A DNA stretch of 64,000 nt from an uncultured Planctomycetales bacterium (GCA_964384465.1 CAYLLT010000019.1:2826-66825); one strand, 5' to 3'. Shown: positions 1-64,000, counted from the stretch's first letter. Program-made: numbers and translations. The notes: generated from the sequence alone by a model not told the origin.

Positions 1-175
1 TGACGATCCGCGCCCGCCTCGTCCATCGATCACGCAAGAACATGCTCATCATGCTCATGTCGTTCCCTTTGGCTGGCGCGTGAATCCTTCGCGCCCGAGC
101 CCGCACCCCGCTGGCTCGGCAGTCATCATACCCGAAACTTTCGTCAGTGCAACTTAATTGTTTGGAAAGCGGATG

Positions 176-286
176 GAAAAGTCGAAAGTCGACAGTCGAA
201 AGTCGAAACAGGGGCGGTGGACAGGGGTCAGGGAACTCAGAAAACGTCGAAAAGTCGAAATCCGCAAGCTGTCAGCCGTCAGCTTT
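176..286. repeat. Simple-sequence repeat block (GTCGAAAGTCGA-type units) plus the hairpin AAGCTG-N8-CAGCTT, in the ~500-bp non-coding stretch downstream of murD
   Basis: Read directly: gaaaagtcgaaagtcgacagtcgaaagtcgaaac (176-209), aaaacgtcgaaaagtcgaaatc (241-262), aagctg/cagctt stem (266-271 / 280-285). Confidence 0.8.
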
Positions 287-551
287 CGGCTATCCGTGAT
301 ATCCATTGGCCGAGGGGGTTAGCGATTAGCGCGACGAGCCGGGGACTTGAGTGGGTCACCCGCCCGGAACAGCTCGCGTGTTATCAAGCGATTGGGGCGG
401 AGAGGAGCCGCGGAACCGGAGTACGGACATACGAGAAAAGCGCCACAACCAAACGAACCCGTCGATCCCCGTTTTCGCCCCCGAAAACGCGCTTTTACCG
501 CCGCATCCACGGCTTCCTCTCGGGTCGGGGCTAACCGTGGTTCGAGGGGTC

Positions 552-1910
552 TCAAACGGAGCCGCTCATCCGGCGGACGATCTGCCGGAACGCATCGCCG
601 CGGTGTTCGTAATTCGTGAACATGTCGTAGCTGGCGCAGGCGGGGGAAAGGATCACCACATCGCCGGCCGCCGCCAGCTCGCCGGCCGTCGCGACGGCCG
701 CCTCGAAGCTTTCCGCGATATGCGCTGCCGCCCGGCGTCCGCCCCCGCCGCCATCCGGCGACGATACTTCTTTATAGAGTTCATAACGGGTTTTGCCGTA
801 ACAGATCACGGCCTTGGCCCGCGCCGCCAGCTCGCGCCCGAGTTGATCGAACGGCATCCCCTTGCCCTGGCCGCCCACCAGCATGATCACCGGTTCGTCG
901 AACGCCCGCAGCGCGATGCACGTCGATTCGGGCGTGGTCGACTTGCTGTCGTTGAAATAGCGCACGCCCTTGTGCTCGCCGACAAACTCCAGCCGATGCG
1001 GGAGGCCGTTAAACCCGCTTAAACCGCGGGCGATCGTCTCATCCGCGATGCCCAGCGCCCGTGCAGCCGCAATCGCTGCCGCGGCATTGTCGCGATTGTG
1101 CCGGCCCGGCAACCGCAGGCAATCACCGAAGACGGGATCGAATGCGAACCTCATCATGCGAGACGCCGCCCCCACGCGCTTCACCTGCTCGGCCAGCGCT
1201 TCATCCTCGCCATGAACGAATACCATATCCTGCGGCGATTGGTGCCGGACGATGTTCATCTTCGCGTCAACGTACGATTCAAATGTCCCGTGCCGGTCCA
1301 GATGATTCGGCTGAATATTCGTGATCACCGCCATCCGCGGGCTCCACCGCAGGCGGGCCAGGTCCTCCAATTGGAAGCTCGACAGCTCCAGGACAACTAT
1401 GTCCTCCGGCGACATGGCCTGAAGATCGCCGAGCAAGGATCGCCCGATGTTGCCGCCGACCCAGGCTCTCGGCCGCCCGGTCGAGGGAAACGCGTTTTGC
1501 AGAATGGCCCCGAGCATGGCCGTCGTCGTACTTTTGCCGGCGGACCCGGTAATGCCCACGACGCGCTGAGCGGGGCACCGCACAATGAAGAGGTTCATTT
1601 CGCTGCTGAGCGGGATGCCGCGGGCCACCGCCGCAGCCACGAAATCGCTCCGATCCTTCGGTATGGCGGGGCTTACCACCAAAAGATCGCAATGATCCAG
1701 ATCCGCCGGATCGTGTCCGCCGAGGTGAAACCGGATCGGCAGCCCTTCCAACTCCGCCAGGCCGTGTGCAAGCTCATCCGCTGAGGCTTGATCCGTCACC
1801 GTAACCTCAGCCCTCTGCTGCACCAGCCACCGGGCGGCCCCGATACCCCCGCCGAAGTGGCCGAGGCCCATAATAACCGCCCGTTTTCCCGTAAGATCAG
1901 CCATGTTCAT
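552..1910 (-). CDS. murD: UDP-N-acetylmuramoyl-L-alanine--D-glutamate ligase (Mur ligase family)
   Basis: ORF 552..2150 trimmed to ATG at 1910 (MNMADLTGKRAVIMGLGHFGGG...). Has an N-terminal Rossmann-like GLGHFGGGIGAARWL, the Mur-ligase P-loop GITGSAGKSTTT and the NIQPNHLDRH motif. Length ~453 aa is typical of MurD. Confidence 0.85.
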   Translation of the reverse strand: MNMADLTGKRAVIMGLGHFGGGIGAARWLVQQRAEVTVTDQASADELAHGLAELEGLPIRFHLGGHDPADLDHCDLLVVSPAIPKDRSDFVAAAVARGIPLSSEMNLFIVRCPAQRVVGITGSAGKSTTTAMLGAILQNAFPSTGRPRAWVGGNIGRSLLGDLQAMSPEDIVVLELSSFQLEDLARLRWSPRMAVITNIQPNHLDRHGTFESYVDAKMNIVRHQSPQDMVFVHGEDEALAEQVKRVGAASRMMRFAFDPVFGDCLRLPGRHNRDNAAAAIAAARALGIADETIARGLSGFNGLPHRLEFVGEHKGVRYFNDSKSTTPESTCIALRAFDEPVIMLVGGQGKGMPFDQLGRELAARAKAVICYGKTRYELYKEVSSPDGGGGGRRAAAHIAESFEAAVATAGELAAAGDVVILSPACASYDMFTNYEHRGDAFRQIVRRMSGSV

Positions 1911-2167
1911 GGGTAGAATTGTACTACCGGCCGCTTTTTCATCCAGTTCCGGCGGATTGATTGTGTGGGGCAAATCGAAGACCGATGAATCCCCGGTTTT
2001 AAGTGTATTCTGATGCCAATCAATCGTGGATTTGTACTTTAAAAAGATCAGCGCATGCGTTAGATATGACATTGTCAGGGAACATCGTTCCTTTTTTCTG
2101 TCGAGTTTGTCCGATATTTCATTTTTTGGGCTTGAAATCCGCGAGATCATTATATAATCTGAGTCCT

Positions 2168-3268
2168 ATGCGAACACAAAACTTACCGCAGATCGACACC
2201 CGTTCGTCCACCCTGCGTTACATCCAGGCGAAGACGATTTTGGCCGAAGCCATTCGTACCGGCGCTTTCCCCGCGGGATCCAAGCTGCCGAACACGAACG
2301 AGGTCGGCGCTCGTCTCAACGTGAGCCTGATCACGGCTCACAAAGCCATACAGTGTCTGGTCGAGGAGGGCTGGCTGCGTCGCGAGCGCGGCCGGGGCAC
2401 CTTCGTACGCGACGACTTCCTCCAGTCCGTCGCCGCCAAGCCGAAGTTCCGCGTCGCCCTCGTGCTGCGGCCGGCGACCGTGATGCTGGATCACTACCAC
2501 GGTGTGCTGCTGGCCAGCCTCCGGCATGCGGCCGAGTCGGCCGACACCATCGGCGAGTTGGTGATTCAGCGTTGCAACAGCCCGGAAGATCTCGACCGGA
2601 TCGAAGCCGACGGCTTTTTGTGTTTCCATCCGTTCGTGGACAGTCTCCAGCAGTTAGAGGAAGTCGCCCGCCGCAAGCCGCTGGTGGCACTCGGCTGCTC
2701 GACGAAGGACACGTCGCTCTATTGCGTCGATTCCCAGAATGTCAACGCCGCCCGGCAGGCGGTGCGGCACCTGGTCGAACTGGGTCACGAGCGGATCGCC
2801 CTCATCAATGGCCCATCCGAAGCTACCAGTTACCTCGACCGCTACGAGGGATACCGCGCGGAGTTGGAGGCCCACGGCCTGCCGGTTCGCCCGGAATACG
2901 TCTTCACCAGCGCCTCGCCCAAGTCCGCCGGTACGATCATGGGGCAGCTCACGAAGCTGCTGCGCAGCCCCGAGCGGCCATCCGCGATTGTCGCCTGCGA
3001 ATACTACCTGGCTCTCGATGTGATGGTCCTCCTGCGGCGAATGAACCTCAAGATTCCCGCGGATGTCTCGCTGGTCGGCTTTGACGATCCCAAATCCGCC
3101 AGCCTGCTCAACCCCCCGCTCACCACCGTCCATCAGCCCCTGGAAGAAATGGGCGCCCGGGCGTATCAGCGGGTGGTTCAACTCATCAACGGCGAGACCC
3201 CTTCGCCGCGCGTCGAGTTTCTCCCGACTTCGCTCGTGGTTCGCGAGTCCACCGGGCCGGTTACCTGA
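2168..3268 (+). CDS. Transcriptional regulator with a GntR-type winged-helix N-terminus fused to a LacI/PBP type-1 sugar-binding domain
   Basis: Start moved to ATG 2168 (MRTQNLPQ...). HTH segment LPNTNEVGARLNVSLITAHKAIQCLVEEGWLRRERGRGTFV. C-terminal LacI-like motifs LVGFDD and LTTVHQP. Confidence 0.75.
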   Translation: MRTQNLPQIDTRSSTLRYIQAKTILAEAIRTGAFPAGSKLPNTNEVGARLNVSLITAHKAIQCLVEEGWLRRERGRGTFVRDDFLQSVAAKPKFRVALVLRPATVMLDHYHGVLLASLRHAAESADTIGELVIQRCNSPEDLDRIEADGFLCFHPFVDSLQQLEEVARRKPLVALGCSTKDTSLYCVDSQNVNAARQAVRHLVELGHERIALINGPSEATSYLDRYEGYRAELEAHGLPVRPEYVFTSASPKSAGTIMGQLTKLLRSPERPSAIVACEYYLALDVMVLLRRMNLKIPADVSLVGFDDPKSASLLNPPLTTVHQPLEEMGARAYQRVVQLINGETPSPRVEFLPTSLVVRESTGPVT

Positions 3269-3274
3269 ACGAAC

Positions 3275-3326
3275 CAGGACCGCGGCAATTTATTGCCGCA
3301 GTGCGTCAACAAGTTGACGCGGCCCT
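3275..3326. repeat. REP-like nested hairpin element, family 'CAGGACCGCGGCAAyTTrTTGCCG' (copy 1 of 2)
   Basis: Sequence caggaccgcggcaatttattgccgcagtgcgtcaacaagttgacgcggccct. Inner hairpins ggcaatttattgcc and gcgtcaacaagttgacgc; outer arms aggaccgcg / cgcggccct. Its 5' half matches 30567-30593 with 2 mismatches. Confidence 0.85.
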
Positions 3327-3367
3327 ATGCACCCGCCGCGTTGCCCAACCCCTTCCTCACCTTTATC

Positions 3368-5836
3368 ATGTGCCGCATGGTGCGATTTATTTCATGTCTA
3401 TCCGTTGCAGTTGCCTCCACCGGCTTTGCCGCCGCGCCCGAAGCCATCGAGATCGGCTCGAAGAACGTCGCCGATCTGCCCGGCGGCCGCGAAGCCGACG
3501 GCATCATCGGCGACTTCGTCCTCCGCAACGATCACCTCGAAGCCGTCATCTCCGGCAATCAGCACAACCGCAAGGCGAACATGGCGATTTTCTGGAACGC
3601 CCCCACGGCCGGCTGCCTGTACGACCTGACGCCGCGCGGAACGCACAACGACCAGCTCACCTGGTTCGGTCCCGGCAACCAGCAGGGCCAGCTCTCCAGC
3701 GTCTACATCCTTAAGACCGGCGATGACGGTGAAGCCGTGGTTCGGGCGGAACTCACGGCGGCGGGCGGCGACGGACTCGGCAAGACGCACGACTATGTCC
3801 TCCATGCAAATTGGCGGCATCTGCTGGTCATCTCGACTTATCACAATGAGACCGATGCCGCGGTCAAGATCAAACCGGCCGCCGACTGGAAAGGGCTGGT
3901 ATCCGTCGAAGAGTTCGACGGCATCACCACGGGACTGTGTCAGGATCCCGCCGACCGCATCGGGTACGCGTTCAAGCCCATCAAGCTGGATGAGGCTCAG
4001 CCGGCGACCGGCGAGATCGATCTCCAGCCGAATCATGCCGCTGCTTTCGCGGTGGCCATCGCGGTGGGGAAGGGTTCGGCCGACGCGTTCGGCATCGTCG
4101 CCGCGGTGAATCAACCGGGCCATCGGTTCCGCGGACGGGTCCGCGATCCCGACAACAAACCGGTGGCGAGCGCCGCGCTGCACATTCCGCAAAGTGGAAA
4201 AACGCTGATTGCGTATCTGAACGATGATGGCCGCTACGATCTGACGCTCCCTCAGCAAACGTACACCGCCTCGCTCAAAGATCTGGGCCGGGCGGACTCG
4301 TCCGTCGAGCTCACCGCGGACAAAGAGCAGGAGTTCTCGCTGCCTAATGCGGCCGGCGTCAGCGTTACCGTGACGGACGATGCCGGCGGCCCGCTGCCCT
4401 GCAAAGTGCAGTTCATCGGCATCGATGAAACCAAAATGCCGGACCTTGGCCCCATCATTCGTGCCCACGGCTGCGACAATCAGTATCACTCTGAAAACGG
4501 CCGCTTCAAGCAGCCCATCCCCCCCGGTCGATATCGCGCCGTGATCACCCGCGGCATCGAATACGACCATGTCGAGAAGACGATCGATGTGCCGCCCGGC
4601 AAAATCGTACCGATCGAAGCCACGCTCAAACGCGTGGTGGACACGCGCGGATGGGTCAGCACCGATTTCCACAATCACTCGACGCCCAGCGGCGATAACT
4701 ACTGCGGCACGGACGACCGCGTGATCAACCTGGCGGCGGAGAACGTCGAGTTCGCCCCCACCACCGAGCACAATCGTCTCTATGACTGGAAGCCGCACAT
4801 CGATCGATTGGGCCTCGCGCCCTTTGTGGCCACCACCGTCGGGATCGAGCTGACCGGGAACGGCCCGCATCTCAACTCGTTCCCGCTCCAGCCCATCCCC
4901 TTCCGGCAGGACAACGGCGCGCCGCAGTGGGACCCCGACCCGCGGATCAATGCCCTGGCCCTGCGGCGGCATCCGGGCGACCTGGCCTCGCGCTGGGTGC
5001 AGCTCAACCACCCTGACATCGCCCAATACTTCAACGATCTGGACCGCGACGGCAAACCCGATGGCGGATACCAGCATCTGGAGGGGTTCATCGACGCCAG
5101 CGAGATGTATGGGCAGACGATCCTCAGTCCCGAAGCGGTGGCTACGACCGAATATCAGGGAAAAACATACCGCTACCTGAACCAGCCGTTCGCCTGGATG
5201 CAGATGCTCAACGCGGGCCGTCGCATCTGGACCGTAGCCACCAGCGACGCCCATCAGGTGACCGGCACTCCCAACGGCGGCGGCGGCGTGGGCGGCTGGC
5301 GGATGTATGTGCCGAGCCGCACCGACGAACCGGCCGCCATCGATCCCAAAGAGATCATCACGAACGCCAAGGCCGGGCACTCGTTCGTCACCAGCGGACC
5401 CTTTCTGGAGGTTTTAACCTCTGACGGCCACGGCCCCGGCGAGACCATTGTGGCACGGGCGTCCCGCCCGTCCTCCGTCACGCTTCACGTCCGCGTGCAG
5501 TGCAACACGTGGGTGGACATCGACCGCGTGGCCGTGCTGGTGAACGGCCGGATCGATCCGAAGCTGGACTTCAGGAAGGCCGTACACCCCGAGTTGTTTC
5601 GCTCCGGCGTCGTTCGTTTTGAAAAGGACCTGACCGTGGACTTGACGGGCGATGCTCATCTGATCGTGGCCGCCGTTGGCGAGCGGTCTACGCTGGAGAC
5701 CGGCTACGGCCGCGGCCATCAGGCCCGTTGGCGGCCGGCCGCTTATCACAATCCCATTTTCATCGACATCGACGGCAACGGCTTCCAACCCAACGGTGAT
5801 ACGCTCGACCAGCCCTATCTGAAGGTAATGAATTAA
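3368..5836 (+). CDS. Secreted protein with a C-terminal PHP-like (CehA/McbA-type) metallohydrolase region, function unknown
   Basis: Signal-like N-terminus MCRMVRFISCLSVAVASTGFAAAPEA (start 3368). Motifs DFHNHSTPSGD, EFAPTTEHNR and TSDAHQ resemble PHP/CehA metal-binding motifs. The N-terminal ~430 aa is unassigned. Confidence 0.5.
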   Translation: MCRMVRFISCLSVAVASTGFAAAPEAIEIGSKNVADLPGGREADGIIGDFVLRNDHLEAVISGNQHNRKANMAIFWNAPTAGCLYDLTPRGTHNDQLTWFGPGNQQGQLSSVYILKTGDDGEAVVRAELTAAGGDGLGKTHDYVLHANWRHLLVISTYHNETDAAVKIKPAADWKGLVSVEEFDGITTGLCQDPADRIGYAFKPIKLDEAQPATGEIDLQPNHAAAFAVAIAVGKGSADAFGIVAAVNQPGHRFRGRVRDPDNKPVASAALHIPQSGKTLIAYLNDDGRYDLTLPQQTYTASLKDLGRADSSVELTADKEQEFSLPNAAGVSVTVTDDAGGPLPCKVQFIGIDETKMPDLGPIIRAHGCDNQYHSENGRFKQPIPPGRYRAVITRGIEYDHVEKTIDVPPGKIVPIEATLKRVVDTRGWVSTDFHNHSTPSGDNYCGTDDRVINLAAENVEFAPTTEHNRLYDWKPHIDRLGLAPFVATTVGIELTGNGPHLNSFPLQPIPFRQDNGAPQWDPDPRINALALRRHPGDLASRWVQLNHPDIAQYFNDLDRDGKPDGGYQHLEGFIDASEMYGQTILSPEAVATTEYQGKTYRYLNQPFAWMQMLNAGRRIWTVATSDAHQVTGTPNGGGGVGGWRMYVPSRTDEPAAIDPKEIITNAKAGHSFVTSGPFLEVLTSDGHGPGETIVARASRPSSVTLHVRVQCNTWVDIDRVAVLVNGRIDPKLDFRKAVHPELFRSGVVRFEKDLTVDLTGDAHLIVAAVGERSTLETGYGRGHQARWRPAAYHNPIFIDIDGNGFQPNGDTLDQPYLKVMN

Positions 5837-5850
5837 TTAACCTGTTGCCT

Positions 5851-5878
5851 TTACACATTGCAGTGTGTAAGCTATAAG
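5851..5878 (+). promoter_or_regulatory. Palindromic operator candidate TTACACA-N6-TGTGTAA overlapping a promoter-like TTACAC-16-TATAAG, upstream of vapB
   Basis: ttacaca (5851-5857) and tgtgtaa (5864-5870) form a perfect inverted repeat. TATAAG at 5873-5878. GGAGG RBS at ~5889 precedes the TTG start at 5901. Confidence 0.5.
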
Positions 5879-5900
5879 TCAGCATGAAAGGAGGTCTGTC

Positions 5901-6107
5901 TTGGCAACGAATCTTGCTCTTGACGATAAACTGATCGAACAAGCCCGCAGGATCGGCAAACATAAAACAAAAAAAGACGCTGTTACCGCAGCCTTGAAAG
6001 AGTACGTTCAGCGGCGGAGACGGGTCCGCATTCTGGACATGGTAGGTAAGGTTGAGTACTGGGATGATTACGATCATAAAACGCTCCGTCAGAGGAAAGA
6101 CCGGTGA
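5901..6107 (+). CDS. vapB: Type II antitoxin, VapB-like
   Basis: 68 aa, TTG start after a GGAGG RBS. MATNLALDDKLIEQARRIGKHKTKKDAVTAALKEYV is typical of VapB-type antitoxins. Its stop overlaps the GTG start of the PIN gene by 4 bp (GTGA). Confidence 0.8.
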   Translation: MATNLALDDKLIEQARRIGKHKTKKDAVTAALKEYVQRRRRVRILDMVGKVEYWDDYDHKTLRQRKDR

Positions 6108-6544
6108 GCGTCCTGATCGATACCACCATCTGGTCGCTCGCCCTCCGCCGACGCCGCCACGACCTCAACCTCGAAGAACGCCGCCTGCTCGAAGAATGGA
6201 CCGCGCTGGTCAAAAGCGGTCGTGCCGTGCTGGTGGGTCCGATTCAGCAGGAGATACTCTCCGGAGTTCGCCACCAAACGGATTTTGTCGCCCTCCAACA
6301 GCGTCTTTCCGCATTTCCACAACCCGAGATCCTGCCGGCCGATTACGTTCAAGCCGCGGCGTTCTTTAACATCTGCCGATCCCGCGGAATTGCCGCTACT
6401 TCCGTCGACCTCCTTGTCTGCGCGGTGGCCGAACGGCTGAACATACCCATCTTTACCACCGACGCCGATTTCACCCGGTATGCGAAGGTTCTCCCGATCC
6501 GATTGCATAAGCCTCAACCACGTGACGCTCAGAATTCATCATGA
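6104..6544 (+). CDS. vapC: PIN-domain ribonuclease toxin, VapC-like
   Basis: 146 aa. N-terminal VLIDTTIW (acidic D), EILSG, and C-terminal IFTTDADF are PIN acidic-residue signatures. Translationally coupled to vapB. Confidence 0.85.
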   Translation: MSVLIDTTIWSLALRRRRHDLNLEERRLLEEWTALVKSGRAVLVGPIQQEILSGVRHQTDFVALQQRLSAFPQPEILPADYVQAAAFFNICRSRGIAATSVDLLVCAVAERLNIPIFTTDADFTRYAKVLPIRLHKPQPRDAQNSS

Positions 6545-6561
6545 CCTTTCTGTAATCCTGA

Positions 6562-8211
<1,650 letters not shown>

Positions 8212-8214
8212 TAA

Positions 8215-9897
8215 TCAGTGCCGCGTAACGGCCTGCTTCGTTCGCTGCGACTTCGGGCTCACCGGCGACATCTCGCAGATGCGCTGCCACATCGCCTTGG
8301 CCCGGTCGATCAGGCCCATGTTCTCCAGCGCGACCGCGAGGTTCTCACGGTAATCGAGGTTCCCCGGACGGAGCGCCACCGCTCGTTCCAGATGCTCGAC
8401 CGCCATCTCGAACTGTTGCCGGTCGGAAAACATCACGCCGAGCCGGTAGTGCAGATCCACATATTCGGGATTGAGCGCCAGCGCCTGCTGCAACGTGTGG
8501 ATCGCCTCCTCCGCCCGGCCCGCTTCGTACAGCGCCAGCCCGAGCTTGATCAGCGCCTTGGTATAGCCGGGGTTGATCCGCACCGCCTGACGGTAGGCCT
8601 CGATGGCGGCTTCCAGCTTGCCCTGCTGCCGCAAGAGCAGCCCGAGCCGGTAGTGCACGTCCGGATGATTGGGCCGTTCCTGTGCCGCCGCGCGATGACG
8701 CTCGATCTGCTGTTCGATCAGGTTATCGAGCGGGTCGGCGGCGGTGTCGGGTGACGGCGACGGCGCCAGTTGGAGATAGAATTCCGCCTCCTGCTGGACG
8801 GCGCACTTGAGCTGAAGTCGTGCCACCTCCGAATAGAGGAGCGTGCTGTTCGGTTCGAGGCTGGCCGCCAGCTCAAAACTCGATGAGGCGTCCGCCGCCC
8901 GCCCCGCTTCGTGTTGCGCGACGCCCAGGCCGACATACGACGTCAGCAGCCGGTCGTTGATCTCGATGGCCCGCGCGAACCGCGTGGCCGCGTCATGGTG
9001 TTTTCCGCAACGCATGTATTGCGTGCCGGCCTTGACGTTGGCTTCGAGATACGCCGGATGCTTCTCGATCGCCTGAAGGTACGACTGGAGCGCGGCCTCA
9101 TCATTTCCGACGCGGGAGTACAGATCGCCCAGCCGCAGAAAAGTATCCGCGAACTCCGGTTGCTTCTCGGCCAGCAGATGAAGCTGCTCGATAGCTTCGC
9201 GCAGCAGGCCCGATTGTTCCAGCGTATCCACCAGATCGTTGCGCGCTTCCCAATTGTCCGGCTCCATCGTCAGGGCCCGCTCGAAGCTGTGAATCGCCGA
9301 TTCGGGCGAACCGTTGCGCAGGTGCAATCCGGCCAGCGTGAGATGCAGCTCCACGTCCCCCGGCTCGTCGCCGATCATGGCCAGATACTGCGAGACGGCG
9401 TGATCGAGCTGGTTCCGCCGGACGTAAATCGCCGCCAGCCGCTCGCGGGCGTTGCGCAGCGTGGGGCAGCTCCGCAGCGCGCCGTCATAATGAGCGATCG
9501 CTTCGCTGACGTGGCCCTGCCGTTCATAACAGTACGCCAGCCCGAACTGCACGGCCGCATCGCGCGGGTCCAGATCGGCGGCCGCGCTGAGCTGCTGCCG
9601 CGCTTCGTCGGTCAGTCCCAGCTCATCCAGGCAGCACGCCGCCGCAATGTAATTGAGCGGTGAGGTTCCATCCATCTTGACCGCCGACAGAAACGCATCG
9701 CGCGCCTGCGAGACCTGCCCGGCCCGCAGATACGAAAAACCGAGTTCCGCGTGAAGCTCGCACCGCTGCGGCTCGCGCTTGAGCCGTTCGAGCAGCACCG
9801 GCCGCTCGCTGACCGCCACATCGCGGAGCCTCTGCTGAAAGGCGTCCGACAGCCGGCCGATGAGGCCTCTTCCAAGTGTCTCAAGCAGGTAAGACAT
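8215..9897 (-). CDS. Tetratricopeptide (TPR) repeat protein
   Basis: 560 aa of ~34-aa repeats with an A..Y..A..L.P pattern (e.g. AIEAYRQAVRINPGYTKALIKLGLALYEAGRAEEA). Confidence 0.8.
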   Translation of the reverse strand: MSYLLETLGRGLIGRLSDAFQQRLRDVAVSERPVLLERLKREPQRCELHAELGFSYLRAGQVSQARDAFLSAVKMDGTSPLNYIAAACCLDELGLTDEARQQLSAAADLDPRDAAVQFGLAYCYERQGHVSEAIAHYDGALRSCPTLRNARERLAAIYVRRNQLDHAVSQYLAMIGDEPGDVELHLTLAGLHLRNGSPESAIHSFERALTMEPDNWEARNDLVDTLEQSGLLREAIEQLHLLAEKQPEFADTFLRLGDLYSRVGNDEAALQSYLQAIEKHPAYLEANVKAGTQYMRCGKHHDAATRFARAIEINDRLLTSYVGLGVAQHEAGRAADASSSFELAASLEPNSTLLYSEVARLQLKCAVQQEAEFYLQLAPSPSPDTAADPLDNLIEQQIERHRAAAQERPNHPDVHYRLGLLLRQQGKLEAAIEAYRQAVRINPGYTKALIKLGLALYEAGRAEEAIHTLQQALALNPEYVDLHYRLGVMFSDRQQFEMAVEHLERAVALRPGNLDYRENLAVALENMGLIDRAKAMWQRICEMSPVSPKSQRTKQAVTRH

Positions 9898-9907
9898 CTA
9901 TATCCCT

Positions 9908-11155
9908 TCAAGCGGGCAGAGCCGAGAGCGCTTCCCGCGCCGCCTGATAATCTCCATTCAGTTCCACGGCCCGCTCGAACGCCCGGCGGGCTCGACCCGG
10001 CTCACCGCCGCGCCGGCACAACTCGCCGATGAGATAATGCACGTCGGGATAATCGCCGCCCGCGCGGATGGCCTGTTCGAGCCGCTCCACGCCCGCCGAC
10101 CACCGGTCCGTCTGTCCATACAGTTGAGCGAGCATCACCAGCGCGCTGACGTAACGAGGGTTGAGTTCGACGGCCTGCTCGGCGTGCTGAATCGCATCCG
10201 CGCTGCGGCCGAGGCGGTCATAGACGGCCCCGCAGTGAAAGTGCAGGTCTGCGAATTCCGGATGCTTCTGAAGGGCGTTTTCGAGCGTGTCCGCGAGCGC
10301 GGAAAACACTTCCTGATCCACGTCGCTGGCGGGGAGCGATAAGAACGCCTGCACGAAATCGGGTTCGGCAAGGACCGCTTCCGCAAGCCGATCGAGCGTC
10401 GCCTGATCGAATTTGCAGGCGCCGGTGGGTACCTGCCATTGAACCGCCGGCGCGGAAGCGCTCTCCATCAACGACTGCGCGAGCAGGTTGAGCTGCCAGG
10501 CGATACGCGCGTTGGCCGGGTCCAACTGATGGGCCCGCTCGAGAAATCCCAGCGCCCGCTCGTTCCGTCCGGCCAGACTCGAACATTGTGCGAGTCGTTC
10601 ATGTGCCCCGGCGTGCGACGGATCGAGCGCGATCACGCGCTCGAACAACGACTCGGCCTCCGCCAGTTCGTATTCCGATGCCAGCATGATGCCGAGCTGA
10701 TAGTGCAGTTCCGCATGGTCCGGCTGGCGACGGACCCCGTCGCGAAGCGTACACAGCGCTTCGATGTGCCCGCCCTGCTTCCATTGCGTCAGCGCCAGGC
10801 GAATCCGGATTTCCGAATTATTCGGCTCGCGTTCCAGCAGCGTCTCCAGTTCGCCCGCCGCCAGATCGAGCCGCCCGCTGCCGAGATGGCATGCCGCCAG
10901 GTATCGACCGAAGCCGCCGCCCTGCGGATTCACCTGCGAGGCGGCGCGAAAATGATGCGTGGCCTCATCGAACTTGCGCTGACCAAACAACTCGACCGCC
11001 AGGTGATAATGCGCCTGCCCGGCGTAGTACCGGCTGAGCAGCGCTGTCGGTCCGCGCGACTCGAACATGAGCGGCGTGAGATGCCGCACCGCATCCGCAT
11101 AACGCCTAGCGTTATACGCCGACATGCCCAGGCAGTATTGCTGTTGTATGTTCAT
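9908..11155 (-). CDS. Tetratricopeptide (TPR) repeat protein
   Basis: TPR-type repeats throughout. 10 bp upstream of the previous TPR gene on the same strand. Start is either ATG 11155 (MNIQQQY...) or 11200. Confidence 0.75.
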   Translation of the reverse strand: MNIQQQYCLGMSAYNARRYADAVRHLTPLMFESRGPTALLSRYYAGQAHYHLAVELFGQRKFDEATHHFRAASQVNPQGGGFGRYLAACHLGSGRLDLAAGELETLLEREPNNSEIRIRLALTQWKQGGHIEALCTLRDGVRRQPDHAELHYQLGIMLASEYELAEAESLFERVIALDPSHAGAHERLAQCSSLAGRNERALGFLERAHQLDPANARIAWQLNLLAQSLMESASAPAVQWQVPTGACKFDQATLDRLAEAVLAEPDFVQAFLSLPASDVDQEVFSALADTLENALQKHPEFADLHFHCGAVYDRLGRSADAIQHAEQAVELNPRYVSALVMLAQLYGQTDRWSAGVERLEQAIRAGGDYPDVHYLIGELCRRGGEPGRARRAFERAVELNGDYQAAREALSALPA

Positions 11156-11395
11156 GACCACCCTCGCGGCTGGGGTTCGACCGCCCGGCTCCACAGTCAC
11201 CTCATGCGGGAGACCTGTCAGCTCTATCGGTCACGTCGTGACCGGCAATGAGATGCGAATGCGATACTGAAAACGAGGAAAAACAGGTTTGGTTGGCCCC
11301 GTCGCGTGCTACGGGGGTGGGTGCCGCTCGCCGGCGCCGCTAAATGGGTCCGCATACTTTCAGTCGCCGGAGCGTCCGAATAGAATGACCGGCGA

Positions 11396-12490
11396 TTGTT
11401 CATGAACTGGTCTTTTAACCATCATTCCCCGCTCTCGCTCACTCGCTATTGGACCGCACGTATCCGTCGACGCGGCGGATGTCTGGTCCTGGCCAGCCTG
11501 CTGCTCGTCGCGAGCTGTGAGGATGAGACCTCCCCCGCGCCGCCGCCGCCGCTGCCCAAGGTAGAGAAACCGGCCCCGCGCACCGTCCGCAAAGAGCCCG
11601 GCTTTATCGCGTTCGTCGGCGCCGGCGAAAACGACCCCCTCTGGCCTATTCTCAAAACCAGCGCCGCCGCCTACGCCGACACGGCCGGCACCGTCGAAAT
11701 CCGCTACTTCTCCGCACGCGCTCAATCGCCTCAGGCCCAGTTGAAACTCCTCCAGTCGCTGAACGATCCTGAGATGCGCGGGCTGTGCATTCAGATCATC
11801 GACCCCCAAACGGTCAACACGCTGCTGGAACAGATGGTGGCCCGCGGGATACCGGTCGTCTCCATGGTGCAGCCCGCGGCGGAGCGGGCCCGCAGCGGCC
11901 ACGTCGGTTGGGATGAGGAAGCGATCGGCATCATGCTGGCCGACACCACCGTCCGCGCAGTGTCACCAGGTTCGATCATGGTCCTGCACGCCGGTCACGA
12001 ACATCCGCTCTACGCCCAGCGGCTCACGGCGTTCGAGAAACGGATCGCGCTCTCACCGGAGGTCGAGATCTTCGCCGGCATCGACTGCCATATGGATGGG
12101 CTTGAAGCCCGCAAGATCATGCGCGATCGGATGGAGCGCTACCCGCGACTGTCGGCATGGGTCGCGCTGGACGATTGGCCGATCCGCGACGTGGGGCTGA
12201 GCGATGATTTCATGCCGCCAAGCTGCAAGCTGATCACCTTCGGCGGCGGACCGGCCCACTGGCCGCTGATCCGCAGCGGGCGATGCCCCGCCGTCGTGAC
12301 CGCCTGTTACAACGAGCTCGGACCCAAGGCCGTGCAGTTCTGCGAGACCGCCATCCGCGGCCCATCCATGTTCGGCAGCCGCTTCCACGCCCCTCTGCGC
12401 ACCGTCTGGGCCGCCAACCTCGATGACTTTATGCGCGACTGGACGTACTGGTCCACCGGTGAGTACCCGACCAAACAACTGGCGCAGTGA
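11396..12490 (+). CDS. Lipoprotein with a periplasmic-binding-protein type-1 (sugar-binding-like) fold
   Basis: Lipobox LLLVASC. PBP-1-like alternating pattern (FIAFVGAGENDPLWPIL..., GIPVVSMV, SIMVLHAG). Confidence 0.55.
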   Translation: MFMNWSFNHHSPLSLTRYWTARIRRRGGCLVLASLLLVASCEDETSPAPPPPLPKVEKPAPRTVRKEPGFIAFVGAGENDPLWPILKTSAAAYADTAGTVEIRYFSARAQSPQAQLKLLQSLNDPEMRGLCIQIIDPQTVNTLLEQMVARGIPVVSMVQPAAERARSGHVGWDEEAIGIMLADTTVRAVSPGSIMVLHAGHEHPLYAQRLTAFEKRIALSPEVEIFAGIDCHMDGLEARKIMRDRMERYPRLSAWVALDDWPIRDVGLSDDFMPPSCKLITFGGGPAHWPLIRSGRCPAVVTACYNELGPKAVQFCETAIRGPSMFGSRFHAPLRTVWAANLDDFMRDWTYWSTGEYPTKQLAQ

Positions 12491-12536
12491 GATACAATAT
12501 TGGGATACTCTGATCCGCCGCGAACGAGAATCTGAA

Positions 12537-14057
12537 ATGGAGAGAGAGCACTCGACAGCCGCCGCCCTTGAGACGAACACGACCGTCGCACATCGGCCGG
12601 AGTCGAGGACGGGTCGGGTTTCGTGGGTGAGGCAACTTTTCCAGCCAATCCCCATCACCCCGCTCGTGTACTTCCGCATCGCCTTCGGGGCGATCATGTT
12701 CTGGGAGGTCTGGCGGTACTTCAAATATGGCTGGATCCAGCGCATCTACATCGATCCGCCGGTCCACTTCAAATATTTCGGCTTCGAGTGGGTCCGCCCC
12801 TGGCCGGGCGATGGCATGTACCTGCATTTACTGGTTATCGGTATCCTCGCCCTATGCGTCGCGATCGGCCTGTGGTACCGCTGGGCCGCGGCCCTGTTCT
12901 TTCTCGGCTTCACCTATGTCTTTCTTCTTGATGAGGCCCAGTACCTCAACCATCTTTATCTCGTCTGCCTGGTCAGCTTCCTCATGATCTTCATCCCCGC
13001 CCACCGCGCGTTATCATTCGACGCCTGGCGCAACCCCGCTCTGCGCTCGGCAACCGCTCCGCTCTGGGCGCTCTGGCTGCTGCGTCTCCAGGTCGCGATC
13101 CCCTACTTCTACGGCGGCATCGCCAAGCTCAATCTCGACTGGCTGCGCGGCGAGCCGATCCGTTCGTGGCTCGGCGACCGGCTGTACATTCCCGTGATCA
13201 CGCCGCTGCTGGGCAAGGAGTTCGTCGTGATGGTCATCTGCTACGGCGGGCTGCTGCTCGATCTGCTGGTTGTGCCGATGCTGCTGTGGCGGCGCACCCG
13301 CCTGCCGGCCATGGCGGCCATGATCGCATTCCACCTGTCCAACGCATTCATGTTTCGGATCGGGATCTTCCCCTGGTTCATGATCGCCGCCACCATGCTG
13401 TACCTGCCCATCCCGTGGTGGCATCGAATACAGTCATTTCTGAGCCGCGACCGTGAGGGAACGGTGGAAGGGACTGCAAGCCCGCTCGCTGGCGCTCGCG
13501 GCTCTGATGAAGCGCCTCCCGCGCGGCACCGCGCCCTCACCCTCGCTCTCCTCGGCGCGTGGGCCGCGTTTCAACTTCTGTTCCCGCTGCGGCACTTCCT
13601 GTATCCGGGGGTGGTCCACTGGACGGAGGAAGGCCACCGCTTCTCGTGGCACATGAAGCTGCGCAGCAAGGACGGCTGGTCGGAATTCCTGGCCCATGAC
13701 CCGGTCAGCAATCAGACCTGGATCGTCGAGCCGCTCGACTTCGGCCTGACGCCCAAGCAGATCCACCGCCTCGGCACGCAGCCGGACATGATCCTTCAGT
13801 TCAGCCACATCATCGCCGAAGAGTTGCGGCGGGACGGTTATCCGCGGATCGAAGTGCGCGCCGAGGTGGAAACATCGTTGAACGGCCGCCGGCCGCAGCT
13901 CCTCATCGATCCGCAGGTCAATCTCGCCGAGGTGAAGCGCAGCCTGTGGCCGGCCAAATGGATCGTCCCTCTGCACGTCCCGCTGAACGATCGCGCATCG
14001 GCGGAAACACAGCCCGCGGACGAAGAAGCCGGCGGAGCTTCGCCGGAAGCCGAGTAG
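12537..14057 (+). CDS. HTTM-domain protein (vitamin K-dependent gamma-carboxylase-like integral membrane protein)
   Basis: Start at ATG 12537. FRIAFGAIMFWEVWRYFKYGWIQRIYIDPPVHFKYFGFEWVRPWPG...YLNHLYLVCLVSFLMIFIPA is the characteristic HTTM N-terminal region, followed by multiple TM helices. Confidence 0.75.
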   Translation: MEREHSTAAALETNTTVAHRPESRTGRVSWVRQLFQPIPITPLVYFRIAFGAIMFWEVWRYFKYGWIQRIYIDPPVHFKYFGFEWVRPWPGDGMYLHLLVIGILALCVAIGLWYRWAAALFFLGFTYVFLLDEAQYLNHLYLVCLVSFLMIFIPAHRALSFDAWRNPALRSATAPLWALWLLRLQVAIPYFYGGIAKLNLDWLRGEPIRSWLGDRLYIPVITPLLGKEFVVMVICYGGLLLDLLVVPMLLWRRTRLPAMAAMIAFHLSNAFMFRIGIFPWFMIAATMLYLPIPWWHRIQSFLSRDREGTVEGTASPLAGARGSDEAPPARHRALTLALLGAWAAFQLLFPLRHFLYPGVVHWTEEGHRFSWHMKLRSKDGWSEFLAHDPVSNQTWIVEPLDFGLTPKQIHRLGTQPDMILQFSHIIAEELRRDGYPRIEVRAEVETSLNGRRPQLLIDPQVNLAEVKRSLWPAKWIVPLHVPLNDRASAETQPADEEAGGASPEAE

Positions 14058-14129
14058 ATGACCCGAGGCGGTTGCCGCTGCCCATGACCGTTCTGGCGCG
14101 GCACGGGGCAAGCTGATCTGCCCAACCGT

Positions 14130-16193
14130 TTACCCGTGGCGGATATCAAGCTCTGGGCCGGCTGTGACTGCCCGCATGCTGGAAATCGACTCGTCGATCT
14201 CAACCGGCAGTTCAGAGGATTTACCCGTTTCCGGAAGGATCGATGGCGTGTACTCGGGAACCAGGCGCTGCAACTGGGCGCGGACTTCCTCGGCCGTTCC
14301 GGTATCCATGATCGACATCATCCGCGAGATGCCGTCGCACACGCGGTTGAAGTCCTCCGGGCGCTTGTTGATGATGCCGATCTTGGGGTGCGGCGTGCGG
14401 CTGACGTTTTCGCCGTTGATGGAAAGCTCTTCAAAAAGCTTCTCGCCGGGCCGGATGCCGGTGAAGCGGATTTCGATATCGTCGTGCGGACGCAGCCCGC
14501 TGAGCGTGATGAGGTCCACCGCCAGGTCGATGATCTTGACCGGCTCGCCCATGTCCAACAGGAAGATTTCGCCGCCCCGGCCCATCGCCCCCGCCTGGAG
14601 CACGAGCTGCGCGGCCTCGGGGATGGTCATGAAGTAGCGCGTCATCTCCGGATGCGTCACCGTCACCGGCCCGCCGCGGGCGATCTGCTCTTTGAAGATC
14701 GGCACCACGCTGCCGTTGCTGCCGAGGACGTTGCCGAAACGAACGGTGACGAACTCCGTGCGGCTCTGCGTGTGGCTGCTGAGCTGCTGGACGTACATCT
14801 CCGCGACGCGCTTGCTACAGCCCATGATGCTGGTGGGGTTCACCGCCTTGTCGGTGGAGATCATGACGAGCTTGTCCACGCCGGCGTCCGAAGCGGCATC
14901 GGCCAGGCAGCGCGTCCCGGCGATGTTGTTCTTGATGGCTTCGCCCGGGTTCCACTCCATCATCGGCACGTGCTTGTGGGCGGCGGCATGAAACACCGCC
15001 GTCGGCCGATGCACGCGGAGGATCTCGCGGATGCGGCGGCTGTCCGAAATGTCCGCCACCATCGGCACGCGGCTGATCTCCGGGCAGTTCATCCCCAGCT
15101 CGCGGTCGATCTCGAACAGGGCATTCTCCATCCGTTCGACCAGCAGCAGCCGCTGCGGCTTGAACCGCGCGATCTGCCGGCACATCTCCGAGCCGATCGA
15201 GCCGCCCGCACCCGTGACCATCACCACTTTGCCGCGGATATACTCGCCGATCGCCTTCGTATCCAGCGTGACCGGATCGCGGCCCAGCAAATCCTCGATG
15301 TCCACCGGCCGGATCTGGCTGACCTGCACCTTGCCTTCGATCAGATCGCTCACCGCCGGCACCGTGCGGAACCGCAGGTTCATGCCCTGACAACGTTCGA
15401 TGAGGCTGCGGATCTGCCGCTGCGTCGCCGAGGGGATCGCGATGAGCACTTCGTCAACCGCCTGCTCCAGGCAGATCTCGCGCATATCGCTGGTTTTTCC
15501 CAACACTTCGATGCCGCGGATGCGGGCCCGCTGCTTGGCGCTGTCGTCGTCGACGAAACCCACCACCACGTAACGGTCTTCCGACGTGCGGATGATCTCG
15601 CGAAGGATGGAGTCACCCGCGTCGCCCGCCCCCACGATCAACAGGCGGGTCTGTGACGCCGCGGCCAAGGGGCGCAGCTCCTCGTAGTAGAAGCGGTAGC
15701 CCACGCGTGCCGCGGACACCAGCGCGATGGTGAACACCCAGTCCAGCAGAAAAACCGAGTTGGGCACGAAAAACGTCCATGGCGGCGGCAGGTGCAGAAT
15801 GCGCACCGGCAGCCACGCGTAGAGGTAATAGAGGGTAACGCAGAGGAATATGCTCCAGTGCGACGCCCGCACGATCGCGAACAGGTCGCGCAACCCGACG
15901 TACCGCCAGGAATCGCGATACAACCGCTGCCATGCGAAGATCGCCAGCTTCACCGCCAGCGTCAGCGGCAGGTAAACCAGGTACTGCTGGCGGAACCAGG
16001 GCGTCTCGAGCTTGAAGTTGTAAGCCAGCGCGAAAGCGATCAGAAGACTGAAGGCAAAAAGGACCGCGTGGGCGGTCACCGAGAGGACCATGCGGTAGCG
16101 CACGCGCCAGTTCACGGGAACGTCCGCCGGAATCGGGCCCGCGCCGTTGCCGCCGCTCTCGGCACCTGAATCTCCGCTCGTGTCCGCCCTCAC
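14130..16193 (-). CDS. Membrane-bound polysaccharide biosynthesis protein, CapD/PglF/WbpM-type nucleotide-sugar 4,6-dehydratase
   Basis: N-terminal TM helices followed by two Rossmann regions (LLIVGAGDAGDSI and VMVTGAGGSIGSEMCRQI). SDR-type catalytic region STDKAVNPTSIMGCSKRVAE. Confidence 0.85.
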   Translation of the reverse strand: MRADTSGDSGAESGGNGAGPIPADVPVNWRVRYRMVLSVTAHAVLFAFSLLIAFALAYNFKLETPWFRQQYLVYLPLTLAVKLAIFAWQRLYRDSWRYVGLRDLFAIVRASHWSIFLCVTLYYLYAWLPVRILHLPPPWTFFVPNSVFLLDWVFTIALVSAARVGYRFYYEELRPLAAASQTRLLIVGAGDAGDSILREIIRTSEDRYVVVGFVDDDSAKQRARIRGIEVLGKTSDMREICLEQAVDEVLIAIPSATQRQIRSLIERCQGMNLRFRTVPAVSDLIEGKVQVSQIRPVDIEDLLGRDPVTLDTKAIGEYIRGKVVMVTGAGGSIGSEMCRQIARFKPQRLLLVERMENALFEIDRELGMNCPEISRVPMVADISDSRRIREILRVHRPTAVFHAAAHKHVPMMEWNPGEAIKNNIAGTRCLADAASDAGVDKLVMISTDKAVNPTSIMGCSKRVAEMYVQQLSSHTQSRTEFVTVRFGNVLGSNGSVVPIFKEQIARGGPVTVTHPEMTRYFMTIPEAAQLVLQAGAMGRGGEIFLLDMGEPVKIIDLAVDLITLSGLRPHDDIEIRFTGIRPGEKLFEELSINGENVSRTPHPKIGIINKRPEDFNRVCDGISRMMSIMDTGTAEEVRAQLQRLVPEYTPSILPETGKSSELPVEIDESISSMRAVTAGPELDIRHG

Positions 16194-16324
16194 CGGTCAG
16201 GATCCTTCCTGAGAATGGTCTGCGTGCATGACAGGACCGTTTTTCTCCCTCCGCGTCTCACGGCTCCGCACCCGCCACGGCGGGGCCGCACCCTGGCGAA
16301 ACCGTGTCTCCGAGATATGACGCT

Positions 16325-17470
16325 CTATTCGATCATCACTCGCGACGGGATCGGAGATACCGAAATCGGCGCCGGTCTCGACGTGCTCCCGGCCGAATTC
16401 GACCCGGAGACCCTGGCACGGGCCCTTTCCATCACGGTCAACAGTTTCGGCCAGGGCTCTACTATTGTGGGACCGACCAGTTGCTTGGCATAAAACATGG
16501 CATTGACGTAGTCCTTCTTGCCCCACAACACAAACGCGCGAAGTGCTTTGGAAGCGGAGTCATTCGGATTCACGATCGAGAGTTGCTCCACACGGCGAAC
16601 GTGTTCCGCGTAATCGGTCTTCGTGCCGTAGAAGGATTCCACATCACCCATCTGACTGAGGAAATCGGCATCACGGATATCCCCGGTGCCCCGGTCGTTA
16701 CGGAGAAGATATTTCAGCGCATTAACCGCCAGCGAATACTGCCCCGATGCGAGAGATGCATGGAGGACAGCCAGTTCAACCTCCGTCCGCGCTTTCGGAT
16801 CGCCCAGCGTCACCGCTTCGGCGAGCGCGAAGATGTCACATGCCTGCCGATATTCACCCGCGTGGAACCGAGCCCATCCCTCCTTGATATAGCTGTTCCG
16901 CCGTCCGGCGATGTAATCCCGGGCCAGGTCGTCGCGATGCACCTGGCTCTTATCAACGCCCATTTCCGCTTCGGCGGTCGGGCGGGTGGTTGACGACGCC
17001 AGCAAGGGATTCACCACAACATTTGAGCCCGACTGCGGCGCCGCTGCATCCGACGCTTCCGTTTGCCGCAGGAGCATCATCGGCTTATCGACCGAGAATG
17101 GGGGCAAGCTGGGCCCGCGGGGTCCTCGGCCGCCGAATCCATTCTGCAACAGATTCGGATAGCGCCGGCCCAGCAGCGACGTGCCGGTACTGCGTAAACC
17201 GCCGCCCCCCTGAAAACCGCCAGGCGCCGCTCTGCCGCGGCTGCGAAATCCGCCCAGGGATGGCGGATCGGGCAGCGTCGCCACAGAGTTCGCGTTCCGC
17301 TGCGGGAGCGGGCTGGCCAAACCGCTCAACCCGCCAAGTGTGCCGGACAGGGTACCCGTGATTCTTTCAGAAGGACGGCCGGATTGACTGCCGACGCTGA
17401 CTTGAGCACAGACGGATCCCGCGCTGACCAGCACCACGCCCACTGAACACCAGCAAAAACGTGCCCGCAT
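16325..17470 (-). CDS. Secreted hypothetical protein with a Gly/Arg-rich linker and a helical C-terminal domain
   Basis: Signal peptide MRARFCWCSVGVVLVSAGSVCAQ (start 17470; ORF opens at 17506). GC3-rich coding frame. No recognisable family. Confidence 0.55.
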   Translation of the reverse strand: MRARFCWCSVGVVLVSAGSVCAQVSVGSQSGRPSERITGTLSGTLGGLSGLASPLPQRNANSVATLPDPPSLGGFRSRGRAAPGGFQGGGGLRSTGTSLLGRRYPNLLQNGFGGRGPRGPSLPPFSVDKPMMLLRQTEASDAAAPQSGSNVVVNPLLASSTTRPTAEAEMGVDKSQVHRDDLARDYIAGRRNSYIKEGWARFHAGEYRQACDIFALAEAVTLGDPKARTEVELAVLHASLASGQYSLAVNALKYLLRNDRGTGDIRDADFLSQMGDVESFYGTKTDYAEHVRRVEQLSIVNPNDSASKALRAFVLWGKKDYVNAMFYAKQLVGPTIVEPWPKLLTVMERARARVSGSNSAGSTSRPAPISVSPIPSRVMIE

Positions 17471-17887
17471 CTGTGCGACAGAGATCAACAAGCGGCATCG
17501 CGTCATGTGCGTTTCCCGTCAGGAATGAGCGTCTCGTCCCGCCACCGGCGGAAACCCCACCTAATTTAATGCACCCGGTTCGTTGAATCAAGTTATCGAC
17601 AACGCCGCCGGAGGACTGGCGAAGATGTTTAAACGATTGCGGCGATGTAAGTTATCTCGCCGTAAAGGTCATGAAAAATCGCTGTGGAACGCTGTGCCCG
17701 CCGCGCCTGCTCACCTGCGGACGAAAAATCGTCCATCCGCCATCCGCCCATTCCACGCACATGAGTCCGCCGGGCAGCCGTGCCGCATCTGAATAATCTT
17801 AACTCCAGACGTGGCCTTGCTTTGATCGCTGTTTTGCGTTACATCTCAAGCTGAAACTGGGTTGAGACGACGAACCGGGGAACGCTT

Positions 17888-18022
17888 ATGTCAACCGATC
17901 TGGACGAACACTATCACGAAGGCAGCGAGCAGACCGGCCTCATCACGCTCGGCGCCATCATTATCGGGCACATGGTGGTGGGCATCCTCCTGTTCTCCCT
18001 TGCGTGGGCCATGGCTCACTGA
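17888..18022 (+). CDS. Small (44-aa) single-pass membrane protein, hypothetical
   Basis: Below the ORF-track cutoff. Read by eye: ATG 17888 ... TGA 18020-18022, MSTDLDEHYHEGSEQTGLITLGAIIIGHMVVGILLFSLAWAMAH. GC3-rich codons, and a canonical terminator follows. Confidence 0.45.
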   Translation: MSTDLDEHYHEGSEQTGLITLGAIIIGHMVVGILLFSLAWAMAH

Positions 18023-18042
18023 CTCCGCTGATCGCCCCTTCA

Positions 18043-18066
18043 GCACCTTAAGGTGCGTCATTTTTT
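18043..18066 (+). terminator. Rho-independent terminator candidate
   Basis: GCACC-TTAA-GGTGC stem-loop (18043-18056), then GTCA and TTTTTT (18061-18066). Confidence 0.6.
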
Positions 18067-18167
18067 GTCACCCCCGCCGGCGAAATGCCTTGACGATTGA
18101 GCGTTCAGGGGTGTGATTTGCTCGCGGCCAGGCGCTGGCATGAATGGTGCGCTTGCACCGGATGGTT

Positions 18168-19409
18168 TCAGGAGCGGGTGGCCAGCAGAATGAAATTGAT
18201 TAGCAACGACAGACAGAACAGTGCGCCCAGCACGAATACCCAGACGAGCGGGACGCGATTGCCGTTATTGTGTTCTTCTTTAACCGGCGATTCCATTTCG
18301 ACGGTTTCGCCGCTCTCTTCCAGACCCGCGAGCAGTTGGGCGTCGTAAGCCTTGCGCGCCTGAAGCGGCGGCTCGCCGCGCGCCACCGCTTCCAGGTCCA
18401 CGATGAGGTCGTGCATCGTCGTGTAACGTTCTTCCGGTTTCTTGGCCATCATCCGCTCGATGACCTCGCCCACCCCCGTCGAGAGCGTCGGCACGATGTG
18501 GTCCGGCGGAATCAGCGGTTCCTTCAGGTGCTTGTGCATGACGGCGGCCGGCGTCGAACCCTCGAACGGCAGCTTGCCCGTGACCATGTGATAGAACGTG
18601 GCTCCGAGCGAATAAACATCCGCGCGGAAGTCGATGTTCAGCTCGCCGCGGATCTGCTCCGGGCTGATGTAGTAAGGCGTGCCGTACGCTCGGCCCGCTT
18701 CGGCCATGGCGACCTTGACGTCCGAGGTCTCGCGGGCCAGACCCATGTCCGCCAGCTTGCCCACGCCCTGCTTGGTCAGCATGATGTTTTTGGGTTTGAC
18801 ATCGCGATGCACGAATCCGCGCTCGGCGGCGTGTTCCAGTGCCCGCGCCATTTGCAGGACGATGTTGATGGCTTCTTTTTCGGGATACACCTTGTTGGCG
18901 GCCAGATCGTCATAGACGGTCTTGCCGTCGATGTATTCCATGACGAAGTAGTGGTAGCCGCCAGCCTCACCAACATCGATGGCCTGCACGATGTTGTTAT
19001 GGTTGAGGCGGGCCGCCGCTCGCCCCTCCCGGTAGAAGCGTTCGACGAACTCCGGGTTGTCGCCGAGTTTCTTGGGCAGGACTTTGACGGCGACCGTGCG
19101 ATCGAGGCTGAGCTGGCGGGCCTTGAACACGGTGGCCATCGCTCCCGCCCCGAGTTTGCCCAGGATTTGAAAACCGGGTATCTGCTGGGCCTTGCGGGCG
19201 ATGGAGTCTTCCATGTCCGCGCCCATCAGGCGGCCTAACTGCGAGCGCGTGACGTAGCCGCACTTGAGCATGACCTCGGTCAAGGGCAGCCGTTTTCCCT
19301 CTTTCGCGAGTTTTTTCTGATCCTCCAGGCAGTCGTGGAGTTCTTCCGGTGTCAGCAGCTTCCGTTCAACGGCCAAGCGGCCGACTTGCGTTTCGCCCAT
19401 ATCCGCCAT
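18168..19409 (-). CDS. Serine/threonine protein kinase with a C-terminal membrane anchor
   Basis: Hanks kinase motifs GAGAMATVFKA, VAVKVL, HRDVKPKNIML, DMGLA and YISPEQ. C-terminal TM segment VWVFVLGALFCLSLLINFILL. Confidence 0.9.
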   Translation of the reverse strand: MADMGETQVGRLAVERKLLTPEELHDCLEDQKKLAKEGKRLPLTEVMLKCGYVTRSQLGRLMGADMEDSIARKAQQIPGFQILGKLGAGAMATVFKARQLSLDRTVAVKVLPKKLGDNPEFVERFYREGRAAARLNHNNIVQAIDVGEAGGYHYFVMEYIDGKTVYDDLAANKVYPEKEAINIVLQMARALEHAAERGFVHRDVKPKNIMLTKQGVGKLADMGLARETSDVKVAMAEAGRAYGTPYYISPEQIRGELNIDFRADVYSLGATFYHMVTGKLPFEGSTPAAVMHKHLKEPLIPPDHIVPTLSTGVGEVIERMMAKKPEERYTTMHDLIVDLEAVARGEPPLQARKAYDAQLLAGLEESGETVEMESPVKEEHNNGNRVPLVWVFVLGALFCLSLLINFILLATRS

Positions 19410-19586
19410 TCAGCGTACTCCGGTGCCATCGTGGCATCGGGACCGGTAAGCCCGGCCCGTCAGATGTGAACGGTCTGTCACTTTACGGGCGATGAGCGTC
19501 AGGTTCAATATTCGAGCCGCTCGGGATAGTGCTTTTCCGCAGATCGTTCAACGAATTATACCCCGTTGACGGATCATCGTCTCCGA

Positions 19587-20756
19587 TCAGGCATTTACGA
19601 GAATGGATTCGAGGAAATTCAAAGCGTCGACGACGCCGGGCGGCTGGGCATCGAGGGCCGATAGGGCTTGTTGACACATTGTGACCTGTCGTTGCGTGAA
19701 CGGCGATCGCCATGTTCGCCAGCCGGTCAGGCCGGCACACTCAAGGATACGCTCGCGAAACAGATCGATCCCTTCCCGCGTGAGGGCGCTGACCCGTACC
19801 GCACGATCACCAGCCCGGCGAATAAGGTCCATCTGTTCGGGATGGATCGCTTGATCGCATTTGTTCCACACCAGCAGATCCGGGGCATCGGCGCGTTCGT
19901 CTGGAATGGGAGCCGCGGAGGCATCGAACAACTGCACGACCAGATCGCCGGTCTCCAGTTGCTGACGTGTCCGCCGGATGGCCTCCTGCTCGATGGGATC
20001 ATCGGATTCGCGCACGCCGGCGGTATCGACGATGGTGAAGGGCACGCCGTCGATGGCCGCCGGATGCTCGACGAAGTCGCGCGTGGTGCCCGGCGCCTCG
20101 CTGACGATCGCGCTTTCGCGCTCGGCCAGAGCGTTCGCCAGCGTCGACTTGCCGACATTCGGCCGGCCAAGCAGCACGACGCGCACGCCATCCAGCAGAT
20201 ACTGCACTCTTTCTGCGCCGCTGCACAGCTCGTCGAGTGCGCTGCGTGCGGGCGCCAGATTTCCCGCGGTGATCGCGTCACGGATGCGCTCGATTTCATG
20301 CGACAGATGCTCCTTCATTTCGAGCACCCACGCCGCCACGGCCCGCGTTTTGACCTTCAGCAGGATCGCCAGCGCTTCCTGCTCGATCCGGTTGGCTTCC
20401 GGCCAGCTCTCCGCGAGCAATTCGCTCCCCTCTACGATTTTTACGCCACTCTGCTTCAACCGCAGCAGGACACGCTGGACGATTCTAGGCCCGCCGTGCA
20501 GACTGAGATCGACGACGTACTCGCCGTTGGGCAACCGGCGTATCGAAACCAGCGCGTCATCGATCACTTCCTGACCATCCATGAATCGACAAAGGCGCAG
20601 CTCCCCAGCGTCCATCTTTTCGAGATCGAGCGGGCGCCTGGATTTGAGCAATGGAGCGAGGACGGATGCGGCCGACGGGCCGACGATCTGCACGACCGCC
20701 ACGCCGCCGGCGGCGGGTGCCGTCACGCAGGCCGCTCGGAGCAGGTCACTCGTCAT
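19587..20756 (-). CDS. mnmE: MnmE/TrmE-family GTPase (short form, no C-terminal CxGK)
   Basis: N-terminal AAGGVAVVQIVGP (MnmE-type). G-domain GRPNVGKSTLANAL, TTRD, DTAG, NKCD. Ends ...LESILVNA without the usual C(I/L/V)GK tail. Overlaps the coaX stop by 11 bp. Confidence 0.7.
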   Translation of the reverse strand: MTSDLLRAACVTAPAAGGVAVVQIVGPSAASVLAPLLKSRRPLDLEKMDAGELRLCRFMDGQEVIDDALVSIRRLPNGEYVVDLSLHGGPRIVQRVLLRLKQSGVKIVEGSELLAESWPEANRIEQEALAILLKVKTRAVAAWVLEMKEHLSHEIERIRDAITAGNLAPARSALDELCSGAERVQYLLDGVRVVLLGRPNVGKSTLANALAERESAIVSEAPGTTRDFVEHPAAIDGVPFTIVDTAGVRESDDPIEQEAIRRTRQQLETGDLVVQLFDASAAPIPDERADAPDLLVWNKCDQAIHPEQMDLIRRAGDRAVRVSALTREGIDLFRERILECAGLTGWRTWRSPFTQRQVTMCQQALSALDAQPPGVVDALNFLESILVNA

Positions 20757-21546
20757 CGTCGTTGCGATGCCGCTGATATGCGATCAACAGGCCGTCGAGA
20801 CACAGGTCGGGCAGCACGCGATCGACGAAGTCACATTGACTGGCGACAATTTGCGCGTCGCCGCCGGTCAGCACCAGCGGCGGCCATTTGCCGAGCTGCG
20901 TCGCATAACGCTCGGTGATCTCACGCAGCGCACCGATCATCATGGCATAGATGCCGCCGCGGATGGCGCTCTGTGTGTCTTTGCCGAGTGTCTCGGCCGG
21001 CGCAGTCGCCATATCGACCAGCGGCAGCAGGGCCGTATGCTCGTGAAGCGCGCGGGCCGACAGTGCAAGGCCCGGCAGGATCGTGCCGCCCAGGAACACG
21101 CCGTTGTCCGCCACAAGATCGACGGTCAGCGCGGTACCGAAATCCGCCACCACGCACGCCTGCTTGAAATGTGCAAACGCAGCCGCGGCGGCACACAAAC
21201 GATCTGTGCCCACTTTTCGCGGCTCGGCCACCTCCGCATCAATCGGCTGCGGCAACTCCTCGCCGACTACAAGCAGCGGGTCGATCTGATGTTCTTCACA
21301 CGCTGCCCGCAGACGCGACAGCACCGGCGGGCACACCGAACCGATCACCACCGCGCGCAGCACGGAACTCGGCAGCTCGTCCCACGCACTGCGCAGCATT
21401 TCCACAATCGGCGGCGTGCTGTCGGCGACGGCGTGCCGGGCCGGGCTGCGTGGACCGCCCGTCCATGTCGCGATCGAGACGCGCGTGTTGCCGATGTTCA
21501 CCAGCACCAGGTTCGGCCGTGAGCTGTTCGAGCGGGACGCGATCAC
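20746..21546 (-). CDS. coaX: Type III pantothenate kinase
   Basis: LVLVNIGNTRVSIATW (N-terminal ASKHA phosphate-1 motif), VGTDRL, VVADFGTALTVDLV, GGTILPG, LVLTGGDA. Confidence 0.85.
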   Translation of the reverse strand: MIASRSNSSRPNLVLVNIGNTRVSIATWTGGPRSPARHAVADSTPPIVEMLRSAWDELPSSVLRAVVIGSVCPPVLSRLRAACEEHQIDPLLVVGEELPQPIDAEVAEPRKVGTDRLCAAAAAFAHFKQACVVADFGTALTVDLVADNGVFLGGTILPGLALSARALHEHTALLPLVDMATAPAETLGKDTQSAIRGGIYAMMIGALREITERYATQLGKWPPLVLTGGDAQIVASQCDFVDRVLPDLCLDGLLIAYQRHRNDDDE

Positions 21547-22673
21547 GCATCATCTCCGGCAGAGGTTTGAGGAGCCGATTCTTCGGAGGTTTCTTCTACT
21601 TCCATGTTTTCCATCGCATCATTCTCGTCGGGGAACGCCTCGATATCAGATGTCTGCGGCGGACTGGCCGGTGCTTTCTCACGTTCCGCTTCGATCATGA
21701 CCCACAGCCGTTCGCCCAGCGGCTCCAGGCCCGCTCCGGTGACGCCGCTGATTGGGAGGACCTCCTGCCCCAGCTCCTCGCGCAGGTCGTCGACGGCAGC
21801 CAGCGTATCCGACAGATCTATTTTATTCGCCGCGATGATTTCCGGCTTGTCGGCCAGCTTCTGTGAGTACTTTTGGAGCTCATTGCGGATGATACGATAC
21901 GCTTCGGCCGGCCGCGGCTGTCCCTCGATCGGATGCACATCCACGAGGTGTACGATCACGCGCGTTCGCTCGATGTGCCGAAGGAAGTCGTCGCCCAGGC
22001 CGGAACCCTCGTGCGCCCCTTCGATGAGCCCGGGGATATCGGCCATGACGAAACGCCGGTATCCCGGCAGCTCGACGATGCCCAGTTGCGGCGACAGCGT
22101 AGTGAACGGGTAGTCGGCGATCTTGGGGTGCGCCCGGCTCAGCCGCGACAGCAGCGTGCTCTTTCCGGCGTTGGGCAGGCCGACCAGGCCGACGTCGGCG
22201 ATCAGCTTCAGTTCGAGCCGCAACCAGCGCTCCTCCGGCTCCTCGCCCGGCTGAGCGAACCGCGGCGCCTGATAGCGCGAGCTGGCAAAATGGGCGTTGC
22301 CTTTGCCGCCCCGGCCGCCGCGGGCGATGCGCACTTTCATGCCCGGTTTGTCCAGGTCCTTGAGCAGCCGCCCGCTGTCGCGATCGTAAACCAGCGTGCC
22401 CGGCGGGACGCGGATGATGAGGTCTTTGCCGCTGCGGCCGCTCATGTTCCTGCCTTGTCCGGGCCGCCCGCTGTCAGCGACCCAGTGATGCCGGCCGGTG
22501 AAGTCCAGGAGCGTCGTCACGGACGGGTCGGCATCGAGATAGACGCTGCCACCGTGGCCGCCTTCGCCGCCGTCTGGCCCGCCCTTGGGGATGTATTTCT
22601 CTCGACGGAAACTAACGCAACCCGCGCCGCCGCTGCCCCCTCGTACGAAGATCTCCGCGAGGTCGATGAACAT
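21543..22673 (-). CDS. obg: GTPase Obg/CgtA
   Basis: MFIDLAEIFVRGGSGGAGCVSFRREKYIPKGGPDGGEGGHGGSVYL (Obg fold). G-motifs GLPNAGKSTLL, DIPGLIEGA, NKID. 4-bp overlap with the coaX start. Confidence 0.92.
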   Translation of the reverse strand: MFIDLAEIFVRGGSGGAGCVSFRREKYIPKGGPDGGEGGHGGSVYLDADPSVTTLLDFTGRHHWVADSGRPGQGRNMSGRSGKDLIIRVPPGTLVYDRDSGRLLKDLDKPGMKVRIARGGRGGKGNAHFASSRYQAPRFAQPGEEPEERWLRLELKLIADVGLVGLPNAGKSTLLSRLSRAHPKIADYPFTTLSPQLGIVELPGYRRFVMADIPGLIEGAHEGSGLGDDFLRHIERTRVIVHLVDVHPIEGQPRPAEAYRIIRNELQKYSQKLADKPEIIAANKIDLSDTLAAVDDLREELGQEVLPISGVTGAGLEPLGERLWVMIEAEREKAPASPPQTSDIEAFPDENDAMENMEVEETSEESAPQTSAGDDA

Positions 22674-22762
22674 GGAAACTACCTGCGGCAGCTATGACAA
22701 AAGCCCACGGAGTGCGATCCGTGGGCTTCATGCCGATGAATCACTGTTCAATCGTAGGCCGG

Positions 22763-23011
22763 TCAGTTCAGCGCGCCGGGCACGATCTCCACGCGGCGGC
22801 CTTTGAACACCACGGTACCGTCCGCCAGGGCATAGAGCGTGTCGTCTTTCCCGCGGCCGACGAAGCGACCGGGCAGGAAAGGCGTGCCGCACTGCCGCAC
22901 GATGATCGATCCGATCCGCGCCCGCTCGCCACCGAACAGCTTGACGCCGCGATACTGCGCGTTGCTGTCCCGCCCGTTTCGGGTGGAGCCTTGTCCTTTT
23001 TTATGAGCCAT
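22763..23011 (-). CDS. rpmA: 50S ribosomal protein L27
   Basis: [43 protein letters not shown]... starting at ATG 23011. The longer ORF-track version (to 23098) runs through a REP hairpin. Confidence 0.93.
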
Positions 23012-23033
23012 TGCACCTGCCTCCAATTGATCC

Positions 23034-23092
23034 GAGCCGCGACCGTAAGGGAGCGCAATACAGAGACAACCGCTCCCTTGCGGTCGCGGCTC
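23034..23092. repeat. REP-like hairpin, family 'GAGCCGCGACCGTAAGGGAGCG' (copy 1)
   Basis: Arms 23034-23055 and 23071-23092 are complementary (22 bp, one G-U position) with a 15-nt loop. Same arm sequence as 34864-34885. Confidence 0.9.
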
Positions 23093-23104
23093 TGTCAACT
23101 CCCT

Positions 23105-23761
23105 CTACCGCATGATCCACTTCTCGTCGCCGAGCATCCGCTCCGGGACGGCCATCTCGCGTACGCTCTGTCCGCCGGGCAGCTTGTATGGGATCGACAG
23201 TGTTTTGCGAAGAATAAAATACCTCTTATTTGTATCGCTCTCTGGCTTCCCGGCGTCAAAGACCGGGTTCTTCATCCGCGCCATCTCACCGGAAAGCCCG
23301 GCCACATAAACCGTGAACGAGCGGGCCTTGGGATCGAGGTTCCGCCAGATCGCGACGCTGTGACGTTTGCGATCTTCGCCCCGGAGCAATCGCCCGATCG
23401 CCTGCTCCGGCGGGACCAGCATCCGATCGCCGGCCCGCCGCTGGATCGCCTTGAACGCCTCCGGGCTGACCTTGATCTCGCTGGGCACTACCTGAAGCGT
23501 GTCCGTCACCAACTCGAACCGAGGGTAGAAGTCCACCTCGCGATCGCTCGAATTCTCGACGGTGTAAAGCATGAACCAGTAAACGACAGGCGTCTTCTCG
23601 CCCGGCAGCACGACCGAGACGCGCTGCGGATCGTGGTAGCGGAAATTCAGCTCCCACGACGTGGGGGCGATCGACGGCTCGGGCACGCCGGACGAGACCG
23701 GTATGCCCACAGACGTTGTTGCGTACAAGCTTAGTAATAGCAATAGGTTATGCATATCCAA
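23105..23761 (-). CDS. Secreted hypothetical protein
   Basis: Signal-like MHNLLLLLSLYATTSVG. Consistent GC3-rich frame. Occupies the position upstream of rpmA where rplU usually lies. No family recognised. Confidence 0.55.
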   Translation of the reverse strand: MDMHNLLLLLSLYATTSVGIPVSSGVPEPSIAPTSWELNFRYHDPQRVSVVLPGEKTPVVYWFMLYTVENSSDREVDFYPRFELVTDTLQVVPSEIKVSPEAFKAIQRRAGDRMLVPPEQAIGRLLRGEDRKRHSVAIWRNLDPKARSFTVYVAGLSGEMARMKNPVFDAGKPESDTNKRYFILRKTLSIPYKLPGGQSVREMAVPERMLGDEKWIMR

Positions 23762-23873
23762 GCTTCCCGGAGAATAACGACCTAAGCCTCACCGATTCTG
23801 CGTGCGTTCAATTCTAGGGCTTTGTGCGGGCACGTCAAGGCATGTTGCACCGCCGCCAGTATAATCCCCTGCC

Positions 23874-24422
23874 ATGCAGGACGACATCGACCGAATTCTG
23901 ATTCCACGCGAGCGGATCGCGGAGCGGATCCGCGAGATGGCCGGCGAGATCGCGCGAATGTACGCCGATGACCCCGAGGCCGGTTTGACGCTGGTGACCA
24001 TCCTGTCCGGCTCGCTCATCTTTCTGGCGGACCTCATCCGGCAGATGCCGCTGCGCATGAAGATCGGCCTGGTCACCGTGTCGAGCTATCGCGGAGCCAC
24101 GACCGAATCGCGCGGGGCGATGATGCTGAAGGACCTGAACGTGGAGATCGCCGGGCGGCACGTTCTGGTAATCGACGACATTCTCGATACCGGCGGCACA
24201 CTGCGCATGGTGCGGCAGCGGCTGGAGTGGTTCGGCCCCAAGTCGATCCGCACCTGCGTGCTGTTGCGCAAGCCCGACAAGGCGCCGCCGGACGTGACGG
24301 CCGATTTCGTGGGCTTCGATATCGAGGACGTTTTCGTCGTCGGGTACGGGTTGGATTACAATGATCTCTATCGTAATCTGCCGGATATTGGTGTCCTCCG
24401 CAGGGAGCTATATCAATCCTGA
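23874..24422 (+). CDS. hpt: Hypoxanthine phosphoribosyltransferase
   Basis: 182 aa. PRPP-binding motif VLVIDDILDTGGTL and the typical Hpt N-terminus (ILIPRERIAERIREMAGEI...). Confidence 0.9.
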   Translation: MQDDIDRILIPRERIAERIREMAGEIARMYADDPEAGLTLVTILSGSLIFLADLIRQMPLRMKIGLVTVSSYRGATTESRGAMMLKDLNVEIAGRHVLVIDDILDTGGTLRMVRQRLEWFGPKSIRTCVLLRKPDKAPPDVTADFVGFDIEDVFVVGYGLDYNDLYRNLPDIGVLRRELYQS

Positions 24423-24427
24423 ACCGG

Positions 24428-25126
24428 ATGATTCACCACGAAGACACGGAGACACGGAGAATGCGTTGCGAATCGCAAATTGCGGATTGCGAATTGAGAT
24501 TACGAGCATCGAACGCGCATTCTTCAATCCGCAATTCGCAATCCGCAATCCGCAATCAATATCCCCGCCCGCTGTTCACCGAAGCCGGCGGCGCCCAGCC
24601 CGAAGCCATCGCCGCTGAGGAACTGCTGCCCGCGCATCTACTGGACGGCGGCGAGATCGTCATCCTGGCCATCAAACCGTCGTTATGGTTTGTCATTTTC
24701 ATGTCCTTCCGGTGGCTGGCCGCTATGGTGTTCGTGATCCTGCTGGCAGGCTGGGCCGGGCAGCGGTTCGCGTTCCTGAACACCGTGATGATCGTGCAGG
24801 CGGCTTCGGTGCTGGGCGCGGGACGGGTCGGCTTCGCTTTATTGCAGTGGGTCTCGCGGCTGTACGTGCTGACCAACCGCCGGATCCTGCGGCTGACCGG
24901 AATCTTTAACGTCGATCTTTTCGAGTGCCCGCTGACCAAGATTCAGAATACGTACCTGACGCTGGCGTGGTACGAGCGGCTGACCGGCGTCGGCACCATT
25001 TCGTTCGCCACGGCGGGCACCGGCGGCATCGAGGCGTCGTGGAGCAACGTCAACAACCCGCTCGAAGTGCACGAGCGGGTCCGGTCGGCCATTCATCGTG
25101 CGGGCAGGCCCGGCAATGGATTATGA
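24428..25126 (+). CDS. Membrane protein with a bacterial PH (bPH_2/YdbS-like) domain; start uncertain
   Basis: Two TM helices (LWFVIFMSFRWLAAMVFVILLAG; IVQAASVLGAGRVGFALL) followed by YVLTNRRILRLTG...IQNTYL...GVGTISF, typical of bPH_2. The first ~45 codons of the ORF cross the 24466-24560 repeat, so the true start is probably internal or non-ATG. Confidence 0.6.
   Translation: MIHHEDTETRRMRCESQIADCELRLRASNAHSSIRNSQSAIRNQYPRPLFTEAGGAQPEAIAAEELLPAHLLDGGEIVILAIKPSLWFVIFMSFRWLAAMVFVILLAGWAGQRFAFLNTVMIVQAASVLGAGRVGFALLQWVSRLYVLTNRRILRLTGIFNVDLFECPLTKIQNTYLTLAWYERLTGVGTISFATAGTGGIEASWSNVNNPLEVHERVRSAIHRAGRPGNGL
24466..24560. repeat. Simple-sequence inverted repeat (TTGCGAATCGCAAATTGCGGATTGCGAATTGA ... 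TCAATCCGCAATTCGCAATCCGCAATCCGCAATCAA)
   Basis: Read directly. Left arm 24466-24497 and right arm 24525-24560 are built from CGCAAT/ATTGCG units in opposite orientation. Confidence 0.85.
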
Positions 25127-26198
25127 TTCCACGCCGCCAGTCTCGGCCACGTCATCCAGCCTCCGGCATGCCGGGGGTTACGCCGCTTACCGACGATTGT
25201 TGTTGACCTTGCTCGCTGTATACGCGGCCATGGCGATGCTGTCCGGTCTGGACACGCAGCGCGAGCCGCTGAACCCGCGGCTCTGGCGGTTCGATGTGCC
25301 GCGCTTCGTCGTACAGGAGCGGCCGGGCGGCGGCTGGGCGTTCAACAGTTACAACCAGCGAAAGATTCTGGAGCAGGCGGCGATCAACCTCACGCTCGGC
25401 GCCGGCATGACTTTCGTCATTCTCACCGGCGGCATCGACCTGTCCGTCGGTTCGCTGCTGGCGCTGTGTAATGTCATCTTCGTCCTGGCGCTCCAACGAT
25501 ATGGCAGTGATGGGTCATTGACGTTGAATGGTTTCGGAGCCGCGGTGCTGGCTTGCCTCTTCGCGGGGCTCCTCTGCGGCGCCGCCAACGGCTGGCTCGC
25601 GGTCGCGCTGCGGATCCCTTCATTCATCGTGACGCTGGGCACGCTTCTGGTCATACGCGGCCTCGCCTACTGGGTCAGCGGCGGCGAAACCAAACTGCTC
25701 TCGTGTCCCGGCACGCTGACGGTCGCGATCCCCATCGGCGTTTCGCTGCTGTCGGTCGTGGTGTCGGGGATATTCCTCGCGGCGACGGCCGGCGGGCGGC
25801 GAGTCTACGCGGTCGGCGGCAACCTGCTGGCCTCGGAGTATGCCGGCGTGCGGACGCAGCGCGTGCGCGTGCTGTGCTTCGCCTTCAGCGGCCTGTGCGC
25901 GGGCCTGGCTGGAATCATTTACTGGTCGCGCACCTCGACCGGCAGTTACACCGCCGGCGAAGGCGCCGAACTCTACGCCATCGCCGCTGTCGTCCTCGGC
26001 GGCACGCGCCTGGCCGGCGGTGAGGGCACCATCGTCGGCACGCTCATCGGCGCCCTCATCATGGCCGTCCTGGCCAACGGCCTCAACACCGCCGGCGTCC
26101 ACGAACTCACGCAAAAAATCATTGTCGGTTGTGTTCTCATCCTCGCCGCGTACATTGACAGCCGGCGCGGCGGCCGCGTTGCCGGCGTCGTCACCTGA
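25098..26198 (+). CDS. Sugar ABC transporter permease (RbsC/AraH-like)
   Basis: AAINLTLGAGMTFVILTGGIDLSVGSLLAL signature and ~9 TM segments. Start may be ATG 25116. Confidence 0.85.
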   Translation: MRAGPAMDYDSTPPVSATSSSLRHAGGYAAYRRLLLTLLAVYAAMAMLSGLDTQREPLNPRLWRFDVPRFVVQERPGGGWAFNSYNQRKILEQAAINLTLGAGMTFVILTGGIDLSVGSLLALCNVIFVLALQRYGSDGSLTLNGFGAAVLACLFAGLLCGAANGWLAVALRIPSFIVTLGTLLVIRGLAYWVSGGETKLLSCPGTLTVAIPIGVSLLSVVVSGIFLAATAGGRRVYAVGGNLLASEYAGVRTQRVRVLCFAFSGLCAGLAGIIYWSRTSTGSYTAGEGAELYAIAAVVLGGTRLAGGEGTIVGTLIGALIMAVLANGLNTAGVHELTQKIIVGCVLILAAYIDSRRGGRVAGVVT

Positions 26199-26205
26199 GG
26201 ACATG

Positions 26206-26234
26206 TTCAATTGGACAAGATCAAAGCTTATAAT
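26206..26234 (+). promoter_or_regulatory. Sigma-70-like promoter candidate TTCAAT-17-TATAAT
   Basis: TTCAAT 26206-26211, 17-nt spacer, perfect TATAAT 26229-26234. GGGAGG RBS at 26284-26289 precedes ATG 26299. Confidence 0.5.
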
Positions 26235-26298
26235 CAAGTGAACGCGAGGCACGGATATCCGCCTCTGACCATCCTTTCTCCGAGGGAGGTGATGCGCG

Positions 26299-26499
26299 AT
26301 GAGTGAGAAGCTGGCCCAATCGATCGACTGCCTGGCCATGAAGGATCGCATCCAGCAGAAGATCTACGAAGAGATCAAGGACCTTACGCCCGAGGAGGAG
26401 ATTGCGTACTTTCGGCGCAAGGTCGAGTCCGGCCCATTCGCCGAGATGTGGCGTCGGCTTAAGGACGCTCCGACAGTTCAGCCGAAGCCCCAGCCCTGA
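26299..26499 (+). CDS. Small hypothetical protein (66 aa), paralog A
   Basis: Shares the core IDCLAMKDRIQ.(K/E)IYEEIKDL..EE.IAY.RRK.E.GP.AE.W.R.K with the next ORF. Has its own RBS and promoter-like site. Confidence 0.6.
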   Translation: MSEKLAQSIDCLAMKDRIQQKIYEEIKDLTPEEEIAYFRRKVESGPFAEMWRRLKDAPTVQPKPQP

Positions 26500-26523
26500 G
26501 GTTTCGGGCTACAACTCGACTGG

Positions 26524-26730
26524 GTGAGTGCCATGTACGACCTAATCGATTGCCTGGCCATGAAGGATCGCATTCAGGAAGAGATCTACGAAGAGATCAA
26601 GGATCTGTCGGTCGAAGAGCAGATCGCCTACTATCGCCGCAAGGCAGAGACCGGTCCGCTGGCCGAGTTCTGGAAGCGGATCAAGGCTGCGAATCGGCAG
26701 TCCGAGCCGGCCTCGACGCCGCCGACCTGA
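26524..26730 (+). CDS. Small hypothetical protein (65-68 aa), paralog B
   Basis: Tandem paralog of 26299..26499. GTG 26524 or ATG 26533 start. Confidence 0.6.
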   Translation: MSAMYDLIDCLAMKDRIQEEIYEEIKDLSVEEQIAYYRRKAETGPLAEFWKRIKAANRQSEPASTPPT

Positions 26731-26836
26731 GCACCGGGCCGACCATCACACGTTTCAGCAATCCAGTTGCGTTCTCAACAGAACCGCGTACATTGCCGGC
26801 GGGATGGTTCTGCCGCTCCGCTGTAGGAAACCCATC

Positions 26837-27280
26837 ATGAGCAAGCGAAATCGGGTCGTACTTGTCGCCGCAATCGCATGCTTGGGCCTGATCGCCCTGA
26901 CTGTAACTGTGATGCGAGGACCCCTCATGACAGCGCGAGTTGGCGCCACAGTGACAAAATCCCAAGCTCAATGCCACGTGCTTGGGATAGCGCTGCAAGT
27001 GTTCAGGAACGACCATGGAAGGTGGCCATCTGAAGATGAAGGGCTGGATGCCCTGCTGAATGATCCGAATGGCCCGTACGTTGAGTCTTCCTCGGCTCTC
27101 ATTGACCCTTGGGGACAGAGGATACGCTATCGGGTATCCTCGGATGGAACGGCCAGCGTATCGTCGCTTGGTGCCGACAAATCGATCGGCGGAATTGGCA
27201 TTGATTCGGATATTGTCGTCACGGTTAGCGTGCCAACGACGCAGCCCAATCGATCAGCCACGACACGTTCTGCATACTGA
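26837..27280 (+). CDS. GspG-like (type II secretion pseudopilin C-terminal domain) protein lacking the prepilin cleavage/methylation motif
   Basis: C-terminal pattern LGIALQVFRNDHGRWPSEDEGLDALL...IDPWGQRIRYRV...SLGADKSIGGIGIDSDI matches the GspG globular domain. The N-terminus is a plain TM anchor (VVLVAAIACLGLIAL) without G-FTLIE. Confidence 0.6.
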   Translation: MSKRNRVVLVAAIACLGLIALTVTVMRGPLMTARVGATVTKSQAQCHVLGIALQVFRNDHGRWPSEDEGLDALLNDPNGPYVESSSALIDPWGQRIRYRVSSDGTASVSSLGADKSIGGIGIDSDIVVTVSVPTTQPNRSATTRSAY

Positions 27281-27304
27281 ATCTGCGTTGAAAGGGAGCC
27301 ATTC

Positions 27305-28297
27305 ATGCGAATCCGTTGCGATCTCCTGTTGATACTCGTTGGCCTGTTCGTTGGCTGCGATTCGAAGAACCAGGCAACGTCGAATTCCACAGAGACAGCA
27401 CCTGCCGATGGCCCCCGCATCGCGTTGCTCATGAAGGCCCGCACCAACCCGTTCTTCGACAAGATGGCGGCCGGGGCGGAGCGCAAGGCGAAGGAATTGC
27501 ACGTCAATCTCGAAGTGCTCGCCATCGACAAGGAAACCGACAGCGAGAAGCAAGCCGCCCAGGTCGAGACGGTCACGTCCAAAGGCGTGCAGGCGATTCT
27601 CATCGCGCCGGCGGATTCAAAGGCCATCATCGCTCCACTGCTTCAGGCCCAGCAGCGCGGGATCAAGATCATTAACCTGGATAACCGCATCAACGCCGAC
27701 GAGGCGAAGAAGGCCGGACTGAAGATCGAGGCGTTCATCGGCCCGAACAACGTGGCCGGCGCGCACAAGAGCGCCGCCGCCATGATTGAGAAGATCGAAA
27801 AGGATCCCTCCGTTGCCGTCTCTAGCGCCTCCCGTCAAGTGGCCATGCTGGAGGGCATCCGCGGCGTGGACAATGCCGAAGCCCGCAAAAAGGGTTTTCA
27901 GGAGGCGGTGGACGCTACCCGCGGCCGGGTGCAGATCGTGGCTATGGACACCGGCGAATGGATGACCGAGCCGGCCCAGAAAAAGATGGAGAGCATTCTG
28001 AACGCCCACCCGGACCTCAAGGGCGTGTTCTGCGCCAATGACATGATGGCGCTGGGCGTCATTCAGGCCGTCGCCTCCGCCGGCAAGACCGGCAAGATCA
28101 TCGTCGCCAGCTACGACAACCTCGACGCCGCCCGCCAGGCCATCAAAGCCGGCAGTCTCTACGCCACCATCGAGCAACACCCCGACAAAATGGGCGAACT
28201 CGGCGTCGAGTTCGCGCTCAAAGCCATCAGTGGCGAGAATATCCCGGCGGAAATCCCGGTGCCCACGGACCTCGTGATGGCCAAAGATCTGCAATAG
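27305..28297 (+). CDS. Sugar ABC transporter substrate-binding lipoprotein (RbsB-like)
   Basis: Lipobox LVGLFVGC. RIALLMKARTNPFFDKMAAGAE..., GVQAILIAPADS and FCANDMMALG are typical of the PBP-1 ribose-binding family. Confidence 0.85.
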   Translation: MRIRCDLLLILVGLFVGCDSKNQATSNSTETAPADGPRIALLMKARTNPFFDKMAAGAERKAKELHVNLEVLAIDKETDSEKQAAQVETVTSKGVQAILIAPADSKAIIAPLLQAQQRGIKIINLDNRINADEAKKAGLKIEAFIGPNNVAGAHKSAAAMIEKIEKDPSVAVSSASRQVAMLEGIRGVDNAEARKKGFQEAVDATRGRVQIVAMDTGEWMTEPAQKKMESILNAHPDLKGVFCANDMMALGVIQAVASAGKTGKIIVASYDNLDAARQAIKAGSLYATIEQHPDKMGELGVEFALKAISGENIPAEIPVPTDLVMAKDLQ

Positions 28298-28305
28298 ATG
28301 TATCC

Positions 28306-29085
28306 GTGCCTGACCGAATAGAAATACTCCGTGAGGACGACGATCTCCTGGTGGTCAACAAGCCCGCCGGCGTGCTGACGGTGCCGGGGCGGCAGGGCGG
28401 CGAATCGATCCGCGAAGTGCTCGAGCGGCAGACCGGCCGGCCGCAGGATTTTCGCCTCGTGCACCGCCTCGACCGCCAGACCAGCGGCGTGCTCGTGCTC
28501 GCGAAGACCGTGGATGCTCAGCGATCTCTTTCCGACCAGTTCTTCCACCACAAAGTTTCCAAGCAATACCTGGCCATCGTGGCCGGCTCACCGGAGGACG
28601 ACAGCGGTCTCATTCATGCCGCAATCGCGCCACACCCGCGGATCGCCGGCCGGATGACGATTGCCGCTAGGGGCAAGCCGTCGCAGACGCGCTGGCGGGT
28701 CGTCGAGCGATTCGGCGGCATCAGCGTCGTGCGCTGTTGGCCGCTCACCGGCCGGCAGCATCAGATTCGCGTCCATCTGAAGCTGATGGCTATGCCGCTG
28801 CTGGTCGATCCGCTGTACGGCACATCGGACGCGTTCTATCTCTCTCAGATCAAGAGCGATTACCGCACAAGCACCAGGCACGATGAACGCCCGCTGATCG
28901 CACGCCTGACTCTCCACGCGGAAGCGATCTCGTTCTCGCATCCCGCCACCGCGCAGCCGGTGTACGTCGAGGCCTCGCTACCGAAAGATTTCCGCGCCAC
29001 GCTGTCGCAGCTCAGGAAACTGAAAGGCGGAGAGGGAGAGAGTGGGAGACGGGGAGAGGGGGAGAAGCCCAGATTGAGAGAATGA
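28306..29085 (+). CDS. RluA-family pseudouridine synthase
   Basis: Catalytic motif HRLDRQTSGVLVLAK, and HQIRVH. GTG start. The last ~20 codons (GGEGESGRRGEGEKPRLRE) are encoded by the GA-rich repeat. Confidence 0.85.
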   Translation: MPDRIEILREDDDLLVVNKPAGVLTVPGRQGGESIREVLERQTGRPQDFRLVHRLDRQTSGVLVLAKTVDAQRSLSDQFFHHKVSKQYLAIVAGSPEDDSGLIHAAIAPHPRIAGRMTIAARGKPSQTRWRVVERFGGISVVRCWPLTGRQHQIRVHLKLMAMPLLVDPLYGTSDAFYLSQIKSDYRTSTRHDERPLIARLTLHAEAISFSHPATAQPVYVEASLPKDFRATLSQLRKLKGGEGESGRRGEGEKPRLRE

Positions 29086-29190
29086 GAGATGATGAGACGG
29101 AGAGAATCCGCGATGCTCTCTCACTTTCTCACCTTCACGCTTTCTCACTTCTCACGTCTCACTTCTCACGTCAAACGATCTTGCATCCCT
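29027..29190. repeat. Purine-rich / pyrimidine-rich simple-sequence inverted repeat (GAGAG... / ...CTCTC, CTCAC units)
   Basis: ggagagggagagagtgggagacggggagaggg...gagagaatgagagatgatgagacggagaga, followed by ctctctcactttctcaccttcacgctttctcacttctcacgtctcacttctcacg. Confidence 0.8.
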
Positions 29191-29235
29191 CCCGCGCGCT
29201 CTTTACAGTAGTCGTGTTTGCGGGAGCAGGACGCG

Positions 29236-30561
29236 ATGAGTGAGACATTCCGGGTCGGTTTGATCGGCTGCGGCACGGTGGGGCAGGGCGTCGTCCGACT
29301 GCTTCAGGCCGAAGGCGAGGAGATCGAGAAGAAAACCGGCGTACGTCTGGAGCTGGCCCGCGTCGCGGACAAAGATCTCTCGCAACCGATGAAGGTCGAT
29401 GTTCCGGCCGATCGCATGACCGGCAACGCCGCCGACGTGCTGAACGACAAGAGCATCTCGGCCGTCATCGAGCTTGTCGGCGGGACGGGCGTGGCCAGGG
29501 AGTTCGTGCTCGAGGCGCTGCTCAGCGGCAAGGACGTGGTGACCGCCAACAAAGCCCTGCTCGCCAAGCACGGCAAAGAGATTTACCGCGCCGCTCGCGA
29601 AGCCGGCCGCTGCATCGCGTTCGAGGCGAGCTGCGGCGGCGGCATTCCGCTGATCCTGCCGCTGCGAAGCGGCCTCATCGCCAACCGCATCACCGCCATC
29701 TACGGCATCCTCAACGGCACCTGCAATTACATCCTCAGCGAGATGGGCCAGAAGGGTAAATCGTACGCTACCGCGCTGAAGGAAGCCCAGGACGCCGGCT
29801 ATGCCGAGCTTGATCCGACGCTTGACGTGAACGGCGGCGATACCGCGCACAAGCTCGCGATCCTGTCATCCATCGCCTTCGGCTGCGACACCGACTTGAA
29901 GAAGTTGTACGTGGAGGGCATCGACAAACTGGACGCACGCGATCTGGCCGCCGGCCGCGAACTCGGCTACGTCTGCAAGCTGCTCGGCATCGCCCGTCGC
30001 ACCGACGGCGGCCTGAGCCTCCGCGTGCATCCGTCATTCGTGCACGAGCGGCATCCGCTGGCCAGTACGAGCGGCTCGTTCAACGCCATCAGCATCTACG
30101 GCAACTGGGTCGGCCACACGCTCTATTACGGCCGCGGCGCCGGGAGCAAACCCACCGCCAGCGCCGTCGTCGCCGATCTGATCGACATCGCCGTGGGCAA
30201 CGCCCGCCGGACGTTCGAGAAATTCCGCGTGCTCAACGATACCACGACCGAACCGACGTACGCGCCGATGGAGGCGCTGCGTACACGATTCTACGTTCGG
30301 CTCATGGTGGCGGATCAACCCGGTGTGATGGCCCAGGTCTCTCGCTGTTTCGGCGATCGTCACATCAGCCTGCGGGCGGTGACTCAACATGAACCGCCGA
30401 CTGACGGTTCGACTAACGCGGTGCCCGTGGTCGTACTCACGCACATCGCCGAGGAAGGCCACATGCGCGCGGCCCTGAAGGAGATCGGCGAGATGGATTT
30501 CATCCGCGAGCCGCCGGTGATGATCCGCGTGGTCGAAGAGCACGAAGAGTACGAAACATAA
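29236..30561 (+). CDS. hom: Homoserine dehydrogenase
   Basis: FRVGLIGCGTVGQGV NAD(P) motif, central catalytic domain (ANKALLA, FEASCGGGIP) and a C-terminal ACT-like domain. Confidence 0.9.
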   Translation: MSETFRVGLIGCGTVGQGVVRLLQAEGEEIEKKTGVRLELARVADKDLSQPMKVDVPADRMTGNAADVLNDKSISAVIELVGGTGVAREFVLEALLSGKDVVTANKALLAKHGKEIYRAAREAGRCIAFEASCGGGIPLILPLRSGLIANRITAIYGILNGTCNYILSEMGQKGKSYATALKEAQDAGYAELDPTLDVNGGDTAHKLAILSSIAFGCDTDLKKLYVEGIDKLDARDLAAGRELGYVCKLLGIARRTDGGLSLRVHPSFVHERHPLASTSGSFNAISIYGNWVGHTLYYGRGAGSKPTASAVVADLIDIAVGNARRTFEKFRVLNDTTTEPTYAPMEALRTRFYVRLMVADQPGVMAQVSRCFGDRHISLRAVTQHEPPTDGSTNAVPVVVLTHIAEEGHMRAALKEIGEMDFIREPPVMIRVVEEHEEYET

Positions 30562-30566
30562 AACGT

Positions 30567-30619
30567 CAGGACCGCGGCAACTTGTTGCCGTAAGTGCGGC
30601 AGTAAACTGCCGCGGTCCT
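30567..30619. repeat. REP-like nested hairpin element, family 'CAGGACCGCGGCAAyTTrTTGCCG' (copy 2 of 2)
   Basis: aggaccgcggca (30568-30579) pairs perfectly with tgccgcggtcct (30608-30619). Inner hairpin ggcaacttgttgcc. Confidence 0.9.
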
Positions 30620-30634
30620 CACGAGAGCTGTTCA

Positions 30635-31828
30635 ATGAAATATGCTCTGATCCTCCCCGATGGCGCCGCCGACGAACCGATTGAGGAACTCGGCGGCAGG
30701 ACCGCGCTTCAGGCGGCGCGGATTCCCAATATGGATGGAATCGCCGCCAGCGGACGGTCGGGAACGGTCAAGACGGTGCCCGATGGCTTCATTCCCGGCA
30801 GCGACGTCGCCACGCTCAGCGTCGTCGGATACGACCCGAAAACCTACTACACCGGCCGGGCGCCGCTGGAGGCCGTCGCCCGCGGCCTCTCGCTGGAACC
30901 GGACGAACTCGTCTTCCGCTGCAATCTCGTGACCATCGTTGACGGCCGCATGGAGGATTTTTCCGCCGGCCACATCTCGCAGCCGGAAGCCGAAAAGATC
31001 GTCGCCGATCTTCAGACCGCGCTCGGCGATGACCGCATCCGGTTTCACACCGGCGTCAGCTACCGCCATCTGATGACCATCAAGCAGGCGTCCTCGATCA
31101 AAGTACAGTGCACGCCGCCGCACGACATCCCCGGTGAGGCGATCAAAGGCTATCTGCCCACCGGTAGCGGCAGCGAGATCATCCGCGATCTGATGGAGCG
31201 CTCGCAGCCGTTGCTGGCGTTTCACGAGGTGAATCAGATTCGCCGCGATCTCGGCGAGAGCCCGGCCACGTCGATCTGGTTGTGGGGTCAGGGGGCGATC
31301 CCGCATATGCCCAGCTTCAAGGAGCGCTTCGGCCTGCGCGGAGCGGCCATCACCGCCGTCGATCTGATCCGCGGCGTGGCCCTCAGTGTCGGATGGAAGC
31401 TGATCGAGGTCCCCGGCGCGACCGGCTACATCGACACCGACTACGCCGCCAAGGGCCGCTACGCCATCGACGCTCTCGACGACGTCGATCTGATCGCCGT
31501 GCACATCGAAGCCCCCGACGAGATGGGCCACAACGGCGACGCAAAAAACAAGGTGAAAGCCATCGAACAGATTGACGAGCACATCGTCGGCCCGCTCCTC
31601 GAAAAGCTCCGCACATTCGACGAGTGGCGAATCCTCTGTCTGCCCGACCACCCCACGCCAGTCGCCAGGCGTACGCACACCGCCGTCCCGCCGCCGTTCT
31701 GCATGGCCGGCACCAGCGTCATCGCTGACCGCGCTACCGCATTCAATGAAGCCGAAGCCGCCGAAACCGGCCTGCACATCGACCCCGGCCACGAGCTGAT
31801 GGAATACTTTCTCAAATCCGGTGGGTAG
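30635..31828 (+). CDS. Cofactor-independent phosphoglycerate mutase homolog (ApgM family; the family proposed as a non-canonical homoserine kinase)
   Basis: MKYALILPDGAADEP..., metalloenzyme-superfamily motifs (GSDVA, HIEAPDEMGHNGD, LPDHPTP). Lies immediately downstream of hom. Confidence 0.75.
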   Translation: MKYALILPDGAADEPIEELGGRTALQAARIPNMDGIAASGRSGTVKTVPDGFIPGSDVATLSVVGYDPKTYYTGRAPLEAVARGLSLEPDELVFRCNLVTIVDGRMEDFSAGHISQPEAEKIVADLQTALGDDRIRFHTGVSYRHLMTIKQASSIKVQCTPPHDIPGEAIKGYLPTGSGSEIIRDLMERSQPLLAFHEVNQIRRDLGESPATSIWLWGQGAIPHMPSFKERFGLRGAAITAVDLIRGVALSVGWKLIEVPGATGYIDTDYAAKGRYAIDALDDVDLIAVHIEAPDEMGHNGDAKNKVKAIEQIDEHIVGPLLEKLRTFDEWRILCLPDHPTPVARRTHTAVPPPFCMAGTSVIADRATAFNEAEAAETGLHIDPGHELMEYFLKSGG

Positions 31829-31907
31829 TGGGGCGGCTTGGGCAAGCGTCTGTTCGCTACATGATGTTTGCCTGCTTGACGGGAAATACACACGTTCGAG
31901 CTTGATA

Positions 31908-32426
31908 TCAGTCGCCTGTCGTTCCCGTTACAATCACCGTCGCGTCGCGCATGCCGTCCATCGTGTAGTAATACTTGTCGTAGTACCGGTAGGTCCCGGG
32001 CGTGTGGAATGTGTATTCGAACGTCCCGTGTATCCCGAGCGTGGCGGAAAACAACGATCCCTTATCTTCATCCTCGGGATCGCCGGACCACACGCTGTGC
32101 GTCGGGAAATCCCGGTTGATCCAGCGCACCGCCTGGCCCGCCTGGATGGTGACCGATTTGGGTGTGAAGACGAACTCGTTGATTTCCACCTCCACGATGC
32201 TGGTAGGGGGGTTACTGGTGGTCGAAGAGGTATTACCGGTGCTCTCGGTTGTGCCCGTATTGCCGGTCGATGAAGTCCCGCCGGTCGCGGTCTGACCGTC
32301 GCCGGTCGTTGTGCCCGCGGTGTCCGCCGGCTGGCCTGAGTCCGCGGCCGTCGGACAGCCCTGACCGCTCAGCAATCCCGCCAGGAAAATGCACGCAACG
32401 ATCCGCCCCAATTGATTGCACGACAT
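31908..32426 (-). CDS. Cupredoxin-like lipoprotein (no obvious Cys copper ligand)
   Basis: Lipobox LLSGQGC, a Thr/Gly-rich linker, then VEINEFVFTPKSVTIQAGQAVRWINRD...H...GTFEYTFHTPGTYRYY, a cupredoxin-type beta sandwich pattern. Confidence 0.55.
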   Translation of the reverse strand: MSCNQLGRIVACIFLAGLLSGQGCPTAADSGQPADTAGTTTGDGQTATGGTSSTGNTGTTESTGNTSSTTSNPPTSIVEVEINEFVFTPKSVTIQAGQAVRWINRDFPTHSVWSGDPEDEDKGSLFSATLGIHGTFEYTFHTPGTYRYYDKYYYTMDGMRDATVIVTGTTGD

Positions 32427-32720
32427 GACTGATCTCCCCGATACTGCCCGATAACCGGTAGCTTGGACCGGTTCGCAAACGTACGCTCCGATCTCTCCAG
32501 ATCGTCATATCCACCCTCGAACGTTGGTGTGATCCTCATCGAGTGTACGATGTTGCCGTGCACAGTCCGGCCGAAACCCTCTTCCGATAACTCATTCGTT
32601 CAGTTGCGATCGAAGGTGAGCGTACGCTGCCCTTGGCGGCGGCAACGCTTTCCGCCATCATACGGCCACGCGCACGTGAACAGTTCAGGTGGCGGAGCGT
32701 TTCAGGCGACGGGCTTACGG

Positions 32721-33788
32721 ATGATCAGGGCGATACGAAAGTTGCCGGCACAGGAAACCGGGCTGATCCTGGTGATCCTCATGCTGGGCGCCCTACTCGC
32801 TGGCTTCAGCAAGCCGGTGGTCTATTATGATGCGCAGACGAAGAAACATCTTCGCGTGAATCGTTTTCTACAGCCCGGCAACCTCGACAATCTGATGAAG
32901 AATACGTCGTTCTTCGCGATCATGGCGGTGGGAGCCACGTTCGTCATCATCTCCGGCGGGATCGATCTGTCGGTGGGGGCGGTCTACTGTCTTTCGGCGA
33001 TCTGCGGCGCGTTCTTTCTGCGTTACTGCGGACCGACCGGCGCCGGAGCGGGGATGTCAAACGGGCTTATTGTCGCGGGAGCGATTCTGATCTGCCTCGG
33101 CGTCGGGGCCGCTTGCGGCCTGGCGAACGGATCGATGATCGTTTACCTGCGCGTGCATCCCTTCATCATCACACTGGGCACGATGGCGGTGTTTCGCGGC
33201 ATCGCGTTCGTCAACACCAAGGGCCAGTCGATCGGCAGCTTCTCGCCCGCGTTCACCGACGACCTGATTCGTCAAACCTTCGGGACACGATTCTATCCGA
33301 TCCCGATGACGGTGATGCTGGTGGTCACGCTGGCCGCCGGTTTGATGCTGCACCGCATGGGGATCGGGCGCAAGGTTTATGCGATCGGCGGCAACGAGGA
33401 GGCCGGCCGGTTCAGCGGACTGCGTGTTAATCGCGTCAAGTTGTTCGTCTACTTGTCGGGCGGGTTGACGGCCGGCATCGCCAGCCTGATCTTTCTCGGT
33501 TATTACGGCTCGGCGACCTCGCAGGTGGGAGAAGGGTACGAGCTGGAGGTCATCGCCGCCGCGGTGGTGGGCGGGGCCAGCTTGTCCGGCGGCAAAGGGA
33601 CCGCGCTCGGAGCCATGCTCGGGGCGCTGGTCATCCGGCTGATCGACAACGGCGTCATCATCCTGGGTATTGACCAGAACTATAACAAGATCATCATGGG
33701 GTGCGTCATCATACTGGCCGTACTGTTGGACCAGGTGAGTGGATGGGTGCGGCGGAAGACGTTCACGAAACTGAGAGTTGAGAATTGA
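32721..33788 (+). CDS. Sugar ABC transporter permease (RbsC-like)
   Basis: Start moved to ATG 32721. FFAIMAVGATFVIISGGIDLSVGAVYCL signature and multiple TM segments. Confidence 0.85.
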   Translation: MIRAIRKLPAQETGLILVILMLGALLAGFSKPVVYYDAQTKKHLRVNRFLQPGNLDNLMKNTSFFAIMAVGATFVIISGGIDLSVGAVYCLSAICGAFFLRYCGPTGAGAGMSNGLIVAGAILICLGVGAACGLANGSMIVYLRVHPFIITLGTMAVFRGIAFVNTKGQSIGSFSPAFTDDLIRQTFGTRFYPIPMTVMLVVTLAAGLMLHRMGIGRKVYAIGGNEEAGRFSGLRVNRVKLFVYLSGGLTAGIASLIFLGYYGSATSQVGEGYELEVIAAAVVGGASLSGGKGTALGAMLGALVIRLIDNGVIILGIDQNYNKIIMGCVIILAVLLDQVSGWVRRKTFTKLRVEN

Positions 33789-33805
33789 GAATTGGAGATG
33801 TGAGG

Positions 33806-34798
33806 ATGAGAAAGTTTCTTTTCGGCGGATTGATCGGTGTTCTCTTGTTGTCGGGATGTAAGCAAGAGGTTTCGGCCCCGGCGGCGGGGACGAAAAAGAG
33901 CGAATACGTCTTCGGCATCATCGCCAAGAGCAACAACAACATCGTTTTCCAGGCGGCGCGCAAGGGCGCGGAAGACGCGGCCCACGACCTGAGCGAAAAA
34001 AACGGCGTCAAGGTCCGCGTGGAGTGGCGTACGCCCGACCAGGAGGACGGCCAGAAGCAGGCCAACAACATCGAGCAGCTCACGCTGGCCCGCGTGGACG
34101 GCATCGGGATCAGTTGCTCTGACGCCAGCCTGGTGACCAAGGCCATCGACAGTGCCATCGATTCAGGCATTCCGGTCATGTGCTGGGATTCGGACGCCCC
34201 GAACAGCAAGCGGTTTGCGTTCCACGGCGTCGATAATCATGAGTGCGGCGCCCAGGTAATGACCGAGTTGGGCAAGGTGATGGGCGGCAAAGGCGTGGTC
34301 GCGGTGCTGGCCGGCAATCAGACCGCGACGAACCTTCAGGAGCGCGTCCGCGGCGTCCGCGATACGGCCAAGCAATTCCCCGGTATCACGATCAAGGAGG
34401 TTTACTATCACGCCGAAGATCCGCAGAGTGCCTCCGCGAAAGTGGAAAGCGTCCAAACCGCCAATCCGGACATTCAAGGCTGGGCGATGGTCGGCGGCTG
34501 GCCGCTGTTCAGCGATGCGATCCGCAAGAACCCCGCGTTCGCCGGCGGCAAAGTCAAGATCGTGTCCGTCGACGCGCTGCCCGAGGCCCTGAAATATCTG
34601 AAGGAAGATGTCGCCCAGGTTCTGCTGGCACAAGGTGTCTACCAGTGGGGTTACCGCGCGGTGGAGATCCTGTACGACAAGGCGGCGAACGGGAAAGAGC
34701 CGCCCGGCAAGCGAGACATCTCCAAGCTGGAGCCGATCACCAAAGCGCAAGCGGATGAATATGGGAAGAACTGGGAAAAGTGGCTGCCCAAGTCTTGA
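33806..34798 (+). CDS. Sugar ABC transporter substrate-binding lipoprotein
   Basis: Lipobox LLLSGC (start ATG 33806). PBP-1 pattern YVFGIIAKSNNNIVFQAARKGAEDAA...GIGISCSDA...IPVMCWDSD. Confidence 0.85.
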   Translation: MRKFLFGGLIGVLLLSGCKQEVSAPAAGTKKSEYVFGIIAKSNNNIVFQAARKGAEDAAHDLSEKNGVKVRVEWRTPDQEDGQKQANNIEQLTLARVDGIGISCSDASLVTKAIDSAIDSGIPVMCWDSDAPNSKRFAFHGVDNHECGAQVMTELGKVMGGKGVVAVLAGNQTATNLQERVRGVRDTAKQFPGITIKEVYYHAEDPQSASAKVESVQTANPDIQGWAMVGGWPLFSDAIRKNPAFAGGKVKIVSVDALPEALKYLKEDVAQVLLAQGVYQWGYRAVEILYDKAANGKEPPGKRDISKLEPITKAQADEYGKNWEKWLPKS

Positions 34799-34840
34799 AC
34801 GGTCTCATACGGTTTTCGTTTTGAATCCGCGCGTGGGGTC

Positions 34841-34925
34841 TGATCCGAGCCGCGACCTGATCCGAGCCGCGACCGTAAGGGAGCGGTTTTCACTGCATTC
34901 CGCTCCCTTACGGTCGCGGCTCGGA
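34841..34925. repeat. REP-like hairpin, family 'GAGCCGCGACCGTAAGGGAGCG' (copy 2), with a 17-bp tandem half-copy
   Basis: Perfect 25-bp stem, 34861-34885 / 34901-34925. The extra tgatccgagccgcgacc at 34841-34857 duplicates 34858-34874. Confidence 0.92.
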
Positions 34926-34959
34926 ATGCAAGACGCGTGGAGTCAAAATGGGATCGGTA

Positions 34960-36120
34960 TCATTCCGTCGCAAACCGGCGGTAGAGCGTTGCATGTTCGG
35001 CCGCACATCGCGACCATGAGAACAATCGGCTGCGGGCCAGACCGCGGATGATGAGCGATTCGGCGAGAGCGTCATCTTCGAGGACGCGGCGGAGCGACTC
35101 GGTGAGCGCGTCCACGTCGCGCGGTTCGATGAGGATGCCGGCGTCGCCGACGACCTCGGGGATCGAGCTGATCGAACTGCTGATGACCGGCGTGCCGCTG
35201 GCCATCGCTTCCAGCGGCGGCAGGCCAAAACCCTCGTAAAATGTCGGCCACACCAGGACCCGCGCGGCGTTGTAGAGATAGGCCAGGTCCTCATCCGAAA
35301 CGTAGCCGAGGACGCGCACGCCATCCAGAAGGTTCTCGCGGATGAGCGCTTCGACGTTCTCCTGGCCCCATCCTGAGACGCCCGCGAGTACGAGTGGATG
35401 CTGCGCGCGAAGCGACGCCGGCAGGCGGGCGTAGGCTGCGAGCACGCCGGGTACATTTTTTCGCGGCTCGATGGTGCCCACATAGAGAACGCATGCGTTG
35501 GGCAGGTTGCGCTCGTGCAGCCGGGCGCGGACCTCGTCGGGCGGGCGGGGATGAAAAATGGTCCGCGCACCGAGCGGAATCACCGTGATTCGCCGCGCGT
35601 CCACGCCGAGCAGATCGACCATCTCGCGTCGAGTAAATTCGGACACGGCGATGAAGTGATGCGTGCGGGCCAGACCGGCGGCGAAATCGCGGTCGTACCA
35701 CGTGACGCGATCGGGCGGGTGCCACTGCGGATGGCGGATGACGGAGACATCGTGCATCGTGGTCAGGATCGGCCCGTGCCAGGGGGCGGGGATATGATTC
35801 GGTTCGTGGTAGAGGCTATACCCTCTCAGCACGGCGTAAGCCTCGAATGCGGCGAAGTACGTATCCTGCGCGATTCGGCGGAGCCACGCGGGCGGCCGGC
35901 GGGCGGGGCGGTAGACGGAAGCGCCGCTCGCCGATGGATCGGATGTCGCGGTTTTTTGATGCCGCCGCAGTGAGAAACACCGGCTGTAAAATGGCAGCAA
36001 GTCGATGTCCGGGGTCTGCCGGGCGAGGGCGGCGAGCAACTCGATGATATAGTGTCCGACGCCGGTCCGCGGGCTGCGGAGGGCACGGTCGTTGAGGATT
36101 ACGCGAGTTCTTGCGGGCAT
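34960..36120 (-). CDS. Glycosyltransferase, GT4 (GT-B fold) family
   Basis: Start ATG 36120. C-terminal EGFGLPPLEAMASGTPVISS (E-x7-E region) and LVLAGVSGW. Confidence 0.85.
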   Translation of the reverse strand: MPARTRVILNDRALRSPRTGVGHYIIELLAALARQTPDIDLLPFYSRCFSLRRHQKTATSDPSASGASVYRPARRPPAWLRRIAQDTYFAAFEAYAVLRGYSLYHEPNHIPAPWHGPILTTMHDVSVIRHPQWHPPDRVTWYDRDFAAGLARTHHFIAVSEFTRREMVDLLGVDARRITVIPLGARTIFHPRPPDEVRARLHERNLPNACVLYVGTIEPRKNVPGVLAAYARLPASLRAQHPLVLAGVSGWGQENVEALIRENLLDGVRVLGYVSDEDLAYLYNAARVLVWPTFYEGFGLPPLEAMASGTPVISSSISSIPEVVGDAGILIEPRDVDALTESLRRVLEDDALAESLIIRGLARSRLFSWSRCAAEHATLYRRFATE

Positions 36121-36323
36121 GGCGGCGGACGATAGCCCCCCGGCCGGGCGGCTGCAACCGGGTTTGCGGTCAAAGCGGCTCAAGAAACGGCTTCCGGCCC
36201 GCCGAAGGATGGAGGGGCTTCGGATGCACTCAGGAATTGCCCGTATTGACACGACAGTTTGCGGAACAGTTTAATGCGGAAGTGAGTTCACGGGGACGGG
36301 GATACACCTAAAAGAGCGAACGC

Positions 36324-36938
36324 ATGAGCAGCAGGCTGGTTTGGAAGGTTTCATCCCGGCGAGTTGGAGTCGGTGTATGCCGGCTGCTCGCGGTTTGCGC
36401 TGGGCTGATGCTGTCCTGCACGCCGGCCGCTTTCTTTAACAATACGACATCGCTGGGCGGCGACGTGCCCGGCGGCCGCAGCAACATCAACGTGCAATTC
36501 ATCAACAAGACGCCCTTCCGCGCGATCTTCACGTTCGGAACTTACGATCCGCAGAATCCGGATTTTCAGCCGCAGTTCCTTCAATTCTTCGTGGATGCGG
36601 ATCCCAGTAACCGATTGGAGGGCAACAGCACCAGCCAGGTCATCACGTTCACCTGCGGGCGCGCGCTGAGCGTCGGCGGCGACCGGCTGATTACGATCAT
36701 CGACGAAAAGGAGCTTGGGGGCGCCGCGAACCAGGCGGCCCTTCAGCCGGGTATCGCGTTCTCCGACAAACCGCTCGACGACCCGGACGCCGACCAACCG
36801 ACGGCCGGTCGCGCGATCGGCATCGTGACGCTACAGGGTGCGGAGTACCAATGCGACTCACTTCTGGTGTACACGTTTGAGGTGGATTCGACGGTGCCCG
36901 GCGGGTTCCAGATCGGTCTGGACGTTATTCTGCCCTGA
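36324..36938 (+). CDS. Hypothetical lipoprotein
   Basis: Signal/lipobox LLAVCAGLMLSC. Coherent GC3-rich frame. No recognised family. Confidence 0.5.
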   Translation: MSSRLVWKVSSRRVGVGVCRLLAVCAGLMLSCTPAAFFNNTTSLGGDVPGGRSNINVQFINKTPFRAIFTFGTYDPQNPDFQPQFLQFFVDADPSNRLEGNSTSQVITFTCGRALSVGGDRLITIIDEKELGGAANQAALQPGIAFSDKPLDDPDADQPTAGRAIGIVTLQGAEYQCDSLLVYTFEVDSTVPGGFQIGLDVILP

Positions 36939-36961
36939 CGCAAAGCTCACCACATCATTGT

Positions 36962-37031
36962 CGATTTCTGATTTCCGATTTCCGATTGAAAACCAGCCGC
37001 TCATGGTGTCTACAAATCGGAAATTGGAAAT
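36962..37031. terminator. Simple-sequence inverted repeat between convergent genes (likely bidirectional terminator)
   Basis: cgatttctgatttccgatttccgatt (36962-36987) versus aatcggaaattggaaat (37015-37031). Sits between the stop at 36938 (+) and the stop at 37035 (-). Confidence 0.55.
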
Positions 37032-37034
37032 AGT

Positions 37035-38792
37035 CTACTGTTGGCAACTGACCGGCGGGGGGAGATTGGGCCCGCTCAGGCACGGCAAGAAGAGGGTAAA
37101 ATCGGATTGATCCACCTGATTGTTGGTATCGAGGTCGGCGGGCGTACAACCGGTTAACGGCGGGGGGCCACCATAGCATTTCTGTAGGAAACCGAAATCG
37201 GCCACATCGACATCGCCGTCGCCATCGAAGTCGCCTCTCATGGGCGCCGGGCAGCCGGAGCTGTTGACGACTGTTCCCGGCGCGGTGCCGGGGCAGATGT
37301 CGCAGGCATCGCCGACGCCGTCGCCGTCTGAATCGGCCTGTCCGCCGTTGGCCACCAGCCGGCAATTGTCCGAGGTATCCGGCACGCCGTCGTTGTCATC
37401 ATCGCTGTCGCAGACATCACCCTGCGAATCGCCGTCGTTGTTGAGCTGATCGGGGTTCGCGGTCGATGGGCAATTGTCGGAGGCGTCGGGTACGCCATCG
37501 GCATCGGCGTCAGGCAACGGCGGATTGCGTGTGATCTTGAACACTTCACCGCCGTTCAGGTCGCAGATATAAAGCTCGCCGAGGGCGTCCTGACCGAAGC
37601 TGCTGATGCTGGTTACGCTGAGTCCGCCGCCCGGGGCCAGTTCGGCCGTGTGGTTGGTGCAGTTCGTCGCGGCGCCGCCGGTCACGATGAAACTGACGAT
37701 GGTGTTCGAGCAGTAGTCGGCGAAAAAGTAGCGGCCGACAATTTCGGGAATCGCCGGCCCGCGATAGACGTAGCCGCCGGTTACCGAACATCCGGTCGGC
37801 GGCGTGCCGCAGGAGAAAGCGTTGCCGGTGTTACTGCTGTGGCCGTACTCGTAGATCGGGTCCACCAGACCGGCGAGTCCGCAATTGGTGCTGGGATTGT
37901 AGCAGTGGGTTGCCTCTTTTCGCCTCCAGCCGTAGTTTCGTCCGCCGACTAGCGGGGCGGCCGCAAAGTTGACCTCTTCCCACAGGTCCTGGCCGACGTC
38001 GGCGATATACAGATCGCCGTTGCCGCGGTCGAACGAGGGCCGCCACGGGTTGCGCAGACCATAGGCCCAGATCTCGTCGTCTCCCGTGATGCCCACAAAC
38101 GGATTCGTGGGTGGGATCGTGTAGTTTTTGTCGGCATCACCCGGAAAATCGTCGCCGTTCACATCGACGCGAAGCATTTTGCCCAGCAGGTTGTCGGTGA
38201 TGTCCTGCGCGTTGCCGCCGGGCTCGGTGTGACCGGCGCCGCTGTCCCCGCCGTTCCCGCCGTCGCCTAACGCGATGTAGAGGTAGCCGTCGTTCGGCCC
38301 GAAGCCGATCCATCCGGCGTTATGATTCTCCTGCGGCTGGTTGATGGTGATGATGTTTTTGAAACTGCCAGGCGTCGTGTCGGCGACATCCGGATCGATG
38401 GCTGAGGCCAGGTACTCAGCGACGACCGAGTGACCGGCCGCACCGCCGCCGGTTGTGGTGTAATAAACATAGAGCTTCCGATTCGTGGCGTAGTTCGGGT
38501 GGAAGGCGAGACCGAGCAGGCCCTGTTCGTTGCCGGTGGTCAGGCCGCTGATGGTGAGAAACGTGCCCGTGATTGCGCTGTTCTTGATGATGCGAATGCG
38601 GCCGACGTGCTGCTCGAGGACGAACAGGCGCTGGTAATCGCCGGGTGGCGAGGTCACAAAATCCGGCCGGGACAGACCGCCGGTCACCAGTACGGCTTTG
38701 ATGGCCGCGTCGGCATCCGCGGGAATAACGGACAGCACGAGAGCGGCGACAATCGGCCAGCAAGCGCGGAAACGGCGAGCGGTGGTGTCCAA
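37035..38792 (-). CDS. Secreted PQQ-dependent sugar dehydrogenase (SGDH/sorbosone dehydrogenase-like beta-propeller) with thrombospondin type-3 repeats and a C-terminal dockerin-like module
   Basis: [22 protein letters not shown] and [26 protein letters not shown]3-type [15 protein letters not shown]...[17 protein letters not shown]-terminal [14 protein letters not shown]...[22 protein letters not shown]. Confidence 0.8.
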
Positions 38793-38879
38793 GGTTATCT
38801 CCCGCTGATTATCTTCGTGCTGCCGCGACGCGGATACATTGTAACTGAATGAGGGCGGGATGTGAACGGCCGCCCTGAA

Positions 38880-39656
38880 TTAAACTTTGCTGAATGAGGT
38901 GCGGGCGGCCTGCGTGCCGTCGGGGAGGTCCACGAATTCGTAGTCGCCGAAAAGGTTTGCCGCCTCGCGTTTGAGGACGCGCAGCACCTCGCCAGCAACT
39001 TTGCGGATCTCGACCTCCGCGTGCTCGCTACAGCGTAGCTCGATAAAATGCCGCAGGGCGCGGACGTTGGCGGTGACAAAGATCTTCGTCTCGGTGGCGT
39101 TGGGCAGAATCGAACGGGCCGCCTGCCGGGCCATTTTGCGTCGAAGCGTCTTATCCTCCAAATCCGCGTATTTACTCATCAGGCCTTCGACGAGAATGCA
39201 GTAGGCCTCGTGGCATTTCTCGACCGCCTCGAGCCAGGTCGCGTGGAGTTTGGGGTCGTCGGCGATGCAGTCGGGCTCCACGAAGTCGGCAGTGGACTCA
39301 TCGACGTAGCGCTGCGACAGTTGGGAATAGCCGAAGCCGGCGCGGTGGCGCACCAGCTCGTGCGTGAAGCTGCGGGAAACCCCGGCGATGACGAAGTTGA
39401 ACACCGCGTGCTCCAGCACGCTGCCGTGGCCGACCTGGAGCAAATGGCCGATGTAGGCGCTGTTCCCGCCGGGCCGGGGCTTGGCGAAGCTCATGTAGCA
39501 GAGGCGGCCGGCGACTTCGCAGAGTTTTTCCGCAGCGACTTCGGTATCGGTCGTCCACTGCGTCGCGCCATGATCGGCCAGCAAGCGGTCCAGCTCGGAT
39601 TGATCGAGCATCTGCCGGCCCACGAGATACACTTTCGGGTCGCGTATGATTTTCAC
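38880..39656 (-). CDS. thyX: FAD-dependent thymidylate synthase
   Basis: ThyX motif SRSFTHELVRHR. GTG start at 39656 preceded by AGGAG. Confidence 0.9.
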   Translation of the reverse strand: MKIIRDPKVYLVGRQMLDQSELDRLLADHGATQWTTDTEVAAEKLCEVAGRLCYMSFAKPRPGGNSAYIGHLLQVGHGSVLEHAVFNFVIAGVSRSFTHELVRHRAGFGYSQLSQRYVDESTADFVEPDCIADDPKLHATWLEAVEKCHEAYCILVEGLMSKYADLEDKTLRRKMARQAARSILPNATETKIFVTANVRALRHFIELRCSEHAEVEIRKVAGEVLRVLKREAANLFGDYEFVDLPDGTQAARTSFSKV

Positions 39657-39924
39657 CGCAGGGGACTCCTTTCACGCCTGCCGTGGTGTTGCACCCCGGC
39701 GAAATCGTCAATCTATCGTATGAGGGCGCGTTTGCAATGACGAACGGGCAAGATGTCGGACGCTAGTGTGTGAGGGATTTCACAGAGGCGCCGGAGGCTT
39801 CTTGTGCTGCATACGTTATGGTGGACAGCTTGAGTTTTTCACGCTCGCGGAACTTTCCACTCGGGGCTATTGCGTCATGCCTCAAGGATCGCGGTGGCAA
39901 TTCCTTCGCGGATCCTTGCACCTG

Positions 39925-39953
39925 TTGAATCGTTCGGTCGGCGCGGGTATACT
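39925..39953 (+). promoter_or_regulatory. Sigma-70-like promoter candidate TTGAAT-17-TATACT, ~250 nt upstream of the homocysteine methyltransferase gene
   Basis: TTGAAT 39925-39930, 17-nt spacer, TATACT 39948-39953. Confidence 0.45.
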
Positions 39954-40203
39954 GAATGTCAGTTGCGGAGTATTCCGTTCATTTGCTTCGAGTTCGGCAT
40001 CCGAATCAACTCGTCTTGCTCTGACGTGCTTTCCGGTGGGAAACTCTAAGTTGCGCGCCCCTGGGGGGACGGATCCTTCAGGTCCGGTCCCGGCGCATCC
40101 ACGTTTGGCCCGATGCCGGGAAGCGACCGTTCCCGCGCGCGTGCACGCGCCGCGCACGTGGATATAATGCGCCCATGTCCGCAGCTGACCGGCAGGGGAG
40201 TTC

Positions 40204-41070
40204 ATGGGCATTAGTGTTGCCGAATATGCAAAGGGCGTCACCATCGCCGATGGCGCATGGGGTACGGAGCTGGACAAGCTCGGCTGCCCGCCCGGCTTCT
40301 GCCGTGAGGAATGGAACGTCACGCGGCCTGATCTCGTTCAACAAGTGGCCGACGGTTACGTCGCCGCCGGCGCGAAAATCATCCTGACCAACACTTTTGG
40401 GGCCAACAAATACGTCCTCGGCCGGCACGAGCGGGCCGAGCAGGTCGTGCCGTTCAACCGCGCGGGTGCCGAGATCAGCAAGCGTTCCGCCGGTAAAAAG
40501 GCCCGCGTGTTCGGTTGTATCGGGCCGAGCGGCAAGATCGTGATGATGGGCGAGGTCGAGGAGGAGGATCTTTTTGCCGCCTTCAAGCAGCAGGCGGAGG
40601 CATTGGCGGAGAGCGGCGCCGACGGGCTGGTGGTGGAGACGATGACCGAGCTGGCGGAGGCGGTGGTGGCGGTGCGTGCGGCCAGGACGACCGGTCTGCC
40701 GGTCGTGGGCAGCATGACCTTCGACAGCGGTAAGACGCGGACGGACACCATGATGGGCGTGACGCCGCAGCAGGCGGTGGCCGCTCTAACTGAGGCCGGC
40801 GCGGATATCATCGGCTGCAACTGCGGCATCGGCATCGAAAACTATATCTTGGTCACCGAGATGCTGCGGGCGGCGACGGACAAGCCGATCTGGGTCAAAG
40901 CCAACGCCGGCCTCCCGGAAATCGAAGGCGGCCAGGTCGTCTACAAAATGACGCCGCAGGAGTACGCGACCAAATCAAAGGGCCTCGTCAAAGCGGGCGC
41001 CAACATCATCGGCGGCTGCTGCGGCACCAGCCCCGACTTCATCCGTACTCTGTGTGCGACACTCTTTTGA
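40204..41070 (+). CDS. Homocysteine S-methyltransferase domain protein (stand-alone MetH N-terminal-like module)
   Basis: ADGAWGTEL, ILTNTFGAN, zinc-ligand region GCNCG...GGCCGTSPDFI. GGGGAG RBS before ATG 40204. Confidence 0.85.
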   Translation: MGISVAEYAKGVTIADGAWGTELDKLGCPPGFCREEWNVTRPDLVQQVADGYVAAGAKIILTNTFGANKYVLGRHERAEQVVPFNRAGAEISKRSAGKKARVFGCIGPSGKIVMMGEVEEEDLFAAFKQQAEALAESGADGLVVETMTELAEAVVAVRAARTTGLPVVGSMTFDSGKTRTDTMMGVTPQQAVAALTEAGADIIGCNCGIGIENYILVTEMLRAATDKPIWVKANAGLPEIEGGQVVYKMTPQEYATKSKGLVKAGANIIGGCCGTSPDFIRTLCATLF

Positions 41071-41077
41071 TTCAAGC

Positions 41078-41668
41078 TCAGCCTGCTATCATCTTTCTGA
41101 AGCGCCAACCGTAGTGCCACGGCGGCAGGTCGATCACGTTACCGACCGGCTCCAACCGGCCGGTCTGTTCGGACCAGTCGGCGATCTGTTGCGGCTGGGG
41201 GCGGATGTCCATCGATGGTCCGCGCGGCGTCGCGGGATCATGTCGCCAGTGAATCACCAGAATAAAACCTCCCAGCCGGACGACATCCGCGGAAAAATTC
41301 AGCATCCGCAGCGGCTGCTCGCCGTGCAGAATATTGAAAAGCAGGCAGGCATCGACCGATTCATTCCTCATTCCGTAACCGGTATCAACCACATCCCGCT
41401 GCTCGCAGATCACGTTCGTAATACCGGCAGCGATCGCCCGCTCGCGCGTTCTCTCGACCATCTGAGGTTCGATATCGAGGGCGTACAACTTTCCGCTGAT
41501 ACGCTGGGCGATCGGCAAAGTAAATGTCCCGTAGCCACAGCCCAGCTCGACTACGTTGCCCAGCGTTGCATCGATACCGAGACGATCCAGAATGAGAGGG
41601 ATGTCGAACAGGCTTTCCCAGAGCGTTTCATCGGGCATGTGGCTCTGACGGAGCTTCATGACTCTCAC
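41078..41668 (-). CDS. Class I SAM-dependent methyltransferase
   Basis: Motif I VVELGCGYGTFT, then LYALDIEPQMVE. Confidence 0.8.
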   Translation of the reverse strand: MRVMKLRQSHMPDETLWESLFDIPLILDRLGIDATLGNVVELGCGYGTFTLPIAQRISGKLYALDIEPQMVERTRERAIAAGITNVICEQRDVVDTGYGMRNESVDACLLFNILHGEQPLRMLNFSADVVRLGGFILVIHWRHDPATPRGPSMDIRPQPQQIADWSEQTGRLEPVGNVIDLPPWHYGWRFRKMIAG

Positions 41669-41685
41669 CGGAGGATGGCCGCCGA

Positions 41686-42033
41686 TCAGCCGCCCGCGCC
41701 TTTGTTGGCCCGATACTTGATAACGTGCACCTTCTCCAGCGTCACCAGGCCCTCTTCCACCATCCGGTCGATGTGGGGCAGCAAGGTCTGAATTTTCTCT
41801 TCCGAATCGACGATTTCGATGATGATGGGCAGGTCCTCGGACAGTCGCAGGATTTTGGTGGTATGCATCCGGCTGTGAGCGCCAAAGCCCATCGGTCCGC
41901 GCAGCACGGTCGCGCCGGCCAGATGCAGTTCCCGCGCCTTTTTCACGATGGCTTCATAGAGCGGCAATCCCTGGAAGCGATCGCTCTCGCCGATGAAAAC
42001 ACGCAGCAGTTGTGCTTCGCCTTCGAGTTTCAT
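41686..42033 (-). CDS. DUF190 (PII-like fold) protein, the usual CrcB neighbour
   Basis: Start ATG 42033. LLRVFIGESDRFQGLPLYEAIVKKARELHLAGATVLRGPMGFG is characteristic of DUF190. Confidence 0.75.
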   Translation of the reverse strand: MKLEGEAQLLRVFIGESDRFQGLPLYEAIVKKARELHLAGATVLRGPMGFGAHSRMHTTKILRLSEDLPIIIEIVDSEEKIQTLLPHIDRMVEEGLVTLEKVHVIKYRANKGAGG

Positions 42034-42131
42034 ACCTGCCTCGCCGTTTCGAGCACCAGTTGGACCGTATGCTCCGTTGTCCGCATGGTCGATATTAGAG
42101 TAATTCATAGGTCACTGGACGGGGATCCCTT

Positions 42132-42195
42132 GTACCAGCACGAAGCGCAAGCGAGTGTTTGTGGCAGAAGACACTCGCTTGCGCTTCGTGCTGGT
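42132..42195. repeat. REP-like hairpin with a perfect 26-bp stem ('CACGAAGCGCAAGCGAGTGT' family)
   Basis: taccagcacgaagcgcaagcgagtgt (42132-42157) is the exact reverse complement of 42170-42195. 12-nt loop. Confidence 0.95.
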
Positions 42196-42220
42196 ATCGT
42201 CCACTGACTTGGTAACTGAA

Positions 42221-42604
42221 TTAGACGCCGAACCATTTTTCCCCCAGCCGATAGCCCAGCATAACGGCGGCCAGCCCGAGCGCCACACTCAGCAGTACGT
42301 TCACGACGGCACGCATGTTTTGGCCGTCGTTGGCCAGGGAAAACGTCTCCCAGCCGAACGCCGAGAACGTGGTGAACCCGCCGAGCACGCCGACGATCAG
42401 CCCGATGCGGTACTCCGGGCGGATCAGAATCGGTCCGCTGAACAGAAAGTTGAGGAAGCCGATAGCGAAGCAACCGGTGACATTGACCAGGAGCGTGCCC
42501 AGCGGAAACGAACCGTTCATCAGCTTCTGGCCCCAGCCGGACACCAGGTAGCGCAGCACAGATCCGCCGCCGCCGCCGATTGCAATCAGGATGAATCTCT
42601 GCAT
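42221..42604 (-). CDS. crcB: Fluoride ion channel CrcB/FluC
   Basis: 127 aa, four TM segments. GGGGGSVLRY, GTLLVNVTGCF and GFTTFSAF motifs. Confidence 0.9.
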   Translation of the reverse strand: MQRFILIAIGGGGGSVLRYLVSGWGQKLMNGSFPLGTLLVNVTGCFAIGFLNFLFSGPILIRPEYRIGLIVGVLGGFTTFSAFGWETFSLANDGQNMRAVVNVLLSVALGLAAVMLGYRLGEKWFGV

Positions 42605-42622
42605 CGCTACCTCAGTGTTCCT

Positions 42623-43396
42623 CTACCCAGTTCTTCGGTTCAAACACTCGCTCATCGCCAGCCGGAAGCCGAAATCCTCGAACCGCTTGTCCGGCGCGAG
42701 GCTGCTGCGGGCGGCGCAGCGGGCGTACTTGATGTCGTGCCGCCAGGAGCCGCCGCGGGCGGCGCGGCGATCGCTGCTCGCAGGGCCGAGCGGATTATCG
42801 CGTGGGCTATGATAGTAGTAGTGCGGATCATAGTAGTCGGCGCACCATTCGTGCACGTTGTCGGCCATGTGGTAAAGTCCAAAGTCATTCGGCCCGGCGG
42901 CTTCGGGGCAGCGGATCACCATCGGCCCGCCGATGACCGGGCCGGCGAGACCGCGCTCGTACGGGCCGGCCAGCGGCAGCGGCTCATCGCCCCACGGATA
43001 CGCCAACTGCTCGCGTCCGCCGCGGCAGGCATATTCACGCTGAGCTTCCGTGGGCAGGTGATACCGCCGCCCGGTCATCGATGAAAGCCAGTCCGCATAC
43101 GCGACGGCATCGTTCCAGCTTACGCCGCAGACGGGAAGATTCGGATGCTCGAATCGCGGCTGTTGCCAGCCCGCCGGCGCCGCGTGGTGTGTCTCACATA
43201 GGAAAACCGCGTATTCGGCGTTGGTGACGGGGCACACGGCCATGGCGAACGGATCGACCCGCACCTCATGCACCGGTTGCTCGTCAGCCCGGCCGCTCTT
43301 ATCGCCCATGAGGAACGCTCCGCCGGGCAGATCGCGCATGTCGGGCCGTATCGGACCGGCCCCACTGGTGGACGCATTGTTCATGCCGGAATTCAC
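42623..43396 (-). CDS. Formylglycine-generating enzyme (SUMF1/FGE) family protein
   Basis: DEQPVHEVRVDPFAMAVCPVTNAEY, YHLPTEAQREYACRGG, RGGSWRH...RCAARS. Confidence 0.85.
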   Translation of the reverse strand: MNSGMNNASTSGAGPIRPDMRDLPGGAFLMGDKSGRADEQPVHEVRVDPFAMAVCPVTNAEYAVFLCETHHAAPAGWQQPRFEHPNLPVCGVSWNDAVAYADWLSSMTGRRYHLPTEAQREYACRGGREQLAYPWGDEPLPLAGPYERGLAGPVIGGPMVIRCPEAAGPNDFGLYHMADNVHEWCADYYDPHYYYHSPRDNPLGPASSDRRAARGGSWRHDIKYARCAARSSLAPDKRFEDFGFRLAMSECLNRRTG

Positions 43397-43582
43397 CCCC
43401 TCATTAGACTCTTTTAGCTGTCCGGTTCAATCCTCCTTGACTCCGGCCGGTGGATGGGCTAAAACAAGGCAGCCTCCGATTGGGTCTTCAACGTCATTTT
43501 CAGGTTTGTGCTCATCGGGCGTCGTGTTTCTCCACGGCGGGCCGATCCGCATTCTTACCTTTCGACGGGGTTGGATTCAGGC

Positions 43583-44707
43583 ATGACGGCAGCGCTCGCA
43601 GAAGGCACGCTCGAACTACACGATAAGGGCTGGGGGTTCCTCCGCTCGGCCAAGCGCAATTACGCGGTCCATCCGACCGACCCGCTGGTGTCGGGCGACA
43701 TGGTCCGGCGGCTCGCCCTGCGCGGCGGCGAGAACGTCATCGGCCCCGCCCAGCGTTCCAATGGCCGGCAGGGCGGCCCGCAGTCCCAATTCTCACTGGC
43801 ATCCGTCGAGACCATCAACGGCCTGGTCCCTGACGTCTACGGCGAACTCAAACCCTTCGGCGAGCTGACGGTCGTCGATCCGCGGCAGCGACTGCGGTTC
43901 GAGATCCCCGGCGGGCCGCTCACCATGCGTGTCGTCGATCTGATGACGCCCATCGGCCGGGGCCAGCGCGGCCTCATCGCCGCCCCGCCGCGGACCGGCA
44001 AGACCATCCTGCTCCAGCAGATGGCCGCCGGCATCGCCGCCAATCACCCCGACATCTACATGATGGTGCTGCTCATCGACGAGCGGCCCGAAGAAGTCAC
44101 CGAGATGCGGCGGACGGTGCACGGAGAAGTCGTCGCCTCCAGCAACGATCAGGACATCACCAGCCACCTCCGCATTGCCCGCCTCATGATCGAAAAGGGC
44201 AAGCGCATGGTCGAGGCCGGCCAGCACATCCTCATCCTGCTCGATTCGCTCACGCGGCTCGGCCGGGCGTTCAACGCCGGCACGCGCTCTTCGGGCCGAA
44301 CCATGAGCGGCGGAATGGACATCCGCGCGCTGACCGAGCCCAAGGCCATCTTCGGCGCCGCCCGCAACATCGAGCACGGCGGATCGCTCACCATCATGGC
44401 CTCCGCCCTCATCGAGACCGGCAGCCGCATGGACGAGGTGATCTTCAACGAGTTCAAGGGCACCGGCAACATGGAGATCATGCTCACCCGCGAGCTGGCC
44501 AACCTGCGGATCTGGCCGTCGATGGACCTGAACCAGTCCGGCACCCGCAAGGAGGAGCTGCTCCTCGGCAAGGAGATTGTCGAAAAGATCTACCGCCTCC
44601 GCCGCCAGATCAGCCCCATGCCCATCAACAAGGCCATGGAAACCCTCCTCGAATCCCTCTCCAAGTACCCCAGCAACCAGGCCTTCCTCGACAGCATGGC
44701 CAAGTAA
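43583..44707 (+). CDS. rho: Transcription termination factor Rho (short N-terminus)
   Basis: Start ATG 43583. OB/RNA-binding region GTLELHDKGWGFLR. Walker A PPRTGKT, LLIDERPEEV, DSLTRLGRA, and the C-terminal Rho motifs. Confidence 0.92.
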   Translation: MTAALAEGTLELHDKGWGFLRSAKRNYAVHPTDPLVSGDMVRRLALRGGENVIGPAQRSNGRQGGPQSQFSLASVETINGLVPDVYGELKPFGELTVVDPRQRLRFEIPGGPLTMRVVDLMTPIGRGQRGLIAAPPRTGKTILLQQMAAGIAANHPDIYMMVLLIDERPEEVTEMRRTVHGEVVASSNDQDITSHLRIARLMIEKGKRMVEAGQHILILLDSLTRLGRAFNAGTRSSGRTMSGGMDIRALTEPKAIFGAARNIEHGGSLTIMASALIETGSRMDEVIFNEFKGTGNMEIMLTRELANLRIWPSMDLNQSGTRKEELLLGKEIVEKIYRLRRQISPMPINKAMETLLESLSKYPSNQAFLDSMAK

Positions 44708-44717
44708 CCTCCCCATT

Positions 44718-44834
44718 GTGGCACGGGCGTCCCGCCAGTGGTGTGGCGCTGAGGTCTGTCCGAACCCCGCACCCCAGTGAGAGGTCCCTGATCCGAGCCG
44801 CGAGCGCAAGCGAGCGGTCTTTCGCGCGCGACTC
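44718..44834. repeat. Degenerate REP fragments downstream of rho (one 'GTGGCACGGGCGTC' unit, one 'GATCCGAGCCGCGA' unit)
   Basis: gtggcacgggcgtc at 44718-44731 equals the reverse complement of the 53881-53903 unit over 14 nt. ctgatccgagccgcgagcgcaagcgagcg at 44789-44817 combines the 5' part of the 23031/34861 family with an AGCGCAAGCGAG core like that in 42132-42195. Confidence 0.6.
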
Positions 44835-44837
44835 ATG

Positions 44838-45167
44838 TCATCCCGCCTGCGGCGAATGCACCCAGTCGAACGCGACCACGCCGTTCAGCCCCCCGTCCAG
44901 CTCGGGGACGATGATCTGCTTGACCTTCTCGTGGTCGGGGTGGGGCAGATACGCGTCACGGCTCTGCGGATCGGCGAAGGTCATCACGAACCCATGCGTG
45001 AACCCTTTGTGCAGACCTTCCCCGCTCGAGTACGGCCCGCCGGAGAAATCGAGCAGTCCGGGGATCTTGCCCCGCAGACCGTCCAGCGCGGCGAATATCT
45101 CGCGGATCTTCCGCTCCGTCGTCGTGTTCTTCAGCTTCAGCAGAACCACGTGCTTGACTTGGGCCAT
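44838..45167 (-). CDS. Dabb (stress-responsive dimeric alpha/beta-barrel) domain protein
   Basis: 109 aa. VKHVVLLKLK......L..LRGKIPGLLDFSGG....HGFVMTFAD...RDAYLPHPDH pattern. Confidence 0.8.
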   Translation of the reverse strand: MAQVKHVVLLKLKNTTTERKIREIFAALDGLRGKIPGLLDFSGGPYSSGEGLHKGFTHGFVMTFADPQSRDAYLPHPDHEKVKQIIVPELDGGLNGVVAFDWVHSPQAG

Positions 45168-45215
45168 AAGTCCTCCATGGGTTGATCGCGGCAGGGGTCC
45201 GGCGCATTCTGCAAA

Positions 45216-46145
45216 TCAGTGAATAATATTAACGCTGCTGGCCGGCTTGGCCGAATCCACGAACTTGTACATCCCGGGATTGTTCGGATTTGGAACCGCA
45301 CCATGCTGCCGACCGCTGATCCATTTCTGGCCGGCGGTATGGATGCAGAAAGCATTCGCCGAGATGTAGTTGGTCTCTGCCGGCGTGATGGCGCCGGCGG
45401 CGGTTCTGGAAACCTCGGGCACCAGAATCCGGCCCACGTGGCCATCGGTGAAGCTCATGTCGCCATAGCCCCAGAGGCCCTGCTTGAGGTGTCGGTTGGC
45501 GATCGAATCGGAGTTGGCCCAGCCGCCTTCATCGTTGGCCGTGCTTTCGAGAGCGACCTCCGGGTCCTCCTCGATGATCAAAGGAACACCGCTGAGCGCG
45601 GTCATCTTCTGCCGGTGATCGTCGCGCGTATAGCTCGGAGTGCTCGCCGTGAGTCGGTTCGCATAATGCGCGCTCGCGAGGTCTTCCGGCTTGGCGCCGG
45701 ACAGTAAGTGATTGGCGGTGAAACTGTGGTAAGACTCGCCCCTGTCCATTCGCGGACGGTAGGTTTTGTCGTCCGGGCAAGTATAAGCCAGCTTCTGTTT
45801 CATCATGTATTTTCGATAAATCACACCCCACTCGGGCTGTTTGCCTCTTATTCCGGACTTGCCATAATGGCGCGTATCCAAATGATTTGGATCATCGTTA
45901 TCGCCGCCGAGCCAGTCGGCGTTATTATCGTAACAGCCGCCGGGCAAGCGTCCTTGGTTGTCGTGGGTGTAGAGCAAGAAGGCCGTCGTGAGTGTCCGAG
46001 CGTTAATCTGGCACTGGGTCATCCGGGCCTGGGCCCGGGCTCGCGCCAAAGAAGGCAACAAGATGGCGATCAGCAAGGCGATGATCGCCACCACCACCAG
46101 AATCTCGATCAAGGTAAACGCCCGTCGCCGTCGGCAAGTTCGCAT
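45216..46145 (-). CDS. DUF1559 protein with a prepilin-type N-terminal cleavage/methylation domain
   Basis: Start ATG 46145. RRRAFTLIEILVVVAIIALLIAILLPSL. C-terminal ...MSFTDGHV (H-X9-DG type). Confidence 0.85.
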   Translation of the reverse strand: MRTCRRRRAFTLIEILVVVAIIALLIAILLPSLARARAQARMTQCQINARTLTTAFLLYTHDNQGRLPGGCYDNNADWLGGDNDDPNHLDTRHYGKSGIRGKQPEWGVIYRKYMMKQKLAYTCPDDKTYRPRMDRGESYHSFTANHLLSGAKPEDLASAHYANRLTASTPSYTRDDHRQKMTALSGVPLIIEEDPEVALESTANDEGGWANSDSIANRHLKQGLWGYGDMSFTDGHVGRILVPEVSRTAAGAITPAETNYISANAFCIHTAGQKWISGRQHGAVPNPNNPGMYKFVDSAKPASSVNIIH

Positions 46146-46293
46146 CCAGACACCTTTGTTCCACAACGTCGTGAACGGGCGAGTTTCAAACAGCAAGCAA
46201 CCAACTGGGAATCCGCCACGCTCCCTGATATCGCTTGGGAAAAGAAAACGGGGCAGGTTCGATTGGTTAGCGGCTCACGACTCGGTCTTGCTT

Positions 46294-46434
46294 TCACTTG
46301 AGGCCGAGTTGTTGCTTAAGCTCCTCCAGCGGCACAGTCTCGGTCTGTCGAGCTCGTTCGTCGAGCAGCGCCATGAGCTTCGCGTTCGCACGCGTGCGGG
46401 CGATCTCCTGGTCGAATTCGTCGATGGCGGTCAT
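46294..46434 (-). CDS. Small hypothetical protein (46 aa), antitoxin-like composition
   Basis: Below the ORF-track cutoff; read by eye. ATG 46434 ... TGA 46294-46296 gives MTAIDEFDQEIARTRANAKLMALLDERARQTETVPLEELKQQLGLK. GGGGA lies 5 nt upstream. Starts 25 nt after the DUF2442 stop. Confidence 0.45.
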   Translation of the reverse strand: MTAIDEFDQEIARTRANAKLMALLDERARQTETVPLEELKQQLGLK

Positions 46435-46459
46435 GATTGTCCCCGGTTTCCGGGCGGCG

Positions 46460-46738
46460 TTATGCCTTTACTCCACTTCCTGTTTGCCTGGCCTGAAGCC
46501 AGCGCTCAAAGGACGCCTGGCTTTCGCTGGATTTTCTGCCGAGCAACAAGCCTTCAACGCCAATGTCCTCATCGAGGTCGGGCCAGTGAATACCGTAGCC
46601 GGCGCCGCTGATTTGAAAGTTCGCGCGCTCCGCGGGTGTGCCATAAGCCAGACGCGGATACCATCCGATGGGAACGGCTATCGTGCGCCCATCTTCGAGG
46701 TCAACCGACAGCATGTCATCCGTAACCGTAACACGCAT
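46460..46738 (-). CDS. DUF2442-domain protein
   Basis: Start ATG 46738. VTVTDDMLSVDLEDGRTIAVPIGWYPRL......ER.NF.ISGAGYGIHWPDLDEDIGVEGLL is the DUF2442 pattern. Confidence 0.7.
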   Translation of the reverse strand: MRVTVTDDMLSVDLEDGRTIAVPIGWYPRLAYGTPAERANFQISGAGYGIHWPDLDEDIGVEGLLLGRKSSESQASFERWLQARQTGSGVKA

Positions 46739-46742
46739 GATT

Positions 46743-47012
46743 CTAGTGAGCGCCGGGGTTGGGGTGACAGAAACGATCCCATTCATTTCTCAACGTCTCC
46801 ACATTGTCCCGAATCGTCCGCTCGATGTCTCGCAGTTCTTTACGACTGAAACCATGGTTCTCGGCCAAGGATACGTTCGGGTCAAGCCAAAACTTGGCGC
46901 TCATGTTCTCTCGGTCAACGTGCGTATGGCGCGGCTCACCGCAGTCGTACGAATAAATAGAAGTATAGACGATATGGCCCGATGCGTAAAGTGGTCGGCA
47001 TCTCAAATGCAC
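46743..47012 (-). CDS. DUF4160-domain protein
   Basis: GTG start at 47012 avoids overlap with the upstream gene. ...YSYDCGEPRHTHVDRENMSAKFWLDPNVSLAENHGFSRKELRDIERTIRDN matches the DUF4160 core (EP.H.HV....AKFWL.P). Confidence 0.65.
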   Translation of the reverse strand: MHLRCRPLYASGHIVYTSIYSYDCGEPRHTHVDRENMSAKFWLDPNVSLAENHGFSRKELRDIERTIRDNVETLRNEWDRFCHPNPGAH

Positions 47013-47029
47013 GGTATCGGGATTTCTAT

Positions 47030-48562
47030 TCAACTGCAACCGGGGGGTTGGTTGGCGCCGCTCAGGCAACGTAGAAACAGAGCGAAGTCGGCTTGATCGA
47101 CGATGCCGCTATTGTTCAGGTCGGCGTCCTCACATCCGGCGGCAACGGTTTGACCAATGGGCGTGAAACATGCCTGTACGATGCCGAAGTCACCCAGGTC
47201 CACGTCGCCATCCAGATCTATGTCAGCACTGTAGTTGGCGACACTGAACATCTCCGAGTCCGCACAGCCCTCGCTCGAACCGCCGGTTACGCTTGCCAGG
47301 GCACAGCGGAACCCGAGGTTGATGGCGCGGTAGTTCGGGCCGATGCCGTCGCTGCGGCTCGCGCAACGCGCGGCGGTGGCGCTGGCGTGCCACGAGCCGC
47401 CGCGAAGAACAATGGTCGTCCCGGTCGCCGGGCCGGTGGGGTTGTTGTACGGGCTGGTGCTGTAATAGGTGTCGCTGAAAAAGTCGTTGACCCGCTCCCA
47501 CACGTTGCCGGCCATGTCGTACAGGCCGTAGCCGTTGGGTGCGAAATACCCGACCGGATTGACATAGGGGTAATCGTCGGAGAATGCCGGGTGATAGCCC
47601 CGCGTCGGGCTGGTGTCATACGCAATATTGGCGTTGCTGCTGTAGTTGGCCCGTGCGTGCTGGATAGTGTCCGTATCCGACCACGGGAACCGATGCCCGG
47701 CCGCGCCGCCCCGGGCCGCCTTCTCCCATTCCGCTTCGCTTGGCAATCGGTAGCCGCTGACCGCGTAGTTGCAACTCCAGGTGGAAGTGTTGTAGCACAG
47801 CGGCTTGCCCTGCATGGCGCTGCGCCAGTTGGCGTAGGCTGCCGACCCGTAAAAACTCACCAGGTACATCGGGTAGTTTTCCCGGCCGAAAAGGACGGCG
47901 AACGTGCTGCCGTTCCAGGTGATTCGGCTCTGGACTCCGCCATCACCGGTCGTTGTGGCGCAATAGGCGTACGTGCCTGCGGCATTGTAGACCACGCCGT
48001 CGATCACCGTGATCTGGTTGCCCTGAGCCTTGGCCCAGTTCAGCGCGTCCACGTACTGCTGGTTGGTCACCAGTTTCTGGTCCAAAAAGAAGGCGCTGAC
48101 GTAGACCGCGTGGACGGGCAGCTCCCAAGAGCCCGCTTCGTTGAAGGTGTCGCCCATCTGGAACTCACCGGCGGGAACCAGAGCCATGCCGGGTGAAGGC
48201 CCGTCGTTGGCACAGACCCGAGCCATCAACGTGCCGGTTAGACCGGGCAGGTCCGCCAGGCAGTCCCAGACGATCAGCTTGCCCGTACCCGGTGTGATGC
48301 CGGAGCCGATCGCCCCAGTGAAGGTTTGTGCGGGTACCGTCCAGGTCTGCCCGCCGTCGTCGCTGACCAGCACAGAGATCGCGGAGGCATCGCCGTCGGC
48401 GTCGGCCAGGTCGTAGCCGATGTCCACCATCTTGGTGCCATCGGTGCGCTGGCTGGCGGTGACATTGCTGACCACCGGCGCCGAATTCGCCCAAACCGCG
48501 GGTCCGGCCACGAGCATCCAAACCATGCCCATCAGCAGGCCGCACGGCTTCCCGCAGCTCAT
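47030..48562 (-). CDS. Secreted FGE/SUMF1-family protein with an N-terminal beta-sandwich region and a C-terminal dockerin-like module
   Basis: Signal peptide. GYRLPSEAEWEKAARGG, RGGSWHA...RCASRS. C-terminal DLDGDVDLGDF...DLNNSGIVDQADFALFLRCLSG. Confidence 0.8.
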   Translation of the reverse strand: MSCGKPCGLLMGMVWMLVAGPAVWANSAPVVSNVTASQRTDGTKMVDIGYDLADADGDASAISVLVSDDGGQTWTVPAQTFTGAIGSGITPGTGKLIVWDCLADLPGLTGTLMARVCANDGPSPGMALVPAGEFQMGDTFNEAGSWELPVHAVYVSAFFLDQKLVTNQQYVDALNWAKAQGNQITVIDGVVYNAAGTYAYCATTTGDGGVQSRITWNGSTFAVLFGRENYPMYLVSFYGSAAYANWRSAMQGKPLCYNTSTWSCNYAVSGYRLPSEAEWEKAARGGAAGHRFPWSDTDTIQHARANYSSNANIAYDTSPTRGYHPAFSDDYPYVNPVGYFAPNGYGLYDMAGNVWERVNDFFSDTYYSTSPYNNPTGPATGTTIVLRGGSWHASATAARCASRSDGIGPNYRAINLGFRCALASVTGGSSEGCADSEMFSVANYSADIDLDGDVDLGDFGIVQACFTPIGQTVAAGCEDADLNNSGIVDQADFALFLRCLSGANQPPGCS

Positions 48563-48664
48563 GGCATCGATCCCTTCCCGAAATACGCGGTTCCCTCTGG
48601 AGGATCAGAAGGTCATGGAAGCATTATACCGCGCCCGGTTCACGATGAAAACGTAGACAGCGTC

Positions 48665-48685
48665 TCACGCCAGCTTCCACGGCGA
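48665..48685. repeat. Direct repeat copy 1 (non-coding duplicate of the oxidoreductase 3' end)
   Basis: Identical 21-mer; on the minus strand it would read SPWKLA*. 24/26 identity when extended to 48690. Confidence 0.95.
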
Positions 48686-48692
48686 GCGATGC

Positions 48693-51600
48693 TCAGCTCA
48701 TCGACAGATCGTCATAGACCTTGAGGACCAGGTCCCCGGCCTCGCCGGGCGTCCACGGCGATTCGCCGCTCTGGAGGTGCGGGTCGTCCATGTGTCCCGT
48801 GCCGGTGAACTGCGTCAGCATGTACTCGGCGTCGTCACGTTCGATGCCATAGAGGTGGAAGAAGGCGGCGTCGAGTTCGGCCCGGAGTCGGGCGCGCTCG
48901 GCTTCCTTCCAGATATGCACGCCGTCGCCCCGCGAGCCTTTGAATTCGCAGGCCTTGGCCAGCGGGATCATGTCCTCGGCGGTGCAGGAGAGTTTCAGCA
49001 CGCGCTCGCTGATCCAGTGTTCGAGGGTTTCACGCTTGGACCACGGGCACTTGTCGGCATAGGTATCAGGCGGGAGCGTGGGGAGCTGCTCGACGATGAA
49101 GAAGTTGAGCGTGATGCCGCCGATCTTCTGCCGCGTCACGTAGTCGAAGATGAACGAGTTGACGTTGCCGAGAAAGCAGCTCGCGCGGCGCGGCTCTACG
49201 TCGGTGAGCATGAGCACGAGCTTGTTGGTCACGGCGGATCGGGGCACGAACGACGCGATCATGGTCCGCTCGTTGGTCGGGCTGGTGATGTCCTTGAAGC
49301 CCATGAACCACAGCTTGTTGCCGGGCTGTGCTTCCATCGCCTTCTCGACCGCCGCTTCCTCGACCCACCACCGCGGCAGTACGGCGTACTCGGGGTTGGC
49401 GTGTTGCGTGTCGTAGGTCTTGGTCTTCTGTCCCTGTCGGACCCAGTTGTCATCCTCCACGATCACGCTTGCGGCCCGGTGGTCGAAGGCCTGGACCATC
49501 TTGGCCTCGTAGAGCGGTAACGCCCGCTTCTTGCCGCGGGTGTAGATGTTGCCGTTGCCGCTGAGCGTGTACTTCTTGCGTTCCCAGACCTTGGCCTCGG
49601 TGAAGTGCTCAGCGTCGTTGGTTTGGTGAAACATCGTAAAGAACTTGATCCCCCACGGGTTGCCGCCTTGCCTGCGGTGCTCGTCGATCAGGATCGGTAC
49701 GCGCTTGTAGATGGCTCGGGTCAAAGCCGCGTCGCGGCGGGTGCGGAAGATGGGGCAGGTCTTCGTGTTGGGGTTGAGCAGCTTCATGTCCGCCGCGGTG
49801 AGGGGGATGTGGCGTTTCTTGTTCGTGTCCGCTACGTCCTCGATCTCGTGGGCGAAGAACACGAAGTCCGCCTGATTGGTTTTGCGGTCTTTCCCGCCGA
49901 ACACCAGCGCTGTGAACTTGAACGAGCGGTGAACGTCCTCGAAGTAAGGCTTCTTGTTCTCGAAGTCGTAGAGCGAGACAAGAGCCTTGTCGTCCATCAA
50001 CGTATTGAAGAACTCCTTGGTCGTGTCGTCGGTGGCGATGCCTGAGGGGACCAGGAGGCCCACCAACCCGTCGGGGGCGACGATGGAGCGGGCCAGTTCG
50101 GCAAAGAGCATGTAGAGGTTCACGTCCCCCTTGCCGGTGAGCGGGTAGTCGCCGCTTTTGCGGGCGTGGGTGAGCATGCGGTCGGCGTTCGCCAAAGCCG
50201 TCTCGTACGCCGCGAAAAGTTCCGGGTTGTTCTTGGGCAATACGGCGATGCGTTTGCGGCGGTCGGCTGCGCTGACGGCCTGCGCGGTCTCGGGGGCTAG
50301 GAGAGAGAAGAACTCGCGCTCCTGGACCTTGACCCGCTCCCACGGCGGGTTGCCGATGACGCAGGTGAACCCGCCCGGCCCACCTTTGGCGAAGATGTCC
50401 GGAAAAGCCTCGGCCCAAACTAGGGCCTTGGGGTCCACGGCGGGATCGGTCACCAGGCTGTTGCCGCACACGATGTGCCTGGAAAGGTCCGCGAGCGTCT
50501 TGCCTCGACGGGCCGAGCGTATCCAGAGGGCAAGCTGCGTGATCTCCACCGCCTCCGCCGAGAGGTCCACGCCGTAGAGGTTGTGGTTCAGGATGAAATC
50601 GGGGATGGCGTCTTCGAGCTTGGCAATATCGGCGGCGGGCATCCCGGCGCCCGCCAGGCCGTGGACCACGCTCTTGTAGTGGGCGTCGAGGGCGTCGTAG
50701 GCGCGGATGAGGAACGCGCCGCTCCCGCACGCCAGATCGCAGACGGTGATAGCCTTGAGGCATTCCAGGCACGCGGACCAATAGGCCAGGAGTCGCTTGG
50801 GGTCCTGGTCCTTGCGGGCTTCGGGATCGACCTTGTGCTTCCCTTGGAGAGCCTTAAAGCGTTCGGCGACGATCACGTCAACGGTGCGTTCGACGATCAG
50901 CCCGGTGAAGGCGGGCGGGGTGTAGTAGATGCCGAAGCGCTTGCGCTGGGCGCTCTTGGGCATCTTCGACAGGGCGGCGTCCCCGTTGGCTTGCTCGCCC
51001 TTGGCGACCTTGACCTTGCCGCGCTGGGTGGTCGTCGCATCGTTGGGCACAGGGTCGCCGTTCTCCACGCCGCTTTTGAGGGCGAAGAGGCCGCCGACGC
51101 GGAGCTTTTCCAATTCGGTGATGGAGCGCTCGAACAGGTGCCCCAGGACTTCGACGTTGACTTCTTCGGAGAAGTCATACTTACCGAAGCCCATGAAGCC
51201 CGCCGTCCAGGGATCGTCCTCCAGCTCAAGGTTGTCGATCTCGTCGTCATGCTTGAAGAGGTTGCCGTTGTAGCCCACTTCGAGGCCGACGTTCTTACCG
51301 CCCCGGTCCACTTCGAAGAAGAGCGCGAGGAAATTCTGCCAGCGTGGATTGGTGGCCCTCTGGAACGGGTTGATGACGGACCCCGCGCGTTCGAGACAGT
51401 TCTCGCGGATCAGCTCGCGGTCTTCGCAGAAGGCGATGAAGATGATGCGGTCCAGGAGTCTTTGTGCGATACGGATGGCGGCGTCCAGCGACTTGCCCCG
51501 TTCTTTGTGTAAATGCTCGATGAGGCGGAGCCGCTGGAACTGGTACGACTTGTACAAGTCGTCGCCGACATCCTTCTGGCGTATCTCGGTGTTGTGCAGC

Positions 51601-52340
51601 AGTTCAAGAGCACGGGGCCTCTGCCCGAGTTTGGACGGCAGCAGCCCGCCGCGCTCGAAGAGCAGGTAGAACTCGTTGAAGCGGTCGCGGTCGCGGAGTT
51701 CCTGGAGCGTGAACTCCTCGTAGGCCAGCGAGCCCTTGTCCTTGTTGTAGAGGCGGATGGTCGAGAAGTTCGACACGATGCCCCACGGGCAGCCGGGGAG
51801 TGCGTTGAGATACTCCCAGCACTGCCGAACGGCGGTGCGGCCGTTGGAGCGGTCCCGGTCCAAATCGGTCTGGGCGTCTTTGAGCTCGACGACCACGGTC
51901 GGTACGCGCGCGGTGGGGAATTCGCCCAGCGCTGCGTCCGCCGTACCCACGCCCGAGACCGTGTACTTGTGCTCCAGTTGCCACGCCGCAGGGCTGGTCG
52001 TCTTCAGTTCGTAACCGAGTCCCTTCCCGAACAGTTGATCGAGGAACTGCGTGTCGATGGAGGTTTCTTTGTGCTTGACGAGCTCCCCGGAGGATTCAAG
52101 GTCCGCCCAGCGGACGGCGATATCGTACGCACGATCCTGGGCGGCGCCGGCAAGTTGCTGGCTTTTCGCCGCCTCTCTGAGGTACTTGGGGATGAACAGC
52201 GCTCGCTGCCGGCGAATCCGCCGTGCGAGAACTTGCTCTTGGTGCTCGTAGAGGCTGGGTCCGTCCCGTGCTCGGGCTTTGCGCTTGGCCATGCGTGCTC
52301 CGCTCGAGTCCATCCTTGCAATCTTCAGATCATAACTCAT
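48693..52340 (-). CDS. Single-polypeptide restriction-modification-type enzyme: N-terminal PD-ExK-like (HSDR_N/MmeI-like) region + gamma-class N6-adenine DNA methyltransferase + large C-terminal region
   Basis: ORF opens at TTG 52364; first ATG is 52340. ADAALGEF...VVVELKD (ELK at 51879-51887). MTase motif I DLACGSGAFL (50709-50738) and motif IV NPPW (50340-50351). C-terminal motifs LNPNTKTCPIFRTRRDA and LYEAKMVQAFDHR. Confidence 0.75.
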   Translation of the reverse strand: MSYDLKIARMDSSGARMAKRKARARDGPSLYEHQEQVLARRIRRQRALFIPKYLREAAKSQQLAGAAQDRAYDIAVRWADLESSGELVKHKETSIDTQFLDQLFGKGLGYELKTTSPAAWQLEHKYTVSGVGTADAALGEFPTARVPTVVVELKDAQTDLDRDRSNGRTAVRQCWEYLNALPGCPWGIVSNFSTIRLYNKDKGSLAYEEFTLQELRDRDRFNEFYLLFERGGLLPSKLGQRPRALELLHNTEIRQKDVGDDLYKSYQFQRLRLIEHLHKERGKSLDAAIRIAQRLLDRIIFIAFCEDRELIRENCLERAGSVINPFQRATNPRWQNFLALFFEVDRGGKNVGLEVGYNGNLFKHDDEIDNLELEDDPWTAGFMGFGKYDFSEEVNVEVLGHLFERSITELEKLRVGGLFALKSGVENGDPVPNDATTTQRGKVKVAKGEQANGDAALSKMPKSAQRKRFGIYYTPPAFTGLIVERTVDVIVAERFKALQGKHKVDPEARKDQDPKRLLAYWSACLECLKAITVCDLACGSGAFLIRAYDALDAHYKSVVHGLAGAGMPAADIAKLEDAIPDFILNHNLYGVDLSAEAVEITQLALWIRSARRGKTLADLSRHIVCGNSLVTDPAVDPKALVWAEAFPDIFAKGGPGGFTCVIGNPPWERVKVQEREFFSLLAPETAQAVSAADRRKRIAVLPKNNPELFAAYETALANADRMLTHARKSGDYPLTGKGDVNLYMLFAELARSIVAPDGLVGLLVPSGIATDDTTKEFFNTLMDDKALVSLYDFENKKPYFEDVHRSFKFTALVFGGKDRKTNQADFVFFAHEIEDVADTNKKRHIPLTAADMKLLNPNTKTCPIFRTRRDAALTRAIYKRVPILIDEHRRQGGNPWGIKFFTMFHQTNDAEHFTEAKVWERKKYTLSGNGNIYTRGKKRALPLYEAKMVQAFDHRAASVIVEDDNWVRQGQKTKTYDTQHANPEYAVLPRWWVEEAAVEKAMEAQPGNKLWFMGFKDITSPTNERTMIASFVPRSAVTNKLVLMLTDVEPRRASCFLGNVNSFIFDYVTRQKIGGITLNFFIVEQLPTLPPDTYADKCPWSKRETLEHWISERVLKLSCTAEDMIPLAKACEFKGSRGDGVHIWKEAERARLRAELDAAFFHLYGIERDDAEYMLTQFTGTGHMDDPHLQSGESPWTPGEAGDLVLKVYDDLSMS

Positions 52341-52394
52341 CGCAGCAAGAATGTCGGCAGTCAACCTACCGGGCCCATGAATTGCGCACCAGCG

Positions 52395-52415
52395 TCACGC
52401 CAGCTTCCACGGCGA
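52395..52415. repeat. Direct repeat copy 2 (last 6 codons plus stop of the oxidoreductase gene)
   Basis: Identical 21-mer; encodes ...SPWKLA* of the 52395..53759 CDS. Confidence 0.95.
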
Positions 52416-53759
52416 ACGGTACTCGTACGTGAGCAACTTGTTGGCGTCGGGGTCGTTGGTGACTTGTTCCTTTTCGGCGTCCCAGGCGAGGTAGCGTTTG
52501 CGGTCCAGGGCGAGGTTGCCGAGGAGGGTGGCGGTGGTGGAGCGGTGGCCGGTTTCGACGGGGCAGTTGCATGGTTTGCGGGTCTTCACGCAATCCAGAA
52601 AGTTGCGGGTGTGGAGGACGACATCGTCGTTCTTGCCGGTTTCGACCAGGGCTTTGCCGGCGGGGCGCGTCGCGCGGAGCTGGGCGCTGACTTCCTTCCG
52701 GCGCAGCGGGCTGAGCGCGGGCTTGACCTCGGTGCGGACATCTTGCGGCACGATCTCGATCCGGCCGCCGCGATAGTACAGCGTGCCTTCGGTGCCTCGG
52801 AATTCGACCTCGGCACCCTTGGCGTCCGCGGGGGCGTCGTTGGCGTTGAACTGTGAGAACGTCACTAAAGTGTCGCCGGGATAATCCCAGATCACTTCCA
52901 TCGTGTCCGGCACCTCGCGGTTGTCATCGACGGCATAACGACCGCCGGCCGCGAACACGCCTCGCGGCGCGTCCTGCCCCAGCGCCCAGTGGATCAGGTC
53001 CAGGTAGTGCGTGCCCATATTCGTTAACTGCCCGCCCGAGTATTCGCGGAACCAGCGGAACTTGTAGAAACAGCGGTTCTCGTTGTAGGGCACCTTCCGC
53101 GCCGGTCCGAGCCAAAGATCCCAATCGAGTTCGGCCGGCGGGGAGCTGTCGGCCGGCTTGCCGTTACCCATCGGCGATTCGTTGGAGAGATGAAAGCAGC
53201 GGCAGACGGTCACCTTGCCGATTGCACCGGACTGGATCAGCTCGACGATTCGCCGGCAGATCGGGCTCGACCGCCGCTGCACGCCCATCTGCGTCACGCG
53301 GCTGTGCTCCTTGGCCGCGTGGATCATCTTTCGCCCTTCGGCGATCATCAGCGAGAGCGGCTTCTCGACGTAGACGTCCTTGCCGGCGGCGCAGGCGTCC
53401 ACGAACTGAAGCGCGTGCCAGTGGTCGGGCGTGGCGATCACCACGGCGTCAACATCTTTGCGGTCAAGAACCTTTCGGTAGTCTTTGGTGGTGAAGGGGT
53501 CGCCGCCGACCTTCTGCTTCGCGAACTCGACGTACGGCGAATACACATCGCACACCGCGGTGAATACGACGTCTTGATGCGGTTGAAACCCATCGATCAA
53601 CTGGTCGCCGCGATTGCCCACGCCGATGATGCCGAGCTGCACGCGCTCGTTGGCCGGGAACGCAGACAATGCTGATCGTCTGCTGGCCGCTGCGGCTCCC
53701 GCTGCGAGCACGCCGGCCGAGAAGTTGCGTCGCGTGATTCGCGTGATTCTGCTGGACAT
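52395..53759 (-). CDS. Gfo/Idh/MocA-family oxidoreductase with a twin-arginine signal
   Basis: Start ATG 53759 after GGAGGGAAGTT. MSSRITRITRRNFSAGVLAAGAAAA (Tat-like). Rossmann QLGIIGVGNRG. The ORF-track N-terminal extension crosses REP units. Confidence 0.85.
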   Translation of the reverse strand: MSSRITRITRRNFSAGVLAAGAAAASRRSALSAFPANERVQLGIIGVGNRGDQLIDGFQPHQDVVFTAVCDVYSPYVEFAKQKVGGDPFTTKDYRKVLDRKDVDAVVIATPDHWHALQFVDACAAGKDVYVEKPLSLMIAEGRKMIHAAKEHSRVTQMGVQRRSSPICRRIVELIQSGAIGKVTVCRCFHLSNESPMGNGKPADSSPPAELDWDLWLGPARKVPYNENRCFYKFRWFREYSGGQLTNMGTHYLDLIHWALGQDAPRGVFAAGGRYAVDDNREVPDTMEVIWDYPGDTLVTFSQFNANDAPADAKGAEVEFRGTEGTLYYRGGRIEIVPQDVRTEVKPALSPLRRKEVSAQLRATRPAGKALVETGKNDDVVLHTRNFLDCVKTRKPCNCPVETGHRSTTATLLGNLALDRKRYLAWDAEKEQVTNDPDANKLLTYEYRSPWKLA

Positions 53760-53847
53760 AACTTCCCTCCAAGGGTCGTCGATGTGGTTTGTACGGCGCA
53801 TCAGCTTACCTGCGCGCCGATTGGCTTTCCATTTGCAGACCGACCTG

Positions 53848-53903
53848 CACGGGCGAGACGCCCTTGCCACAAAACACAACCACGGGCGAGACGCCCGTGC
53901 CAC
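53848..53903. repeat. Two tandem 23-nt palindromic units CACGGGCGAGACGCCC(T/G)TGCCAC, 33 bp apart
   Basis: 53848-53870 and 53881-53903. Each unit contains the stem CACGGGCG/CGCCCGTG. Confidence 0.9.
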
Positions 53904-54702
53904 ACGCTGTGAAATGGATGAACTTCGGCAGAGCCGACTGAGGTATCTTTCTTTTTTACATGAGGATACGGATGGCAACTTCGATCATTGCTGGAGACGG
54001 TCGGGAGGTTTTCACAAGATGATACGGTCAGTAAAAAAGGCGTGCGGCACCCTGTACAAATTTGGCGCGGTCAAGGGTGCCGCAGCGAGTGGAAGACTGG
54101 TTTTTAAAAGTTCGGCAACCACCCCGTCAAGCTAATCACTTTATCGAGGTAAGCCGCCGACACCTTTACATTATATCAATCAGATTCGGCAAGATCACGC
54201 ACGTTTTTGCTTGCCGATCAATAAATTCTAGGCACCTCTCCGTGAGAAATCGAATCCATTTCAAATGCCGAATTATTGAGGTCCGCTCCGCTTCACGTCG
54301 TCGGATTCTTGAACGCCCAAGCCACGATCCGCGCCGCGTGAACCCGCCAGATCAGCGACCCTGTGCCGGAGCAATACCACTGATCTAACGCCGAAGCCCA
54401 TGCAAAGCCTATGCCACACAGCTTCCGCAATACGATGTTCAACTTAAGTCATTTAATATCAATTGTTTACATGTATTATGCCGCTTTAGGAGATCTCCTC
54501 CACGATGTTGCAAAAAAACAACACTTGGACACATAAGGTTATACGGAGCAATAGCTTGAAAAGTTTCCGGGGGCTTGCAGACGATGCGTGCCCCTACTCG
54601 GTGAACAGTGAAAACGCCGCCGCCTACGGGGCAGTGGCACGTGGCGGCAGGGTATAGAAATAACGCAGGGCGGGCAGTAACCCACGCCCGATCGGATCGA
54701 AT

Positions 54703-54736
54703 GGGTGGAACCGGTCCCACCCTACATTTGATTTTC
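54703..54736 (+). terminator. Terminator-like hairpin GGGTGG..CCACCC followed by a T-rich tract (candidate)
   Basis: gggtggaaccggtcccaccc (54703-54722), then tacatttgattttcgg. Confidence 0.35.
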
Positions 54737-54830
54737 GGACTTCGATTCGTCAAGATAATAACCAGTGTTCCGACACACCTGAAATGACGGGTAGGTCGCG
54801 CCGATACGTTTTTATGTCGGTGCGGTACGA

Positions 54831-54864
54831 CAAAAAAGCACGCACAAAAACAGACTTGTGCGTG
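54831..54864 (-). terminator. Rho-independent terminator-like hairpin on the minus strand (candidate)
   Basis: Minus strand reads CACGCACAA-gtctgttt-TTGTGCGTG followed by CTTTTTTG. 9-bp stem, 54839-54847 / 54856-54864. Confidence 0.4.
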
Positions 54865-55017
54865 GCACCCGATATCGGTTTCACCCGTAGATTCAACCTG
54901 TGACGGACCACGAGGCCGGAGCCTAAGAAGCAGTTCATTTCCCGCCATTCATGCCCGCGGGCGCTTCCGACTCCAACCAGGACCGTCCGCACATCACTTC
55001 TCTTTGGGAGTTCAATC

Positions 55018-56883
55018 ATGCACTCGCTTATTTTGCGCACCGCCGCCGTCTCTGCCCTCTCGATCTCCTGGCTGCTCGTGGCCCCTGCCGCTGCCCTGCC
55101 GCTGGGCACGGCTTTCACCTACCAGGGCCGGCTCAAGAGCGGCGGCAGCCCGGCCAACGACAGCTACGACCTGCAGTTCACGCTCTACGATGTGGAAACG
55201 GTCGGCAGCATCGTCGCCGGGCCGGTCTGCGCCGACAACGTGAACGTCGCGGATGGCCTGTTCACCGTGCCGTTGGATTTCGGAGCGGCGGCCTTCAATG
55301 GCGACGCCCGCTGGCTGGACATCGGCGTGCGGGCGGACGCGACGGCGGGAAACTGCGGCGCCGGAGCCTATACGCCGCTGGTGCCGCGTCAGAAGTTGAC
55401 CGGCGTGCCCTATGCCCTCTTCTCCACCGCTCCCTGGGCCACCAGCGGGGCCAACATTTCGAACACCAACACCGGCAACGTCGGTATCGGCACCAGCGCG
55501 CCGATGTCACCTCTGCACGTGACCACGGCCGGAACACCGGCGGTGTTCGCCGAGACTACCGGTGGCGCGGGAACCAACTTCGGCGTGATCGGCAGCAGCG
55601 CCAGCACCAGCGGACGCGGCGTGCTGGGCACGGTGGGTGCGGCTTCGGGCGCGACCTACGGCGTGGTCGGCGAAAGTCAGAGCGCCATCGGCACCGGCGT
55701 GCGCGGCTGGGCCAAAGACACCACCGGACAGAATTATGGTGTGTACGGCCAGACCAGCAGTGTCAATGGCACCGGCGTCTACGGCCTCGCGCTGGCCAAC
55801 ACCGGCACGAATTATGGTGTGTACGGCCAGACAGCCAGCACGAATGGCCGCGGCGTGTACGGCTTCGCCACCGCCGCCAGCGGGACAACCTACGGCGTCC
55901 ACGGCCAAAACAACAGCACGGATGGCCGCGGCGTTTTCGGGGAAGCCACCGCCGCCAGCGGGACGAACTACGGCGTGTACGGCAGGAGCGACAGCCCCCA
56001 GGGATATGGCGTGTATGGCGAGAGCGCCGACAACGCCGGCGTGTACGGCATCGCCACGGCCACCAGCGGCACCAACTACGGCGGTTTCTTTTGGTCCGAC
56101 AGCACCTCCGGTCGCGGCGTCAACGGCACCGCCAACGCCGCCACCGGCTCCACTGTCGGCGGCATATTCCAGAGTTCAAGCACGTCCGGCATCGGCGTCA
56201 ACGGCATCGCCAGCGCCCTCAGCGGCACCACCTACGGCGGCCGGTTCCTCAGTGCCAGCACTTCCGGCACCGCCGTACTCGGGTATGCCACCGGCCTCAG
56301 CGGCGCCAACTACGGCGTGTACGGCCAAACCAACAGCCCGGACGGCTACTCCGGCTATTTCCTCAACGGACTGATCTACTTGGGCGGCGATGTCGGCATT
56401 GGCGTCAGCAACCCGTTATTCCGGCTTCACCTCAGTCAGAACTCCGCCGCCAAGCCCACCAGCAACACGTGGACCATCTCGTCGGACCGCCGCCTCAAGA
56501 AGAACATCACGCCCATCGACGGCGCGCTGGATCAACTTCTGCAATTGCACGGCGTGACCTATCAATGGATTCATCCTGAGGATCAAGGCGACATGGCCGG
56601 AACCTACACCGGCATGATCGCGCAGGATGTGGAGAAAGTATTTCCCGAATGGATCAGCGAAGACAAGGACGGCTACAAGCACTTGACCGTCATCGGCTTC
56701 GAGGGTCTGGCCGTCGAAGCCCTGCGGCAACTTCGGACGGAGAAGGATTCACAGATACGGTCGCAACAACGTGAGATCGAAGTCCAGCGTGCGGCAATCG
56801 ACTTGCTCCGCGAGCAGGTCCAGCGCCTCCAAGCGACCGTGCAGGCGTTGGCTGAGGATATCCACAACCAAGGAAATCGCTGA
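55018..56883 (+). CDS. Secreted tail-fibre-like repeat protein with a C-terminal peptidase-S74 intramolecular chaperone (autoprocessing) domain and coiled coil
   Basis: Signal peptide. N-terminal domain shared with the next gene. ~26-aa G-x-NYGVYGQ-x-S-x-x-G-x-GVYG repeats (about 55560-56340). SDRRLKKNITPIDGALDQLLQLHGVTYQW (from ~56479) is the S74 chaperone signature. Confidence 0.8.
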   Translation: MHSLILRTAAVSALSISWLLVAPAAALPLGTAFTYQGRLKSGGSPANDSYDLQFTLYDVETVGSIVAGPVCADNVNVADGLFTVPLDFGAAAFNGDARWLDIGVRADATAGNCGAGAYTPLVPRQKLTGVPYALFSTAPWATSGANISNTNTGNVGIGTSAPMSPLHVTTAGTPAVFAETTGGAGTNFGVIGSSASTSGRGVLGTVGAASGATYGVVGESQSAIGTGVRGWAKDTTGQNYGVYGQTSSVNGTGVYGLALANTGTNYGVYGQTASTNGRGVYGFATAASGTTYGVHGQNNSTDGRGVFGEATAASGTNYGVYGRSDSPQGYGVYGESADNAGVYGIATATSGTNYGGFFWSDSTSGRGVNGTANAATGSTVGGIFQSSSTSGIGVNGIASALSGTTYGGRFLSASTSGTAVLGYATGLSGANYGVYGQTNSPDGYSGYFLNGLIYLGGDVGIGVSNPLFRLHLSQNSAAKPTSNTWTISSDRRLKKNITPIDGALDQLLQLHGVTYQWIHPEDQGDMAGTYTGMIAQDVEKVFPEWISEDKDGYKHLTVIGFEGLAVEALRQLRTEKDSQIRSQQREIEVQRAAIDLLREQVQRLQATVQALAEDIHNQGNR

Positions 56884-56994
56884 TGAAAAGTCCCATCGTT
56901 GTCGCGAGCCTCGCCGTGGTGAGCGCGGCATAACTGACATTCGCGAGCCCGCCCTGATGTTGCCAGTGCTTGCTTTCAAGAAAGGATGGTACCC

Positions 56995-59082
56995 ATGAAC
57001 GCTCTCAGAACATTGCTGTGGATCGCAACGATTACAGTGCTGAACGGCGGCGCGCTGGCCCAGCCTACGCCGCTCAGCACCGCCGTCACTTACCAGGGCC
57101 AGCTCAAACAGAGCGGCAGCCCGGTCAGCAGCACGTGTGATCTGCAATTCAGTTTGTGGGACGATCCGACCAGCACCAATCCGGCCAACCAGATCGGCGG
57201 CACGCTGACCTTCAGCGGGGGCAACGCGGTCAGCATCAGCAACGGCCTGTTCACCGTCCAGCTCGATTTCGGCGCTGCGGCTTTCACCGGCGACGCCCGC
57301 TGGCTGCAAGTCGGCGTGGCCTGCCCGTCGGGCGGGCCTTTCACCACGCTCGGACCGCGCCAACAGGTTCTGGCCGCGCCGTATGCGCTGTTTGCCCGCA
57401 CCGCGCCGTGGAGCGGCCTGTTGGGCGTTCCCGCCGGCTTCGCCGACGGCATCGACGATGTGGGCGGACTGGTGCTGCCGTTCAGCGCCAGCGCTGCCAG
57501 CTCGACCGCGCTGTTTGCCATTACCCAGACCGGCGACGGGCCGGCCGCCCTTTTCAAGGTCCAACCGCAGCCCGAGCCGCCCATGCCCATGCCGGCCATC
57601 GAGGCGATCAGCGCAATCAGCGCGCCGGCGATCAAGGCCACGAACACGGGCGGCGGATCGGCCCTCGATGCGGTTCGGACCATCGTCGGCCCGCCGATAG
57701 CGCCGGTCATCCGCGCCACCAACAACGGCAGCGGTTCGGCGCTTGAAGCCGTATCTCAGGGTGTCCCAGACCCGGTCGATGCCCCCACTATTCAAGCCAC
57801 CAATCTGGGCGACGGCCCGGCCCTCGATGCGGTCCGGGGCCACGTCGGTCCGCCGGAAGCGCCGGTCATCCGCGCGACCAACGACGGAGGCGGCCAGGGC
57901 ATTCAGGCGACGAATAACGGCAGTGCCGCGACGATCGAGGCCACCAACAACGGCGACGGCCCGGCGGCGGTGTTCATCATCGATCCGGAGCTTACCCCGG
58001 CGCCGGCGATCCGGGCTACGAATACGCACCTGGGCTCCGCGGCGCTTTTCGAGAAGATCGGGGGCATCGACCCGGGTTTCTGTCCGACCATCGACGCGAC
58101 CAACAAGGTGGGCGGTTCGGCGATTGAAGCCGTATCCCAGGGTGTCCCAGACCCGATCGAAGCCCCCACGATTCAAGCCACCAATCTTGGTGCTGGGCCG
58201 GCCATCGACGCGGTTCGGACTATCGTCGGCCCGCCGGATGCGCCGGTCATCCGCGCCACCAACAACGGCAGCGGTTCGGCGATTGAAGCCGTATCTCAGG
58301 CTATCCCAGACCCGATCAGTGCCCCCACGATTCAAGCCACCAATCTTGGCGGCGGGCCGGCCCTCGATGCGGTTCGGATCAACGTCGGCCCGCCGTCAGC
58401 GCCGGTCATCCGCGCCACCAACACCGGCCTGGGCATGGCCGTCGAGGCGGCCAGCGCGGACAGCGCCGCGACGATGCGGGCCACGAACACCGGCAGCGGA
58501 CCGGCCCTCGAGGCGGTTCGGAACAACGTCGGCCCGCCGTCAGCGCCGGTCATCCGCGCCACCAACAACGGCCTGGGCATGGCCGTCGAGGCGGCCAGCG
58601 CGGACAGCGCCGCGACCATGCGGGCGACGAACACGGGCGGCGGACCGGGCGTGTACGCCTCGGCCACCAGCGGCAACGCCATCCACGGCATCAGCACCGC
58701 CGGCTCGGCGGGCTATTTCGAGGGCAACGTGCACCTCACCGGCAACCTGACCAAGGCCTATACCACCGGCACCTCCAGCCGGGCCGCGCCGATCGCCTAC
58801 GCGAGCATCGATGGCCCGACCGGCATGGTGACCGCGGGCACACCCAACGTGAGCAGTGTGTGGGACAGCGCGAACCTGCGCTATGTGATCACCATCGCCG
58901 GGGAAGCCTACTCCTCCACCGGCTACATCACCACGGTCACGCCGATCGCCGGCGCCGCGCCGGAAGCCCTGTTCGCGGTCACCAGCAGCGGGTCTGGACA
59001 GCTCCGCGTTCGTATCATGAGCCCGCCGTCGGGAACCACCGGTTTGCAGAGGCCATTCCAATTCATCACCTACAAGCCGTAA
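56995..59082 (+). CDS. Secreted repeat protein, paralogous in its N-terminal domain to 55018..56883; no chaperone domain
   Basis: Signal peptide (start ATG 56995 or 56986). N-terminal TAVTYQGQLKQSGSPVSSTCDLQFSLWDD...GLFTVQLDFGAAAFTGDARWLQVGV parallels TAFTYQGRLKSGGSPANDSYDLQFTLYD...GLFTVPLDFGAAAFNGDARWLDIGV. Has 48- to 53-aa repeats (PVIRATNNGSGSA.EAVSQ...). Confidence 0.75.
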   Translation: MNALRTLLWIATITVLNGGALAQPTPLSTAVTYQGQLKQSGSPVSSTCDLQFSLWDDPTSTNPANQIGGTLTFSGGNAVSISNGLFTVQLDFGAAAFTGDARWLQVGVACPSGGPFTTLGPRQQVLAAPYALFARTAPWSGLLGVPAGFADGIDDVGGLVLPFSASAASSTALFAITQTGDGPAALFKVQPQPEPPMPMPAIEAISAISAPAIKATNTGGGSALDAVRTIVGPPIAPVIRATNNGSGSALEAVSQGVPDPVDAPTIQATNLGDGPALDAVRGHVGPPEAPVIRATNDGGGQGIQATNNGSAATIEATNNGDGPAAVFIIDPELTPAPAIRATNTHLGSAALFEKIGGIDPGFCPTIDATNKVGGSAIEAVSQGVPDPIEAPTIQATNLGAGPAIDAVRTIVGPPDAPVIRATNNGSGSAIEAVSQAIPDPISAPTIQATNLGGGPALDAVRINVGPPSAPVIRATNTGLGMAVEAASADSAATMRATNTGSGPALEAVRNNVGPPSAPVIRATNNGLGMAVEAASADSAATMRATNTGGGPGVYASATSGNAIHGISTAGSAGYFEGNVHLTGNLTKAYTTGTSSRAAPIAYASIDGPTGMVTAGTPNVSSVWDSANLRYVITIAGEAYSSTGYITTVTPIAGAAPEALFAVTSSGSGQLRVRIMSPPSGTTGLQRPFQFITYKP

Positions 59083-59267
59083 GGCAGGATAAGGAGACTT
59101 ACCGTGAAGCGGACCTTTCAACGCTGTGGCTATTGTTGGATAATACCTCTATTTTACCACCACCTACCGGCCCAGACCGGTCGGGTGGCCCATTCTTTGC
59201 GCCAGCAAAGGGTGGGGTCGCGATGATGGGAGATGGCGTCACCAGGTAACTTCGATACGATGGTTGT

Positions 59268-59505
59268 GTGCCCACTCGCGAACAGAACGAGCGCAAATTC
59301 GACCCATGGCGCGATCCGCCCGGCGGCGGACGGTGCTACCGGCTGGATGTTCAAGGGCACCACGGCTGGCGGGCCCGCTATTCAAAGGAAGTTGACGAGC
59401 GCTCGCGTAACGGTTCGTTTCCGGCAGGAAATCCACGACGAAACCGGCCGGCTCGTCGAGGTCCATCGGAAGTTTCCAATTGATGAGGGTCATCGAAAGG
59501 TGTAG
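59268..59505 (+). pseudogene. Frameshifted small gene (coding signal switches frame near 59395-59410)
   Basis: The frame opening at GTG 59268 reads plausibly to ...GWRARYSKEVDE and then turns Arg/Pro-rich. A second frame reads VTVRFRQEIHDETGRLVEVHRKFPIDEGHRKV* to 59505. Confidence 0.45.
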
Positions 59506-59514
59506 GATGGGCAC

Positions 59515-59771
59515 ATGCAAGTCACCCGGCAAATGGTGGCCGATCAGATCGTCAGCTACCTTCACGGCCGCGGGTCGCTCCCGCAACTGGTGGATTGGGC
59601 GGAGCGAGAGATCATGACGGCGAGTTCGAGTCGCCCGCCGTTCGCGATGCGGTCGCACGGCTGGGCGTGGCGGATGTGCGGGCCTTTGGTCTGACCTGGG
59701 AAGATTGCCAGCGCTTGCTGCGCGATCTGGGTTTCGAGGCCCACGTGGAGATTGCACTGGTGAAAAGCTGA
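59515..59771 (+). pseudogene. Frameshifted small gene (1-nt shift near 59614-59620)
   Basis: ATG 59515 gives MQVTRQMVADQIVSYLHGRGSLPQLVDWAEREIM, then junk to a stop at 59692. The +1 frame continues DGEFESPAVRDAVARLGVADVRAFGLTWEDCQRLLRDLGFEAHVEIALVKS* ending at 59771. Confidence 0.5.
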
Positions 59772-59908
59772 CGCCCGCCGCCGGGTGGCACGCATCCCGA
59801 TGTACATCGGGATTTTTGTGCGTGCGATCAGGGCGGAATGTACCGACAAAAAAGAACTTGTCGGTGCCACCCAAGGCGTCATTCGCAAACTGACTTGGGA
59901 GGTACACA

Positions 59909-60913
59909 ATGAGACGCGCGAAACGAATCACGGTTATCACGTTCGCTATCCTCTATGCCGCGACGGCGGCTTTCGCCTTAATCGGCGGGGGATATGATCT
60001 GACGTGGAATACGTTCGATGGCGGCGGCGGGACCAGCACCGGCGGTGGATATGAAGTCTCCGGCACGATCGGCCAGCCGGATGCGAGTGCGGCCGATGCG
60101 ATGATCGGCGGAAGCTACTCGCTCACCGGCGGGTTCTGGGGCGGGATATCATCGGCCTGCGCGCGGACGGTCGCTGGCAGACAGGTATTTTACAACAATT
60201 CCTTCTACGACTCGGCGGCAGCGGCGTGCAACACACTCGTGGGCCAGACTTGCAGCGACAATACGGCGATCGCCACCGACAAGACGGCGCTCAACCCCGG
60301 CGCGACCGCGGGCACCAGCAACTACATCAGTTTCAGCAGGGGCATCAACGGCTTGATGATCGACGTGTCGGCGGGCGCGGGTTGCAGCGCGCTGCCGGCC
60401 GGGCCGCTGGCCGCGTCGAATTTTGATTTCAAAATCGCCAACAGCGCCAACCTGGGCAGCTATGTCGCCGCGGCGGCGCCCACCAGCATCGACGTCACGC
60501 CCGGCGGCGGCACCGGCGGGGCGGACCGCATCAAAATCATCTGGGCGAACAACGCCATTCCCAATACCCGCTGGCTGCGGACGGTGGTGAAATCGAACGC
60601 CAATGGCGGTGCGTTGGACCTCGCGTCCGACAACGTGTTCTATTACGGTCTGGCCATCGGCGACAGTCTGACACCGGGCGTCACGCGCGTGGTGGTCAGC
60701 TCGACGGATGAGATCGACGCGCGCAATCATCCGCACAACAGTCTGAGCCGCGTGCCGGTGGCCACAAACTCCACGTACGCGGTGGCCAATGCGCCGGACG
60801 CCAAATACGACTATGACAAGAGCAGCACGGTCAGCTCGACCGACGAGATCATCTCCCGCAACAACCCGGCGAACTCGGTGAGCGGTTTGCTACTGCTGAA
60901 CCCAGCGCCGTGA
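59909..60913 (+). CDS. Secreted hypothetical protein with an N-terminal GG.Y.L(T/S)-type triple motif
   Basis: Signal/TM ITVITFAILYAATAAFA. GGGYDLTWNTFDGGGG..GGGYEVSGTIGQPDA...GGSYSLTGGFWGG. Two C-terminal SSTDEI..RN.P.NS repeats. Confidence 0.55.
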   Translation: MRRAKRITVITFAILYAATAAFALIGGGYDLTWNTFDGGGGTSTGGGYEVSGTIGQPDASAADAMIGGSYSLTGGFWGGISSACARTVAGRQVFYNNSFYDSAAAACNTLVGQTCSDNTAIATDKTALNPGATAGTSNYISFSRGINGLMIDVSAGAGCSALPAGPLAASNFDFKIANSANLGSYVAAAAPTSIDVTPGGGTGGADRIKIIWANNAIPNTRWLRTVVKSNANGGALDLASDNVFYYGLAIGDSLTPGVTRVVVSSTDEIDARNHPHNSLSRVPVATNSTYAVANAPDAKYDYDKSSTVSSTDEIISRNNPANSVSGLLLLNPAP

Positions 60914-60966
60914 CGGTTGGCCCGGATTATCCGCCACAGAGACCTGACGCGGCGAACTCGGTACAA

Positions 60967-61037
60967 GAGGGAGAGACGGAGAGATGGAGAGAAAGTCGGA
61001 TCAGCGTGATCTCTCCCTCTCTCTGTCTCTCCATCTG
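60967..61037. repeat. Purine-rich / pyrimidine-rich simple-sequence repeat pair (same type as 29027-29190)
   Basis: gagggagagacggagagatggagagaaag (60967-60995) and ctctccctctctctgtctctccatctg (61011-61037). Confidence 0.8.
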
Positions 61038-61304
61038 CTTTACTCCGTGATCTCCATGTCTGCCTGTCTACGGTGTTAAAATCTCGAATCCGCTCTTGGG
61101 ACCAGCCCCAGCCTTGGGCCGCGTGATCGCATACCGACGGGGAATCCATGGTCGAGATACCGTTCAGCGGTTGTATCCTGACCGGCGACAAATTACAATT
61201 CGGCGTGGGTTGGTGAAGAAGTGAACCGGCCCACGCATCAAAATCAGTAGTCATCGAGGGCAGCGTGCCCTCCGAAGTCGTCACATCACATGAAGGAGAT
61301 GCTC

Positions 61305-61655
61305 ATGAGGACAATGATGTTCGCCCGGTACGCGGCCGCGATGTCGTTGGGGCTGATACCCCTGGTGGCGGGGTGCGAGTCGACGGAAAAAACGGAAAAG
61401 CACGAGATGGCGTCATCGTCCGGGAGCGCGATGGGGTGCCAGGCGTGCTACGACGATTCCGTCGTCATCACGCAGGCGTCCGCCAAAGGCTCCCAGTGGG
61501 ACAAACACCAGATCATCAAGAAGCATCATTGCGACGATTGCAAGTCGGAGGTGACGATCTACACCGAGGATGGCAAGCCGATGATCAAGTGCGCCCACTG
61601 TGCACCCAAAGGCGTGGCCTGCGATAAATGCCGGCCGCCCAAGTCGCGTTCGTGA
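61305..61655 (+). CDS. Cys-rich lipoprotein with four CxxC motifs, hypothetical
   Basis: AAGGAG at 61293-61298 favours ATG 61305. Lipobox LVAGC. CQAC, CDDC, CAHC, CDKC. Confidence 0.55.
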   Translation: MRTMMFARYAAAMSLGLIPLVAGCESTEKTEKHEMASSSGSAMGCQACYDDSVVITQASAKGSQWDKHQIIKKHHCDDCKSEVTIYTEDGKPMIKCAHCAPKGVACDKCRPPKSRS

Positions 61656-61758
61656 AAATCGTCGACTCAGCGGGAACTTGTGGAACCGCCGATTCACGCC
61701 AATAAACGCAGATAAACCTGGCATCAGCATCTGCGTGCATCGGCGTTAATCGGCGGTT

Positions 61759-63399
61759 TCAATACCGAAACCGGGCGGCGATGGGCATGCGGCGGCCGGC
61801 GCCGAATGCTCGGCTGGTCACTTTCAGACCGGGGGGCATCTGCTTGCGCTTGTATTCGTTCGTATCCACCATGCGGACGACGCGGCGAACGATCTCGGGA
61901 TCGAAGCCGGCGGCGATGATTTCCTCCGTGCTCTTTTCTTCATTGATGTAGAGTTGCAGGATAGGATCGAGGACATCGTATGGCGGCAGGGTGTCCTGGT
62001 CGGTCTGGTCCGGGCGGAGTTCCGCCGACGGGGGCTTGGTGAGCGTGCCGGGGGGGATGATCTCGCGACCCGCGCGCTCGTTGATGTAACGCGCGAGCGG
62101 GTAGATGAGCGTCTTGGGCACGTCGCTGATGACGGCCAGCCCGCCGCACATGTCGCCGTAGAGGGTGGAGTATCCAACCGCTAATTCACTCTTGTTGCCG
62201 GTGGTGAGCACCAGCCAGCCGAACTTGTTGGAGAGGGCCATGAGCGTGCTGCCGCGGATGCGGGCCTGGAGGTTCTCCTCGGTCACGTCGGGCGGGCGGC
62301 CGGCGAAGTGCGGCTGGAGATGGGCCTCGAATGCCTCGTGAATCCGCGTGATGGGGACAAGCTTGAAGTCGATGCCGAGGTTGCGGGCGACGGCTTCGGC
62401 GTCGGTGCGGCTGTGCTCGCTGCTGTAGCGCGAGGGCATGGCCACGCCGGTGACCGCCTGCGGGCCGATGGCGGCGGCGGCGATGGCGGCGGTAACGGCC
62501 GAGTCGATCCCGCCGGACAGGCCCAGCACGACGTGCTTGAAGCCGCATTTGACGACGTAGTCGCGCGTGCCCAGCACGAGCGCTTCGTAAACCTGCGCGA
62601 CGCCCTGTGGGTAAGGCTCGATTGCACCCGAACGCGAAGAGCCAAGGTCAACGATCAGCATATCTTCCTCGAACGCTTTCGCCTGTGCGATGAGATTGCC
62701 CTGCGCGTCGAACGCGACCGACGCGCCGTCGAAGACCAGCTCGTCGTTGCCGCCGACCTGATTGATGACCAGCAGCGGGAGCTGGTGGCGGCGGGCCTGG
62801 TTGCTGAAAAGCTGAACGCGGAAAGCGTGCTTGTCGGCGGTGAAGGGCGAGGCGCTGATGTTGAGCATGACGCGGGCACCGGCGGCGGCGAGCTGGCCGA
62901 TGGGGTCGCGGCGGTAAAGCTGGCGGCCGAACTGCTCGTCGTTCCAGAGGTCTTCGCAGATGCTCAGGCCGATGGGCACCTGCTCATGTTCGATGATGGC
63001 GATTTCGGGGCCGGGCTCGAAATAGCGCGACTCGTCGAACACGTCGTAGGTGGGCAGGAGCGATTTGTGCCGGACCTGCCGCACTTTGCCGTCGGCGCAG
63101 TAGGCGGCGGCATTGCGGAGGTGCCGGCCGACCGGCTCGATGTTCGGCTCGACGAAGCCGACGATGGCGGCGATGTCACGGCAATGCTCGGCGATGCGAT
63201 GAACCGCGTCGGCGCCGGCCTGCACGAAGCGCGGCTTGAGCACCAGGTCGCGCGGCGGATAGCCGATCACCGACAGTTCGGGAAAGGCGACCAGCGTGGC
63301 CCCCTGGTCGCGGGCGACGGCGATGCGGGCGATGATCTTCTCGGTGTTGCCGACAATGTCGCCGACGAGCGGGTTGATTTGAGCCAGGGCAATTCGCAT
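61759..63399 (-). CDS. nadE: Glutamine-dependent NAD+ synthetase
   Basis: N-terminal CN-hydrolase domain (MRIALAQINP..., FPELSVIGYPP, LSICEDLW) plus the PP-loop GLSGGIDSAV. Start ATG 63399 (ORF opens at 63420). Confidence 0.92.
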   Translation of the reverse strand: MRIALAQINPLVGDIVGNTEKIIARIAVARDQGATLVAFPELSVIGYPPRDLVLKPRFVQAGADAVHRIAEHCRDIAAIVGFVEPNIEPVGRHLRNAAAYCADGKVRQVRHKSLLPTYDVFDESRYFEPGPEIAIIEHEQVPIGLSICEDLWNDEQFGRQLYRRDPIGQLAAAGARVMLNISASPFTADKHAFRVQLFSNQARRHQLPLLVINQVGGNDELVFDGASVAFDAQGNLIAQAKAFEEDMLIVDLGSSRSGAIEPYPQGVAQVYEALVLGTRDYVVKCGFKHVVLGLSGGIDSAVTAAIAAAAIGPQAVTGVAMPSRYSSEHSRTDAEAVARNLGIDFKLVPITRIHEAFEAHLQPHFAGRPPDVTEENLQARIRGSTLMALSNKFGWLVLTTGNKSELAVGYSTLYGDMCGGLAVISDVPKTLIYPLARYINERAGREIIPPGTLTKPPSAELRPDQTDQDTLPPYDVLDPILQLYINEEKSTEEIIAAGFDPEIVRRVVRMVDTNEYKRKQMPPGLKVTSRAFGAGRRMPIAARFRY

Positions 63400-63416
63400 A
63401 TCTTGTGATGTGCGTG

Positions 63417-64000
63417 TCAAGATTGAGCATCCCAGCGCAATCCGGTCGAAAGGATATTACCCATGATCTTGATCTTGACCCGTCCCACTACGTACATCGT
63501 AGTCACCCATTTAGCGCCAAGCGATGAGAGTTTGCGTTCGGCGGCGGCACCGGTATCCGTCGAGACGGCGCGAACGGCATCGCGGACGATCGTGACGCGC
63601 TGGCCTCGTTCGAGCAGGCCCTGTGCCGCCAACTGGACACAATAATCGGTGGCCACGCCGAAAACGACGAACTCCGCGCCGGCCAGTGCATGCGTGATCT
63701 CTTCAAAGTGCGGGTTGTCGAACGCGCTCAGCGTCGGCTTTGGAAAGATGAGTTGATGGTACTGCTTCAGTAGCGACAGGGGTGAACCCGGCAACGGCGC
63801 ATCCGGTTCGAACGTCAACGAGCGGACCATCAATGTCACGGGCAGCTTCCGCTGGCCCGGCGTGCCCCGGACGCAGTGCGGCGGCCAGTCGCGGAATTCC
63901 GGATCGTCCAGCGCATGATCGTCAACCGAGCTGAGCACCGGGACCTTCGAGCGGGCCGCGAACGTGAACAGCCGCTCGAGATTCCCGACGATCTCCTCCG
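63417..64000 (-). CDS. Isochorismatase-family hydrolase, nicotinamidase-like (5' end outside window)
   Basis: DDHA..DPEF..WPPHCVRGTPG and VFGVATDYCV (catalytic Cys context). The reading frame stays open to the window edge. The stop adjoins nadE. Confidence 0.7.
   Translation of the reverse strand, partial: EEIVGNLERLFTFAARSKVPVLSSVDDHALDDPEFRDWPPHCVRGTPGQRKLPVTLMVRSLTFEPDAPLPGSPLSLLKQYHQLIFPKPTLSAFDNPHFEEITHALAGAEFVVFGVATDYCVQLAAQGLLERGQRVTIVRDAVRAVSTDTGAAAERKLSSLGAKWVTTMYVVGRVKIKIMGNILSTGLRWDAQS

What the first reader, a model, noticed from the sequence alone, without database searches (positions are those of the whole stretch)
48665..52415. Solitary RM-type gene bracketed by a perfect 21-bp direct repeat that duplicates the 3' end of the neighbouring gene
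The 21-mer TCACGCCAGCTTCCACGGCGA occurs at 52395-52415 and again at 48665-48685.
- At 52395-52415 it encodes the last six codons plus stop (SPWKLA*) of the Gfo/Idh/MocA oxidoreductase.
- At 48665-48685 it lies 7 bp past the stop of the 1,2xx-aa RM-type ORF and is non-coding.
- The match extends to 24/26 beyond the perfect core.
- The 3,709 bp between the copies contain only that one ORF, in the same orientation as the oxidoreductase and starting 30 bp after its stop.

This is the geometry expected for insertion of a single RM gene with a long target-site duplication. That mode of RM mobility has been inferred from genome comparisons in Helicobacter and other bacteria. I see no transposase, integrase or IS ends, so the insertion mechanism is unexplained.
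Basis: partly seen in the sequence, partly recalled or inferred. Interest (0 to 1): 0.8.

Follow-up and report, generated by a model that had tools for sequence, protein, structure and literature searches.

The report
Restriction gene flanked by duplicated gene end
A single restriction-modification gene in a planctomycete genome sits between two copies of the last few codons of its neighbour gene, which is the footprint expected if the gene was inserted there, a known way for such genes to move, but no related genome without the insert was available to prove it.

Summary
The 21-mer occurs exactly twice in the window, at 48665-48685 and 52395-52415, with none expected by chance. With gaps the repeat extends to about 35-37 bp (32 identical columns; the differences are three transitions and one GA slippage indel).

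The upstream copy is the native, family-conserved end (YEYRSPWKLA*) of a Gfo/Idh/MocA oxidoreductase. The downstream copy is a non-coding relic (E-H-R-SPWKLA*) 7 bp past the stop of an intact 1,199-aa Type IIG restriction-modification gene.

The best reading is a one-off insertion of a promoter-plus-gene cassette with duplication of the target. This is the known "insertion with long target duplication" class (Nobusato 2000; Furuta 2010), in which repeats often span a neighbour's stop codon.

It is not proven. The nearest non-self relatives are only about 75-83% identical, so no empty site could be found. GC content and codon usage are host-like. Seven homologous restriction-gene loci show no flanking repeats, and 152 orthologous oxidoreductase loci show no second copy of their own gene end. 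No integrase, transposase or terminal inverted repeats are present.

Verdict: a plausible new member of a known kind, of modest interest.

The parts
52390..52424 (-). Upstream direct-repeat copy. It is the native 3' end of the oxidoreductase (codons E-Y-R-S-P-W-K-L-A, stop at 52395-52397) plus 5 bp (CGCTG) past the stop. The perfect 21-bp core is 52395-52415.
   Evidence: The C-terminus YEYRxPWKL is conserved in 26 orthologs examined.
48658..48694 (-). Downstream direct-repeat copy, a non-coding relic of the oxidoreductase gene end. It reads E-H-R-S-P-W-K-L-A-stop. Its perfect core is 48665-48685. It lies 7 bp past the RM stop and 13 bp (48652-48664) upstream of the FGE -35 box.
48693..52292 (-). 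Type IIG restriction-modification gene (1,199 aa). It has an N-terminal D119...E136-L-K138 nuclease motif, methyltransferase motif I (D519-x-ACGSGAFL) and motif IV (N648-PPW).
   Evidence: Pfam Eco57I 2.4e-21 and MmeI_Mtase 8e-9. PADLOC REase_MTase_IIG 4e-65. Family-invariant residues are present. PDB profile hit to MmeI 3e-7. Fold matches to BrxX/PglX, DrdV, BpuSI and MmeI. Start and stop agree with homologues.
52293..52394 (-). 102-bp region upstream of the RM gene, carried inside the repeats. It holds a sigma-70-like promoter (CCGACA-17-TATGAT, 52357-52329) and a GGAG ribosome-binding site.
   Evidence: Promoter scan. The TTATNAT box and GGAG are conserved upstream of RM homologues in other genomes.
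52395..53759 (-). Gfo/Idh/MocA oxidoreductase with a Tat signal (454 aa). This is the target gene, and the duplication left it intact.
   Evidence: P0121.
47030..48562 (-). FGE-sulfatase/dockerin gene downstream of the insert. Its promoter (TTTTCA-17-TATAAT, 48651-48623) is intact just beyond the relic copy.
   Evidence: The upstream region aligns with the 71% ortholog locus L176 to within about 25 bp of the repeat.

Best explanation
A compact cassette was inserted at the very end of the oxidoreductase gene. The cassette consists of the gene's own promoter, the Type IIG RM open reading frame and at most 7 bp of 3' sequence.

The event duplicated a stretch of target DNA: a 21-bp perfect core, probably about 35 bp originally. 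The duplicated stretch covers the last 6-9 codons, the stop codon and a few bases beyond.

The upstream copy completes the oxidoreductase, so the gene stayed intact. The downstream copy became a non-coding relic in front of the undisturbed FGE promoter.

This is the geometry of 'insertion with long target duplication', which is thought to involve widely staggered target breaks, joining of the insert ends and fill-in.

**Shown:**
- the repeat itself;
- which copy is the original;
- the tight cassette boundaries;
- the absence of mobility genes.

**Inferred:**
- that the RM cassette itself was what inserted;
- the break-and-fill-in mechanism.

The host-like codon usage together with the nearly undecayed repeat suggests a move within the genome or from a close relative, not a distant transfer.
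For: - **Repeat is exact and unique.** It has only two copies in the window and none expected by chance. It is the only flanking repeat above the null: 21 nt, against a maximum of 15 in shuffles.
- **Extended similarity is non-random**.
- **Polarity.** The coding copy ends in the family-conserved YEYRxPWKL. The other copy has H in place of the conserved Y and lies in another frame, after the RM stop.
- **Tight boundaries.** The RM start and stop are native by comparison with 40 homologues, so the insert ends 7 bp or less after the stop.
- **Own promoter.** The cassette carries a promoter-like site whose -10 box is conserved in homologue loci.
- **FGE promoter preserved** and conserved with L176.
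- **No mobility genes.** None were found among the genes between rho and the oxidoreductase or among the three predicted genes beyond the oxidoreductase. No terminal inverted repeats were found.
- **Single-copy in orthologs.** Near-matches to the 21-mer in 2.2 Mb of related loci occur only once per locus, at oxidoreductase 3' ends (L001, L005, L101). None of 152 ortholog loci carries RM or a second gene end.
- **Variable interval.** In L008/L083 the oxidoreductase-to-rho interval holds only a DUF4145 ORF, so this interval varies between genomes.
- **Left junction reproduced** in an independent assembly.
- **Literature.** RM genes, including Type IIG, flanked by 24-423-bp target duplications that often span a stop codon are documented in PMC2853133.
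Against: - No empty site was found. The nearest non-self relatives are 74-75% (oxidoreductase), 75% (RM) and 83% (FGE) identical.
- The contig carrying the 83% FGE ortholog could not be fetched.
- GC content (0.627 vs 0.623) and codon usage of the RM gene are host-like. Only the tetranucleotide distance is high (97.5th percentile), and that could reflect a single long gene.
- Seven distinct homologous RM loci have no flanking repeats above chance.
- The varied contexts of RM homologues are weak evidence for mobility, because the control genes (oxidoreductase, FGE) also lack conserved neighbours.
- All differences between the repeat copies lie at the repeat ends. Under uniform decay of a 35-bp duplication this has P of about 0.026. 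The pattern resembles an att core or microhomology-guided joining more than a plain fill-in duplication.
- The perfect core (21 bp) is below the 30-bp cut-off used in one of the published screens.
Confidence: 0.55

Rival explanations
1. Integration by recombination at a short shared sequence, not by a staggered-cut duplication. In this reading a circular RM cassette already carried an oxidoreductase-end-like segment. It recombined with the chromosomal gene end inside the 21-bp identical core. This could have happened through a site-specific recombinase acting in trans (a CIME-like element lacking its own integrase) or through short-homology Campbell-type recombination.
For: - The repeat has a perfect core flanked by imperfect similarity on both sides: 3 transitions and one 2-bp indel, all outside the core. 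This is the pattern typical of att sites or of crossover between diverged homologous sequences.
- Integration into the 3' end of a gene with restoration of that end is typical of integrative elements (established knowledge).
Against: - No integrase or recombinase gene lies in or near the insert.
- None of 152 orthologous oxidoreductase loci has an insert, RM gene or second gene end at this site, so there is no recurrent target use.
- None of 7 RM homologue loci lies next to an oxidoreductase or carries such a segment.
Confidence: 0.15
2. The duplication was made by an earlier insertion at this spot, and the RM gene later replaced the earlier cargo. This would be an allelic substitution within a variable islet. 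The repeats would then mark an insertion hot spot but not the mobility of this RM gene.
For: - The oxidoreductase-to-rho interval is variable and rich in accessory genes. In the window it holds RM, FGE, a DUF4160/DUF2442 pair and a DUF1559 protein. In L008/L083 it holds a single DUF4145 ORF.
- Furuta et al. describe a 'substitution' class and chance insertion between existing repeats.
Against: - The cassette fits the repeats tightly: 7 bp or less at the 3' end and 102 bp containing its own promoter at the 5' end. No leftover foreign sequence is visible.
- This reading needs two events where one suffices.
Confidence: 0.12
3. The downstream copy is a remnant of a local duplication and deletion of the oxidoreductase, or of a tandem paralog. 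Most of that second copy was later deleted, and RM mobility played no part.
For: - The relic reads as a degenerate oxidoreductase C-terminus, E-H-R-SPWKLA-stop.
- Gfo/Idh/MocA genes are highly paralogous in this phylum (about 5,000 hits at E<=1e-100).
Against: - Similarity stops abruptly about 9 bp upstream of the core, at the RM stop.
- Perfect 21-bp DNA identity is not expected between old paralogs. Orthologs differ at synonymous sites.
- This reading needs a tandem duplication plus at least two precise deletions to put the RM gene between the copies.
- No other paralog fragment is present in the window.
Confidence: 0.08
4. The repeat is a chance match, a member of a REP family, or an assembly artefact.
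For: The genome does carry REP-like palindromes elsewhere in the window.
Against: - Zero matches were expected in shuffles. The null maximum for flanking repeats was 15 nt, against 21 observed.
- The sequence differs from the REP families and has only two copies.
- The folding energy is not different from shuffled sequence.
- The left junction was reproduced in an independent assembly.
Confidence: 0.02

Closest known systems
Insertion of RM genes with long target duplication (Nobusato et al. 2000, Gene 259:99; Furuta, Abe & Kobayashi 2010, PMC2853133)
   Same: - An RM unit without any mobility gene is flanked by direct repeats longer than 20 bp.
- One repeat copy is part of the neighbouring gene and spans its stop codon, so the target gene stays intact.
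- Type IIG examples are on record: Acidovorax 57/64 and Thermus thermophilus 47/47.
- Short cases are on record: Haemophilus 24/25 and Clavibacter 29/29.
   Different: - The perfect core here is only 21 bp, or about 32/37 with gaps.
- No empty-site genome is available.
- The host is an uncultured planctomycete (Phycisphaerae-like), a phylum absent from the published list.
- The differences between the copies are confined to the repeat ends.
Type IIG/IIL single-chain RM enzymes (MmeI 5HR4, DrdV 7LO5, BpuSI 3S1S)
   Same: - It is a single polypeptide.
- It has an N-terminal PD-ExK-type nuclease motif.
- It has gamma-class N6-adenine methyltransferase motifs (xCGSGxF, NPPW) and a C-terminal region.
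- It matches Pfam Eco57I and MmeI_Mtase, and PADLOC REase_MTase_IIG.
   Different: - It is longer, at 1,199 aa.
- The single sequence has no hit in the PDB. Only a profile hit to the MmeI methyltransferase core was found.
- MmeI_N scores below the Pfam threshold.
- The C-terminal half is unusually conserved across homologues and was modelled with low confidence.
BREX methyltransferase PglX/BrxX (8C45, 9EWZ)
   Same: It is the best structural match of the model and has a similar size and methyltransferase core.
   Different: - NCBIfam BREX scores are far below their cut-offs (52 vs 500 bits).
- No BREX partner genes are nearby.
- The protein has a nuclease-type D...ELK motif.
Integrase-less integrated elements flanked by att repeats (CIMEs), and integrative elements that target gene 3' ends
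   Same: Direct repeats with an identical core and imperfect flanks sit at the 3' end of a gene, which is restored.
   Different: - No integrase is present.
- The insert is a single gene.
- The target is not reused in 152 orthologous loci.
IS1630 (IS30 family) transposition with 19-26-bp target duplications
   Same: The length of the target duplication is similar.
   Different: There is no transposase and there are no terminal inverted repeats.

Membership tests
[quoted passage not shown] | RM gene(s) flanked by direct repeats longer than about 20-30 bp | tested here: met
   The core is 21/21 perfect, 27/30 ungapped and about 32/37 gapped. This exceeds the >20-bp screen. It meets the >30-bp criterion of PMC2853133 only with the gapped extension.
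[quoted passage not shown] | The repeated sequence is present once at an empty site in a related genome, with both flanks aligned | not testable with these tools
   No relative closer than 75-83% protein identity was found, apart from the same strain, which is also filled. There is partial support only: orthologs carry the gene end once.
[quoted passage not shown] | No transposase, integrase or other mobility gene in or next to the insert | tested here: met
   Pfam and PADLOC scans of the insert, of the genes between rho and the oxidoreductase, and of the three predicted genes beyond the oxidoreductase found none. No terminal inverted repeats were found.
[quoted passage not shown] | The repeat is not a multi-copy genomic repeat | tested here: inconclusive
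   There are only 2 copies in the 64-kb window. In 2.2 Mb of related loci, near-matches occur only at oxidoreductase ends. The rest of the genome was not available.
Type IIG RM enzyme | Nuclease and gamma-class N6-adenine methyltransferase in one polypeptide | tested here: met
   D119...E136-L-K138, motif I and NPPW are all invariant in the family alignment. Pfam, PADLOC and PDB-profile hits agree, as do the fold matches. Activity was not tested.
Type IIG RM enzyme | Sequence-specific cleavage at a fixed distance, and a methylated motif | not testable with these tools
   This needs biochemistry or methylome data.
BREX system (PglX) | Co-located BREX partner genes (brxA/B/C, pglZ, brxL) and a PglX-level model score | tested here: not met
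   NCBIfam BREX_1_MTaseX scores 52 bits against a cut-off of 500. The neighbouring genes are an oxidoreductase and an FGE gene.
Site-specific integrative element or CIME | att repeats plus a cognate recombinase (in cis or trans), with recurrent use of the same target | tested here: not met
   No recombinase was found among the Pfam-scanned genes around the insert; the rest of the window's genes were not scanned for recombinases. No second occupied site was found in 152 ortholog loci. A recombinase acting in trans from elsewhere in the genome cannot be excluded.

The most novel reading that the evidence does not exclude
The Type IIG cassette could be an autonomous mobile unit that needs no transposase or integrase. 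Its own nuclease would make the widely staggered target breaks. Nucleases of the MmeI-like class cut about 20 bp from the recognition site, so the roughly 21-bp duplication would reflect the enzyme's reach. The repeats would also allow precise excision. If this were shown, it would give a mechanism for the long-unexplained 'insertion with long target duplication'.
Probability: 0.05. Interest if true: 0.75.

Novelty: new member of a known kind. Interest (0 to 1): 0.3.

Why it matters
If confirmed, this extends RM gene mobility without a transposase, by target duplication, to Planctomycetota.

It also gives an unusually clean case:
- the insert is a single Type IIG gene;
- the boundaries are tight, with 7 bp or less after the stop;
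- the cassette carries its own promoter;
- the target gene is left intact.

Such a case could be used to test how these insertions arise and whether the repeats allow precise loss. As it stands, it is a good candidate example of an already described phenomenon, not a new kind of element.

Tried and rejected
1. **Empty-site search with the oxidoreductase.** I searched GTDB species genomes and JGI metagenomes. The best hits were 74% identical and not syntenic, apart from a weak oxidoreductase-to-rho linkage in L008/L083.
2. **Protein searches for all three genes**. The only close relative is the same strain (P0241/L161), and it is filled. The contig carrying the 83% FGE ortholog (P0243) is not on record. 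The 71% ortholog (L176) has a different upstream gene.
3. **Family-wide signature.** Seven distinct RM homologue loci have no flanking direct repeats above chance.
4. **Recurrent target.** 152 ortholog loci have no second copy of their own gene end.
5. **Foreign composition.** GC content and codon usage are host-like.
6. **Structured RNA or terminator role for the repeat.** The folding energy is no better than that of shuffles. The one terminator-like hit is below the chance expectation.
7. **Terminal inverted repeats of the insert.** None were found.
8. **tRNA target.** There are no tRNA genes in the window, L176 or L083.
9. **Links to plasmids or phages.** Only distant homologues (27-41% identity) were found.
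10. **Look-ups of the window's own proteins.** Exact look-ups for FGE and RM are not on record.
Full report
**Observation.**
- The 21-mer TCACGCCAGCTTCCACGGCGA occurs at 48665-48685 and 52395-52415 and nowhere else in the window, even with three mismatches allowed. No match was expected in 100 shuffles.
- Both genes lie on the minus strand. The copy at 52395-52415 encodes S-P-W-K-L-A-stop of a 454-aa Tat-signal Gfo/Idh/MocA oxidoreductase (52395-53759).
- The copy at 48665-48685 starts 7 bp after the stop codon (48693-48695) of a long ORF and is in a different frame.
- The two copies are 3,709 bp apart.
With a 2-bp gap, five more bases (CGCTG on the minus strand) match beyond the stop codon.
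- On the minus strand the two copies read GAGTACCGT-[core]-CGCTG and GAGCATCGC-[core]-GA-CGCTG.
- Sampling random position pairs from the window gives P = 0.016 for 6/9 or better and P = 0.008 for the shifted 5-mer, with a joint probability of 1.4e-4. All three mismatches are transitions (P = 0.03). The indel is one unit of a GAGA dinucleotide repeat.
- I therefore take the duplicated tract to be about 35-37 bp with a perfect 21-bp core.

**What the genes are.**
- The long ORF is a Type IIG restriction-modification fusion. It matches Pfam Eco57I (2.4e-21), MmeI_Mtase and N6_Mtase and PADLOC REase_MTase_IIG (4e-65).
- BREX and MADS models score far below their cut-offs.
- In an alignment of 22 homologues the window protein keeps every invariant residue. 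These include D119...E136-L-K138 (a PD-ExK-type nuclease motif), motif I (DxACGSGAFL) and motif IV (NPPW).
- A profile search of the PDB finds MmeI (3e-7), then BREX PglX.
- A moderate-confidence AlphaFold model (pLDDT 60.6) matches BrxX/PglX, DrdV, BpuSI and MmeI.
- The homologue N-termini (MAKRK...) and the database gene call (P0001, 1,199 aa) place the start at ATG 52292, not at the TTG at 52364. The C-terminus has the native length.
- So the unit between the repeats is 102 bp of upstream DNA, the ORF, and 7 bp.
- The upstream DNA holds one of only two sigma-70-like sites found in 48400-52600 (CCGACA-17-TATGAT, 52357-52329). Its -10 box (TTATNAT) and a GGAG are conserved upstream of homologues in other genomes.
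- The second promoter-like site (TTTTCA-17-TATAAT, 48651-48623) serves the downstream FGE-sulfatase/dockerin gene. It aligns with the upstream region of a 71% ortholog (L176) to within about 25 bp of the repeat.

**Which copy is the original.**
- All 26 oxidoreductase orthologs inspected end in Y-x-Y-R-x-P-W-[KRQ]-L or a close variant. They differ from the window at synonymous sites.
- The coding copy is therefore native.
- The other copy reads E-H-R-SPWKLA-stop, with H replacing a conserved Y. It is a non-coding relic of the same gene end.
- Near-matches to the 21-mer in 2.2 Mb of fetched loci occur only at oxidoreductase 3' ends, once per locus (L001, L005, L101, and L161 of the same strain).
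- The repeat is unrelated to the REP-like palindromes that the window also contains. It has no folding energy beyond that of shuffled sequence.

**Search for an empty site.**
- Scans of GTDB species genomes and JGI metagenomes with the oxidoreductase gave at best 74% identity. The large protein database gave 75%.
- The one close sequence (P0241, 452/454 identical) lies on a 2.8-kb JGI contig that is 99.9% identical to the window. It runs from the oxidoreductase into the RM gene, so it is a filled site from the same strain, assembled independently.
- The best FGE relative is 83% identical, but its contig could not be retrieved. The 71% relative has a different upstream gene.
- None of 160 oxidoreductase loci carries the RM or FGE gene next to it.
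- None of 152 loci has a second copy of its own gene end at 4 mismatches or fewer in 24. Of these, 89 have at least 4 kb downstream. The same scan recovers the window's relic copy as a positive control.
- The only shared synteny is with L008/L083 (oxidoreductase 69%, rho 80%, convergent). There the interval holds a single DUF4145 ORF. In the window it holds RM, FGE, a DUF4160/DUF2442 pair and a DUF1559 protein.
- The interval is therefore variable, but at this divergence the junction cannot be resolved.

**Is the RM family mobile in this way?**
- Homologues at 65-75% identity are abundant in Planctomycetota.
- Seven distinct loci all show a solitary gene among unrelated housekeeping neighbours, with no mobility genes.
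- None of these loci has a flanking direct repeat above the shuffled expectation. The longest are 9-12 nt, against 21 nt in the window.
- The differing contexts are weak evidence, because the control genes also lack conserved neighbours.
- The GC content of the insert (0.627) equals the window mean (0.623), and its codon usage is among the most host-like of 38 ORFs. Its tetranucleotide distance is at the 97.5th percentile, which may simply reflect a single long gene.
- Distant homologues (27-41% identity) occur on plasmids and phages.

**Interpretation.**
- Chance, a REP family and assembly artefact are excluded.
- The simplest account is one insertion of the promoter-plus-ORF cassette at the end of the oxidoreductase, with duplication of about 21-35 bp of target. 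This keeps both the oxidoreductase and the FGE promoter intact.
- This is the published class 'insertion with long target duplication'. That class covers RM genes of all types, including Type IIG, flanked by repeats of 24 to more than 400 bp with no mobility genes. [quoted passage not shown]
- An almost undecayed repeat combined with host-like codon usage fits a recent move within the genome or from a close relative.
- One feature does not fit a plain fill-in duplication. All four differences lie at the ends of the repeat (P about 0.026 under uniform decay). This could mean error-prone or microhomology-guided joining at the junctions. It could instead mean recombination at an att-like core, which is the main rival. 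That rival is weakened by the absence of a recombinase and of any reuse of the target.
- Substitution of earlier cargo at a hot spot, and a duplication-deletion relic, are less parsimonious but remain open.

**Verdict.** This is a candidate new member of a known kind, and its interest is modest until an empty site or an excision product is seen.

Noticed in passing
window 5445-5471, 44713-44742, 53848-53871, 53881-53904: There is a REP-like palindrome family (CACGGGCGAGACGCCCGTGCCACA / TGTGGCACGGGCGTCCCGCC). Inverted copies at 44717 and 53879 bracket the whole 9.1-kb rho-to-oxidoreductase interval (D17, D19, I4, I6). This is probably a coincidence of a multi-copy repeat, but it was not tested.
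   Followed up: no
window 13434-13468, 23019-23092, 34839-34925, 44787-44821: There is a second repeat family that forms perfect 26-nt hairpins (TCCGAGCCGCGACCGTAAGGGAGCGG ... CCGCTCCCTTACGGTCGCGGCTCGGA), mostly between genes (D6, D9, I1, I2).
   Followed up: no
window 46460-47069 (minus strand): An overlapping pair of small genes, DUF4160 and DUF2442, sits in the lowest-GC stretch of the interval (0.556). It lies between the FGE gene and the DUF1559 gene and is another accessory module in the same variable interval.
   Followed up: partly
window 55018-59082 (plus strand): Two large proteins are rich in repeats, with 78-300-nt internal DNA repeats. The first has a Peptidase_S74 (endosialidase chaperone) domain, which is typical of tail-spike-like or surface fibre proteins.
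   Followed up: no
L008 11667-12377 / L083; window 43508-44707: The oxidoreductase and rho are convergent neighbours in both the window and a 69%/80% relative. In the relative the interval holds a DUF4145 protein, a domain often linked to restriction systems. This hints at a defence or accessory hot spot. There was no PADLOC hit.
   Followed up: partly
P0001 family alignment A3 (window 48693-52292): This Type IIG family is unusually conserved over its whole length, with 70% mean column identity in 22 sequences. The conservation includes the C-terminal half, where target-recognition domains normally vary. There are more than 1,300 homologues, and the best 120 listed are nearly all from planctomycete or unnamed metagenomic sources.
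   Followed up: no
L176 400-450: A tRNA-like 3' fragment (GGTTCGATTCCCG...) lies upstream of the FGE ortholog, but ARAGORN calls no tRNA gene. It may be a tRNA remnant or an att scar in that genome.
   Followed up: partly
window 48563-48664 and 52293-52394: The gap from each repeat copy to the next start codon is exactly 102 bp in both cases (relic copy to FGE ATG; coding copy to RM ATG). The two segments are otherwise dissimilar, so this is probably a coincidence.
   Followed up: no
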